In this document: positions 1-64,000 of the stretch, piece after piece
Numbering within the stretch: the first letter of the stretch is position 1
Layout: each line of letters opens with the position of its first letter
NCBI GenBank assembly: GCA_001244265.2
Contig: LN717261.1
Location: 2,743,591-2,807,590, forward strand
Direction: 5' to 3'
Length of the DNA stretch: 64,000 bases
Source: Microbotryum violaceum
Taxonomy: Eukaryota
Program-made: the position numbers and the translations under genes
Notes under the pieces: model-generated
What the model saw: only the letters and a program-made list of their open reading frames with translations
Told to the model about the DNA's origin: nothing
Databases searched by the model: none

Positions 1-3000
1 GATTATAGTCGTACAGTTGAACCTTCTTCGATCTTTTGACTTCAGCCCCCCCTGAGACCGCCATACTCCTTGAAGCCCCTTAATTCTTTGAGACGCGTCG
101 AACAAGGCCTCCGATGGCACAAACATCCCGCTCAATGCAAATGATTCACGTGGTCCAAAGGGGGAATGTAACCCCCTGCGACCGCAGCAATCACATACCC
201 CTTGTACCCGTCTGCGCTGGATCTCCACCGCGGATTCCAAACCCCTTTTCGGTTACCAAAGTCGGCCCCCCCTCGCGACCGCACGACCCCAGATCACCCC
301 CATTCCAATGACTGCAACTGCGAAACAGGCCTACTTCGCACAAAAACACACAATCCAGAGATTTCCGGGGAAAGTCACGGAGCATGTGACAGTCCATTGG
401 ACACGCCTCGGTCGGGTGCAGCGCGGGCGGGTGGCCGTCAACACCGGCGCGCGGCTGGAGACAAGGGCGGGGTATACCTTCCGCAGGGGCCTCGCTTCCC
501 TGCGGCGTACTCCCAATCTCGGAACGCACACTCGAGTCCCGTTGTACGTGCAGGTGGTTCCCAATCACCGCAGATACTGGGGAAAGAAGGAGCATGAGGC
601 CCACGACGGTGATGTCATTGGGTGGGACCTCGCTCGAGTGTGGATGTGTATGGCGGTTCGGTACCCGAGTCACCCGCCGCGGGGCCGCGACTCCGAGCGA
701 GCAGCAAAGCAAGGAGAGGCGAGCCACGCAGGCAGTTTGTGCCGGCCTTGAACAGGAGATCACGGGGTCGCTCGACCGAAAGAGAAGACAGACCCGGCCC
801 TTGAGAGGAGTGGAAAACTCACGGTATAGTCCAGGAGAGGGCCAAGGGGATCCGTTTTCGCTGTGTGTCATCGTGATGTGGCAGAAGCTCGAACCAAGGG
901 CGACAATGCCCGCCGGCGCAAAGAACCCGAGGCTCCTGGGGAGTACGGAAGCCTATGAGGAGGAATGGCAAAAAGAGCGAGAGAAAACAGGTTCAGTATT
1001 CTGGCGTGTTTGGGAGACATTTTGGAGATTGAGAAGGAGGGAAAAGGGACTTGTGATTTTTTGGGGGTTTGGTTTTTGCTTGGATAGGGAGGGAGGGACA
1101 TCTACTTCATCGCGCCAATCTGAGCTCCAACCTCTCCTTCAGTCCCGCCATCTCCTTGTCCATGCTCGACATCGCTCTGGCGTGGCGATGGAGATCCCAG
1201 CGTCGGTTGCTGAGAGTGTCGAGCGCCAGCGCAATGAAGGCGCGGATTGGACGCTTTTTCGACGTCGGAAGGCGAGCGCGCAGTCGAGGGAGGCCGTGCT
1301 CGATCTGAAGTGCCGTGTAGTCGAGGTCGAGGATCGACACGACCCCCAGCGCGTCGCAGATAATGGACCTAGCTGCTTGCCAAAATTGAGAAGAGTCAGG
1401 GCAATCATGCCAAAAGTGAGTAAAGTCATCCTCCACCCCTGCCAGGCTGCATGCATGGGCCAGCTCGAGCGCCCGCTGCTGGGCGCCCCGCGGCTCGACC
1501 CTCCTCTTCGTCCCGCACCGATCAACAGAATCAGCCCCCCGCGCGTCATGACAACAATGCAACCGATCTTGGCATTGCGACACGTATACGAGCCCGCCGT
1601 GCAGCTGTGCAGAACGGACAGCGTCGTCAGCGCGATGGCCAACTCGACGCTGGGCTCGTCCCACCACCACCTCCGCATAGGCGAGTGCGCCGGGCTCGAA
1701 TCGCGCTCAAACCCCTCAAGCCACCGTTTCGATCCGCGACGACCTCGGCCCCCAGACGGCCGTGTGCACCCACTGCAAGGCTCGGCACTGGGAGTGCGAA
1801 AGGTCGAAGTCGACCAGACACTTCAGCGCGTGCTGCTCGCAGGGCAAGGTGCGGCTACCTCCCCCTCCCCAGCCCAATCTCGAGTATCGGCAGCTTCTTG
1901 AAGGCTCGGATAGCGGTCAGTTGCCTCCGTCCAACAACATTCGTCTGCAGTAGACCCACATGCTGAATTGTGCGATGCACCTACACAGACGCTAATGCAT
2001 TCCGCGAGAATGCCCGGTCTTACAATAACGCGTTGTCCTTTACTTCGCTCGCTGCCCACTGGGACCAAACCCACGTGGGCACTCTAGGACCTCCCGTGTT
2101 TCGTGTGTTCGGCCGCCTCTATCATCGACTCGGTGCCCTGATCCCTGCCGTGAATCAACGCCCAGCCTTTGCCCAGACATGGCTGATGGACCCGGCCGAG
2201 ACCACCGACACACGACTTCAAGGACCCGACAGCGCAGAGACTCGCATTCAAAGATCAACGCTGACCAAGCTCGAGTCCATGTTGCGCACCGGCAATCGCT
2301 TTGTGAGGGAGTTCGCATCGGCCAAAGCCCGCGCGGGTTGGGATACGGCCAAAGAGTGGGTCCTGCGCCTCTGCCTACCACCAGGCCGAGACCGACGCAC
2401 CCACAACCTTCCTACGTCAAGCACGGAAATGGCGATGCTTATCTGCGATTCCGACACCAACACCGGAGATCGTAGACCGCAAGACCTTATTCTCCAGGTG
2501 CACGGTGATCGATGTCCCGATGGTCGGCCCAAGTACCAAACCGTTAGCTCGCTCCATCCGTCTGCGATGCCTCCCCGGTACCCACTACTCTTCCCCGCGG
2601 GGGAAGATGGCTTCCACCCCAACATTCCTCTTTGCGGTTCGATCGAGTTGGGCCACTCTTCGCCAAAAGACAGCAACAAAGAAGGTGAGGACGAGGAGGA
2701 AGGGGACAAAAAGAACGGTGATGGTGAACATAAGCATCTTTGGCTCCTCCTCGGGTGTTCCCATTCTGTTAAGGCGCGAGCACAGACTGATATTGAATGT
2801 TTGAACACCTACGACGAAGGTCAAGTAAAGGGGGTCAAGGTGGTGAGTCTCGCGTTCACAAATCCTTTGCGTTCTACTTGCACAAACGCGACAAGCCCGC
2901 ATGGCACTCGACGTCCCTTCCCGGCGTTCGTGATCGAAAGATACTCCCAGGCTGAGGCCGATCGACTCAACTACATCCAGTTGCATTAAGAAAACCTACG

Positions 3001-3427
3001 CCTCACCACGACCCAAGGCATCAACGGCTTAACCACGGACCAAATTGGACGCTCGATGACTTTGGGCTCGATGTTCAAGAATAGACCGCGCGACATCATG
3101 CAGCGAGACCAGAATGCGATGGCGTGCGTTGTCAAACATGGAAAGCCTCCGCTGCTCATCACGATGACGTGCGTTCCTGAATCACCGCAAACCAAGGCTG
3201 CACTGGGGCCGAACGACAAAGCATGCAACCGTCCGGATCTCATTGCACGAGTGTTTGAAGCCAAGTCTGGCAGCAAGCGACATGCAGGCTGTTTTGGCGA
3301 TGAATGTAGGATGAATGGATTTTGTTTCTTCTTCGTATTGGCTTTTTTAACCTGAAATCACGTAGACTGTACAATTATCCTGCTATTTGAATTTCATCCT
3401 CCCGTTAATTTAACGGGTTCCCACTGG
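1..3427 (+). mobile_element. Degenerate Helitron (Rep N-terminal part; helicase missing), 5' limit uncertain
   Basis: ORF 1762-1953 has the Helitron-type Cys motif CTHCKARHWECE...ACCSQGKVRLP; ORF 1970-2989 has FRENARSYNNALSFTS...GPPVFRVFGRLYHRLG; ORF 3056-3355 has QNAMACVVKHGKPPLLITMTC (Helitron_like_N). Hairpin CCCGTTAA-T-TTAACGGG (3401-3417) followed by CTGG|T (3424-3428) fits a Helitron 3' end. Confidence 0.8.
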
Positions 3428-3494
3428 TACTAAATAAAGATAAAGGAAGGCGCGCCGCGAGTGTCGAGGTCTGTCGAGGTTGAGCCGCTCTCAG

Positions 3495-5120
3495 CAGGAC
3501 CCCCGAAAGCCCAGCCAGAGGCGCGTGCGGAAAAACGCCCTTTTTTGGCCTTTTTGTCAAAGTTTTTTTACCCTATTTTGGCCCAAAAATGTCAAATTTC
3601 GCATGCGCCTCGGAAATATTATCAAAATGTGTTCTACATGCTCGCTCAAAAGTCCTCGAAAACGCGTTCCGAGCGTTTGCGGGCGCGCGGCGGCCTATCC
3701 GAAGTGGCTTGCGGCGCGCGTCGCTTCGGCTGGTGTTGCGCGTGGCTCCACGCTTCAAACAAGCCTTCCTTGCTTTGCTGGCTGGCTCGCTGCTTCGTTG
3801 ACAGACTTCCTTTTTGCTGAAGTTGAGCTCCTTGTTTCCGCGATGGCATTTGTGCGGCTTGTAGAGGTTCTGCCGGCCGCATCTCGCAGGCCGGGCACGC
3901 TCCGAAGGGCGGCAAACCTTTGCTCGGCGGCATGTGCGCTCGTGCTGATTAGGCGCTCGTCTGGGTCACATGAGGTAAGGTCCGTGGCTGAACGATATGT
4001 AGTCGTTGACGGGCCTAATGACTCGATGACATGTCGACCATCAATCATGCGGAACGGCATAGTGCCATCAATGAGGTGTGTGGAATAGCATGTTTTCTTG
4101 ATGAGGCGAAGCTCCTGTACGACGACATTTGAGAGTAGAGCCAATGAGGCGGCGAGCGTGTCTTGGTTGCTGTGGTTTGTTGTCACTTTGCTGTAGATGT
4201 GTCGCACTGTAGGACACAAGACTTGTGTCAAACGAGAACTTTCTCAACTGCTACTCAAAATAACGCGCGTACCAATTCCGATAGACAGCGCTTCTTCTCC
4301 ATAAACAGTTTGATCGCAGCTGAGTGAATGCATGCCACACTTGAGGCCAAAGCAGATCAGAGATCCAATCCCCAATGGTGTGGCAGCGGTTACAGCTCCG
4401 TCAAGCGATCCAAAATGAGGATAGCGTTGTGCTCAGAGCGCTCCAAACTGCTTGTCTCTCTCAGGGAGCTTTTCCTAAAGAGTCGGGCGGGGTAAGGTCG
4501 AATACTGGGTGGGCTCGTCTTTGGACAACTCGATGAGAAGAGACACGTCGGCGGGAGCGACATCGAAGGCGAGGAGCTCGGCAACTTAACCGTCATGTTG
4601 GTGAGCGGCGATAATCGATCGAAGTCATCGTCGTTCAAATAGTAGTCCTGATCTTCGTCGAGAAACAAGCATGGAATCATTTCGTCGTGCTATGCTCCAG
4701 TGTCACTGCAGAACGAAGTGAAGCGGAACGGAACCTCAGGGGCCCCGTCAATATCAGCAGTGAGAATTATTTTACTTGATAGGGGTACCAAATCCCTGAT
4801 ATTCTCTAGCAGCCACTGAACTAAAGTGATCACCGAAAATGGCTTGTTACTTGTTCAAGCGCGAGCATCGCGAAGCGCGTTTCGAAGCGAAGGCAAACGG
4901 GCCCAAAGCCATGCCGTAGGCTGCTCAGGGTAGGCCAAAATTGGGCCGACTCCGAGTCACGGGAAAATGTCAAAATCTGGACATGCGCCTCGGGGGCGAA
5001 ACGTGTATTTCGTCCCAAAATGTCAATTTTTTGCAATGCGCCTCGACGATTTTCAGGATTTTGGGTCCCCAAAATGTCAAAAAAAAAAATGCGCCTCCGG
5101 CTGGGCTTTCGGGGGTTCTG
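3495..5120 (-). mobile_element. Non-autonomous internal-deletion derivative of the TIR element at 48449-55013 (inverted)
   Basis: TIRs CAGGACCCCCGAAAGCCCAGCCAGAGGCGC (3495) and GCGCCTCCGGCTGGGCTTTCGGGGGTTCTG (to 5120). 3495-~4478 matches the reverse complement of ~54030-55013 and ~4479-5120 matches that of 48449-~49070; ORF pairs 3755-4231/54360-54746 and 4830-5072/48505-48741 are near identical. Confidence 0.9.
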
Positions 5121-5506
5121 CTTGAACGCTCTTGAACGTTTGAACGCGCGAAAGCCTGCGAAGGCGATTTACGAGCTCGGGCCTCCTCGACTGTGCGACC
5201 AGCTAGGACCTAACCGAATATGTGAAATCTAATCAGGCTTGACTAGGTGCGGCGGCGCGCCGGAGCGCGCCACCTCCCACCGTAACCCTTGACCCGCTGC
5301 AATGTGATGTACTTTGCTGCAACAGCTGCGCTACTGTTGTAACGGAAACCTAGTGGTTCAAGTCCGGAGAGGACCGCGCGACGACGATCAAATGTACACA
5401 GCCTTCATTTTATCATTGAACTACTTTTTTGTTCTGCGGGAGCCCGATGATGGGTTCAGACCGTGGACCTTTTCACGGGTGTTGCAAGCTTGACTGGCGA
5501 GTATCC

Positions 5507-7138
5507 ACGGCATGGTGAGCCGCAATTCACGGAACCAGAAGCCTCTTTTTGCGTGACACAACTATCAGTACTATTGCTGTCGTCCATCTGTAGCGATGGC
5601 AGTGAAGACTCACATTTACTGTTCCATGGACCCGGATTTTCAGCGGTACGAAGTCAGTCCTTCCGCTGTATTTTCCAGTGGCCTTTGATCTCCATGCTCT
5701 GCCTTGTATGGAGCACATGATTGCACATACATCGCCCACCCTCAAAATGGTGTGTGCGTACAGCTCAGTATGCCCGTCAACGTTTACGGGTAGCGGTGTA
5801 GCGTAGGACTTTGCTACTTTTCGCCCATTGTAAGTTCCTTCGCCAGCATTTTCGTAAAAGATGTGATGTGTGTTCCCATCGACGTCGTTTTCCCAAGTTG
5901 GCAACGGTGGGTGCCCCCCTTTTCGGGGATAGGGTCACCTCCTGTCACTGACGTCCAATGTCTGTTTTTCATATCAGTTGACGTCATGCCTATGACTGCA
6001 CAGCCATGTCAAGGGATGGCTCACGCATGCAGTGTCACCAGCTGATGGTGAAGAAAAACAACTGGAGGGTTGACATTCAAAGAGGACGTGGTGAAGGGAA
6101 TTTCTGCTTGGTAGTTTTCCATTAGCTCCTGACCAATCCCACACCAAGAGCACAGTTGAAGAAGTTACTTACTCGAATCCGTAGCTATGCTGCGTGCTGC
6201 AGCCATTTCTTGAGAAAACTTGTCCCGTATTCGTTGCAGAGCTTCCACGACGACCCCTTCGGGTGTCGCGAGCTCGAGGCCGATTTGTCTCGAGTACAGT
6301 TCGGGTCGGCCCACCCGTTCGATGTCCGCATGTTTGTCTGCGCTTGCACCATGCCGCTGTTAGTATAGGGTCTCAAAGTCAGGCAAAGACAGCTATTTAC
6401 AGAGAGATGCAGCACCTCAACTTCCCCCCCAGAAGTCAGCATTCATGATGCAAGCGTCGACAATTTGTGTAGGCGATGCCTTGGGAATAACGGGAAGGTA
6501 TCGCTTCGGATCCCCTGTGATGTTACAGTCCGACCGGTCAGTTAGCCATGCTGCCCTGCATTTTGCTTTAAAAGATTGGCACACACCTGCCAACGCGATG
6601 GTCACCACACCAAACGGAGCCGTTGAGGATCTGCCACGGGACGGTGAGCCGGAATTCACGGACCTGTTTTTCTGGCGTGATTTGTTACAACTATCAGTAG
6701 TCTTTGCTGTTGTCCATCTGTAGCAATGGCAGTGAAGACTCACATTTATTGTTCCAATGACCCGGATTCTCAACCGTACGAAGTCAATCGACTCAATCCT
6801 TCCGCTGTGTCACTGACGTTAAATGTCTGTTTTTCGTATCAGTTTTTCCGTCATATCTAAGACTGCACAGCCATGTCAAGGGATAGCTCACGCATGCAGT
6901 GTCACCAGCCGACGGTGAAGAAACAACTCAAGAGTTGATTGACATTCAAAGAGGACGTGCTGAAGGGAACTTCTGCTCGGTAGTTTTCCATTAGCTTCTA
7001 GCAATCCCACACCAAGAGCACAGTTCATGAAGTTACTTACTCGAATTCGTAGCTATGTTGCATGCGGCAGCCATTTCTGTATCCCGTATTCGTTGCAGAG
7101 CTTCCACGACGACCGCTTCGGATGTCGCGAACTCGAGG
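5507..7138 (-). repeat. Diverged direct duplication (5507-~6278 and ~6636-7138) of a probable intron-containing pseudogene, separated by a Helitron helicase fragment
   Basis: Shared blocks such as GATGGCAGTGAAGACTCACATTTA and GCACAGCCATGTCAAGGGAT occur twice; the second copy lacks ~5670-5943. The spacer translates on - to GDPKRYLPVIPKASPTQIVDACIMNADFW, resembling a PIF1/Helitron helicase motif. Confidence 0.65.
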
Positions 7139-7958
7139 TGGCGATGGGATGAGGTGCGATGGGCAAGGTGTGAAGAGCAGGAGGGAGAAAGATGGAGAAG
7201 CCTGCGCCTCAGTTTGAACCGGACTCATAGAATGTCGTGGAAGGCCGTGGAACGTCCTGGAGTGAAGCCCCGTGACACGCTGGCGGGGCCCCTAACGGCG
7301 GAAGTGGCGCACTGGCCGACACTACCGAGGTCTGGCATAGATGATTGAAGGAACTACGCTACGATGTGGTAGACACGCAAAACAGGTCGTCTCAGTCTGC
7401 TTCGGGAAGCAGAGGGTCATGTGCCAGGCTGCTTTGATGGGAAATGGAACCTCGGCGAACGTAGGCGAAACGGTCTGTCGACCCATGCTGAAACAGCGCT
7501 AGCTAGTTCCGGGGACGCGCTGGACCGAGAGCTGCCTATGACGTCACGCCACGTGGTTTGTCTCCCGTTCTTTGACGTTCTTTGTGTCTTTGTCTTGGGG
7601 ACAACTTTTTTATTATGTAGTTTTAAGGAAGTTTTAAGGATAAGGATTCAAGGATACGCAAAAAAAGGGACCGCCAAGCTTGGCCTCGCTCTGGCCGACC
7701 GTGCCACTGCAGATTATTGCAGTCTGCTTCCCGCCCTCGTGACCTTGCAGTAGTGCTTTCGCCTCGAAGGCCTCGATTACGAACGAAGTCGTGCTCCCCG
7801 TCTGGCGAGTTCGAGCGAGAGGCCGATCCAACGTAGCACTTGGACGACCGGCCTCGCCATCTTTGCTCCATCGCGCCTCGCTGAGTCACTTCGTACGGTC
7901 GTCAGCCGTTACATGTCGCCGGGTCATTTCACATCCACCACCGCCACCACATAAGACT

Positions 7959-8556
7959 ATGACCCCATCCACTGACGGGATCGAAGCGGCGCTGGTTTCG
8001 GATCTGGGGTCAAGCATCATCAATCTCGAGCAGTCCTTCTTCCACAATGGCTTTCAAGGCGGCGTCGTCCACGGCCGTTTGCATGGCTTGTTCGAGGGGC
8101 GATCGATCGGCAAAAACCACGCGTGGCAACTCGGCGAAGAGGTTGGCTACTACCATGGCTTCGCTCTCGTATGGGCACACTTGCTGGCTGCACAGGAAAA
8201 GGCACCGACTCGGTGGGTTAGGCTCCTTCTCCGCTTCTCTGCGTCCACACAACTCAATGGAAAGGAAAGCGAACTGAAAATGCGTTGAGAGGTTTTTTCC
8301 GGGGATTGCTTCCTCGTTAACTTCATTCAGCGCAACAACCAACCTCCGACAGATTCTTCTCCTGTCGGCGAGCTTCCCGTTCCGGAACAACTCGTCGCTT
8401 CCGGTAGAGGGGTCTGAGGTCGATATACCAGCGATGCTGAACAACCAACGTGTCAAGTACCGTGTAGTCTGCGCAGCCATAGGGATCCGACCTCGGATCA
8501 CTGTAGCATCTGCCGGCACGAACAGCAGCTCCGGGAAACTTGGTGGGGGCTTATGA
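7959..8556 (+). CDS. LTO1: Yae1_N-domain protein, LTO1/ORAOV1-like (2 exons)
   Basis: MTPSTDG...LEQSFFHNGFQGGVVHGRLHGLFEGRSIG...EEVGYYHGF (repeated GxxxG motif); GT-AG intron ~8213-8330; exon 2 reads ...RVKYRVVCAAIGIRPR...GGGL*. Confidence 0.75.
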
Positions 8557-9001
8557 GGCTTCGACAATCGTTTCGCCCGACCCTGCCTCAAGCGGGTACC
8601 GACTTCACACAAGGCAGACACTGCTTCGATCCCCTGTACATTCAGTAGAACAAGGTGGCCTATTAAATTTGGTTCCACTCGGGGCCTCAGCCGATAATGC
8701 TGGCTTCTGTTCTCCGCGCGTTCGGCATCGCCCACCTTGCAGGCTTCACTTCCGGTCCGACCGAAAGCGCCTTTCAGCCGAGTCATCCATCGTCCCGCCG
8801 ATGGTGTTACCGCAGATCTCGCGCTGGTACTACAGATTGTTAAAGACCTCTGGCTAGTATGTGTATAAACAGTGACCACTTCGTGAATATATCATTCTGG
8901 GTCGTAAACGTGACGTGACAATACAAGCTCCATCCCTCTCGGCCCACCTCTCCGCTGCAGTCACTTCCTTGGGGAATCCCGTCCTGAGAATTCGAAGGAC
9001 G

Positions 9002-12000
9002 CTATTTTGACCCTGCGCCCTCGGATGCTTCGGCCGGTGTACCCTCGAGATGGTCCAATAAGATGCTGATCTTCGATTCACTGCAAAACTCGAGGACATT
9101 AGCCGGGTGGCTTCACATCAAAACAGCCAGACAGCCGCCGCTCGCGAGACTCACGCAGTTCGACATCTCGTCTCGAGTTGAGCGTTCTCGCGTTTCAGCC
9201 ATTCCGCCTTGTTCTGAGCCCTGAGAACTCAACCGTGCTCAGCGCCATCAGTGCGGAAGTGTCGGGAGCATAACATTTTTGAGGACGCACTGTGTCAGTT
9301 CGGCTTCGAGGCGGCCCATCTCGTCGGCGCCCGGCGAGCCGCGGGTCGACGAGCCAGTATTCTTCAGAGCTGACGTGAGCTCTCTTTTGCAGAAATCAAG
9401 CATGGTCAACATCCAACTCAAGCCTATAGGCGGCACCGCATCTTCTGCTATTGACTCACTTGTTCAGGGACGCATTGACCGCCAAAGTCTCCTCGAGATC
9501 ATTCTGGGCTTTCCGGAGCTCCTTATCTAACCTCGTGACTTCGCCGGTCATTTGGTGGAGCTGCTGTTCCGATTGCACGCGAGACGTTTGAAGTGTCCGT
9601 GTATGCTCCTCGCGTAACGAAGTGACCTGCCGTTCGAGCTCGCCCGAGGTGTTTTGTGCTTGCGTGAGGGCAGACCGCAGCGTCTCGAGTTCGGCCACAT
9701 GCTCGGGTCGCGGGGCCTTGTCCTTTGCTTCGAATTCCTCGCACCGCTCTTTGTACCGAGTAAGTTCCTAAGGTGATACAAGATTGACTATAAGCATCCG
9801 CTCGGATGGAATACATCGATTTGACCACATCGTAGCTAGCGACACACCTCCTTCATGCGTCTGAGCATTTTCTCCGTTCCCTGAGCATGCCAGCAGTCCG
9901 CAAGGGTCAGTACAAGTGCCTAAGTATCTCGCTCGCTCAAGGCAGAACACACTTTGACGTAGCTGACGGCTTTCAAATGCGTTCCTTCAAGTTGCCGGTG
10001 CCGCTCTTGAAGTGTTGCAAGATCGGACTCTGCTTTGGTCGCCCGTTCGCGGTCCGCTGACGACTCGACGGGGCTTCGAGACTGAAGATCCTGCAAGCTG
10101 CGTTGGAGCGCTTCTACCTTGGAAGCACTCGTCTTCCGCTCCGAGGCAAGCGAAGCTTCCACCTCCCGATACGCACCAGCTCTCTGCTCTAAGCGCGCCT
10201 CTAGATCCTCAGCTCTGCGCTGTAGAAGCTCCGGCGAGTCTGTGCCTGACAAGGGGGGGAATCGGGTAGCCAGATCGGCATCGGCGACGGGCGACAGTCC
10301 ATGATCCGAGAGCACGCTACGCATTAAGACACTCTTAACTTCGGCCGCCTCCTTGATCTGCGTGGCTGCGTTCAGTTTGGCTTCGGCTCCAAGCAGGGCG
10401 GATCGATGGCGCGCCGCCTCATCAACAGCGAGGGCATGTTGCTGGCGACAGGAAGCTACCTCATTTTGAAGCTCGGCGAGTTGCGAACGCGTCAGAGCTT
10501 CGCGTTGAAGGGCCCCGTCCAGCTCACTCGTACTTGTAGCGTATTTGGTTAGCATTTCTTGATGGAGGCGCAGAAGATCGTCGCGTTCGCGTTCCAGCGC
10601 CCGAGCACGTTCGACTTGCTCTGTGCTTTCGGATCCGACATCCTGGTTCTGCTGCTCGTGGCGCGAAGCCGTCAGCCCAACGAGACCATTCGTGATGAGG
10701 ATCTGCGCTTTCGAGTACGCTTCTCTAGTAGACGTCAACGTCCTCTCGAGATTGGTTGCACGATCCGACAATGCAGCAAATTCGGCTCGCTGGGCATCGA
10801 GTTCGGTTTGGAGTTTGGCTCCGCGCGAGCGATGTTCTGTTGCATCAGCGGTCGCCTTCTCCCAAAGCCCATGGAGTTCATCGTTGCGGTTCGAAGCTGC
10901 GAGCAAAGCTGCATGAGTCTGTTCAACTGCAGCAGCATGCTGATCGACTTCGGTTCGGCTCGATTCGAGATCGCGTCCTAGGGACGAATTCTTTGCCTCA
11001 AGCTGGCTAGAGGCGGCAGTCAAGGTCACGATTTTTTGCGCATGTACTTGAATAGTAGACTCGTGAGTTTGTGCACGTCGTTGCACCTCAGCGCAGTCGC
11101 TGAGCGCCCGCGCGTACGAGGACTCCGCCGCATCAGCTCGATTGGTGGCCATAGCCCGTTGCTCTTCAAGAACGGTTCGCAGATCTACGTGCCGATCCAC
11201 ATCCAACTCGAGTTGGGTGACGCGGAGCTCGAGAGCCGACCGCGTAGCCAGGGCTTGGGCGAGTTTGTCCTCCAATGATCTGGCTCGCTCACGTTCCACA
11301 GCCGCAAAATCGGCCGGTATCCCGCGTTCAAGAGCGGCTGCTTTAGAACGGTAATACGCGGCCTCTTGCAGTGCCACAATCCGGCCCGCATTCGCTTGGC
11401 GCACGCGCTCTTCGACCGTTTCAGCTTCTTCGGCAAGGAAGCGCTGCGAGAGATCAACTATCGCACATCAGCGAGGGTTATCAACATCAAAAGTTCAGGA
11501 TGAGTGGCTGACCTTCGTCTCGGCAAGATTCTCCTTGACTTGCAAGATCATAGCCAATATTGCTGGATCACTCGGCGTAGCACTTGCACTTGACACCCCT
11601 TCTCGTGCCCCAACTGTGACCTTGTAGCCCCTCTGGGTGGCCAGCGACAGTGATTCGGTAAGCCATAGCTCCCGCGCCTTCAGCACCGCAATCTCCTCGT
11701 CTTTGAGTATAAGCTCGGAGTGCGACTGTGCGTCCTGCCCACGTGAGTCATCATTCGAATCCCTTGTCATCACACCATTCATTTTGATCGCAGAGGCTAG
11801 AGGTGTGGGTGTCTTTACAGCCTCTGGTTCAGCGACGGCGGAGGATGAGCCATTGGCAGTTCTGTCGCCAAATTGACTGGCCGAAGCAGCAGACGCTGAA
11901 AGGCTCTGCGACGAGGGCCCTGGTTGAATCGGTGAGCTTGGGAAAGGCGAAGGCGCTGCGCCGCGTGGTCTCTGACTGCCTGACGGTGACAAAGCTCGTT

Positions 12001-14270
12001 CCTCGGAAGCAGACTCAAGCGCGCCCATGGTGGGCGAGGGTAAAGTCTCGGGACGTGCAGGTCGAGCTGGCGGAGAGCTGCTGTATGTGCGCTTCGACCC
12101 GTGGGCCAAAGTTGAGGGGGGGCTCGCTGGCGAACCGTTCCGACGAGGTGCAAAGACCTGCCCAAAGCTACTGTGTGAAGATCCCCCGTTCGGAGAGAGC
12201 CTCCCTCCGCGTTGACTTCCGTTCGGCGAGGCGGCACGACGGTCCTCCTCCCGGTTAGAGCGAGGCATATTGCCAGTCGGTGACGAGGGTGTACCCATGG
12301 TCGGGGACGACATCTTCCGTGGCACTGAAGACTGTCGCACCGCATCGGATGGATACTTGATCTTGCTTGTGTCTAGGACATGGATGAAACCCGGATCGTC
12401 ATGGCGCTGCGCCGTGTAGGATTCGCCGCCTAGCACGAAAACCTTGTTCTGCCAAGTAGCCATCGCATGTCCAGAGCGACCGGAGGGAGCGGGTCCCATA
12501 TTTTGGAACATGAACCATCGTTGATCTGTACCTCAGGCATTGCGCGCTCTCAGTTCCAAGGTGTCGGGTTCCTGGCGGATACGCAAGCTTGACTCACTTG
12601 TGATCTCGAAAGCGGCCAGATCTTCCAGGTCTTTACCATCGACGCCGCGGCCTCCGAAGACGTACATGACGTCGTCGACGAGAGTTGCGGCATGTCCCTC
12701 GCGCGGAACCGGAATGTAGCCGATACACGAGAGCTCGACCCAGATACCTGTGTTAGTATCAAAGCACCAGGTGTCGTTGTAGTGGTATTGTCCATCGGTT
12801 CCTCCAAAGCTGAAATTCCCGAATTATTGGGAGGCCTCGCCACATGAGTCAATTCGAGAGCAAGTCGGAGAGCACTGACGTTCATGCACACTACGCACAC
12901 ATAAATACAGTCGCCGTGAGTCACTGTGGTATGACCTGTTCGCCGCGGCGGAACGACTGCGCCACTAGCATAGTCGATGAATGTCCATTTAGGCGAACCC
13001 GCTTTAACTGCCGGGGCGAGCGATGGAAATCGCCGTCAGCGCCTACACAACCGCCACCCTGCACCTCGAGGACTCACGCTTCTGCAAATCAAACCACACA
13101 AGATCATTCATAAAACCCCCGTCATCCTTTTGACCTCCAAAAATGTAGAATTTGCTGCCGACCATGGAGGCGGCGTGACCATAGCGACCCTCCGGGGCCG
13201 GCCCAATTGTCTTCACCCGAGTCCATTCCTTTGTGCCTGGATCGATCGAGGCGGTGTCAGTCAACCGCCAACATCTGCACTTCGATCGACGCCATACTCG
13301 ACTTACTTAGGTTGAGCAGATATAGCCCGTCATCTTGCAAGTCCTCGGGCCGGCTCTTGGTGTCACCACCCCAGACGATCAGAACGTTGCCCACGCCGAC
13401 GCTTGCGTGTCCCACACGAGGCCCGGGGACCTCGCCCCGCGTCTCGACTAGCCCGATGCTAATCGGAGAAGACGCCGACAAACCGGATGGGAGATTCGAA
13501 GTGGTGTGGACGATGCCGCCGGCACAGTTCAAGACATATAAATCATTCTTGACCGCATTCTGGACGAGGCCGCCGAAGATGTACAGTTCGCCCGTTGATA
13601 CCGCCGCCACAGGGTTCACGCTATGGCCATAGCGCGGAAAGGGAGGTGGCGATACGGGACCCACTATCGCAGGTGCGGCCGTGGGATTGTTGGAATCGAG
13701 GAGAGGGAAGAGCGCGGTTGGAGCAAACACGAGTCGACGCTGAGCCCACGGATAGAGGACGGTGTGGCTCGACTGACCCGCCGGTTGGGACTGCGGCACT
13801 AAGCTGTTCGAGTGAGTCTGCAGACTCGTGGTACCCTGTGCAATGTTGGATGTCGACAACGACGTGCCGCTGCCACCGTTGCCTGCGTAGCCGCCACCGC
13901 TGCCGCCGCCACGGGCGTTTGCGTTGACTGATGGCGCGGGTGACGATTCGGGCCCACCTGGCGCCATGTCTGTAGCCGCCTCATTCGCACCTTCATCAGA
14001 GCCCAAAGTGCGCATAGCAGCCGTGAGAGCGTTCTCCGCCGCAAATGGATGGAAGGACTGGCCCATGGTTGTGGCCTGTAATTGTGAGTGCGACGACGAC
14101 GGCGACGTCGGCAGCGGCTGGCCTGGCGGTCGATCCACACTGGCGACCAGGGAGCCTGATGCGCTGCGCGAGAAACCGTTGCTCGACTGCGACTGATTCA
14201 GAAGCTGGGAGGTGCCAGTCGTATTCGGCGTGTCCTTTTTCGACTTTTTGCTCGAGCTGAAGATCGCCAT
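9002..14270 (-). CDS. KEL1: Kelch-repeat plus C-terminal coiled-coil polarity protein (Kel1/Tea1 family), multi-exon
   Basis: Kelch repeats PFPRYGHS, PGPRVGHAS, PEGRYGHAA, PSGRSGHAM in ORFs 13257-14270, 13043-13264 and 11495-12511; coiled coil in 9920-11404 and 9456-9698; inferred last exons read AQNKAEWLKRENAQLETRCR and KISILLDHLE...GSK* (stop ~9002). Confidence 0.88.
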
Positions 14271-15312
14271 AACCCGCTACGAAGGACGCGTGGAGCACCG
14301 ACGTCCCGATCGCACGAGCTCGGATAGTTGGGGCCGCGAGAATCGGCGAGGGCGGGGTAGGGCGAGGGAAGGTCGCCCAGAGTTTGAAGACTGGCAGCTG
14401 GGGTCGAACAAGTCGAGGCAGGTCGAGGCGGAATAAACGCACAATGTAGAGGCTAGGACCGTGAAGCGGCGTTGACAAAAGGATGCGACTAGCTCCAGAC
14501 CTATGCGACTAGGGAACAAAGCACACACTGGTGTGGACTGGCGACAGGCGTGGACTGGCGACCACCTCAGGCAGGACCCCCGAAAGCCCAGCCATAGGCG
14601 GTCCTCCAAAAACGGCCTTTTTCGAGGCAAAATGTCCAAATTTTCTGCAGATTTTGACTGAAAATGTCCAAATATGAGGGCCGCCTAGTATTGAATGATT
14701 TTTGAAAACTACTCTACAAGCTCTACACTGCTCAGAAATTTTTCTGCGCTGCGCGCAGACCGCGTTTTCACCGCGCGCGGGCCGGAAAGGTCGCGCGCGC
14801 GCACACCAAGAGCGCCGCCAGCGCCACCTCGGGCAGACATAAAATACGCCTCAACAGGCGCACGCGCAGCGCCCCCTCACGCGCCTTCCAAGTCACTGCC
14901 TCAACGGCCCAGGGCGCCGACTTGGCCCAGGTTACACCCAACTCTCTGCTTCGAGTCGATTCTGTGTACACACAACACTCTAACAGCTGCTAGATTGATT
15001 GGGAAAGTGGTAGTAGATACATTCCTTCCTTCATATTTTTCTCGCATCTTTCGGATGTCGTCAATGTCACGTGTCCGAAGCGGTCGCGCGGGATTTCGGT
15101 CCCGAGATCGAAGGGTCCGAGCACACGCGTTGGCGGCAGTCGGCAGTCGGCCACGCGCGCCGAGGCCTAGCGCCACACGCGAGGGACCTTCCACTTGGCT
15201 TGCCGCCTCACCTCGTTGCTTTCGCTACAGCTCCTTGTAGCGTCGCCATCGACTGTACAGGCCCCACCGCTCGCGTTCGTCCTCTTGCTCATGCACTTGA
15301 CTCGGCGTCGCC

Positions 15313-18103
15313 ATGCCGCCAAAGAGAAGATATCGCTCGGTGTTCAACGTTCGGCTGCCCAAGTCCAAACCGTCGGACCACCCGGACCACCCCGACTTCG
15401 ACCTGCAGGATGCCTTTCTGCCCATCAACTACTCAACCCCCTACAGAACCTTCGTCGACAAAGGTGGTCGTAAAAGGAAAAGGAAAGAGCCACCAAATGC
15501 GAGCTCGTCAACAGCACCTACGCCCACGTCCAGCTCCACGTCGTCCACATTCCCCCCCCCCCCCCCCACAACACGAACCCATCCCAAGCGCTTCGGCCTC
15601 ACATTACACTCGTGGAAGCGACATCACTCAACAAGATCTGGACGAATTTGGGTAGGAAGGAGTGTGGGTGGATGAGGAGGACTTAGGTGGGATGGACCTT
15701 GCGTCGGAAAAAGCGCTGGAATAGACTGGTTACACACGTGTCGACGACTCCGACTCACCCCCACGCCCCACCCACCGACAACTCTACGCCACTCCGCCCA
15801 ATACCACCAGACGAGAAGGCTATCTCAAGTACATCACGCTTGACGCTAAGCTTCGGAAATCGCTCCGTGCCCAGCTGTTTGGGCGCTTCCTCGAGTTTCG
15901 CCGCGACAGCAAGCTCCATCTACGACCGCTCGTATCGGAAGACGATCTCGATGACCACGATGCTCCGCCGCCATGTGCGTGCAACTGCGTACTCACTCGC
16001 GAGATCATCTTGTACGATGTGACGGCATGTACGTGACAAGGCAGCTCAGCTTCACTGTCCCGAGTGTCAGTCACGAACCGAGCAGCACTGATGCGTGTCT
16101 CCCTCTTTACCTGTGCCTTCAGTCTACAAATTGCAGGTCACCTTCTGTGCCTCCGAGTCGCGGTGTGCTACGGACGTCGAACGCTTGGCCCAACTAGGGT
16201 TCATCTCTTCGACCGCTTCAATGCCGATGACCGCCTTCTCATTTCGACTGGTCGAGCAGGCCCACGCGAGCTGGAAGGTCAGCCCCCGCGCTATCACCGG
16301 CTATGCGGACGGCCTCAAAGAGTATTACTCCCGTTGTGGGTGGGGTCGGGATCACTATACGGGACATTCTTGGGTGAGTTTGGACGCCGCCATCGTCTCA
16401 CGGGCACATGCTTAAAGCCTGCCTTCCGCGCATACAGGACAAAGACCTTTGAAAGCAACGCGATCGACGAGTACCGCGCTCTCGAAACATGCGAGGAGGA
16501 CAGCGGGGGGGACCTTCTCGCAGGCACCGTCGATTCGTATTCCAACAAGTGTCCCGCGTGCTTCGGGCCAATGCGGCTTAATCAACCTTGTCACGACGTC
16601 ACATTGGATTGCGTGCTTGCATACGACGGCAACTTTCAGCAAACGCGTGAGAAAAACTCGAACCACGACCAGATTGTTCAGGACACTTTCTTGGGTGAGG
16701 AAGAGGTTCAGGCGATGAAGGCCGAGGTTGAAGCTTCGGTGCGGCCGACCCAAAAAGTGAGTAATGCCGCTCTTTGCATTTGCCTTAATGGGATCGCTTA
16801 CCTCTACACCCACCCACCGTCATAGGCGTGCACAGAGTCGTGGAAGGCTGCCGACGACGGAGCTGGCTCAACCTCGTCACGAGTAGTCGACACCGGACTC
16901 GTTGCCTGCGTATGCCGTCATGACGTGAACCTGAAAATGGTCAATCTTGAGAGGTCTGGTGAAGAGTAAGCGCGGAGCTGTCTGGCGGGACTTAGTCGCT
17001 TCCGCTTTCCTCTCGAATCCCAGTACTAATGCGCAGATTCCCCTCCGACCACTCAGATTGTACTATGCGCTTGCCATCCTCAAGCACATCTCAGAGCGCC
17101 TTAATGAAAACGCCAAGATCGGAGTCTTATACGACATTGCTTGTAACTTTAAGCACCATATTGAAAAGGTATGCTTCGATCACGACGCGTCCCTTCCTCC
17201 TTAGTCTCGTTGGCACAGACCAAATGTGCCTACTTTCTAATCATTTGTCACCAGAGGCAGCTCCTGCCAAAGCTTTTCAAGCGACTGGAGTTCGCCACGA
17301 GCGTCTTCCATGCATACGCCCATATCTGGTCCTGCCAAGTTGATTTCAACCCCTGCCTCATTCCGAACTTCGGGTTGACTGATGGAGAGGGCTGTGAGCG
17401 GGCTACGGTCGCTCATTCCGAGGAGTAGCAGCTGTGCGCGCCAAGGATCGAGTCGGTGAGGAGAAAGCGCGGATCGGCGCCGAGGTGCGGCAAGCTTTGG
17501 CTTGGATCGAAGATGTAAAGACTTGTATCACTAGTTGCCAAACACTTTGGACTAACGTGTCGGGTAAGTTTTCGATACAGCGTGCTCCATATCACCTCTT
17601 ATGTCGCCCTGACATCTTTCAAACCATCCCAACAGATACCCTTCCTGAATCCATCGACCCAGCTGATGCCAAGTCCATATTCGGCACTGAAGATGTTGAA
17701 GAGATCCGAGGCCGCGCGCCCATCATACTAGATCGCCGGATGGAGCTTCTGTAGCTGCGCGAATGTTCTTGGTCCCAGAACGAATACTTCTTCGATGTTT
17801 GGCTCGACACCCGCGGGCAGTCAGAGGGCGATTCCGAGCCCGCGTCCTGCACTGTCAGAATTTCGTGGTTTACATCAGCGATTGAACGCGACGGGAAGGA
17901 TTGTCGAGAAGGCGAAACATCACCAGCTACCTGCACATAACCGATCGGGAACACGCGGTCCTATGAAGACATCTGGCCTCGACGACTCGGCGCGGCCTGC
18001 ACCGCTGGCCCGTGACGTTCAACAAGTGCGGGTCATTCAGGCGCAGATGGATATGAGCGACGAGACTCAACTCGCAAAGGAGGTGGGGCCTTTCTCCGCA
18101 TAA
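15313..18103 (+). pseudogene. KDZ transposase with CxC1-like Cys cluster; multi-exon, frameshifted and apparently truncated
   Basis: Motifs FCASESRC...LAQLGFISSTASMPMTAFSF, KCPACFG, VLAYDGNFQQ, DTGLVACVCRHD, VLYDIACNF, SVFHAYAHIWSCQ...FGLTDGEGCER. Confidence 0.85.
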
Positions 18104-18384
18104 CTCCTCGAGCAGGACGGTGAGATGGGCAGCTCTTCGGTTGAAAGCTACGGCGATGAATTCGCTGGTCAGGAAGACGAATACTTCTCAGGCGTTTAGA
18201 CCAGCTTCTGATGTAGATTGAATTAGTGGAGCAACTTAATGTTGAAACAATGGACATGGCGTTTGCAAACTAAAGTCGTCTCAATTGCGGTAGGTGAGAG
18301 TAACAACACCGTTTTATAGGAAGAAATATTGTCAGACCTAATCTCTGGGCTGCGCCTGACTTACTAGGCTTCCGCCGGGTGACT

Positions 18385-18727
18385 TGCCGGGTGACTTTTC
18401 AATCAAAGTGCATACAACTGCTCGAGTACCTAGAATGTCTACCACGTGAAAATGGGTGATTGGGTTTGGTCAATATAGAGAATGTATCTCTTACCTTCGG
18501 ACAGGGTTGAATAGCAAAGTTGGCATGTGCGTGCAAGCCCTTCTTCCGAACAAGATGGCTCGGCGGTTTCCCATACCAGTGCCGGGTGACTTTTCAATTA
18601 AAGCGCATGCAACTGCTCGAGTACCTAGAATGTCTACCACGTGAAAATGGCTGATTGGGTTTGGTCAATATAGAGAACGTATCTCCTACCTTCGGACAGG
18701 GTTGAATAGCAAAGTTGGCATGTGCGT
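18385..18727 (+). repeat. ~148 bp direct repeat x2 inside the KDZ element
   Basis: 18385-18532 and 18580-18727 share GCCGGGTGACTTTTCAAT...CTCGAGTACCTAGAATGTCTACCACGTGAAAATGG...GGCATGTGCGT. Confidence 0.85.
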
Positions 18728-19706
18728 ATGGCTGGGCGGCTCTCTCTATGAGGATTCCCGCTCGAAGGATTCGACTTCCTGCCATGGCGCGGCAAAAGAC
18801 CCTTTGCACCGATCCCGATCCCTGCTACTGAGACTTGCGCCTGTTTTAAGAAGAGCTTAGTGTCAAGATCTCAAGCTCTAGTTTAGTTTATGCTTGACGG
18901 GGGCAGAAGTGCTGACAATTCATTTTAGGGCGGCGAATGCAAGAATTCTCTCTGCTTTGAGCACTCATTGTGGGGCCTGAAGATTGGTGGCCTACCTCAT
19001 TGATGAGAAGGAGTGTTTTTTCAAGTAAGAGGTAGGTATGAGCGACCATCGATCATGTCTCGGAGTCAATTGAGGTTCTCGCTCCAAGAGCCTGTTACAA
19101 GCCTAAGCCTTCCATGTTTTCCACCAACCCATTATCGCGTTCGACCCACTCTCATCAAGCACGTACTTTGTCGCTACTTCGCAAATTACGACTGATTACC
19201 TACGTGTTCCGCTCCGCTTGCGCCTTCAGAATTCAGGGGCTCAGATCAGTTCGCCTTGTTCTGGGAGCGCGCGCCGCTTGAAGTCAGCCGGCCGGGGGTC
19301 ATCACCGTGGCCCAGCAGCTCTGATTGGCACTTTGGCGAAGACCGAGCCCGGCCAGATGCAACCCTTGCCCGTTCACTTTCGTGCTAATAGATTATAAAA
19401 AGATGCTAACATACACTGCGATTAGTGGAAGGCCTTGCGAATTCTGTTCATTCATTCTTTTGCTCAAAGAGTCACTTCCGGAAAGCAGACGCTCCGTCTG
19501 GTCCACGGATCAGGGAGCACTCCATTCTCACTGGGCAATTCAACTCTACATAGTACTTCGAGAACAACCCAGCAGAACAAGAAGGATAGTGTTTGTGAGC
19601 AGGGTTACGTCCCTGGCACATCCCACGTCAACAAGGAGAGGTCGGTCTCGAGCGGCCCAGGGGAAGATTAGGTACGAAGGGCAACGAACAATCACCCTCT
19701 CCGCCT

Positions 19707-20810
19707 TTAGTCACCAAGAGCCGGATGCATATGAAGCAAAACTATAAAAGAAGGATCGTGGTGGCCTGTGTTGTCCAACGAATTCTGGCCCTTCAACAAC
19801 CAAGATCTCCGCACCGCATGCGCGTCGACGAGTCCGGCTGGCGCTGAAAGCTCGGCCATCGTCACCTCACTCGCTGTACTCGTCGGAGCTCGTGTTCCGA
19901 GCCCGCCCGTCAGCATCGCTGTCGCCGCCTTCATCGCCGTCGGCCATTGCCTGGTCTGCACTTGACCCGATTGCCTCTTCCTCCAGCATGAAGCTCAGCT
20001 CGCCTGCACGCAGCAATGGGATGATCTGATCCAGGTCGGGTCCCAACAACTTGAGCTTGCCACTCGGGCTTCGAAAATCCGCTTTGCGAAGGAGCGCGCC
20101 GCGCTGAACAATGATTCTGGCGTTGTCCCGGAGGGCCTTTACGTTATAGACGAACTTGGGCGATTGGATCTTCTCGCCGTCCAGCACGGAGCGTTGGCGC
20201 AGCGGGGACTCTGAAGACAGCGAGCCGGGTCAAAATGGGCACCATGTATGGAAGAGTAGGCAGGGTGCACTTCTTGTACTCACGGAACAGTTCCTTGAGG
20301 ATGATGTTGTACCATTGGCATTTGGTCTCAACGTTTTTGTCGGCCACGGGTGCGTTCCAAGCTGTGCGCAGACATTCGCTGATACATCCCTCTCTCCTGA
20401 TGCGCGGCCTCCCTCCTCGTCTTGGAAAACTTGTGCGGCCCGCAACTTTTGACGATCGCGAGCGGAAGGTGCAGTATTTGGCAAACCTGCCGCGTCACCC
20501 GTGCCGCCAGGATTGTTCCCTCCTTGTTCGACCATGCTTGCGATGCTTGCGAGATTGATGCTTGCTGGCGGAGCTAGATACAGGCCATCGATGCGTCCAT
20601 GATCGGGGAACGTTGGGACGGTAAACTGGTTGGTTGGACAAAGCAGATCCCGGCGACGATTGATAGTTGTACGACGCAGGATTCGAGATGGCCGTTACGC
20701 CAGCGAAAGTGGACGCTGGATCGGGTGCACGACGGTGTAACGTCAGAACAGACCGATGCTGTACGCGATCGACGCGACGGCCACCCACGGACCCGAATAG
20801 TCGTTACATG
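19707..20810 (-). CDS. Putative unknown cargo gene or pseudogene within the KDZ element
   Basis: Chain of protein-like - strand ORFs 20495-20788, 20230-20535, 20144-20347, 19867-20187 (e.g. KCQWYNIILKELFREYKK; SPKFVYNVKALRDNARIIVQRG); no recognisable family. Confidence 0.35.
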
Positions 20811-21535
20811 CGGACTGATAGGGAGTCCAAGGCAAGGTGCGCGACGCGTACCTAGAGGCAGCTTATGAACCTATGTGTCAGATGTGATCGTGAGCCGGTA
20901 GTCCAGGCAGAGCACCCGTGTCGATCGGCGGCAAACATACTGCTGTTCATCGCCGGAGCGCCAAACGTTGGCTGCGATTCGGGAGATGGTAAGTTGATTG
21001 GATTGACTCATCATGACAGGAGCAGCAAGACTATGACTGATCCGGTATTTCGAAGTGGGCGTTCGTTTCAGACTGTCGCAAGGTGACGGATGCTCGTTTC
21101 TAGTTCGTTACTTCGAATACGTAGTAGGGGGCGATTGGGCAAAGCAGAAGAATGGGAGCGTCTCCGGAGTCGTGACGCGTCGACGTCCCGGCCAGTCCCG
21201 GCCCCAATTGTTCCGCGCGACCCGTGCCGAATCACGTGTTCGAGGTAGAGCTCTTGTCCAGCTTGCAGAGGACAATAGTAACGCTCAAAAAATATGCAAA
21301 ACTCCGAATGCACTATTATTCGCCGACTGTGCCTTTGTTTCCAGGTTTTCCACCGAGTTGTAGTGGGAGTGAACGTCTCGGTAGCTCGACATCGAAGTGG
21401 GCATACCTCAACTGGGCCAAGTCGGCGCCCTGGGGTAGCAAGGCTGCACCCCGCCGAGGCAGTCAGTTGGAAGGCGCGTGATGGGGCGCTGCGCGCGCGC
21501 CTGTTGAGGCGTATTTTTTATGTCTGCCCGAGGTG

Positions 21536-21717
21536 CTTTCCACACCTAAGCCCTCTCCCTTTTCTGGGCTGGGTCCGTGCGCCTGACAGAAGTGGCTGGC
21601 CCAGCCGCGCGCTCAACCGAGCCAACTGGCTCCGCGCTTCTCTCTCTCCTGTTCAAGCAACTTCTTGGTCTGGTCTCCTTGGTCCGTCGATCAGAGCCTT
21701 ACCACCGCTTGAGCAGG
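21536..21717 (+). mobile_element. 5'-truncated copy of the solo LTR at 33285-33552
   Basis: CTTTCCACACCT...GAGCCAACTGGCTCCGCGC...CCTTACCACCGCTTGAGCA closely matches ~33366-33544 and begins directly after the KDZ right TIR. Confidence 0.8.
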
Positions 21718-22153
21718 CGTCAGATCTTCATAATGTAAAGTCAAAGCCACTGGATCTATGCAGCCCTCACATTCACAGAACCACCAACATAGCCGACGAG
21801 CGGTCGGGCCGGTCCGAACGGCCAGCTGTCAAATTCGACGCGATGATAGTATTAGTACTGGGTCGTCGGATCATTTTTTATATTTCTGGCTGTTGGAGAG
21901 CGAATTTTTGGGCAATCAACATATGTTCTCCGAACTCTTCCAGTGTACGACTCAAAATAGGTACAAATCGACCCCTCAGACACCTTATCCCGATGTACAA
22001 ATCGGCCTACATTTGCTGTTTTTCGAGACGCACATTGGGCTGAGCTTTCCCGGGTCCTGCTGGCGACAGCCTAGCGTGAGTGCGAAAGCAGCGCTTGGGT
22101 TCGTCTGCTGTCCTTTGCTAGGTTGGCCGCCAATCACCGCTTGCAGCTACTTC

Positions 22154-23097
22154 ATGGCCAGTTTCAGACGGGCCCTAGGTGCAGGCGGCTTTTGCTCAAT
22201 CTGCTGCAGTACTACAACCCGTCTCCGCACCCCGTCATCATCGTCGTCATCGTCGCCGTGCTCGCCCTCGCTCCCGCCCTCGCTCAAGCTGGCCCAGCGC
22301 ATTCGACTGTTCAGCTCGAGCAGTGTCGCCCCGTCACACATCGGCTCACAACCCGTCGCGTTGCCGCCGGTAGTACAACTTGTCGTTGAGGTAGCCCCCC
22401 GCGGGCCGTCGGCGCCGCAACGTTCGACCCGGCTGCTCGTCACAGGACCCAAGGGCGAACTTGCGGTGGATGTCCCATCGTTCATGAAACTCGCCTTGCC
22501 TCGCTTGACCAATGATCCCGCCAGTCGCGGAGTGGCACGCGGAGCTGAGCCCTCGTCGGTCGTGCTGTCCGTGCAGGATTCTCGGATCAAGCATCAGCGC
22601 GCAATCTGGGGCTTGATCCGCTCGCTCCTGGCCAACGCCGTGTATGGCGTATCGCAAGGATTCAGCCTTCCTATCCGGCTCGTCGGCGTCGGTTATCGCG
22701 CATCGTTGGAGCCTGCATCTACAGCGCCGGCAAAGATTCCGTCATCCCCGTCATGCACGTCATCCGAACCCGCCTCAAGCACACAGCGGCTGCATCTCAA
22801 ACTCGGTTTCGCGCACCCGATATTCGTCGATTTGCCGCACGATGTGCATGCTTCTGTGCCTTCGACAACCAGTATCGTCCTGTCCGGGATCGACAAGCAA
22901 CGCCTGGGCCAAGTCGCTGCTCGCATACGCAGTTGGCGTGTACCCGAACCTTACAATGTAAGCATGCCACTCAGCCCCACAGGCTCGGCTCTGAATGGGG
23001 CGCTAACATAGTCTTCTGAATTGACGGTGCTCCATAGGGAAAAGGGATATTTGTTGGTGAAGAAGTTGTGAAACGTAAAGAGGTCAAGAAGAAGTAG
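22154..23097 (+). CDS. MRPL6: Mitochondrial ribosomal protein uL6m (2 exons)
   Basis: S/R-rich presequence, then SHIGSQPV, VTGPKGEL, LIRSLLANAVYGVSQGF...LVGVGYRA, LKLGFAHP, GIDKQRLGQVAARIRSWRVPEPYN / GKGIFVGEEVVKRKEVKKK*; intron ~22958-23037. Confidence 0.93.
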
Positions 23098-23214
23098 GAC
23101 TGCGCTCGAAATGAGATTGTAGGTGGCCACTTCGCTGAGAACGACCTCAAAAAGGCAATCAACAACACTGCACATCACTTGAAGGTGCTCTTCTATTACA
23201 CAAGGAAACTCCAT

Positions 23215-24557
23215 TCAGACCGACTGGGACGCTTCTTTCTCAACAGTGACTACTACACCTTTTGATGAGAGGCCGCTCATGTCTATTTTTGAATGATTCG
23301 AAGACGAGGAGAGTTCCGTGCACGAATAAGGCTCCCGAGCAGAGTATGAAGGAACAGATATCACCGGAGCGCGCATTTCGTGACTGCAATTGAAGACGTC
23401 AGTCTTTCGGTCCTTCAGCCCGAGACGCCTAGGTTTCAAGGCAGTGACATACTCAAGAGAAGCGTGTTGATGATGACACCGGCTTAAGATCTTGACCACC
23501 CAGTGACGATATACTGCCAGTGATTCTTCACCCAGTCCGAAAAACGCGAAAAAAAGAATGGCAAGAATGGCGGGCAGCCAAAGAGCAAGCTCTTTATTCC
23601 GTCGAACCGTCGGTTTGAAACTGTAGAGCTCGTCCTTTGTCACGACAAGCACTGTGTTGAATCCATAGTGCACGTCTGCCCAACTTATGTAAGGGTTGAG
23701 AGGGATGTCGACGAGAGACGTGATGAAGATGGTAAGAGCCATTGGAAGCATGAATGCGATTTGAAGTACAGCCAGTCCGACCAATCGGAGGAAGCGAGGT
23801 GTAGTCAAAGCACTCTTTGACGATTCCAGTAGGCGTGAAAATTGGTACCGGCGTGCGACGAAGAGGCGGATGGTGATGCCTGTACGCACGCAGTAGTCGT
23901 CAGCAGATGGCAATTCAATCTCAGAAATTTGAAGACTCACCCGCGTAAATTGCTGAAACGGAAAGGAGAATCACTGGGGGTAGGTTGATGATGGCAAGAC
24001 TGGCTCCACTGTAGTATACAGTGGGTGTACATCCAACAACTGGGAGAACGTCGTAGCGATGACCTTGTACGACGACATGTAGTACCATAGTAAGCACTGG
24101 CAAGCCAAGTCCTGCCATTAGGAAAAGCCTGTCTCGATGACGGCGATCGTTGCTGGTGACCAAAACTTGTCGAGCTGCCGCGATTGACCAAAGTTGGAGT
24201 GTTATGCACAACGATGCTACAGCAAGTCCCACATCAGCGCCTATCCTGAGCTTTGTCGTAATCTGTGGGAAATACGTTGCGATGCACTCAGCTATTCAAA
24301 GCGGTTATGCTGAGCCGAGGAACAAGGGGTACACGTGAGTGCATGTGACGTACGTCGCACCATACTGGAGCCACGTCAGCCGTATTTCTGAGGAAGATGA
24401 TGCTGTTGATGGCTTGTGGGACGCATGTGACGAGCAACCAGAAGATGAGAAGTAAAAGTGCCGTGTTTCCGACTCGCCAATGCCACACGGCCGGCAGAAG
24501 CAAGAAAGGTATCGTGACGCAGTATACGATCGTGAAGGAAACATTGAGGGATGCCAT
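23215..24557 (-). CDS. STE3: STE3-type mating pheromone receptor (7-TM GPCR), about 4 exons
   Basis: LPAVWHWRVGNTALLLLIFW...NSIIF...APVWCD / ITTKLRIG...ASLCITLQLWSIA...HVVVQGHRYDVLPVVGC / ...RFLRLVGLA...PYISWADVHYGF...FFAFFGLGEES; GT-AG introns ~24263-24353, ~23880-23940 and probably ~23386-23452. Confidence 0.95.
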
Positions 24558-24641
24558 TTTTGAGTGGACAATGCAGAATAAGAGTAAGAAGGCCTCAGAC
24601 GAGGTGTAGCCCTACCGGACTCGCGGGAGGTAGGTAAGCTG

Positions 24642-24684
24642 AACAAAGGAACAAAGGCTGATTTGCACCGGCGAGGAACAAAAG
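24642..24684. promoter_or_regulatory. Clustered AACAAAG-type motifs upstream of STE3 (candidate HMG-box pheromone response elements)
   Basis: AACAAAGG twice in tandem (24642-24657) and AACAAAAG (24677-24684), 85-127 bp upstream of the ATG; resembles the Ustilago Prf1 site ACAAAGGGA. Confidence 0.35.
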
Positions 24685-24938
24685 ATCACTGGAAGCCAGC
24701 TGACCGGTTTGCCGGGACAGCGGCGTAGCGCTGACAATAATCTGTATTTCTCAGTGACTCATTCTTTGACTTGTTCCACAGCTTGTTTGAACAGGGGATC
24801 TCAACATAATCGCTACCCTCGTCTCTCGTGATACCGAGTCTGTCTGTCACGTGTTCGAGTCACAGATGACACCGTATGGAGGCGCGCAGTGCATGGATCG
24901 ATCAAAGCCGGCCCTGCCAACCCAGCGTACGATCGAGT

Positions 24939-27900
24939 CACTGAGCGACGTTTTTGGCGGGGAATACCCATCTGAATGGGTATTGCCTGGGCTGCGGTAT
25001 TACCCATCAGAATGGGTAATTTCTGATGGGTAATACCCATCTGAAGGGGTAATACCTAATACCCATCTGAAGGGGTAATACCTAATACCCATCTGAAGGG
25101 GTAATACCTAATACCCATCTGAAGGGGTAATACCTAATACCCATCTGAAGGGGTAATACCTAATACCCATCTGAAGGGGTATTACCCAAGCAGTATTCCC
25201 TTCGGTTCGGGTATTTCCAATTTTAATGGGTAATACCATCCAAAAAGTCTCAATAGGGGCTCTTTTCGGGAGCGTGATCGAGCTTAATTCACATTAGCTT
25301 GCTCATTAGGTTCTGTATCATTGAATGCTAGTGCGAGCTCAATTGGCATTAGCTTACTCATCAGGGTCTGTGTCATAAATTACTAATGCTCGCGTTCATA
25401 TTACTAATGTTAATGCAGCCATTTTATATTGCATGCCAGATGTTGTAGTGTTTATCTAGCAGGTGTCTACCTCCGTTACCATCTTTGACCCGTAGCCGGA
25501 TAGTTTGGATCGTTGGCATCCAAATCATCCGCAGCTGCCCCGCGTGCTCCGCGTCCTCAAGTCCTTGGAGACCGTTCCAATTCCTCGACTTCTTCTTCAT
25601 CCTGTCCCTGATCCTCGTCTTCTTCTTCTTCAGCTCGACCGTTGCCAAGGTCTCTCTTTGGGTTGGTCTGTTGGCTTCTGTTAGGATTGTGTTCGGTCTT
25701 CTTCTTCTTGTTTCTTGGCGGGCCCGGGCCTCTGACACCGCTGGCTGCAGGAGTCGAACGTTGGCCGCTTGAACCCACGTGGGGGCTTGTTTGTTGAGTC
25801 TCCTGCGACAATTGTGGCGATCCTGCTCCTTGGCGCGCTCCTCGCTTCTTGGGCACTAGGGTCCTGTTCCTAGTTGCCAGCACTTCTTCCTCTTCGAGGT
25901 CGCTTGTGCCTGTATCTGAAGCCGAATAGACCCCGTCTTGGCTCTGAAGGAGTCATCACGGTCTCATCAGTGCATACCATCCAGTCCGATCTGGTTGAGA
26001 AGAAGGGGCTAACTTTCCGACTGGGACCTTCACCATGCCTGCTGCGGAGTGTCGCTATGTCTGCTTTGGAGAGCTGACCTTTGATTCCCGCAAGCCGGCA
26101 CACTTCGCGATCGTACGCTAATTTCCAGGCGGACCGAATATTTGCCAAGACATCGATAACGAGTTCTTCATAGAGCCAGTCGCCGGATGTGACCGCAAGG
26201 AAACCAGCCCGTTCGCAAATCTGACCAAGTGCCAATGGAGGAGTAATTGGTCAGCACGCAAGCGAGCGCACAACAAGGTGACGACCGGGGGGGGGGGCTT
26301 CGTGTTACTTACATACTTGACGATTTCTCGTTGCTTCAAAGGGGAGAGATTCCCCCACAAGACTGTGTTTGTGCTAGTTTTGGCAGAGATGAGTCTGAAG
26401 GCGTCCTTGAGATCGTAGTTTTTGGGCAGGTCGTGGTTGGGGGACCACTCCTGGTTGATCTCCGCAAGCGGCCCATACAGCTGGACCGGGGTAGGTGTCC
26501 TGATCCCTGCCACTACTAGTGCGTCCCGCACCACCGACTGGGTCGAGGAAGGTTACGAGTGGCACAGGGATGTCAGAGCTAGTCGGTAGTGGGGCTCTGC
26601 TTGCTGGACTTGCCGGCACTTACGCGAACCCAATTGTAATAGATTTTGTCAATTTTCCCGCGCTTGCAAGTATAATCACGCAAGCCCATATTGCCTTTGT
26701 CTTTTCGTGCGTACATGCCGTCGGCATCAATGTATTTTCTGGCTGCAGTGGACCGATGCGGCACACGTCAGCGAAAATGTGGCTGACTTAGCCCGAACGA
26801 GACTCGGCCCAAGTTTGAGGCCTCCTGAGGCCTGAGCGCTTGAGCCCGAACCAGCTGAGCCCGAACCTGGCGAAGCAAATCCTTGAATCAGAACAAGTAC
26901 TGCAAGCTGAGCTCACCAGTGCCCTTCCCATTCCGTCTTTGGTTCTCTTTGTCCTTCTCTGATGCAGATCCTGCCATTGCGGCGCTCCGTGTGGCAGTGG
27001 ATGAATGGTGGGTGGGAGAAGGACTGAACACGTGGGCGGAAGGAGGGAAAGAGAGAAACGAAGACGCGCGCGCAAACTGCACGACTGCGCCGACTGCGCC
27101 ACAATTTTTGCAAAGTCTTCTTCCGGACCCTCAACGGTGGTAAACGTGCACCGCTCGTTCGCTCCGCCACGGAGGGCAACACAACCTCTCGCTCATGCCC
27201 TTGTTCCTGGTGCAAAGGGGCTTCAGTGTCAAAAGCGACCTTTTACCGCCATCACGCTCGACAACCTAATGGACCCCGCGCTACCGAAGAGGCTACCATT
27301 CTCGGGTACCGCGGCAGCCATCGATGCTTCTAGCACCGCCTGGTCCCCAGTCTCAATTATTCCAGCCCCACGACCTACACCCAGTTGGTTCGCAACCCGC
27401 TCGCCACAAAAATATACCCAATCCGCAGAGCGAATCGTGTCGCGAAAGGCGTTCGTCGGTTCTTCGATGGGCGCTCAGCTCAATGACTCGGCGCTTTCAA
27501 ACGACACACAAGCCTATGGCAGCGTCTCGAGTAATGTTTCGCACACCGATGCACCAAAATCACCATCGCTGCCCTACGAGAGCGAAGAATTCAGTATGAA
27601 CATCAGCCCCGAGCTTCCCCAGATCCCTGAAGGCGATTACGATTTCGAGCGAGCTTCTTGGACGGGGGGGTCAATGGACAGTTTTGAAGGCCATGCACTG
27701 GAGTCGGACCAAGACGTACTTCGCCAGACACAACTGTTTGAAATGACTTCCGCTTTGGAGACGACATCCCCCGCCCTGCAGCCCCTCGACAATTACAGTT
27801 TGAGCTCGCTCCCATTCGACGACAACGATCCACTTGTCGTCGAGGAACTTTGGGGAGCGGATCAACGGTTGGATGCCAATGGTGTCTACAACACACCCAC

Positions 27901-28964
27901 CACATCCCGATTGTCCAGCTCCCAGAAGCGCGCAGTGGCAGAGGCGGAAGTTCGCCAAGAGATCGAGTTGGGCGAGATTCATATCATAAATTGAATGTTG
28001 CTAGTGAGTAGGCGAGTGCTGCGTCCCTGATGTGAACCTCTGCTCCACTGCCTTCAGCCAAGGCTCTCCCGTACTACGACGTAGACACACTGTACGACTT
28101 TTCTTTTCGACAGAGACTGATGCACATTGCCGCATTGACAGACCATGGTGCGACAGCGATGGTTCATACACGTGATTGGAGGCGACGGACCTGCTCTCTC
28201 AAAGATGCTTGGTTTCAAGGGTCCAACCGCCAAATGGCCTTGCCGAGTCTGCCTCATTCAAGGAGTTCCATGCGCTGCTGCCCACAATCACAACTACTAC
28301 CCCTCAAGATGCCTCTCGACTCATCGCATGCGAACCGATCTGATCTGACCGCTTTGGATCTTCCCATGCGTTCGGAAGCAGCGATCCGCGAAGCGGCATC
28401 GGAAAAAAATCCTACATTCGGCCTCAGCAAGCTGAGCTCGGCGGCGCACCTTCCTGGATTTTCGCTTCATCAAGACGGACCTTCGGACTTCATGCACGCT
28501 GTCTTCGAAAACGTCGCTCGAAAGCTCTTCAATATGTGGCATGGTGACTTGGCGGCTCAGAAATCAAAGGGTAACAAGACCCAGGCGCCACAAGCTCAGA
28601 GAGGCAGATCCGCGCAAGGAAAGGTGACATCGGCGGCTAGTGCAGAAGCAACGACGTCCGCGGCCGCAGTAGACGAAGCGCTTGGGACCGACTTACCTGA
28701 CTGGGTGATACCAAACAAAATATGGGAGGTCATTGGCCAGGAAATTACCAACGGCGCAAAGACAATACCCAGCCTATTCGCTCGAAAGATGCCCAACATC
28801 CACCTACAGACTGGAGCAATGACTGCAGAGGATTGGTCGAACTGGATTCTCTATGTTGGCCCCTGTGTTCTTCATGATCGACTGCCCGCCAAATATTTCG
28901 CCCACTTCCTGGCGCTTCGGAGGTGGGCTAAAGATTGCATGGCTATGACAATCAACAAGGAGTA
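24939..28964 (+). mobile_element. Truncated CACTA/EnSpm-like (Tnp2-type) DNA transposon
   Basis: Starts CACTG at 24939, followed by subterminal repeats; transposase fragments VIGGDGPALSKMLGFKGPTAKWPCRVC (28145-28348) and DFMHAVFENV...MTAEDWSNWILY...YFAHFLAL (28120-28986). Right end not found. Confidence 0.65.
25031..25186. repeat. 26-bp tandem repeat x6 with internal dyad symmetry
   Basis: Unit TAATACCCATCTGAAGGGGTAATACC at 25031, 25057, 25083, 25109, 25135, 25161; degenerate copies at ~24963-25030. Confidence 0.93.
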
Positions 28965-29156
28965 TGTTGTTAGAAGTGGGGTCTGAGAGCCTAACTCATT
29001 GCTATTAGTCTTGGTTAATACTTTATTCTGCGCGCGCGCCTATCTTTGTCTTTGCGTCTTTTTTCCTTCTGGGTTCCTTCTCCACGCTATTCTCATCATC
29101 TCACTCGTGTATCTCGGAGCTGAGTCGTGGAGTACCTCTTAGTCCTTGTTTCAACA
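28965..29156 (+). mobile_element. Probable Copia-type LTR truncating the Tnp2-like ORF
   Basis: TGTTG...CAACA termini, followed by GGTT as after the Copia LTR at 61716; no target-site duplication seen. Confidence 0.5.
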
Positions 29157-29739
29157 GGTTGCAATTACTGCGGCACGTAAGCAAGGTTACCGGTCTATTG
29201 CTATCGTTGCCAGGCACCGGCTGCCTTTCGGTGTCGAAAGGATCGATCTGGCGGCAGATAGATTACGCCGAGCGCATGCGTTCAATCGTTATCAGTAGCC
29301 AAAAGTGGATGGAAATTTATCTGGGTGTCGACATCGAAAGTCAGCCTCTCATCGTTAGGGCTCTGAAGGTGCTGTCGCCACTGCTCGTTGAGGAGCAATA
29401 TACCCCCTCAATGATCCTCGGGTGTAGCGCGTCCTTACACACGCTACTCGATTTCGTGGGTAAGCAGCCAATTCGTTCGTCTGTTCGATGGCGTGATTGA
29501 TTGAAAGTATTTTTCGGGTTTTGCCTAGGGACAACGTGGCTTGGAGAAAGGTCTCGTCGTGCTGGACCCAAAAGAGCGGAAGTCAGTTGAAAACGCTGTT
29601 CGCTGTTTAGCTGCTCTTGGCCTTGACAATGATGCTGCACTGTAATTTGAGTGCTTGAGACCTGTACCAGCCTCCTCCGAGCTGATGATACGTCTCCTCC
29701 AATTCTAGGCTTGCCGTTCAGCAGGCCTATGACGAGGCC

Positions 29740-31263
29740 GATGCTCAAGCAGAGGAACGCTTTCTACTCGACGCCATTGAGACAGCAGATGAAAACTTGC
29801 CAGGTCGTGTAGGTTCATTTAAGTAGCAACTGTCTTCTTGCAGAACCACTAAACAGAACCAGCACTCTTTCGCCGGCTCAAATTATTCGGCTCCCATCTC
29901 TTCTGCGTCACGTCACTTGTCAGGTAGTGCTTGATCTGAAAAGCTTGATCGAGCACCGTCGGGCCCATCAATGTGCCCACCTCAAGGCTGTCCTACTCAA
30001 GGGAAGGCACGGCGCCTCCACCTCGACTGCCCAAGATTTCGATCCCACATCAAAAGCAAAATTGTCCGACCACGGTGAAGTGCACTCCAGTGTCCTCCGA
30101 GGCTTAGTGCAATCAATGGGTGCAGCCCGTCTCGAAGCCATGTCAGGAGTTGCGAGGTCCATTCGTTGGACAGGACAGGGGACCTTCAGTCGCTTTTCGA
30201 CCACAAACGAGACAGACAACATAGGATACATCGAAGACGGACGTAAAGAAGTGAGCTACAATTGTGTGCTGTGCACATATGGCCCAGAAAGTGCTCATCA
30301 ATAATGTTCATTCTTGCCCAGGTACGGATGCAATTGCGAGCAAAGCAATACACGGTATTTGCCAAGATCCCAACATTTGGGTTGATTGACGGAAACATCC
30401 TGTCAGCCATGCTACTGAAAATCGGCTCTCTTGTCTGCTTCAGATTGAAACGAGGCATCATACCTGGCAGTTGTGACGCCAGCAACATAGGAGAAGAACA
30501 ATTGTCCATTGGACTTGGTTCGTGCATCTCACTGTAGCTAGCTTACTGCTTTGCAGAGTGACTGGCATCAATTTTACCTCTCTTAGTACGTTAAATGTAT
30601 GCCAAGGCCACGTCAAATCATTGTGACAGAGCGGAGACCGACTCCCTCGCATTACTCTCGAATGTCGTCCTCCAAGAATGGCGAGTTGTGAGCAAGGGCG
30701 GTTATTCAACGCATATGATTGACGGCACGACTCGCTTCTTTGGACTCGATGCTCGACAAATTATTCAATCCTTGGAATCATCCTCAACGTCCGCCACTCT
30801 TGCACCCCAGGATTCAGTCGCATACCTCGGGGAGCGTGTCTTCGACTTAAGCCAGCAGGCTGAGGCAAGGCTCTGTTTTCTTCGACGCTGCAACGGAATA
30901 CGGAACGCTTCTGTGTCCTTGAGTAATCAAATGAAGGGTGTGAAAGATATATGGTCAAAAAGAAGGCAGCAAGTGCAGGTGAGGAGCCCTCAGCCAAGCA
31001 GAACCGAACTGGCTGACACGCGCGCGTGCTCCGCCGATTCGGCCCGAGCGAAAAACGTCCGGACGGCGTTTTCGCGATTTTTGGAGATGTTTTAGAGCGT
31101 TTGAAGCAATTCTAGAGCTGTTTTTCGAGGCGCGTAGATGGACTGGACATTTTGGGGACCTTTTTGGCCAAAACATCCAAAAAATGGTGGACAAATGAGG
31201 TCCTAAATCGGCGATTTTGGCGGGTTTTACCTACGCGCCTCAGGCTGGGCTTTCATGGGTCCT
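29740..31263 (+). mobile_element. 3' remnant of a diverged relative of the CAGGAC-TIR element
   Basis: LIEHRRAHQCAHLKAVLLKGR and LLSNVVLQEWRVVSKGGYSTHMIDG parallel LIAHRAAHECSHLRAVLLKGR (53598) and LLSNVVVQELRLIKKTCYSTHLIDG (54360); ends in the TIR-like GGCTGGGCTTTCATGGGTCCT. Confidence 0.8.
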
Positions 31264-31955
31264 CGCTGAGCCTCGCTGAGCGCTGAGCTGCCTCATCCAT
31301 CGACCATCGCCAAGAAGCGGCGGCTGATCGCGACACCTCAGGCGTACCTTCAAAGTTACAGCCTAGACCGCGCGCGCGAGCGCGCCAAAAACCTCGATCC
31401 TCAGCGGGTTTCACACTGGGGTTGGTCGCCCAATACCCGGATAGCCAGGACTCCCCATCCCGGGGCCGTCAAGGGGAAAGCAGTGTGTGTAGTCCAACTA
31501 CGAGATTGTTGCGATGGATCCAAGCCCCTAAAAATACTTCCTAAGCTGCCATGTGATGCCACTTCGGCTATATTCGTCTTGTCAGAGTCTCGTGGCCTCC
31601 GAGCTGAGTCTGCCACCCGCGCGCGGAGGCATTTGTGATTATTTGACACTCCCCCCTACGATGCTCAATCAACTCTCTTACCATGTGAGCATCACGATTG
31701 TCTTCTTCTTCCAGTCTCAAATAATCCGAACCATCGGTGCAAGCTGTGAATTGGTGTGCACACAATTGACAAATTCGGCACTCGTCCGTTATAAAAAAAT
31801 GGGTGGCCTCGCCTGCGCCAGGTGCTTCACGGTCACGTGCAACCCGTGATCGAAGTCGCGCGACCAACGGCCAGTCGCGCACAAACCGCAGGTGCCTTCG
31901 TCTCCTTCCACATCGCGAGCGGCAGCCGTACATCGACACTAGATCTTCCGACACG

Positions 31956-34380
31956 ATGACTCGCCGTTTCATCCCTGGACAGTTCAGACCACGCAAGCTG
32001 AGGCCGCAGGACCTAAACGATCAGCCCAGCGCGTCGTGTGCTCCAACCTGCGCCAAGGTCAAGATCCCTATGGTGGAATGGACACCGTTTCGATAGACCA
32101 AGACCCACCGCATCATCAGCTTTATCATCATCGACGTCGAGTTCGGTACAGACTCCCACTCCCCTAGTCCCACTCTTACCGGACCCGGCATCCGCATTCG
32201 CTGCCGCTGCGTTCGAGTATAGCGACTACTTTGGGGTAGACGAGGATGACGGCGCCGGAGAACACTCAGATCTCGACGACAGAGCCATGCACGAAGGTGA
32301 TGGTGGTTAGAACAAAAATTTCGCCAACGCACACTTCCTCCTATCCTCGAACCCTGCCGACTGCACGCCTACGATTCACGCAACATGTCTCAGATAACGC
32401 TGGACCGCCTCAGGCATGAGCTCCATCCCATCGTCACCCTCATTCATACCTTTGAAAGGGTGGACAGGACATACCTCGCTTTCCTTGTGCGCGAGGCGGC
32501 ATTCAGCAAGCAGGCACGACCTCGACTCTGGGTGCAGTACATGTCGTTTGTGGCGTGCCCAAAATCGCATCTCAATCCGCGCATCATTGAGGTCGAGAAC
32601 GGATTAAGGATCGCCGACGAGGTGGCCCCGCCGCCGCGCGACCGCAAAGGCACACATGTCCTTTCCATTCTGGTCCATGCGCCACCAGTCGTAAGCACTT
32701 CCGAATCTTTCTTCAGCTTTATCTGCTGGGGAACGGGGATCCTGTGTTTTCAATGGCTCCATTTGGCACAGGCTTTCCCCACGAGGTCTCTGTCTGTCCC
32801 TGATCCATTAGTGGTGATCCCCCAATCACATACGCCGAACGGCTGGCTCAGACTGGCCTTATGAGTACAACTGCCTCAAGACTGCTTTCACATTCCAAGC
32901 TCTACAAATGGTCGAATCTTGCTGGGTTGTTGATCCCTCGTCCGTTGATGGGATGACCCAAGGGATGATCATTATGGAAGATGCGGATGGGGGGATTCAG
33001 GTGGGCTGGCGTCTCATTAGTTTGTAAATTGAGGTCAAAACAGCGCGATTCATGAGTCTTGTGTGGGACGGTGCCGATCTAGTCCCCTGCATGCGCACTT
33101 CTCTAGGGTCGCGAGCCTCGATCACAATAGCAACGTGCAGCTCGACGAGTTCCGAGCATTGGCCGCACACGAGACCGGATACGACAATCGCCTCTTCCAC
33201 ATAGAGGGTTCATTTGCTGACAAGTGTCCTGCGAATTTGGACCAACACATTGAAGCTGCCAAACCGGGCACCTACACTTGATCATGTGAGATTGACAGCC
33301 TCCTATGTTTCCTTCTCGCATCATGTCTCCTTTTCTCGGTCTTCTTTTACCGCCTTTTAGCCTGCCTTTCCACACCTTAGCTCTCTTCCTTTCTGGGCTG
33401 GGTCTGTGCACCTGACAAAGGCGGCTGGCCCAGCCGCGCGCTAACCCGAGCCAACTGGCTCCGCGCTCCTCTCTCCTGCTCAAGCAACTTCTTGGTCTGG
33501 TCTTCTTGGTCCGTCGATCAGAGAGCCTTACCACCGCTTGAGCAGCTCTACAGATCATTTGTTTGCGCATGATGGAAGCTTTCAGCAATGGCGCAACCAG
33601 GCAGCCAAGTATGACCCACAAACGACCACGCCGGACTTGTTCATCAGCGCGGCAGAAATTTCGGAAATGAAAGAGGCGGTCGAGCGGGCGCCAACACCGT
33701 CCAAGAAGGTACGTTGCTCAGCATGATAGTCCATAGAACACCCTGCTCTGCCCTGATCCTCTAACACCTCCACTTACAAGCATGCACAGAACCTTAGAAA
33801 GTTGCTGACGATGGCGCTTAGAAGCTCTGGCCGGGAAAATCGACGCGGCTCTTGTGGTGTGCGTGTGTGGGCATAACGCGGTTTCCGAGACGTCCAACCT
33901 TGAGAGGAGCGCGGGTACGTAAGTATGACTGTACCATCTTCGCAAGATCGTTGCAGTGTCTGATTTCTGTCCTCCTCATTGGGGGTGGCTCGACATTGCA
34001 GGCTGTACTATGCATTGGCTCTGATCAAGCACGTCTCAGAACAAGAACAGCCCGAAGCCAGAATTGGGGTCTTGTAAAACATTGCCTGCAACCTCAAGCA
34101 TCGCCTACAGAAGGCACGTATAGGTACCTAATTCTCTCTTGTGGTCGGTCGAATCGTCTGAACATACTCGTTCCTCGCCCTGTGTAGAGCGATGATTAGT
34201 GCCTAAACGAGCCCTAGTTAGTGCCTAAATTGCCCCCCGTCTTGAATTTGCCACAAGTGTCTTGGCGCTTTCGCGCATCAATGGCCCTGTCAAGTCGAGC
34301 TGGACCCTCAACTTTTTCGCAACATGTTCGGCTGCACCGATGGCGAAGGCGTCCAGGTATCACTTACTGCAGGTTAAATA
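31956..34380 (+). pseudogene. Decayed KDZ transposase
   Basis: DEFRAL...DKCPA, DHLFAHDGSFQQ, LFISAAEISEMKEAVE, KVADDG, LVVCVCGH...NLERS and YYALALIKHVS parallel the motifs at 16064-17204; stops, frameshifts and a solo LTR insertion. Confidence 0.75.
33285..33552 (+). mobile_element. Solo LTR (268 bp) with 5-bp target-site duplication
   Basis: TG...CA ends flanked by GATCA at 33280-33284 and 33553-33557; second partial copy at 21536. Confidence 0.85.
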
Positions 34381-34809
34381 GATTAATCCTGCGCTTTAAA
34401 CATGTCGTAATTACTCGGCGCTTGCCCCCACCCCTACCCAGATCTAATTTGCAATCGGCCACCCACGCGTTTCACCCCAAGACACAGTGTTCAGCACCTC
34501 TTCTTGCCTTCGCCTAGTTCATTCTCATCTCATTATACCTTACGTGGCACAAGAGAAGGGTTTTCTGCTACCCTGCAGTGTTTTTTTGCTTCCATACTCA
34601 GAATCGCCAAGGGGTACCACTGCACTTTTTGCCGGTTTCTGGAGGCCAAAAATGTTAAGTGTTTCAAACGGACCACGAGTTCCGTATTACCTCCCCAACA
34701 TAGGCTCTTCATGCCTCGAGTCATCCGCACCTTCAGGAGAGCGAGGTTCAGACCTTGATAGGGGCCAAAGGTGAATGTGCCGGGTTTAACCGTCAACTGC
34801 GCGTGTTTT

Positions 34810-35500
34810 GAGGCCGAAAGTCGAAAAAAACTACAACGAAAAGTTCGGGCACAGTGAATATGGTCGCGTTGGTATTCTATTAAACCGCCCCGGAAGCTTG
34901 GAACAGCAGTACCTTCTTTCTATTTCCTACCCAGTCCGACCGAGTGCAAAACGTCAAGACTAATCTTGGTCTCGGGCATTTCGAGGCTGAAAGTCGGGAA
35001 ACACTACAACGAAAAGTTCGGGAACACTTAATGTGGTCAAGAAACGAGTGTAATAGACTTCATTGAACTGTTCAATGGGTTTGGAACAGCGGTACATGTT
35101 TTATATCTCCCACTCAGCCCGACCGAGGACCGAGTGCACAAACGTCGAGACGGACCTTGGTCTGGGAGGTTTCGACAGTGAAAGTCGGGCAACACTACAA
35201 CGAAAATTTCGGGCTCGGGCACCGTAAACATGGTCACGAAGCTACCTGGATATATTTTATTGAACCTTCCAAGAAGTTTGGAACAGCACTACATGTTTTC
35301 TATCTCCCGCCCAGCCCGACCGAGGGCGAGAACGTAACCTTGGTCTCGGGTGTTTCGACGGTGAAAGTCGGGGGACACTACAACGAAAAGTTCGGGCACA
35401 GTTAATATGGCCACGAGACTATCAGCATAGACTTCATTGAACCGTTCAAGGAGTTTGGAACAGCAGTACATGTTTTCTATCTCCCACCCAGCCCGACCGA
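34810..35500 (+). repeat. Diverged ~175-190 bp tandem repeat, about 4 units
   Basis: GAAAGTCGG..ACACTACAACGAAAAGTTCGGG recurs near 34816, 34989, 35180 and 35363, each followed by TTGGAACAGC and CCGACCGAG blocks. Confidence 0.85.
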
Positions 35501-38500
35501 GGGTTCGTGCGAGGATGCCGAGTCGGGAGGTCTTTCCCCCCCCCCCCCCCCCCCCCGCTAAAGTCAAACGCAGGGTTCCGCAAGGGTTCAGTTGACACCA
35601 TGACATGACGGTAAGCCGGGTCAGGGGAGAGTATTCGACGAGCTGCCTCGAGTCAAGCCCTCAAATACCATCTCATACCTTGGGTAGGGGCGGTAGGCGC
35701 AGCGTGCCGTTGAGTTCACCCGATGCTCTTGTTTTGAGCTCAATCGCAAGTGTCCTTGGAAGGCCGGCATGAGGCTCAACTTGCTTGCTAAGCACGATGG
35801 TGACATTCAAATCAATATTATTCCAATGTATCTATGAGACTGGCGCGTGGATCATGAACACTGAGGTCGCTAGCCCGATAAAGAGGGGATTGGCCCGATT
35901 GCGCGTACTTCAGTCCACAATGTCATGTGCTAGACTTTCTAAGGTGCATCTGGTACAGCGCAGTGATACCTGAACTTGGGCACAATTGCCGATCGGCGAT
36001 GCCCCAACCCATCGCGCATACAAACCCGAGCTAAACGCGACTTGAAGAGTGAATAATTATAGGAGCGAAGTCGAGTGGCGTTGTACCTTTTCAAGCGGCG
36101 TGCCTCTTCCGTATGCACTTATTTTCTCGGTCACGCGGTCTTGTATGCCAAAACCAAAAAAAAATCACACTTATAGAGCAAGAATTTGTTCTCACCGGTC
36201 AGTGGAAGGTTCCGCCAATAAATGATTACTTCGAGAGCACTCGGCGATTCCGCACTGGCGTCCTTCACAAGGAGTTTTCAAAACACAGAAGGCGAGCTAA
36301 CACAAAATAAGCCAGAATGAAGTCGTTACGTAGTAGTCTTGGCAGCTACAATTATCGCTCTGGTGTTTCGTACTTGGCCCCTGTGCGAGACGGTCCGCCG
36401 GTCTCAAACGATCCCTCCCGAGTGGAGTGCGTTGCAGATGCTTGTGACTGATCAGACCAAAAGATGGCTTCTTCGCGTTGAGTTTATGTTATAGACACAT
36501 TACATTCGGTTAGAAATAACGAGTGTGATACGTTGCTGATGCGTCAAAGCGTTCTTGAACTACATTTTTCACATCGATGGTCGGCTAGATTCGTCTTGGG
36601 CGAGCCGGTCGGAGAGCGGAAATCGCTAAAGCGCAAACCCCCCATTAACATGGACAATCATCTTGAGAAAGAAGTTTCGGCCTGTTGAACCAAGTCTTCG
36701 GGTTGCTTGGCATGCCGACGTCTTCTTGAGCCCGTTGTGTTTGGAGTGCACCGGCTAGTCGAGATAGTCGAGAGAAGGGCAGAAAGGGATCAGGGTCAAG
36801 AGTCCAGATCGAACGGAATCGGTCCCACACGGGACGCGACGCGACAAACAGCACTCACCAAACGCTTGCTGCACCAATTGACAGTACCAAATGCTGAAAT
36901 CTCGAAATTTCAATTTCTTATCGTAAACGTCGCCGGCCCAGACTGCAGTGGAGTAGATGGCCCGCAAGGGTCAGCAAGAACGAAGAGGGCGAGGAGCATG
37001 AAGGGACTCCACAAGAAGCTCAACTCACAGTATCTTGGCATTGTGAGGCAAGTTCTTTATAAGCTTGTGCAGCTGCCTTGTCAGACGCCCCCGTTGTACA
37101 GGGTCACGTGAAGGCAATGGTGGATACAAAATTGTCCACATCATCGGCACCAATGGCTGTCGTATCTTGCTCCAGCGCCGGGATGTCCTCGCACTCGGCT
37201 CGCCCACTTTCTGTCGCGTTGATCCGAGTGAACAACTCGCTGGCGATCGGTTGTCGTTCTATCAGGCTGACTGGGACTGGGGAGTAGGAATAGCAGCAAT
37301 GAGGCAATTTAGAGCACTCAACACGGAACGAGGAAGGTTTGACATCTACTTACGATCAATACCATCATCGTTGGGTAGCTTCTCGAGAAGTACTGGCTCG
37401 TCCGGAAGGTGTCCCACGTGCTCAGCGCCCTTCGTTTCCTGACCGACCACCTTTGACCGGGTGACGCGTTGGAATCGCTCAGCCGGATTTTCTCGTCGCA
37501 ATAGTACCATTCCATGACGGCACGGCAAGGATCTGCTGAAACGCACAGTGACGGTCCGTCTTTCTCTTCCTTGGGGGTATAGCGCTTAGGCGGCTTGCTT
37601 TGCACGCGCCCGATCATGCCTTAAGGAATTCGAGCATCTGCGGGTAGGCATTCCTTGCGAGCGCCGGCGGAGGTCGGAGGCGGGCACAATTGCTCGGCAG
37701 TGGTGCCTGAAGACCGTTGATCGAATGTTGAACAGGAGCTGGGATTGGGATACTGGCCACGCGCAGACTGATTGGACATGGAAAGACCAGGCATCGCGTT
37801 GGCGGTTGAGACGGGACTGAACAAGAAATCCATCGTGCCTTCCATGGAAGATAGAACTCTCAGAAGCTAGGAAGAGATCAGGTCCGAGAGTAGTCAGTCG
37901 ATACTTCCAGCAGGAGCAATCGAAGCCAGGGTCGATCGATTGTCGTATACTACTAGTCACGTGGGCTGAGCTGGCAAGAACGACGCGACGTACGTGTATT
38001 TTGGACCAGTATCGAACGGAGATTAGGCACCTAGAAAGGTAATATCACAACAGAGGTGAAATAGAAGTAGCCTAGGGATAAGTACGATGGCTTTGGGTGG
38101 TCAGACGTTAGCCTGACATCATGCAAGCCAGTTCAGCTGGGAGGTGAGCTGAGCTATTAGCGAGCGACGGTCAACGCCAAAGTCGCGGGGAAAACGTACG
38201 CGGCGCGGCAGCGAGCATACACCTCTGGAACTCACTGATATGTTTTGGGCAGCTTTTGTACAACGCTGGTCGAAAAGTGCGCGCAAAACGAGGGAAAAGA
38301 GGCAGAGGCGAACACTGGGGCATCTTGGACGTCCGAAAAGGGCGCGCGCTGGACTGCGCTGGCGCGCGGCCGACACGTGACGTGCGCTAAGCTATGTAAG
38401 CCCTGTAGCACAAGCCACGGCCACTGTCTGCCAAAAAGTTTGCGCGGTTGAGATGTCCCAAAGCACCAGTGTTCCACATTATTTTAAAGTTGGGAAACAT

Positions 38501-38762
38501 CATAACTTTTGAGTACTGGGTATAGCTTGATCAACGAAGTCATGTCGGTCCGTATAATTCATCTGCCGCTGTTGACCGCCCCGGGATTGGGAGTCCTGGC
38601 AATCCGGGTATTGGGCGACCAACCCCAGTGAAACCCGCTGAGGATCGAGGTTTTTGGCGCGCTCGCGCGCGCGCGGTCTAGGCTGTAACTTTGATGGTCT
38701 TTTCGGCTTTTGCTGCAAGGATTTGACGCGCCGATTCAGGCTCGCGCGCACGGACCCTCTCT

Positions 38763-38964
38763 CCCCCGTGGATGCTATAGCTGTGCTTCCCACACACGCG
38801 GGCTCACGGGCGGTACTCGCAACGCACGTTCCCTTTTGGGCCTTCACTGCGTTGTCGACGTTTCCCCCAGTGGATGCTATAGCTGTGCTTCCCACACGCG
38901 AGCTCACGGGCGGTACTCGCAACGCACATTCCCTTTCGGGCCTAAACTGCGTTGTTGACGTTTC
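38763..38964 (+). repeat. ~100 bp tandem duplication near the left end of the YR element
   Basis: GTGGATGCTATAGCTGTGCTTCCCACAC...GGCGGTACTCGCAACGCAC occurs twice. Confidence 0.85.
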
Positions 38965-40490
38965 CTTACCAGCTTCTATGGCTGCGTTCACCACCTGTAG
39001 GGCCAGGTGCGTTCCTCACTCCCAAGACTACCTCCCAGCTGACGAGGTCGCTGATCGAGAGTTCCATCTTGCCGGACGTTCACAGCTGCTAGCAGCTCGG
39101 TATGAAACCCTCGACGTGGCTCGCTTAGAGTAGCTCGGGGTAAGTGCTTCGATACACCCAAGCTTGTTGCACGGTGTACTTTGCACTTGGATCCCTGCAA
39201 ATTCTTTGTGGGGGCATTTTGCTCCGAGTCCTTGTTGGGCAACGAACTAAATCGCATATCTCTCAGCAGACCCTTTGCCGTCCTTTGCACCAACCGCGCC
39301 ACAACTGTCTTTATACAGTGTCTTGCCTTTGTCGCAAAGGTATGCTGAGACAATCAGTGGACTTGCTCCATCATCAGTTGCAGCCGACTGACATCCAGAA
39401 GCTTGGGTCGCAAAGCTCCCAATTGTCATCCCGCCCACCATCCCTGTGTATCACCAAGAAGTTCGGACTCTCCTCCGTTTAGATCAATTTCTTGCGGTTT
39501 TCCCCAGAAGGCTGGGTTTTCACCGCTTGAGGTATTTGTTTAACAACTCCTACACCAATGTTGTCCTTCGTCTTGCTGCAACTCGAACCACTATTCCGCT
39601 ACAACTCGCGCGAGTGGTCAGGAGAGTCGAAGGTATTCGCTTTTCGGCTTTTCTTTTGCTGCAAGAGTTTGACGCTGAGGACTTTAGGGCGCGCGACTTC
39701 AACACCCCCAGCCGTAAGCCGTGCCCGCAAGCAGGCCTCCTGCCGTAAGCCGTGCCCGCACGCCTGCCTCGAGCATAAGCCTTGGCCCGTAAGCCGCACC
39801 CGCGCAGAAATTTCCCCAAGCACGCTCCCGCCGCACTGGGTCAGTTCCGCACTGCCTGCTGTTGCCGTACCAGTATTCGCTGCGTACCTTTGCCACCTTC
39901 TGCCAAGGTTGGTTGCCGTCCTAGATCTCTTCCTGCCCTCACGCCCTCTGGCTGACAGGTTCCGAGCATCTCACAGGACCTCCCCAGCGATACGAACACG
40001 CTGCCTCCCAGTCTTCTGCCCTGCCAGACTACGACGGACAGCTGCCCACTGCGTACGCCTCTTCTTCTCAACCTTCCTTATTGGATTGTTGACTGACTGT
40101 TCATACCCTGTATGCAGCCGTTCTGCCCTACGCCTGCCAGTGTAGCCGCACCTTCTTCTGCTGAGTACCGAGTCACGCTCTCGGAGCTAAGGTACATCAC
40201 TCCCCCACATCAGGCTCTACCTTTTGGTACTCCTGCTCACAACTGTCCTTGTTGGGCATGTTGGCTTACTTGGCTACCTTGCGCTACAGACTACACTTGC
40301 CACCCAACGTGCCAGCGTTCAGGGTCGGTTTCCTTCTTTCAAGTGTGTCACGCTTTCCAAGCAAAGGTATGCCAAGCCTCCCAGTCTTTGCAGTATTTCT
40401 GGGTACTAATAAGATCCACGCTTTCCAAGCAAAGTGTCCTATTTTTGAGCTTTCTTAAGGTCTCCGCTTCGCTTCGACCCCATCTTCATC

Positions 40491-42415
40491 ATGACGGTCG
40501 ATCCTTTCAGCGACGGCTCCGTTCCGCCCGTCTGGGACGCCGCGCACCCGATCCCTACCTCCGGCCACCATACGGAGAAGGCGCTTTTGCGAATCACGGA
40601 GGTATGGAGCGGCGCAGACGGTGGCCTCCTCACGGAGGCGGATGTACTGCTCATCAAGACGGAGGTCGAGAAGCAGCCACTCGATCCCGCAGCCCTCAAC
40701 TTCTGGGAGAGTCAAATCGACACGCTTCCCTTAGGCGTCGAACTCAGCATCGAGTCGCTTGCAGATGCAGACATGCATCCCATCCTCGCGCACGCTTTAG
40801 GCTCGTCTCGTCCGGCCGACTACATCGCTAGCTACGGAACTCGATACTGGACAAAGAATGTGTAGTCATACCGACTCCGCCGCCAGTCATCAGCAGGAGC
40901 TCTGTCATCGAATCAAGCTTACAATGAGGAAGACGAAGCCGAGGACATCAGCGAGGACGCACACGATGACGCAGCACGCCGTGTCGCATCTATTTGAGGA
41001 TTGGGGGACCTACCGATATATGCCCCCCGCGAACTCGACACCGATCACGACGGACGTCTCATCGTGCGCTCCAACCTGTTTATCGAAGGCGAACTCCCTT
41101 CATCTTCATTGCCTGCCGGCGATGAGGTGATGTACAAGTACTCCTGCCTGCCTCGTGGATGGATCGTTACCGTCACCGCACCGGCCTCAACTCCTGCGGC
41201 TCTTCGTGCTTCGAAGCATCTGAAGCGCCCTACTCTGGAGGACGACCAATGGGACACCGAGGAGGAGTCCGATGACGAAACTTCGGGGGAAGTCCAACGT
41301 GAAGAGCTAGTGGCGCAACTTAATCGACTTGCTCCTCAGGCCAGGAAGAAGAAGAAAAGCTTACCCGTCCCTTTGACCCGTCGGCTCCAACCGCGTACCG
41401 CCCTTCCGCGCTCGCTCGCGGTACTCGCTCGCGCCAGGACAAAGACACAGACGACGAGGACGCCCCTTCTTCCATGTCACCCACTCAGGATCGGGACAAG
41501 GCAGCGTGGATGTACAAACAGACCTTGGCGATTCCCCCAACGGCCTACTCCGAGCTCCCCGACTATGTCCTCATGCGAAGGGATAAGGAAGACATGTACA
41601 AGGAAGCCCTGACTTTCCACCGCTCGCATGTCTACCGACTGGACAAACAGGCGGCTACCCTCAAAAAGAACCACGGTCTCAAACTCGACGTCATCAAAAT
41701 CATGAAGGTCCTTACCGGCCAATTCGTGAGCGCTGTTGATGCCTACAATCCCGCACCCTCGGATTTGTTCTATTTGTTCCAGCACTCCTCTGGTAGCAAG
41801 TTCTATGGTATTGAAGCTATGATCCAATCGAAAGCCTCCCTTCCCAAGAAGACGCTCTCGTATGCCGGACACATTGAAGCGTTAATGGAACTCGAACGAC
41901 TTGAAGGGGTGGTCTTCAACTACCACCAAGGCCGGGATTGGAAGCACTACACGCGCTTCCTACGCGAGCTGGCAAAGGACTCCCAACTGGGTTTTGACTT
42001 CATGGTTCTCTACAATGACGAGTACCGTAAACAGCTCGCCGACCCCGACAAGTCGGTCCACTCGCTGCTCGACGCGCATCTAGGCGACAGTGTCTACGCA
42101 AAACTGATCAGCAGGTGGCTAGCTCAGACAACTCCCTTTTGCAACGAGGGCCCGCCTGCGGCAAACCGCGGCTCCTCATCGCACTCTCGTCAGGGTTCAA
42201 TCCCACCCAAGAAAAAATGCAGCAATGCCTGCAAAAGGTTCAACAGAGGTGAGAACCACATTGAGGAGGACTGCCTTTATAGGCATATCTGCTCATCTTG
42301 CAAGGGCGGGCACGCAGCTAATAGTGCTGTCTGCCCGAACCGTCACCTCCAACATGGAGGACGTCTCGTCGTGACAGCGGCCGGATCAGCGGCTGGTTCT
42401 GCCTCTCGGCAGTAG
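40491..42415 (+). pseudogene. Gag-like ORF1 of the YR element, frameshifted
   Basis: ORFs 40491-40865, 41001-41612 and 41474-42415 in successive frames; C-terminal CKRFNRGENHIEEDCLYRHICSSCKGGH zinc finger. Confidence 0.65.
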
Positions 42416-43519
42416 ATACCTTGAGGATGGCGTTGACTCACTAACCCCGGACGAGTTGTTGCCATCGGTCGTCATGTTGGACGACAATGGACCTCCGGGC
42501 CATCCCTCTCTCTCACCTTTTGGGCCTCGGGCTGGCACCCAGGTACCAGAGGCAATTCCACTTCGACACACCCTCAAAGGACTACCCAACCACTCCTCTC
42601 CTTTCTTTGACTTCGTCGCTGGGCAGGCTCCCAGGACCACTCGCTCGCGCATCCTTCACCGTCGAGCAACTTGCAACCATCGCGGAAACTCAGTGACTTT
42701 ATCCCTCTCAATTCAATTTCACTCAAACGAGTGACAATCGATATTTGGGGCAGCTTCTGGCAGAGCACCCCAACACAACCCTGGTCAACTCCTTCATCTC
42801 CGCTTTTCGTACGGATGGATTTGAGCCACAGCATGATGGCAGTGATGCTTGCGGCGACGATCCCTCCACCGTACGGTTCCCAAAAAGCGAGCACCACCAC
42901 GACTTCATTCAAGCAACCATTGACGAAGAAGTTATGAAGCACTGGGTCTCCCCGGGCTCAGCTTTCCCTCTACCCGGAGTCACCTACAATTTGATCTTTG
43001 TAGTCGAATCGGCCAACCATAGGATGCGTGTGGTGGCAGAGCACACCTCCTCCGGCCTCAACAATGGGATCCAACGATCTGATTGTCCAACGGTGTACGA
43101 TACTATCATCGATTTCATTCAGCTGCTTCGTTGGCATCGTTTCTCCTCAAAGCTCCTTACGGACAACTCAGTCCTCTGGAAGCTCGACGTCTCTTTGGTG
43201 TTCATAATTTTGTACACATCAACACCTCAGTGGCAACGGCGCTCGCAGCAATGGCTACACTGCTTGTAGGATCACCCTCACTCCCCCTCGACGCCCCTAG
43301 TCTGACAAGGTGGGGTCTCAAGGACGCCAATGTTGCCGTCTACACCGATGCATGTCTCAGCAACAATACTGGTTCGAGAGCGGGGTTGGGCTTCTGGCTT
43401 CGGTGGAATGGCACCGTGCATCACTACTACTGCAGACCGCAGCAAGCCTACAAACGAATACAATTTGCCGAGACCTCGACGGTAGTGCTTGCCTTGTCCA
43501 TTGTTGTTGAGCGCAGCCC

Positions 43520-44452
43520 ATGCTTCCACTTGACAAACTTTGTCGCCTGCGTGACGAAACCGGCCTCGATGCGCTCAAACCTAAAACCCGGACAGACTAC
43601 GCTTGCGCACTACGGCAGTGGATTGATTTCATCACCTACTATCGTAGTATAGGCCACCACCTACCGTATGACCCCACTGAGGATACTCTCTCCGCCTTTA
43701 TTTGCCACCGCTATTGGACGGTATCCTCGGTCTCCCAAACGCTCTCAGGCCTTGCGTTCACCTTTTGCCCATGGCTCGGTACGGAATGGGAAAGGGTTCG
43801 CACCTTGCAACTAGTCACAAACATGATTGTGGGTGGCATCAAGTTGTGGCGACGCCCTCGGAAGCAAGCCAAACCACTGAGTTTCCGCTCAGTCGCTTTT
43901 GCGCTTCGCACGGCAGTGAGTAACCCTCGTCTTGACTACGACTCGTTACTGTTCTTGGCAATGGTCGCCTTGAGCTTTGCCTCCTGCGCTCGTAGCGCGG
44001 AGCTTGCGTTACCATCAACAATCCGATTCCGCGACCCGGCCAAGCTCCCACGTCGGATTACCGTACAAATGAAGGACGCGTACCACAAGGCGGACCGCCG
44101 GTGGCAAGGCTTGTACCTCTACTTCACTTGCAACACCACCGACCCCGTTTTCATCACTATTCTGCTTTGCTACCTGTACGCTAGGGATCAAAGGTACCCG
44201 AATTCCCCACTCCTGTTTGTGACAAAGGCGGGGCTCCCACCCACCCGCACCTGGTTTGTCAGCCGCCTGCGTCGCGCCTTTGGACCGAGTTACAGTGACC
44301 ACTCTCTGCGCTCGGGTGGCGCCACTCACTATGCTCTCAGAGGACTCCCTGCAGAAGTCATCAAACGACTTGGTCGCTGGCGCTCCTCTGCTTGGGAGGA
44401 TTACGTTCGGGTCTCCCCTCAACTGCAGCAAGCCCTCCTGAGCTCGGGATAA
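43520..44452 (+). CDS. Tyrosine recombinase of the YR retroelement
   Basis: TRTDYACALRQWIDF N-terminal domain; CARSAEL (R), DHSLRSGGAT (HxxR), RLGRWRSSAWEDYVR (W...Y). Confidence 0.9.
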   Translation: MLPLDKLCRLRDETGLDALKPKTRTDYACALRQWIDFITYYRSIGHHLPYDPTEDTLSAFICHRYWTVSSVSQTLSGLAFTFCPWLGTEWERVRTLQLVTNMIVGGIKLWRRPRKQAKPLSFRSVAFALRTAVSNPRLDYDSLLFLAMVALSFASCARSAELALPSTIRFRDPAKLPRRITVQMKDAYHKADRRWQGLYLYFTCNTTDPVFITILLCYLYARDQRYPNSPLLFVTKAGLPPTRTWFVSRLRRAFGPSYSDHSLRSGGATHYALRGLPAEVIKRLGRWRSSAWEDYVRVSPQLQQALLSSG

Positions 44453-45812
44453 ACCCCGTATCTTCCATCTCCCGATCACCAACAACAATACGTATTACGG
44501 GATGCCGGGTTTCATGCCTGATACTGCAACTCAACTCATACCCCGCTACCTAGCCGCGCTTCTACGAAAGAGGTACACCTGAGGTGGTAATATCTGCTTG
44601 GTGGCTATTCCCCGAGCCTCCGGGTTTCCGTATGTGCAGCGTAGTTATTACCGGGTTCGGGGGTTATTGCCACCGCAATACCACCCCACGGATGTCTAGA
44701 ACTTCTCTGTAACACTCTTGCCTCTGGCAGTGGATGAAACAGACGAGTGAAGGAAGCCAGTGCATTATTCCAGGTTCAAAAAAATGGGCCGAGCTTCATC
44801 ATTCATCCGGTCAAAGATGTACTCCTGAGACTCCTCTGGACCAACCCTCCGATGTATGCGACCCGCTGAGGTCAGGATGCACCGCAGATCCACAATCTCG
44901 ACCGCACCTGAAGCATGTTGAACTTAAGTGAAGCACAAGTTCTGATGCTTTTGCGCCCCTACAGGAGACACAGCCTTCCGCTTTTGCCGCTTTGGCGTCG
45001 GCCTGGCAATTGGGGCCTGTTTGATCGCATCGTAGACGGGTTGCAAGTGGCTCAAACCAAGCCACCGTACCTTCCCAACCAGGAAGTTCTGTGAAGCGAT
45101 AGGAAAATGTCAGGGTCGTAGGTCCACCTGGCACAATCAGGTGCGAATGCGCGCACCTGCTCCCCCTCTCGGAACTCATAAATCGCCAAAAGTTGACCAA
45201 AATGTTCGACACGATCGGCTCCTTCGCGTTCACGAGGGAACGCCTGGGAGTTGTCTTGTGCATGTGCTCGAGCTCCACCTGCTTGCACTAGGGATACTTC
45301 CTCAGTGCCGGTACACCGATGAGATAAGAGAAGCGAGGAAACCGCGAAGAAGCCATTTGCAAGGCAGCATCCGCACATTCAGGTGCATCAGCTCACAGAG
45401 AAGAGGTCAGATAATTCACATCGCAAGCAGATTGTGCTCCTTAAGTAGAACATGACTGACAATGATTCACTGCGTCCTGTGGTAATTGCCAAGCCTTGCT
45501 TGCGGCACGCGTGACCGTTAACGGTTGAGCCGCTCCATGGCAACTTAGCGATCAAGATCCATGCCTTTCGATGAAATCGGCTATGTGTAAGGTGTAATAC
45601 CGTATTGAATATGCGAGTTACTACTTGAGACGCTGCCAGAGGCTTGTGTGTCGTTTGACAGCGCCGTGTCGTCGATCTGAGCGCCGACCACGTTTGAGAG
45701 TCCGGGGTCCTGCCTGCGGTGGCATGACGTGTTGTGCTGCCTCGCGCTGACGCAAACTCGCGCTTTCGTCGCTTTCCTTCTTCGGCGTCGCAACAACATA
45801 CCAGCAACAGTG

Positions 45813-48177
45813 ATGCCTTCCCCTCTAGATATCACGATCAAGCACGCGGGCAAGAGCTACCCGATCACTCTGGACCTCGACCAACCGGGTAGTCACTTCA
45901 AGCAACAGATCTTTGAGCGTACGGGCGTCGAACCGAGCAAGGTCAAGGTCGTCGTCAAGGGGGGAATGCTCAAGGTGCGCTTTCGACTGGATTGGAAGAG
46001 AGTCCTGATCGATCTAGTCGCCGGAATGAAAGGATAACACCGTCTGCGGGCTGCTCTTTGGCGATGACGCGTCGTCGCCCTCGCTTTCTTCAACCGAAGC
46101 CCTCCTCTGTCGATTGCGATGGCCTAATCAGGCGCTGATCCTTCCTTGTTCTTCAACTTGCTTACTACAGGATGATGCCGATTTCAAGAAACTCGGGCTT
46201 AAAGCGGTCAGTGGCCTGACTTACTGAGGCTTAGCTCAGACTCGCCCGGCGCCATCGCTGAATTTAAGCTTCCTCCATCTTAATGTAACACAGGGCCAGA
46301 CCATCATGGTACGTCTATACCGGACCAACACCCGTTGAAAAGAAATACTCGCCAATCACTTCATTCTTCGCAGGTCATTGGCGCCGCGAGTCCCCTGCCA
46401 CCCCCACCGACCGAGAAGATCGTCTTCATGGAGGACATGACCGACATTGAACTGGCCCAAGCAGTGCGTTTATGCCCTCCGCTTCTAAATTTATTAATTG
46501 GTAGGAATGTTTCTAACGCGTAATCAGTATCGTTTACAGGTCGCCACTCCTGTTGGATTGCAAAACTTGGGTGAGTGCTCTATTTGTCGCCCGCCAGAAA
46601 ACCGATCGCTCGCAACTCATCTCGCACGACTCCACAGGCAATACCTGCTACCTGAACTCAACCGTCCAGGTCCTCCGAGCTATCCCAGAGCTTCAAACCG
46701 CTCTTGACGCGTAAACACATTTCAAATCTGGCCATTCCCGTGTCCTCCTCTCCACCTGACTCTTGCTCCTTCTAAAAATCGTGCAGGCACCCCGGCTTAT
46801 CGTCCTCGGCAGCATCCGAATCCTCCCTCACCGCCTCCCTCCGAGACCTATACAAGAACATGTCCTCGACCCAAGAGGACTTTCCTCCCGTCGTTTTCCT
46901 TCAAATGCTACGTCAATTCGCACCCCAGTTCGCCGAGACCTCTCGAATGGGCGGAGGAGGTTTCGCGCAGCAGGACGCTCAGGAGGCGTGGGCCTCGATC
47001 GTGCAAGCTGTCAAGACGAGCTTGGGATCGAGTGGATCGGGATTTGTAGATCAGTACATGATGGGCGAAATGACAAAGACGTGAGTTATGGGTGGGAAAG
47101 TTTCTAGTGGGATCGTTGACCGATCATGACTGCTCTTCATTTGGTCTGAGCAGGCTCAAGTCGCCCGAGGCGCTTGGGGAAGAGCCGACGGTGTCGAAGG
47201 AACGTTTCCTCGAGATCAAGTGTCCCATCTCGGCTTCAACAACATACATGATGACGGGTATTAACGATGTAAGTTCGAGTTGAAGCTTTTGTTGCGACCT
47301 GGTCAAGCATTCCCACAACACTCACTCGTCCTTCCCCCACGATGACCAGTCGTTGAACCAAGACATCGAAAAAACCTCGCCCACACTCTCCCGCCAAGCC
47401 GTCTACCACGAAACGTCCCGCATTTCTCGCCTTCCCTCTTACCTGACCATCAATTTTGTCCGCTTCTACTGGCGCCGCGAGATCGGTAAAAAGACTAAGA
47501 TCATGAAGCGCGTTTCGTTCCCTCACGATCTGGACGTGATCAATCTCCTGACGGACGACTTGAAGAGTAAAGTCAAGGGGATGAATGTCAAGTTGAAGGA
47601 GGTGGACAAAGATCGTCGCGAGCGAGCCAAGGTTCGTCGAAGGGCCAAGAAGGTCGAGGAGGCGATCAAGGCTCCGATGCCTTCCACAACGACTGCCGCT
47701 GTTGCTGCACCTGCGAACCCATCCGATGATCCTCCCGAAGCCATGGCCGTCGACGACGCTACCCCTTCCACAACCAAGGCCGGCGAACTAGTCGATGAAA
47801 CCTCGAAACGACATGAAGAAGCCCAACTGTTGAACTCGCTCGTCGACCCTTCTCTCAAAGTTGATAAGGGAGCCAATGTGTCGGGTCTGTACGAATTGGT
47901 CGGGATCGTTTCGCATAAGGGAGCAAGTGCGGATGGTGGGCATTACGTAGGCTGGACTCGAGCGGATGCAATGGATCGTTCGAAGAATCCTGACCACAAG
48001 GGGAAAGGGAAGGAGGTTGATGTGGCGGATGTCGAAGACCCGGATAAGGTCGAGTGGTATAAGTTTGACGATGAGAAGGTGACGACGGTCAAGAAGGAGA
48101 AGATCACGCTGTTGGAGGGGGGTAGGGAGGACCATTGTGCATATATCCTCATTTATAGATCAAAGTCGTTGGAGTAG
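45813..48177 (+). CDS. UBP6: Proteasome-associated deubiquitinase Ubp6/USP14, multi-exon
   Basis: N-terminal UBL (FKQQIFERTGVEPSKVKVVVKGGMLK), Cys box PVGLQNLG/NTCYLNST, FAQQDAQE, SRLPSYLTINFVRFYW, His box HKGASADGGHY, WYKFDDEKV. Confidence 0.95.
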
Positions 48178-48448
48178 AGGAAAGGATCATAGCCCGGAGC
48201 ATGAAATGAAGATAGGCGGCTGAGGTCGATCGCACGGCTAGATAGTAGACAGCTTGAATGGTGTCGACCGCCCGGCTAGTGAACATAGCGAGAGTCTGCA
48301 CGCTGCATGCTGATCTACATGCCAGGTTGACGTAAATGCCACCCTGGCAAGTCACCGAAGGGCTCCCTGTACCCAAATGAGCTCGGCGATCCCAAAGCCA
48401 GCGCGCCGTGCACGATCAGCAACCGGCGGCCTGCTCGCTCGCGCGCTG

Positions 48449-51400
48449 CAGGACCCCCGAAAGCCCAGTCGGAGGCGCCTTTTTTTTTTTTTTTTTTTTA
48501 CATTTTGAGGACCCAAAATCCTGAAAATCGTCGAGGCGCATCGCAAAAAATTGACATTTTGGGACGAAACACACGTTTCGCCCCCGAGCCGCATGGCCAG
48601 ATTTTGACATTTTCCCGTGAGTCGGCCCAATTTTGGCCTACCCTGAGCAGCCTACGGCATCGCTTTGGGCCCGTTTGCCTTCGCTTCGAAACGCGCATCG
48701 CGATGCTCGCGCTTGAACAAGTCACTAGCCATTTTCGCTAATCACTTTAGTTCAGTGGCTGTTAGAGAATATTAGGGATTAGATACCCCTATCGAGTAAG
48801 ATAAAAATGACGGGGCCCCTGAGGTTCCGTTTCGCTTCACTTCGTTCTGACACTGGAGCATAGCACGACGAAATAATTCCATGCTTGTTTCTTGACGAAG
48901 ATCAGGACTACTATTTGCACGACGATGACTTTGATCAAGTATCGCCGCTCACCAACATGACGGTTGCCGAGCTCCTCGCCTTCGATGTCGCTCCCGCCGA
49001 CGCGTCTCTTCACATCGAGTTGTCCAAAGACGAGCCCACCCAGTATTCGAACTTACCCTACCCGACTCTTCAGACCAGAGACGCGTTTCTCGCTACCGAT
49101 GCTCTGATCAATGCACGCAAGAAAGGATATCGATCTTTGGCCGTCGGGTCGACGTGTTTGCCGCTCGGCTATGGTCAGAGTACGACCGAGCAAAAGACGT
49201 TCAAAGCTGGGCGCTGCGAGCTCAACGATGGATGGACAAAATCATCGTTATCAACGAAATTGACCGCAACCGTATCGCTGTCGCACGTCGCATACTGAAC
49301 GGATTGCAATGGCAAGAGCAAGACGGGCTTCTACCATTGCCTCTTCTTGCAAGTGGAACGAGTTTGGTTTATCTCCTGAGATTCTTAACTCAGTACACCA
49401 ATCCTTCAGCTGGCCACTCGTATTCATCTCGTATCTGAGGCAACTTGCTTATTCGCGTCTCTACCCAGGTCATGATTGGCTCGGTGAAGCCGCGGTGAAC
49501 TTGTCAATTGAAAGCGTCCTTCGAGCTGGACGAGTGCAGAATCCCGATTTCGAAACATCGTATGGACTTATACCCTCCACCGTCATCTCCTTGGTAATGG
49601 CTCGCCCTCCCGACTCGGATCCTCATTCGGTCTTCAAAGCCTGCTTTTTCGGCCCGCCAAACCAGTATCGGAATCTCATCGAGCTAGGCGATTGCATGCG
49701 CAACACGCCGACGTCAAAGTCAATCTGGTTTCTACCCCTCTGCTCCGACAGCCATTGGGTCCTGGCCCGCATCAACATGCACAAGCGGACATGGTCTGTG
49801 ATCAACTCACTCTCCGCCACTCCGATCACCGCGGCTACTCGGACGGCCGTCCTTACGCTATTCAAATTTCTGAAGCTGGACATCAGAAACGAGTTCCCTC
49901 ATACTCCTAAGGCGGAACAACAGGAAGACAGCTACTCGTGCGGGCCGGCTACGATCAATGCAGTGGAGACGGAGGTGCTCGGGATTGGGTCATTCAACGC
50001 AGAGCGCGCTCACATGTCACGGCTCCGTCAATTCTGTCGTTTATCCTCTCTGGTTGGTGCTGTCGAGGATCCCAAAGAGATCGAATCCATCGTTGCCACG
50101 GGCGCAAAATCAAAGGCAAAGTCTGGGAGGGGATCCGCTGCCGCAACACTGAGTAGCAAGAGCACGTCGGCAGAGTCCGGCAAGGCAGCGACAATCAAGC
50201 CAACAAATCAACGAGTCGCATCATCCTCAAAAAACCCGCCAACTTCTCGACTTCAAACGACCTTCACCAAGGCATCGAAGTCGACGAAAGCTCGAGAGCT
50301 CACCCCCGAGAAGCATACGATGTGGGCTCGCGACCATCCGCCTCTTTTCAGGAGGCTTGCTGAAAAAGTCGAAGATCTTTGCCCGGGATCGAATGTCAAC
50401 GTCAACAATCCAAAATACGTGCGGTGTGGACGATGTTATGTCTTGGTGCCAATGGCGGCCTTGCTGTGCAAGGCACGATTTGAATTACATCTCGGCAGTA
50501 AGAAGTGTGTCAACCTCCAACCCATCAGCAATTTTCTTCAGACCTATCGCCTGTGGCTCAACTGCTCCCAGCCCCTCGCTAGGACCGTGCCCCGGCCTTA
50601 CGTCTGAAACGGCGATACATTGTCTTTCATCAACTGCGGCGCAGGGTGGCGGGGCCCCTCCTCGACGGACGCTTTGTTTGCGCCTCTATCCCAAAATTGG
50701 TAAACGACCAATGACGGAGCTCGAGAGGAAGGAGGTGGACAAATTGGAAGCAAATGAATGGAAGTGGCGCAACGATCATCGAGCACCGCGCATCATCAGT
50801 GTGAATTGTTGCAAGTATAGCGCTCGAGATTCGATCAACAAGGACGGACCAAGCTTACCGTGTGAAGAATACGCGAAGCTTCCTAAGAATTCATCCTGTC
50901 GAGCAGCTCTTCGACATCAATATGCTGCTGGCGCAACTCGCAAATACACAACAAGAAATATGTCGCGGGCGATACACTTCTCTCGGCCATCTACCGGCGA
51001 CATCATGGACTAGAAGAGATCCTGGATGACAACAGTCAAGGGACCGTGTATCTACGATTCGCGCAAGGTGTGGCCTCAGGAGAATTTGACGGAGCGAACA
51101 TCTTGGAGGGATTGGTGAAAGCGGCTACGGTCAAGCACGATCGGATGGTCAAGGGCAAATCAATGCGAGGCTTTGTGCGGTCCGAAGCGCTGCGTGACTT
51201 CGAGCAAGCCATGGCGCTGGCGTCTCCGATGGCTCTGAGAGTGCTGCAGGCTACAATCGGCGCATCCACAAGCCGAAAACTGCAGTGAGTACCGTCATTC
51301 TTTCGTTCCTTCAATTCAACCTCATACTGAATGATCGAGGTGCTTGCAGAATGGACCAAGCGACATCAGACAGGATGCGCCTCGGCCTCGACAAGTCCAA

Positions 51401-54400
51401 CATGGATCGTGTCTGCGCCAAACTCGAAGCAGACGACCTAACGTTCAATTTACACTTAGACGACACGAAGTGTCGATCCAGGATGCGAACCACTCCATAC
51501 TACTCAGAAGACCTCAGTTTAGAGCGCGAACTACGTACGAAGGGCATATTCCGCCACGAGCTGATCGGATCAATTGGTCCGCCACGCATCTACGAAACTC
51601 CGGGTGAACTCCCTGATATGTTCAGCGGACCTGACCCCCGGTTGCTGGAACCAAAGTGAGTGACAATGATTTTTTTAAGTTTGTACTTCATTTCCATGAG
51701 GCTTTAACATGTGTCGCCTCTTCATTCAGATCCGAGCTTACATGATAGCACCGAACGATGTTGGCTCCCCAGCACAGGTGTTTGCCGCTTTTGTGATCGG
51801 CGAAACTACGAACGCGGAGGACGCGACCGAACAGTTACATTCAGTGATACAAGAATTAAATAAAACGTTGCGTCGCACACCTTCTGGTATCCATCTCCGC
51901 AGATGGTGCGGCAAGCGAGGGTGTGCTGCAACGTAATGTTGCCGTCCTTCTGCGCGATCAGGGTGGCGCTGTTGCTCAAACCGGATCAAGGAACGCGTCA
52001 TCATACACCCTCCCCTCCCCAGATCCGGACGGAGTGTTTCCTGAGATCACTATATCGACCGTCAACGTCGCGGGAACGCCGATAGTCTTCTGTCGGGACG
52101 AAAAACACCTGGCCAAATGTCTGAAGAACGCTATCGACTCTGGAGCAAGATTGCTGTTCGGTGGTCTCGGATGCATTGCCTACCAGGCTATGCTCACCAT
52201 CCTGGGCGGACTGGAGTCGCGTCGTACTCTGTCTCGTCGTGATGTGGTCGGGCGTGATCGTCAAGACGACAATGCAACACATCGGGCATTCTCCAAGGCG
52301 ACGCTCGAACTCGTAACCGAACTCGCTGAAGACAAAAAACTCGACCCCGATGCGGTCGTATATCTCTTATGTGGCGAGTTACACGATGCCATCCAGAACC
52401 GGTCGCTTCAGCCCCTTGAACGTATCAGGATGTTGCTCGTTGTCAGATATACGTTCGAGGCGTGGTATGACTTTGTCCGAAGTCGCCCCGGATCTAGCTC
52501 TCACTCGTTCCTCGCCAAAGAAACGCTTGATGGGGTCAGGAAGATGGTTGACTCAACGATTGCTTTCGTCCGCAACTACCGAGATTTTTGGCCGAAGGAA
52601 TCGTTCATTCCCTGGCGGCATGGCACAGAAATGGTGGAGCACTTCTTCGGGGGTATACGCCAGATTGTAAAGGAGTTCGATGCTCTAGAGTTCTTGCAGG
52701 TGCGTTCTTCATAAATCAATCTAATCTATACAGTAGTCAACCCGGCTAGAATCCGACAGGCAACTGGCAAAGTCACTGCACTCTTGGAGCTCATGAGGAA
52801 GTTTAAGACCGAGGCGGCGGGATCACGTCAAGGCTACCATCATACCTACAACGACCTCGACGATCTTGACCTTGTTGCGATGCGAACGTACCCCAGTGAT
52901 GGCGACATCTCTCTCACCAGTTTTGCAGCGGCAAATACTGCGCGTGAACTGCTTTCAGGTTTACGCATGTGGGAGCCTGTGCAACGCATCGCGTCCAACA
53001 GACGCAACCAAGGTCCGCAACCTGACATACTCGTCGAGGACGTACTCGCCCGTGGCACAACAGTTCAAGGTATGGAGTTGCGAACGACTTGGTCTATAAG
53101 TGATGCGTATCTGACACGGGATACCATGCCCACTTGAAGTAGATCTTGAAGACCATCATCCTACCAAGGAAGATCAAGGTCTGCTCCGCACCGAATTGCT
53201 GGATTCTGCTCTTGATGGCATGCGGCGTAGCACGTGCCAAGGTGTTGTGAAACTGGACCCAAACGAGCGGGAAGCTGTCGACCGTGCAATTCGATCGCTT
53301 GCAGCTCTGGACTTTGACGTTGAGGCAGCCTCGTGAGTGGACACTTCACTGTGCCACGTGCGCTGAAGCGTTCTTCTACCTTTTAATCCGGACCTCATAT
53401 TGTTCTCCTTTCTCATTGGCCAGACTCGACGTGCAAATCGCTTACGACGAAGCTGACAGACAAGCTGAGGAACGCTACGTACTCGAGACCATTGACAAGG
53501 CAAACAGCTCATTACGTCCAATCGTGCGTCTACCAAGCTCAACTAGCGTAATTTCGATCTGAGCTCATGCATCTTCGGTACTATACAGCCTACACACTTG
53601 AAGCTTCCGCCTCTTGTTGATGCTCGCGATACCAGTTCCTCGCTGAACTGGGCCAGCTTGATTGCCCATCGAGCTGCTCATGAGTGTAGCCACCTCAGAG
53701 CTGTTCTACTCAAAGGGAGGCCAATGGAATTGAGCGACACAAGTCGCGGAGCGGCAGGCTTAGAGATTAGCAATACAGAGCAAGGACGCAGTGCAGTACA
53801 TTCACGCGTCTTGAAAGGGTTGGTGCAGTCCATGGGACCATCTCGCTTCGAAGACATTGCGGGCACCGCAAGGAGCTTTCGCTGGACTGGAGGTGGCCAG
53901 GTGGCCCGAGCGCTCACAACAAGCGAGATTCAGAAGAACGCCTATATTGAGGACGGCCGCATTCAAGTGAGTTGTTGCTGAATTTAGGAACGAAGGCAGC
54001 TGGATCTAATGTTTTTCCGGTCCTATACTTTTAGGAAAAGCTCCCTGAGAGAGACAAGCAGTACGGAGCGCTAGCACAACGCTATCCTCATTTTGGATCG
54101 CTTGACGGAGCTGTAACCGCTGCCACACCATTGGAGATTAGATCTCTGATCTGCTTTGGCCTCAAGTGTGGCATGCATTCACTCAGCTGCGATCAAACTG
54201 TTTATGGAGAAGAAGCGCTGTCTATCGGAATTGGTACGCGCGTTGTTTTGAGTGACAGTTGAGGAAGTTCTCGTTTGACACAAGTATTGTGTCCTACAGT
54301 GCGACACATCTACAGCAGAGTGACAACAAACCACTGCAACCAAGACACGCTCCGCCTCGTTGGTTCTACTCTCAAATGTCGTCGTACAGGAGCTTCGCCT

Positions 54401-55013
54401 CATCAAGAAAACATGCTATTCCACACACCTCATTGATGGCACTATGCCGTTCCGCATGATTGATGGTCGACAAGTCATCGAGTCATTAGGCCCGTCAACG
54501 ACTACATATCGTTCAACCACGGACCTTACCTCATGTTACCCAGACGAGCGCCTAATCAGCACGAGCGCACATGCCGAGCAAAGGTTTGCCGCCCTTCGGA
54601 GCGTGCCCGGCCTGCGAGATGCCGCCGGCAGAACCTCTACAAGCCGCACAAATGCCACCGCGGAAACAAGGAGCTCAACTTCAGCAAAAAAGAAGTCTGC
54701 CAACGAAGCAGCGAGCCAGCCAGCAAAGCAAGGAAGGCTTGTTTGAAGCGTGGAGCCACGCGCAACACCAGCCGAAGCGACGCGCGCCGCAAGCCACTTT
54801 CGATAGGCCGCGGCGCGCCCGCAAACGCTCGGAACGCGTTTTCGAGGACTTTTGAGCGATTTTTGGAGCATGTGGAACACATTTTGATCATATTTCCGAG
54901 GCGCATGCCAAGTTTTGACATTTTGGGGCCAAAATAGGGTAAAAACTTTGACAAAAAGGCCAAGAAAGGGCGTTTTTTCGCATGCGCCTCTGGCTGGGCT
55001 TTCGGGGGTCCTG
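48449..55013 (+). mobile_element. 6.6-kb TIR DNA transposon encoding a Ulp1-like protease and P-element-like DDE transposase
   Basis: ~30 bp TIRs CAGGACCCCCGAAAGCCCAGTCGGAGGCGC / GCGCCTCTGGCTGGGCTTTCGGGGGTCCTG; CGCTG directly flanks both ends (48444-48448, 55014-55018); continuous + strand exon chain inside. Confidence 0.85.
48881..54746 (+). pseudogene. Multi-exon protease-transposase gene with frameshifts
   Basis: C48-like WFLPLCSDSHWVLARIN...VINSL...QQEDSYSCG (49309-50607); Cys motifs RCGRC; LHLDDTK (~51460), SISADG (~51900), RDEKHLAKCLKN, RDRQDD, WRHGTEMVEHFFGGIRQ (51923-52714). Confidence 0.7.
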
Positions 55014-55924
55014 CGCTGACGTCGTCGATCTCTCTCTGGCGACGACGCGTTCTTCCGTTTGACGAGGACGCGACTTGAAATCCCCCCTTTCTTCGGCTTT
55101 CTTCGCCGTTGCCGTTGGAATCGTCACCGTCCCTTGTCCACGCTCGTCTTGCCCCCTCCGGCTACACCCCTAACCCGCCAAGTGAGCAGTGTCCTACGAC
55201 CCCGAGTCATTCTTTCGGATCATTGGATCTACCTTCTGTTTCTTGGGATTCAACGCATCTGTCAAGGTGAGTGATCGTGTGCGTTGTTCCTGAATGGTTC
55301 GTGCATGTCCGAAACCAGGGTAGGCCGGGTCACGGCTGCGGCACCGCCCGTTGCGAGCGGCGTGTGCGAAAGCGGTGCGAGCCCAGCCCTAGGCCAGAAG
55401 GCCAAAATTGAGCCTTCGCAGGACGAATGGGGGAGGTGTTGGGTGGGTGCAAGGGGCTGGACGGGAGTGGAAGGATAGTATGGTCCAATGCTGGGCTGGA
55501 AGATGAAACGGCTTGCTCTAGGGCTTGCGCCCATCCGGTGGGTGACGACCACGAAGGCACACGCGGCCCGTCGGGACCGTTCGTGGCATGACGTGACTAG
55601 AGTAGCCTTGGCCAGAGGCGCAACCGATCCTAACACAAAGACTAACCATCTCGAAAACTTTCCGAGTTCAGGTATTGACCATCTCTCTACTCTACAGGTC
55701 CATAAACTAGCCTGTGCGGCAATAGCAGTGCGCGCAACACCGGAGCCTTCTTTCGCGCCTAAGTAAACGAACTTGTTGGAACCTTTGTCCGGGGTAACGA
55801 CGTGCTGCGTACGACGAGCTAGCGGAGTCAGTCTTGGTCACCACTCTCATACGTCGGCTAGTCAAGCTCCGAAAGTCCAAAGACAACATCGGAAACGGAA
55901 TCGTCTTCGTGGTGATTCGCCAAG

Positions 55925-58900
55925 ATGTCGTCTGCAGCCCAACAGATCAACCAGATCGCCAATGAATACAACTCGAAGCTCAACAAGGTTGCGTAAGTTG
56001 GCTCCGCCCTGGCGAGTTTGCATTGGGTGTCGTGGATACCCGGTAGCGGTCTTACACCAAGTGTGATTTCCCTCTCATCTCACATTCATACTTTTGCACG
56101 TTTCTGCCGCTCCAGTCCCAAAGCCGTGGGCATCCAGTTGGCTTTGATGGCCGCGCTCGGGCTCACCGCCATCGTCTCCTTTTCGATCCTTCGACCCAAC
56201 AACTCGGTCGTCTACCAACCCAAAGTCAAATACTCGGAGGATGAAAAGCGACCTCCCAAGTTGGGCAAGGGTCTTACAAGTTGGTACGTTTATCACTTCC
56301 AGGCTGAGCTGCGACACCGAGGTTGGCGAAACCTCATTCATGTGACTTGCTACCTGATAGGGTTGGACCTACGTTCAGAACCGACGAGCAGCAACTCTTG
56401 ACCACGATTGGTTTGGATGCCGTAACATATCTGAGGTTTCTGAAAATGTGCCGCAATGCGTGAGTGCTCCGTTCAAGATGAGCTTCGCGAGAGAAGAGCC
56501 GTTGATGTCGTGCTGCCACGGTACACTCATGCAGTCTCCTCGTCACCGCTGCATTGACTTGCGCCGTCCTGATCCCGCTCGACGTCATCTACAACTTGCG
56601 CAACGTGACGTCTAAGAACCGCAACTCCCTGCTCATCCTGACCATCTCGAAAGTGCGCGGCTCGTGGCTCTGGGCCCATGTAACCATGACCTACGTCCTC
56701 ACCGCCGTCGTCTTCTACTTCATCTGGGTCAACTACGACCAGATGGTCAAGATGCGTTGGCAATGGTTCCGATCCGACGAGTACCAAAACACCCTCCACG
56801 CGCGATCGATCATGGTCACCCAGATCCAGAAACGCGATCGGTCCGATGAAGGCCTGTTCAACCTCTTGCGAACTCTCCAAATCCCGTACCCTACGACCGC
56901 CGTTCACATCGGTCGCAAAGTCGGCACTCTGCCCGAATTGATCCAACGACACAACGATGCCGTACGCGCACTCGAAGGCGTGTTGACGAGCTACTTCAAG
57001 GACCCGAATCGAGTAGCGACGAACCGACCGACTATGAGGGTCGGTGGATGGATGGGCATGGGTGGCAAGAAGGTCGACTCGATAGATTACTTGACGCAGA
57101 AGATCCAACGCTTCGAAGAGAGAATCGAGGTGACGCGACAAGGAATCACTGGCGCCAAGCCTGAGAATTATGGTTTCGCCTCGTTTGAAACTGTTCCGTA
57201 CGCACACCTCGTAGCGAAAAAGCTCGAAGGCAAGAAGAAGGGTGATGCACGCTGGGATCTCGCCCCTTCGCCGCAAGACATCATCTGGGACAATTTGACG
57301 ATGCACGACAACTCGCGGCGCAAAAACAAGTTTTTCGGTGCCATCTTGCTCGTCGTCTTTTGCATCTTCTACCTCATACCCTTGGCCGCGGCTTCGTTGT
57401 TGGCCAATTTGTCTTCCCTGATCGCCTACGTCAAGTTCATCCGTGACTGGCAAAACAATTACCCTACGTTGTTCGCCGCATTCATCGGAGTGGTGCCCTC
57501 CCTCCTCACGGCTTTGTTACAGTTGTTGCTTCCCGTGGTCATCCGTGCGATCGCTTCGATGCAAGGAGCTATAACCCACTCGCGTGCAGATCGAGTCGTC
57601 ACGGCGAGGTACTCAGCGTTCGTCATCATCTCGCAATTTGTCATCTTCACGTTGCTCGGTGTCGTGGTTCAAGTCGCGATGAAACTTTATGTCGAGATTG
57701 ACGCCCACTCGTCGGCCTCCGAGATTTGGAATTACCTCAAGACGGTTCCTGATACACTGTTAGTAGCCTGCGCACCGGTCAAAAAGCTGAAGAGCATTGC
57801 CAATGACTGATACGAACTCCTCTCTTCCAGTCAAAATACGTACATCATCCAAAGTTCTTATTGGCTTACCGTCTTCCCACTTCGAGGAGCGTCGGCGCTG
57901 TTCGATCTTGCGCAATTGATCGCACTGCTTTACGTTTGGATCCGCACGCGACTATTCGGTCGCACGCCTCGCGAGATCCGTGAATGGACCAAGCCGCCAG
58001 AATTCGATTACCCGGTCTACTACTCAAACCACCTGCTCATGGTCGCCGTCGCGCTCGTCTACGCACCCATCGCTCCTCTCGTCCCTCTATTCGGATGCTT
58101 CGCTTTCACAGTGTCTTACTGGGTCTACAAGTATCAGCTGATGTACGTCAACACGACCCGCGTCGAGACGGGAGGTCGATTGTGGAACGTCTGCATCAAT
58201 CGTGTCTTGGTGTGCGTGGTCCTCATGCATGCCTTGATGGCCGTTACGATGGGCTTGACGTCGAACTGGTACCACTCGATCTCGATCGCGCCCCCCTTCA
58301 TCGGCGTCTTTGTCTTCAAATTTTTCCTCGATCGACAGTTTAGCGACCGTTTCCGTTGGTATGTGCCCTCGCAGACCGAGTTGGCCGAATTGAGGACTCA
58401 TCACGCCGACGCGAGGAAGAACCGCCTCGAGCGTCGCTTCGGTCACCCGTCCATGTTCGACCCGCTCTTCACCCCGATGCTCCACAGAAAGATCGAGCAC
58501 CTGCTGCCGACGATCTATCATGGCCGGATCGATCAAACCCGCGGTACACTCGAAGGCAAGAAGGTCGAACAGAACAAGATCGGCGGTCTCACGTTCGACC
58601 TGCTCGAGGAGAGTCAGTTAGCTTTCGATCGCAACGCATACTTGCATCAGCGCGACGAGGATGCGATGACCATTTCTTCCGCGACCCAATTGCACGCCAG
58701 TCCTGGCACCGGTCCGGGAATGGGACCTGGTTCGGCGGGCCGATACGTCGATGGTGGCGATTACTTCAACACGCGAAGGGAACAATACCTTCAACACGGG
58801 GCGAGTAAGAATGGAAGTCCTCTCGGTACTCCGATCGATGATATGGACGTACCGAATGAGTTGTCGAGGATGCCGACGGGAGGCACGATGGGCCCCAGCT

Positions 58901-59508
58901 CGTCGACCGATCAGCTGATCCAGTACCCTCCCTCTTACGCGGTCAATTCGTTCGGCTCTCAACCGGGTGGAAGTATATCTAGCTACGCCGGACATCACCC
59001 CACGTCCTCAGTAGGATCAACGGCGAAGTACCCCTCCGTCGCGCCGAGTGATCGTGAAGAAGAGCACCTGCACAAGCAACAACAGCAGCAGAGGAGAATG
59101 AGTGCCATGGACTTTGGGGTCCCTCTTCCCTCCTCCCCCCACGCCAACTACTCCGCCGTCTCTCGCTCTCGTACACCCTCACCCGGACCTGATCAAGCTT
59201 ATCGGGCTGCAAGGGACCCGAGAGCCTCGTTCGAAGCCGCATTCGGGAACAGCCTCCCCTCTCGTCATGCCGGAAGTGAACAACCCCCGATGCACCACAT
59301 CCGCCAAGGCAGTCTCCCACCCGGTCCTTCACCCAGGAGTTTACCGATGGGTGCCACACCTCCTCGACCTATTGGAGCGGCCACTCCCCCTCCTTTCATC
59401 CCTCATGCGCCGATGGCGAACTCTGCGTCTCCTTTCGCGGCTTTCGGCCCTCGACCAACAGGTAATGGCTCGCCGCGAGGATACGAGGAGCCTTTCGATC
59501 GTCGATAG
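55925..59508 (+). CDS. OSCA/CSC1/TMEM63 (RSN1/PHM7-like) membrane channel, multi-exon
   Basis: FSILRPNNSVVYQPK, TIGLDAVTYLRFLKM, LAPSPQDIIWDNL, PPEFDYPVYY, YWVYKYQLMYV...ETGGRLW; many hydrophobic segments; low-complexity C-terminal tail. Confidence 0.9.
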
Positions 59509-60174
59509 AAGCACGCCCATGACTTTTCTCTTTCTTTCTTGGAAAATTTCCTCGGTAGAATATAGGCACTCTATTGCTTCATTGTTTTTGTGCGTCACTC
59601 GCCCAACCCTTTGCCGTCTTTTTCTGCTTAACGATCAAACGAACCCACTTCCCTTCTGGCCTTGTAGCATTTAATCCCCTTCTTATTTTATACTTGCTCT
59701 GACTTATCGTTTCATACTGTACTCCATGACCAATGCGCCTTTTTAGACGCCGCACGAGGAATAAATAATTCGTGAGACGTGATCAAAAGGAGGACGAAAA
59801 AGTGTATGAATTGGTATCGATGCAACAACAGAAAGAGAGAGGCTCTAGGTGATCAAGATGTCACAGTCAAATATATGTCGGAATATTAGAAGTGTCTGTG
59901 GATTCGGGTCGTAGGAGAATATCGTGATGGATGGATGTAGTGTATGTGTGGTGGGTCGTCGATGGCGTCTAGGATACTACGAGTGATCTGCAGGCTGCGC
60001 GTCGACAATGAGCATCGCCCGCTCACGACTTTTGCTGCTGTTGCTGATTCTGATAAAGTGACTCCCTCCCCTTATTCAACACTGCACTCTCACCCTTGCG
60101 CCAATTTCTCCCCGCAGGAGTCAACATATCGGCATTCTCATCCCACGGACGAGCGGTGATGACCCATCCTTTAG

Positions 60175-61339
60175 TCAGTTCGGGAGGGAGGTAGCATGCT
60201 CGGTGCGGAGGGAAGTGGTCGACGCGGTCGGGTCGTTCGGCGAGATCTTTTTGGGTGTTTCAGCCGACTGGTTCTGATCGATCATGAAAACAAAAACATC
60301 GAGGCATCCCCTCAACACGGTGTATAGGAGTCGAGACAAGAAGCGATTTTCACTCACCATTCTTGCCAGCGGCTCGAAGACGGACCACGTGTCGACCGCA
60401 TACCGCTGCAGCTCGTCGTACGTTCTTGCCAGCGGCGTGGGTGCCTCCAAGATGTCTGGGATCGCGCCCATGCTCATGATGGCGCTGATCGTCACATCCC
60501 GCATCGCGGCAATCATGAAATCCAGGTCCTCGGGTGGCACCTGACTGGTAGACGAGATCTTGTACGCTTGCATGTCGTGTAGCCCCTGTCGGTCGTGGGA
60601 AAGCGAGCAGTTCCGCCGGCCGTCCCGGAATAGCTCTTTGCACCGCCACTTGCCGATGCTACTCATAGCGTTGTGGGAAGGGCGTCAGTGCCTTTCAGTG
60701 TATGCAAAGCCAAATATGATCTTGCTCACCCAACTCGGCCGCCTCCGCCTCCTCCACAGTCCGAGCATCGTTGGTACTTAGCTACACACGACACGCAGAC
60801 GACCTCAATCATGAGCTCGACGGGCAGATTGGTCGGCTGCGAACTGAGGCCACCGGCTGCAAGATCTCGCTGACAGACGTCACACGTCAGAGGCTCGACG
60901 TTGACCTTGCGTTTCTTGCTCCCAGCGAAAGCGATCTTGCCGCGACCTTGCGGGGGTCTCTCCTCCGTCGCTTGGATGTCGACGCCGGACAACGAATCAA
61001 GCAGAGCTGAGACCGAGTTTTCATATGTGATCTCGTCCCGGTCCTTTTCGTCGACCTGGGGTATGACAGGTACTCCTTTGTCGTCGATTGGAGGTTGACA
61101 TGTGAAGCAGATAAACTCGGCACGGTATGGTGTTTGGAATTGCTCCTCTTTCCCCCGCAATAGCGTAGATGACGGTCGGACATAGAAGGACTCAAGAAGT
61201 GGCGTACTCGGGGAGGAGTGGAGTGCTCGCAGTGATGTGGGCGTATGAGGAGACCCGGCAAGTCCACCCGTGAGAGCGCGAGATGCCGACGTTTTCGGGC
61301 TCGACCACACCCCTTTCGCCCCTCCGCCCGGTGTCAAAG
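60175..61339 (-). pseudogene. 3' part of a Cys-rich uncharacterised fungal gene interrupted by Copia
   Basis: ORF 60726-61337 is open up to the LTR edge with no ATG; CDVC...CVSC...RCSDCGGGGGGRVG continues after an intron as IGKWRCKELFRDGRRNCSLSHDR (60175-60666). Confidence 0.6.

Positions 61340-64000
<2,661 letters not shown>

What the first reader, a model, noticed from the sequence alone, without database searches (positions are those of the whole stretch)
48449..55013. P-element-like fungal transposon with an N-terminal Ulp1/SUMO-protease-like domain
Seen: ~30 bp TIRs starting CA, flanking CGCTG repeat, and a same-strand exon chain with a C48-like H...Q...C protease followed by LDDTK, SADG, DEKHLAKCLKN and TEMVEHFFGGIRQ. 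Known: DxxHxxKxxRN and ExFFxxIR-type motifs characterise P/THAP9 transposases; Ulp1 domains are known in Mutator and Zisupton/KDZ elements, and P elements are rarely reported in fungi. Inference: a poorly described P-like family that may use deSUMOylation against host silencing. The 5-bp duplication is shorter than the 7-8 bp expected for P, so it could be a separate lineage or a chance match.
Basis: partly seen in the sequence, partly recalled or inferred. Interest (0 to 1): 0.8.

Follow-up and report, generated by a model that had tools for sequence, protein, structure and literature searches.

The report
Fungal P-type transposon carrying SUMO protease
This is a dead copy of a cut-and-paste transposon whose enzyme folds like the fruit-fly P element transposase and carries a SUMO-protease domain at its front, one member of a large family across mushroom-forming and smut fungi, where P elements were thought nearly absent.

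Summary
Window 48450-55012 is a 6.56-kb DNA transposon with 29-31-nt terminal inverted repeats. One same-strand gene encodes an N-terminal Ulp1/C48 protease (Pfam 25.8 bits, cut-off 20.7) followed by a large transposase.

The transposase has no Pfam match in the window copy. A model of a 64%-identical relative aligns to Drosophila P transposase at Z 28.5 (401 of 442 residues, rmsd 3.1 Å). The next fold, Transib, scores Z 13.1.

In 80 related metagenome loci the termini are AGGACCC...GGGTCCT, and 10 of 17 complete pairs have a perfect 8-bp duplication, as P elements do. The window copy keeps GCGCTG on both sides, a 6/7 match.

The family is large: 540 representative proteins, and all 20 named ones I looked up were Basidiomycota. 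Ulp1 and DDE residues are conserved.

The window copy is inactive, with six frame-breaking indels. A fused transcript and any anti-silencing role remain untested. I found no published description (seven full-text searches). Repbase could not be checked.

The parts
48450..55012 (+). Whole element (6,563 nt), a frameshifted copy
   Evidence: TIR pair. Termini set by comparison with relatives. Contigs of other copies diverge after 55012.
48443..48448 (.). Left copy of the flanking direct repeat GCGCTG, followed by one extra C (48449) before the terminus
   Evidence: The 7-mer GCGCTGC matches the right 7-mer GCGCTGA at 6 of 7 positions.
48450..48478 (+). Left terminal inverted repeat, starting AGGACCCCC
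   Evidence: arm 48448-48478, 94%. The same AGGACCC terminus occurs in relatives.
48497..48614 (+). Three subterminal copies of TTGACATTTTG (48497, 48551, 48604), about 53 nt apart; candidate transposase-binding sites (inferred)
   Evidence: 11 matches in the window against 1.12 expected, 0 of 100 shuffles reaching 11. The same pattern is in the deletion derivative.
48957..48983 (+). Likely start of the coding region (MTVAELLAF...)
   Evidence: The N-termini of P0009 and P0010 align from here. The start codon itself is inferred.
49708..50031 (+). Ulp1/Peptidase_C48 catalytic domain. His codon at 49753, Cys codon at 49939. The third triad residue is Asn, not Asp.
   Evidence: Pfam PF02902, 25.8 bits against cut-off 20.7, residues 149-256 of ORF 49264-50604. 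Motif coordinates.
50425..50899 (+). Cys/His-rich region between protease and transposase (CGRC...H...C, PCPGL, C...PCxxC). Probably zinc-binding and DNA-binding, in the position of the THAP domain (inferred). In this copy one Cys is Tyr.
   Evidence: Conserved C/H columns. The region is folded in the P0010 model, residues about 550-665, pLDDT 77-91. Coordinates; comparison with P0009.
50950..51285 (+). Helix-turn-helix region of the transposase
   Evidence: Aligns to P0001 residues 377-487. It falls within the model part (residues 22-535) that aligns to P transposase chain residues 128-564. Relatives hit PF12017.
51357..52699 (+). Split RNase H catalytic domain with a large helical insertion domain. 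Candidate D 51459-51464, D 51902-51904, DEKHLAKCLKN 52097-52129, E 52637-52639. One intron at about 51660-51726.
52760..54740 (+). C-terminal region of about 600 residues in several exons; family-conserved motifs but no confident fold
   Evidence: tblastn to P0001 and P0009. pLDDT is low after residue 530 of the model.
54915..54925 (+). Subterminal TTGACATTTTG copy at the right end
54984..55012 (-). Right terminal inverted repeat
   Evidence: Loose ends of other copies begin after 55012 and 55013.
55013..55018 (.). Right copy of the flanking direct repeat GCGCTG
3494..5121 (-). Second copy in the window: a 1.6-kb internally deleted, non-autonomous derivative (element parts 1-626 and 5583-6567)
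   Evidence: blastn 89% and 95%. Its flanks share no duplication. Similar deletion joints appear in sequencing-run contigs.

Best explanation
Window 48450-55012 is an inactivated copy of an autonomous-type DNA transposon. It belongs to a Basidiomycota-wide lineage of the P element/THAP9 superfamily. Shown: (a) inverted termini AGGACCC...GGGTCCT with subterminal repeats; (b) a same-strand gene with a Ulp1/C48 cysteine protease domain, then a disordered linker, a Cys-rich folded module, a helix-turn-helix, and an RNase H-fold DDE domain split by a large helical insertion domain, all matching the solved P transposase fold; (c) exact 8-bp target duplications in relatives; (d) high contig depth and a series of internally deleted derivatives in related genomes. 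Inferred: the transposase binds the ends, probably through the Cys-rich module and the subterminal TTGACATTTTG repeats. It excises the element and reinserts it with an 8-bp stagger, as P transposase does. Also inferred: the Ulp1 domain is made as part of the same polypeptide and removes SUMO or a related modifier from host or element proteins. The likeliest benefit is easing transposition or post-excision repair, or countering SUMO-dependent silencing. This copy cannot act on its own, because it has six frame-breaking indels and a Cys-to-Tyr change.
For: Ends: TIRs 31 nt, 94%; the TIR 20-mer occurs 7 times against 0.01 expected; the subterminal motif occurs 11 times against 1.12 expected.
Protease: Pfam C48 is above cut-off in the window ORF. 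The family profile hits Ulp1 1euv at E 2.5e-17 and SENP1 at 7e-16. The P0010 model hits Ulp1 at Foldseek E 1.9e-7 and, in the same protein, P transposase at E 1.7e-6.
Transposase: the AF2 model of P0002 has high pLDDT over about residues 20-530. Foldseek gives 6pe2/6p5a at E 5e-13, with the next hit, RAG1, at 4.7e-4. VIA gives Z 28.5, rmsd 3.1 Å, 401 of 442 residues, against Transib 13.1, RAG1 11.2, Tn5 11.0 and Hermes 10.5. PF12017 (P transposase HTH) scores 25.9 bits against cut-off 23 in P0034 and hits 3 of 44 members at E<=0.05. In ESM Atlas the best three feature hits score 0.93-0.94; two of them carry PF21787/8/9 and the third, at rank 2, is a family-less Basidiomycota cluster.
Conservation in 53 sequences: D 50/51, D 51/52, E 50/51; Ulp1 H 39/41, Q 41/42, C 41/42.
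Duplication: 10 of 17 TIR pairs have a perfect 8/8 match; 0 of 17 do in any of six shifted registers; none extends to 9. All 10 of these elements carry the family's Ulp1 region on the transposase strand.
Abundance: contig word depth inside the element is about 9-10 times that of the flanks, and higher at the ends. Deletion joints run from 49100-49146 to 54053-54056.
Decay: indels against the high-depth contigs at 50532, 50948, 51634, 51858, 53072 and 54352 coincide with the frame switches seen.
Against: Sequence-level links to P are weak. The window's own transposase pieces hit no Pfam family at E<=0.1. PF21787 hits 1 of 44 members, at E 0.035, and PF21788/PF21789 hit none. The family profile did not reach P transposase among PDB sequences at E<=10. 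Identity to the Drosophila enzyme is 13%. No THAP domain was found. The window copy has no clean 8-bp duplication, only 6 perfect bases. The second copy (3494-5121) and the 14571/22060 pair have none. Seven of 17 metagenome pairs also lack one. The superposition of D/D/E and of the GTP-pocket residues was not checked residue by residue. No RNA evidence exists for a fused transcript: no single ORF spans both domains in any of the 80 loci, and the fusion rests on others' gene models. The function of the Ulp1 domain is pure inference. In the window copy and 4 other Microbotryomycete sequences, Asn replaces the catalytic Asp.
Confidence: 0.85

Rival explanations
1. The family is a separate superfamily-level lineage that only shares ancestry with P within the P/hAT/Kolobok/Transib group of split RNase H transposases. 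It should not be filed under P.
For: Identity to Drosophila P transposase is 13%. Pfam's P RNase H and GBD models fail: PF21787 hits 1 of 44 at E 0.035, and PF21788/9 hit 0 of 44. The profile search of PDB sequences gave no P hit at E<=10. There is no THAP domain. The protein is about twice as long as P transposase, with an added protease and a C-terminal region of about 600 residues.
Against: Z 28.5 over 401 of 442 resolved residues, insertion domain included, is far above every other transposase fold, all at 13.1 or below. The HTH model PF12017 is met above its cut-off in one member. The duplication is 8 bp. The nearest named Atlas clusters by features and by structure are P/THAP9.
Confidence: 0.1
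2. The protease and the transposase are separate products, either two genes or alternative transcripts inside one element. The long fused proteins in databases would then be gene-prediction artefacts.
For: No uninterrupted ORF spans both domains in any of the 80 metagenome loci; the longest ORFs, 614-691 aa, hold only one part. The P0010 model has a linker of about 160 residues at pLDDT below 50 between the two parts. No RNA data were obtained. P elements themselves use alternative splicing to make two proteins (PMC7776569, passage seen).
Against: The window ORF 49264-50607 runs without a stop from the protease through the linker into the first Cys/His module. The frame break at 50532 is absent from the high-depth contigs. 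Gene models from many species place C48 upstream of the core in one protein: 17 of 44 members hit C48. In L044 the protease, middle and core ORFs lie in one frame, separated only by single stop codons.
Confidence: 0.2
3. It is a hAT-type element, since 8-bp duplications are also typical of hAT (recalled).
For: The 8-bp duplications. A split RNase H domain with an insertion domain. Hermes appears among the fold matches.
Against: Hermes scores Z 10.5, rmsd 6.9 Å, against Z 28.5, rmsd 3.1 Å, for P transposase. No hAT dimerisation domain or other hAT Pfam family appeared in 44 members at E<=0.05.
Confidence: 0.02

Closest known systems
Drosophila P element / vertebrate THAP9 (P superfamily)
   Same: The HTH, split RNase H and helical insertion domain share one fold (Z 28.5, 401 of 442 residues). 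D, D and E are conserved. An acidic residue sits three positions before the catalytic E: E-x-x-E here, and D528 with E531 in P (PMC7776569, passages). Relatives have an 8-bp duplication. The TIR is about 30 nt; the Drosophila P TIR is 31 bp (same review). Subterminal repeats are present. Many internally deleted derivatives exist.
   Different: There is no THAP domain. The review states that THAP is not found in fungi; here a Cys-rich module stands in that place. An N-terminal Ulp1 protease is added. The protein is 1,400-2,000 aa, and the element is 6.2-7.7 kb rather than 2.9 kb. Pfam's P catalytic models do not recognise it. GTP dependence and the 17-nt staggered cut are unknown. The termini are AGGACCC.
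P elements listed in Repbase for fungi ('Only Pucciniales & Allomyces', 17 entries in 2017; PMC5751038, passages seen)
   Same: They are fungal, and some come from the same subphylum as Microbotryum (Pucciniomycotina). They may be the same lineage.
   Different: Repbase is not available here, so I could not compare sequence, domain content or duplication length. That survey counted only 11 P copies in 1,730 fungal genomes using Pfam models. This family has 540 representative proteins. The survey's main text does not mention Ulp1 (0 occurrences). Its supplementary tables were not seen.
Other transposons that carry a Ulp1/C48 domain: Ginger1, Mutator-like elements, oomycete Cryptons (PMC2836005 and PMC3212892, passages seen); Zisupton (recalled)
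   Same: A C48 protease is encoded inside a mobile element. In Ginger1 it is fused to the transposase.
   Different: The partner enzyme differs: an integrase-type DDE in Ginger1, a Mutator DDE, a tyrosine recombinase in Crypton. In Ginger1 the protease is C-terminal; here it is N-terminal. None of the passages read pairs Ulp1 with a P-type transposase.

Membership tests
P superfamily (P element / THAP9 transposases) | RNase H-fold catalytic domain with D, D, E | tested here: met
   The model of P0002 aligns to 6p5a_A at Z 28.5. Candidate D, D and E lie on a strand, just after a strand, and on a helix. They are conserved at 50/51, 51/52 and 50/51. Residue-by-residue superposition on D230/D303/E531 was not available.
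P superfamily (P element / THAP9 transposases) | Large helical insertion domain of the P (GTP-binding) type inside the RNase H fold | tested here: inconclusive
   The aligned range, chain 128-564 with 401 of 442 residues, covers the insertion domain, and the D-to-E spacing is similar. Pfam's GBD model PF21788 hit 0 of 44 members. The GTP-contact residues listed in PMC7776569 could not be mapped.
P superfamily (P element / THAP9 transposases) | THAP9-like helix-turn-helix domain (PF12017) | tested here: met
   P0034 scores 25.9 bits against cut-off 23. 3 of 44 members hit at E<=0.05. The window copy itself gives no hit.
P superfamily (P element / THAP9 transposases) | Recognition by Pfam catalytic models PF21787 / PF21789 | tested here: not met
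   PF21787 hit 1 of 44 members at E 0.035, below threshold. PF21789 hit 0 of 44. Window pieces hit none. This argues for deep divergence.
P superfamily (P element / THAP9 transposases) | N-terminal THAP zinc-finger DNA-binding domain | tested here: not met
   No THAP hit appeared in 44 members at E<=0.05 or in the window pieces. A different Cys-rich module is present.
P superfamily (P element / THAP9 transposases) | 8-bp (7-8 bp) target-site duplication | tested here: met
   Relatives: 10 of 17 pairs are perfect 8/8, and 0 of 17 are in any shifted register. Window copy: only GCGCTG is perfect, 6/7 as 7-mers, so it is inconclusive for this one copy.
P superfamily (P element / THAP9 transposases) | GTP as cofactor; 17-nt staggered donor cleavage | not testable with these tools
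   These are biochemical properties (PMC7776569, passages).
Ulp1/SENP proteases (Peptidase_C48) | Pfam PF02902 above the gathering score | tested here: met
   The window ORF scores 25.8 bits against 20.7. 17 of 44 family members hit. The family profile hits 1euv at E 2.5e-17.
Ulp1/SENP proteases (Peptidase_C48) | Catalytic His, Asp, Gln, Cys | tested here: inconclusive
   Family-wide counts are H 39/41, D 35/42, Q 41/42 and C 41/42. The window copy has H, Q and C but Asn in place of Asp, as do P0001, P0010, P0011 and P0029. Asn can serve as the third residue in papain-type triads (recalled). Activity is untested.
Ulp1/SENP proteases (Peptidase_C48) | Ulp1 fold | tested here: met
   The P0010 model hits 2hl8, 2hkp and 1euv at Foldseek E 1.9e-7 to 3.7e-7, TM 0.62-0.64 by target. 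This was tested on a relative, not on the window copy.
Ulp1/SENP proteases (Peptidase_C48) | Specificity for SUMO rather than NEDD8 or ubiquitin | not testable with these tools
   NEDD8 proteases (2bkq, TM 0.74) also rank high.
hAT superfamily | hAT fold and C-terminal dimerisation domain | tested here: not met
   Hermes scores Z 10.5 against Z 28.5 for P. No hAT Pfam family appeared in 44 members.
KDZ / Zisupton | KDZ transposase domain | tested here: not met
   No KDZ Pfam family appeared among the 6 families reported for 44 members at E<=0.05. No solved KDZ structure is available for comparison.

The most novel reading that the evidence does not exclude
P-type transposons are not rare in fungi. 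They form an ancient, abundant, Basidiomycota-wide lineage that escaped notice because it diverged beyond the reach of Pfam's models and swapped THAP for another DNA-binding module. Its conserved N-terminal Ulp1 protease is a functional part of the transposase. It strips SUMO from host chromatin, silencing or repair factors, or from the transposase itself, and the element needs this to transpose. That would make it a built-in counter-defence or repair-steering module.
Probability: 0.25. Interest if true: 0.75.

Novelty: new variant of a known kind. Interest (0 to 1): 0.6.

Why it matters
P elements are a textbook system. Yet the main survey of fungal DNA transposons listed them as single occurrences: 11 copies in 1,730 genomes, with Repbase entries only from Pucciniales and Allomyces (PMC5751038, passages). 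Here a P-fold transposase family appears with 540 representative proteins and 128 metagenome contigs. It spans at least Microbotryomycetes and five orders of Agaricomycetes (orders assigned from recall). Its termini and 8-bp duplications are conserved.

This corrects the reported distribution of the superfamily. It provides defined termini and profiles for annotating about 6.5-kb repeats in basidiomycete genomes. It also adds P to the transposon classes that have recruited a Ulp1 protease.

Some hosts, such as Schizophyllum and Pleurotus, are genetically tractable (recalled). The long-standing question of what Ulp1 domains do for transposons therefore becomes testable.

Tried and rejected
- No whole genome is held for the window. 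I could not run a genome-wide census of copies and duplications in the source organism.
- RNA evidence: no RNA holder was listed. The one run guessed to be RNA (X15) gave an unspliced 4,957-nt contig across 49006-53953. Nothing can be said on expression or on a fused transcript.
- An empty site in other strains: the three DNA runs laid (X1, X3, X8) all have flank contigs running into the TIRs. The duplication could not be read from an unoccupied site.
- An exact-match scan of metagenome contigs for the TIR 20-mer found nothing.
- The family profile against PDB sequences returned only Ulp1/SENP-type proteases and no transposase at E<=10. The link to P had to come from structure.
- Pfam on the window's nine transposase pieces found nothing at E<=0.1.
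- Pfam on upstream ORFs of 10 metagenome elements gave 1 weak C48 hit in 10. A family-specific HMM then found the protease region in all 10.
- A second word-based homologue search returned only 7 proteins and added little.
- Self-cleavage idea: the family-conserved GGG after the protease might be a Ulp1 cleavage site. I set this aside because the motif lies inside a confidently folded module of the P0010 model, not in the linker. It was not otherwise tested.
- ORFs 16037-16825 and 28036-28986 looked by eye like KDZ and Plavaka/EnSpm transposases. Pfam gave no hit, so no claim is made.
- Earlier findings of this scan: three look-ups, nothing.
- Literature: searches found no paper pairing a P-type transposase with Ulp1 or describing P elements in Agaricomycetes.
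Full report
**1. What is in the window**

Bases 48448-48478 and 54984-55014 form a 31-nt inverted repeat, 94% complementary. Its first 20 bases occur 7 times in the window at up to 3 mismatches, against 0.01 expected. Between the arms, on the + strand, lies a chain of open frames.

ORF 49264-50604 hits Pfam Peptidase_C48 at 25.8 bits, above the cut-off of 20.7. The nine other pieces I scanned hit nothing at E<=0.1.

The ends carry a subterminal motif, TTGACATTTTG. Three copies lie about 53 nt apart at the left end and one lies at the right end. The window holds 11 matches against 1.12 expected.

**2. Other copies, and the state of this one**

The window holds a second copy at 3494-5121. It is a 1.6-kb internal-deletion derivative, 89-95% identical to the two ends. 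At 29707-31263 there is a 3' fragment of a sister family, 67-91% identical to protein P0001 and ending in a similar TIR.

No genome is held for the window, so I used public sequencing runs.
- In three DNA runs the contigs of both flanks run into the TIRs. The insertion is therefore present at this site in all three.
- Contig word depth inside the element is about 9-10 times that of the flanks: 563 against 60, 271 against 24, and 46-85 against 6. Depth is much higher at the ends.
- Contigs join 49100-49146 to 54053-54056, which marks deletion derivatives.
- The tool warns that depth is not a copy number. I take it only as showing a multi-copy family with many deleted derivatives.

Against the high-depth contigs, the window copy has indels at 50532, 50948, 51634, 51858, 53072 and 54352, plus an in-frame one at 52364. 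These fall where the reading frame switches in tblastn alignments. One conserved Cys of the Cys-rich module is Tyr in this copy. This copy is dead.

**3. The family**

The 284-aa ORF 51860-52711 finds *Microbotryum silenes-dioicae* gene models at 95-97% identity over about 45% of the query. It also finds more distant *Microbotryum* proteins. The window therefore most likely comes from an anther-smut fungus.

A full HMMER scan of 1.84 billion representative proteins gives 540 hits at E<=1e-3 and 328 at E<=1e-10. I looked up 20 representatives. Eighteen carry names, and all 18 are Basidiomycota: *Schizophyllum, Pleurotus, Trametes, Mycena, Steccherinum, Ceratobasidium, Cylindrobasidium, Moniliophthora, Hohenbuehelia, Phenoliferia, Amylostereum, Marasmius, Phanerochaete, Pluteus, Coniophora, Paramarasmius* and *Microbotryum*. 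The other two are unnamed.

Long members are 1,400-2,000 aa. The core motifs sit at about residues 900-1,400, at a constant spacing.

**4. The protease**
- C48 is found by Pfam in 17 of 44 members.
- The family profile hits yeast Ulp1 (1euv) at E 2.5e-17 and SENP1 at 7e-16.
- A model of P0010 (*M. lychnidis-dioicae*, 1,173 aa) hits Ulp1 structures at Foldseek E 1.9e-7, TM 0.62-0.64 by target.
- Catalytic columns in the 53-sequence alignment are H 39/41, Q 41/42, C 41/42 and Asp 35/42.
- The window copy and four other Microbotryomycete sequences have Asn in place of the Asp.

Conservation of the active site across so many transposon copies argues that the domain works for the element.

**5. The transposase**

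I folded P0002 (862 aa, 64% identical to the window ORF) with the family alignment. Residues about 20-530 are confident.

| Search | P transposase | Next best |
|---|---|---|
| Foldseek vs PDB | 6pe2/6p5a, E 5e-13 | RAG1 4.7e-4; Hermes 8.5e-4 |
| VIA-align | Z 28.5, rmsd 3.1 Å, 401 of 442 residues (model 22-535 on chain 128-564) | Transib 13.1; RAG1 11.2; Tn5 11.0; Hermes 10.5 |

The match spans the HTH, both halves of the RNase H fold and the insertion domain.

The candidate catalytic residues are D in LHLDDTK, D in SISADG and E in TEMVEHF. They are conserved at 50/51, 51/52 and 50/51, and they sit on the expected secondary-structure elements.

Sequence-level support is thin but present.
- PF12017, the P transposase HTH model, scores above its cut-off in P0034 and hits 3 of 44 members.
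- PF21787 hits 1 of 44 weakly, and PF21788/9 hit none.
- The family profile does not reach P transposase in PDB sequences.
- The ESM Atlas points the same way. Of the best three feature hits (scores 0.93-0.94), two carry the P catalytic families and the third, at rank 2, is a family-less Basidiomycota cluster. Its structure search finds THAP9 clusters at TM 0.67-0.75 by query.

In the single model of P0010, Ulp1 and P transposase are both recovered.

**6. The target-site duplication**

A scan of metagenome contigs with the family alignment found 128 relatives, of which 80 were fetched.

An unbiased search for inverted repeats around the coding regions found TIRs of 21-35 nt. Twelve of the 14 pairs printed start with AGGACCC. 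The other two are different repeats.

Collecting all AGGACCC...GGGTCCT pairs 4.5-9.5 kb apart gave 19 pairs, 17 of them with both flanks.
- Ten of the 17 have a perfect 8/8 duplication.
- None of the 17 does in any of six shifted registers.
- None of the 10 extends to 9 bp.
- The other seven score 3/8 or less. L010 and L012 share the same flanks, so distinct pairs may number 16. Chimeric assembly of a repeat is a likely cause, but that is an inference.
- All ten elements with a duplication carry the family's protease region on the transposase strand.

The family therefore makes 8-bp duplications, as the P element does (PMC7776569, passages).

Applied to the window, the termini are 48450 and 55012, which agrees with the contig loose ends after 55012. 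The flanks read ...C-GCGCTG-C|AGG and CCT|GCGCTG-AC. That is a perfect 6-nt repeat. It reads 6/7 as a 7-bp duplication, or 7/8 as an 8-bp one with a one-base deletion.

The second copy and the 14571/22060 pair have no duplication. For the *Microbotryum* branch the exact length remains open.

**7. How it most likely works**

Shown: the anatomy, the folds, the conserved catalytic residues, the duplications in relatives, and the multi-copy state.

Inferred:
- The transposase excises and reinserts the element by the P-type cut-and-paste route with an 8-bp stagger.
- The folded Cys-rich module between the linker and the HTH replaces THAP as the end-binding domain. The review states that THAP is absent from fungi.
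- The subterminal repeats are the binding sites.
- The protease is part of the same polypeptide.

For the protease I commit to a role as a SUMO-type isopeptidase that helps transposition, either by acting on repair or chromatin factors or by countering silencing. My confidence in any specific target is low, about 0.25. The Ginger paper raised the same idea of a role in transposition or repair for other Ulp1-bearing elements (PMC2836005, passage).

**8. Comparison with what is known, and novelty**

The closest known system is the P element/THAP9 superfamily. The fold, the DDE residues, the HTH, the 8-bp duplication and the roughly 30-nt TIRs agree. THAP, Pfam recognition of the catalytic models, protein size and the added protease do not.

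Ulp1 domains are known in Ginger1, Mutator-like elements and oomycete Cryptons, and in Zisupton (recalled). I found none paired with a P transposase.

The fungal survey PMC5751038 (passages) lists P as 'Only Pucciniales & Allomyces' in Repbase and as single occurrences in its own data. Its main text never mentions Ulp1.

Seven full-text searches found no description. Repbase and the survey's supplements could not be seen and may already hold related entries.

I rate this a new variant of a known kind, and of real interest to transposon and fungal-genome specialists.

Noticed in passing
window 3494-5121: A 1.6-kb internally deleted derivative of the same element in reverse orientation, with the same subterminal motif pattern. 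Its two flanks share no duplication (3/8 in the 8-bp register).
   Followed up: partly
window 29707-31263: A 3' fragment of a sister family, 67-91% identical to protein P0001. It ends in a similar TIR (31235-31263) with a TGGACATTTTG motif at 31144. The 5' part is missing.
   Followed up: partly
window 14571-22060: TIR-like ends of the same type (0 and 3 mismatches in 20 nt) bound 7.5 kb that encode no P-like protein by tblastn. This may be a non-autonomous relative filled with other insertions. The flanks share no duplication.
   Followed up: partly
window 16037-16825 and 28036-28986: ORFs that by eye resemble KDZ (CxC...DGNFQ) and Plavaka/EnSpm-type transposases. Pfam gave no hit. The window looks transposon-rich.
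   Followed up: partly
window 47284-48177: The 3' part of a ubiquitin carboxyl-terminal hydrolase gene (Pfam UCH, E 5e-26) ends about 270 nt upstream of the insertion. The element sits in a 3' or intergenic region.
   Followed up: partly
window 49753-49810; P0001, P0010, P0011, P0029: Microbotryomycete members have Asn where Agaricomycete members have the catalytic Asp of the Ulp1 triad. This is a clade-specific His-Asn-Cys variant.
   Followed up: partly
L030, L032, L041, L045, L055, L056: In 6 of 10 metagenome elements the protease region is split between two frames at the same profile position, about 155. This is probably a conserved intron inside the Ulp1 domain.
   Followed up: no
L032 6430-6441; L056 7578-7642 and 15988-16052: In L032 the 8-bp duplication TACAGGAC is followed by CCCA, so the target itself looks like another element's terminus (nested insertion). 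In L056 the element lies inside a second, 65-nt inverted-repeat pair starting CACCCGTCGG, possibly another transposon.
   Followed up: no
window flanks of all ends: In the window's Microbotryum copies, GC adjoins most termini: 3 of 3 left flanks end in GC and 3 of 4 right flanks begin with GC. This could be a GCNNNNGC target preference, or two further TIR bases. There are too few ends to decide.
   Followed up: no
window 48479-48499: A run of about 21 T lies directly inside the left TIR. Read cover is cut there in the sequencing-run contigs.
   Followed up: no
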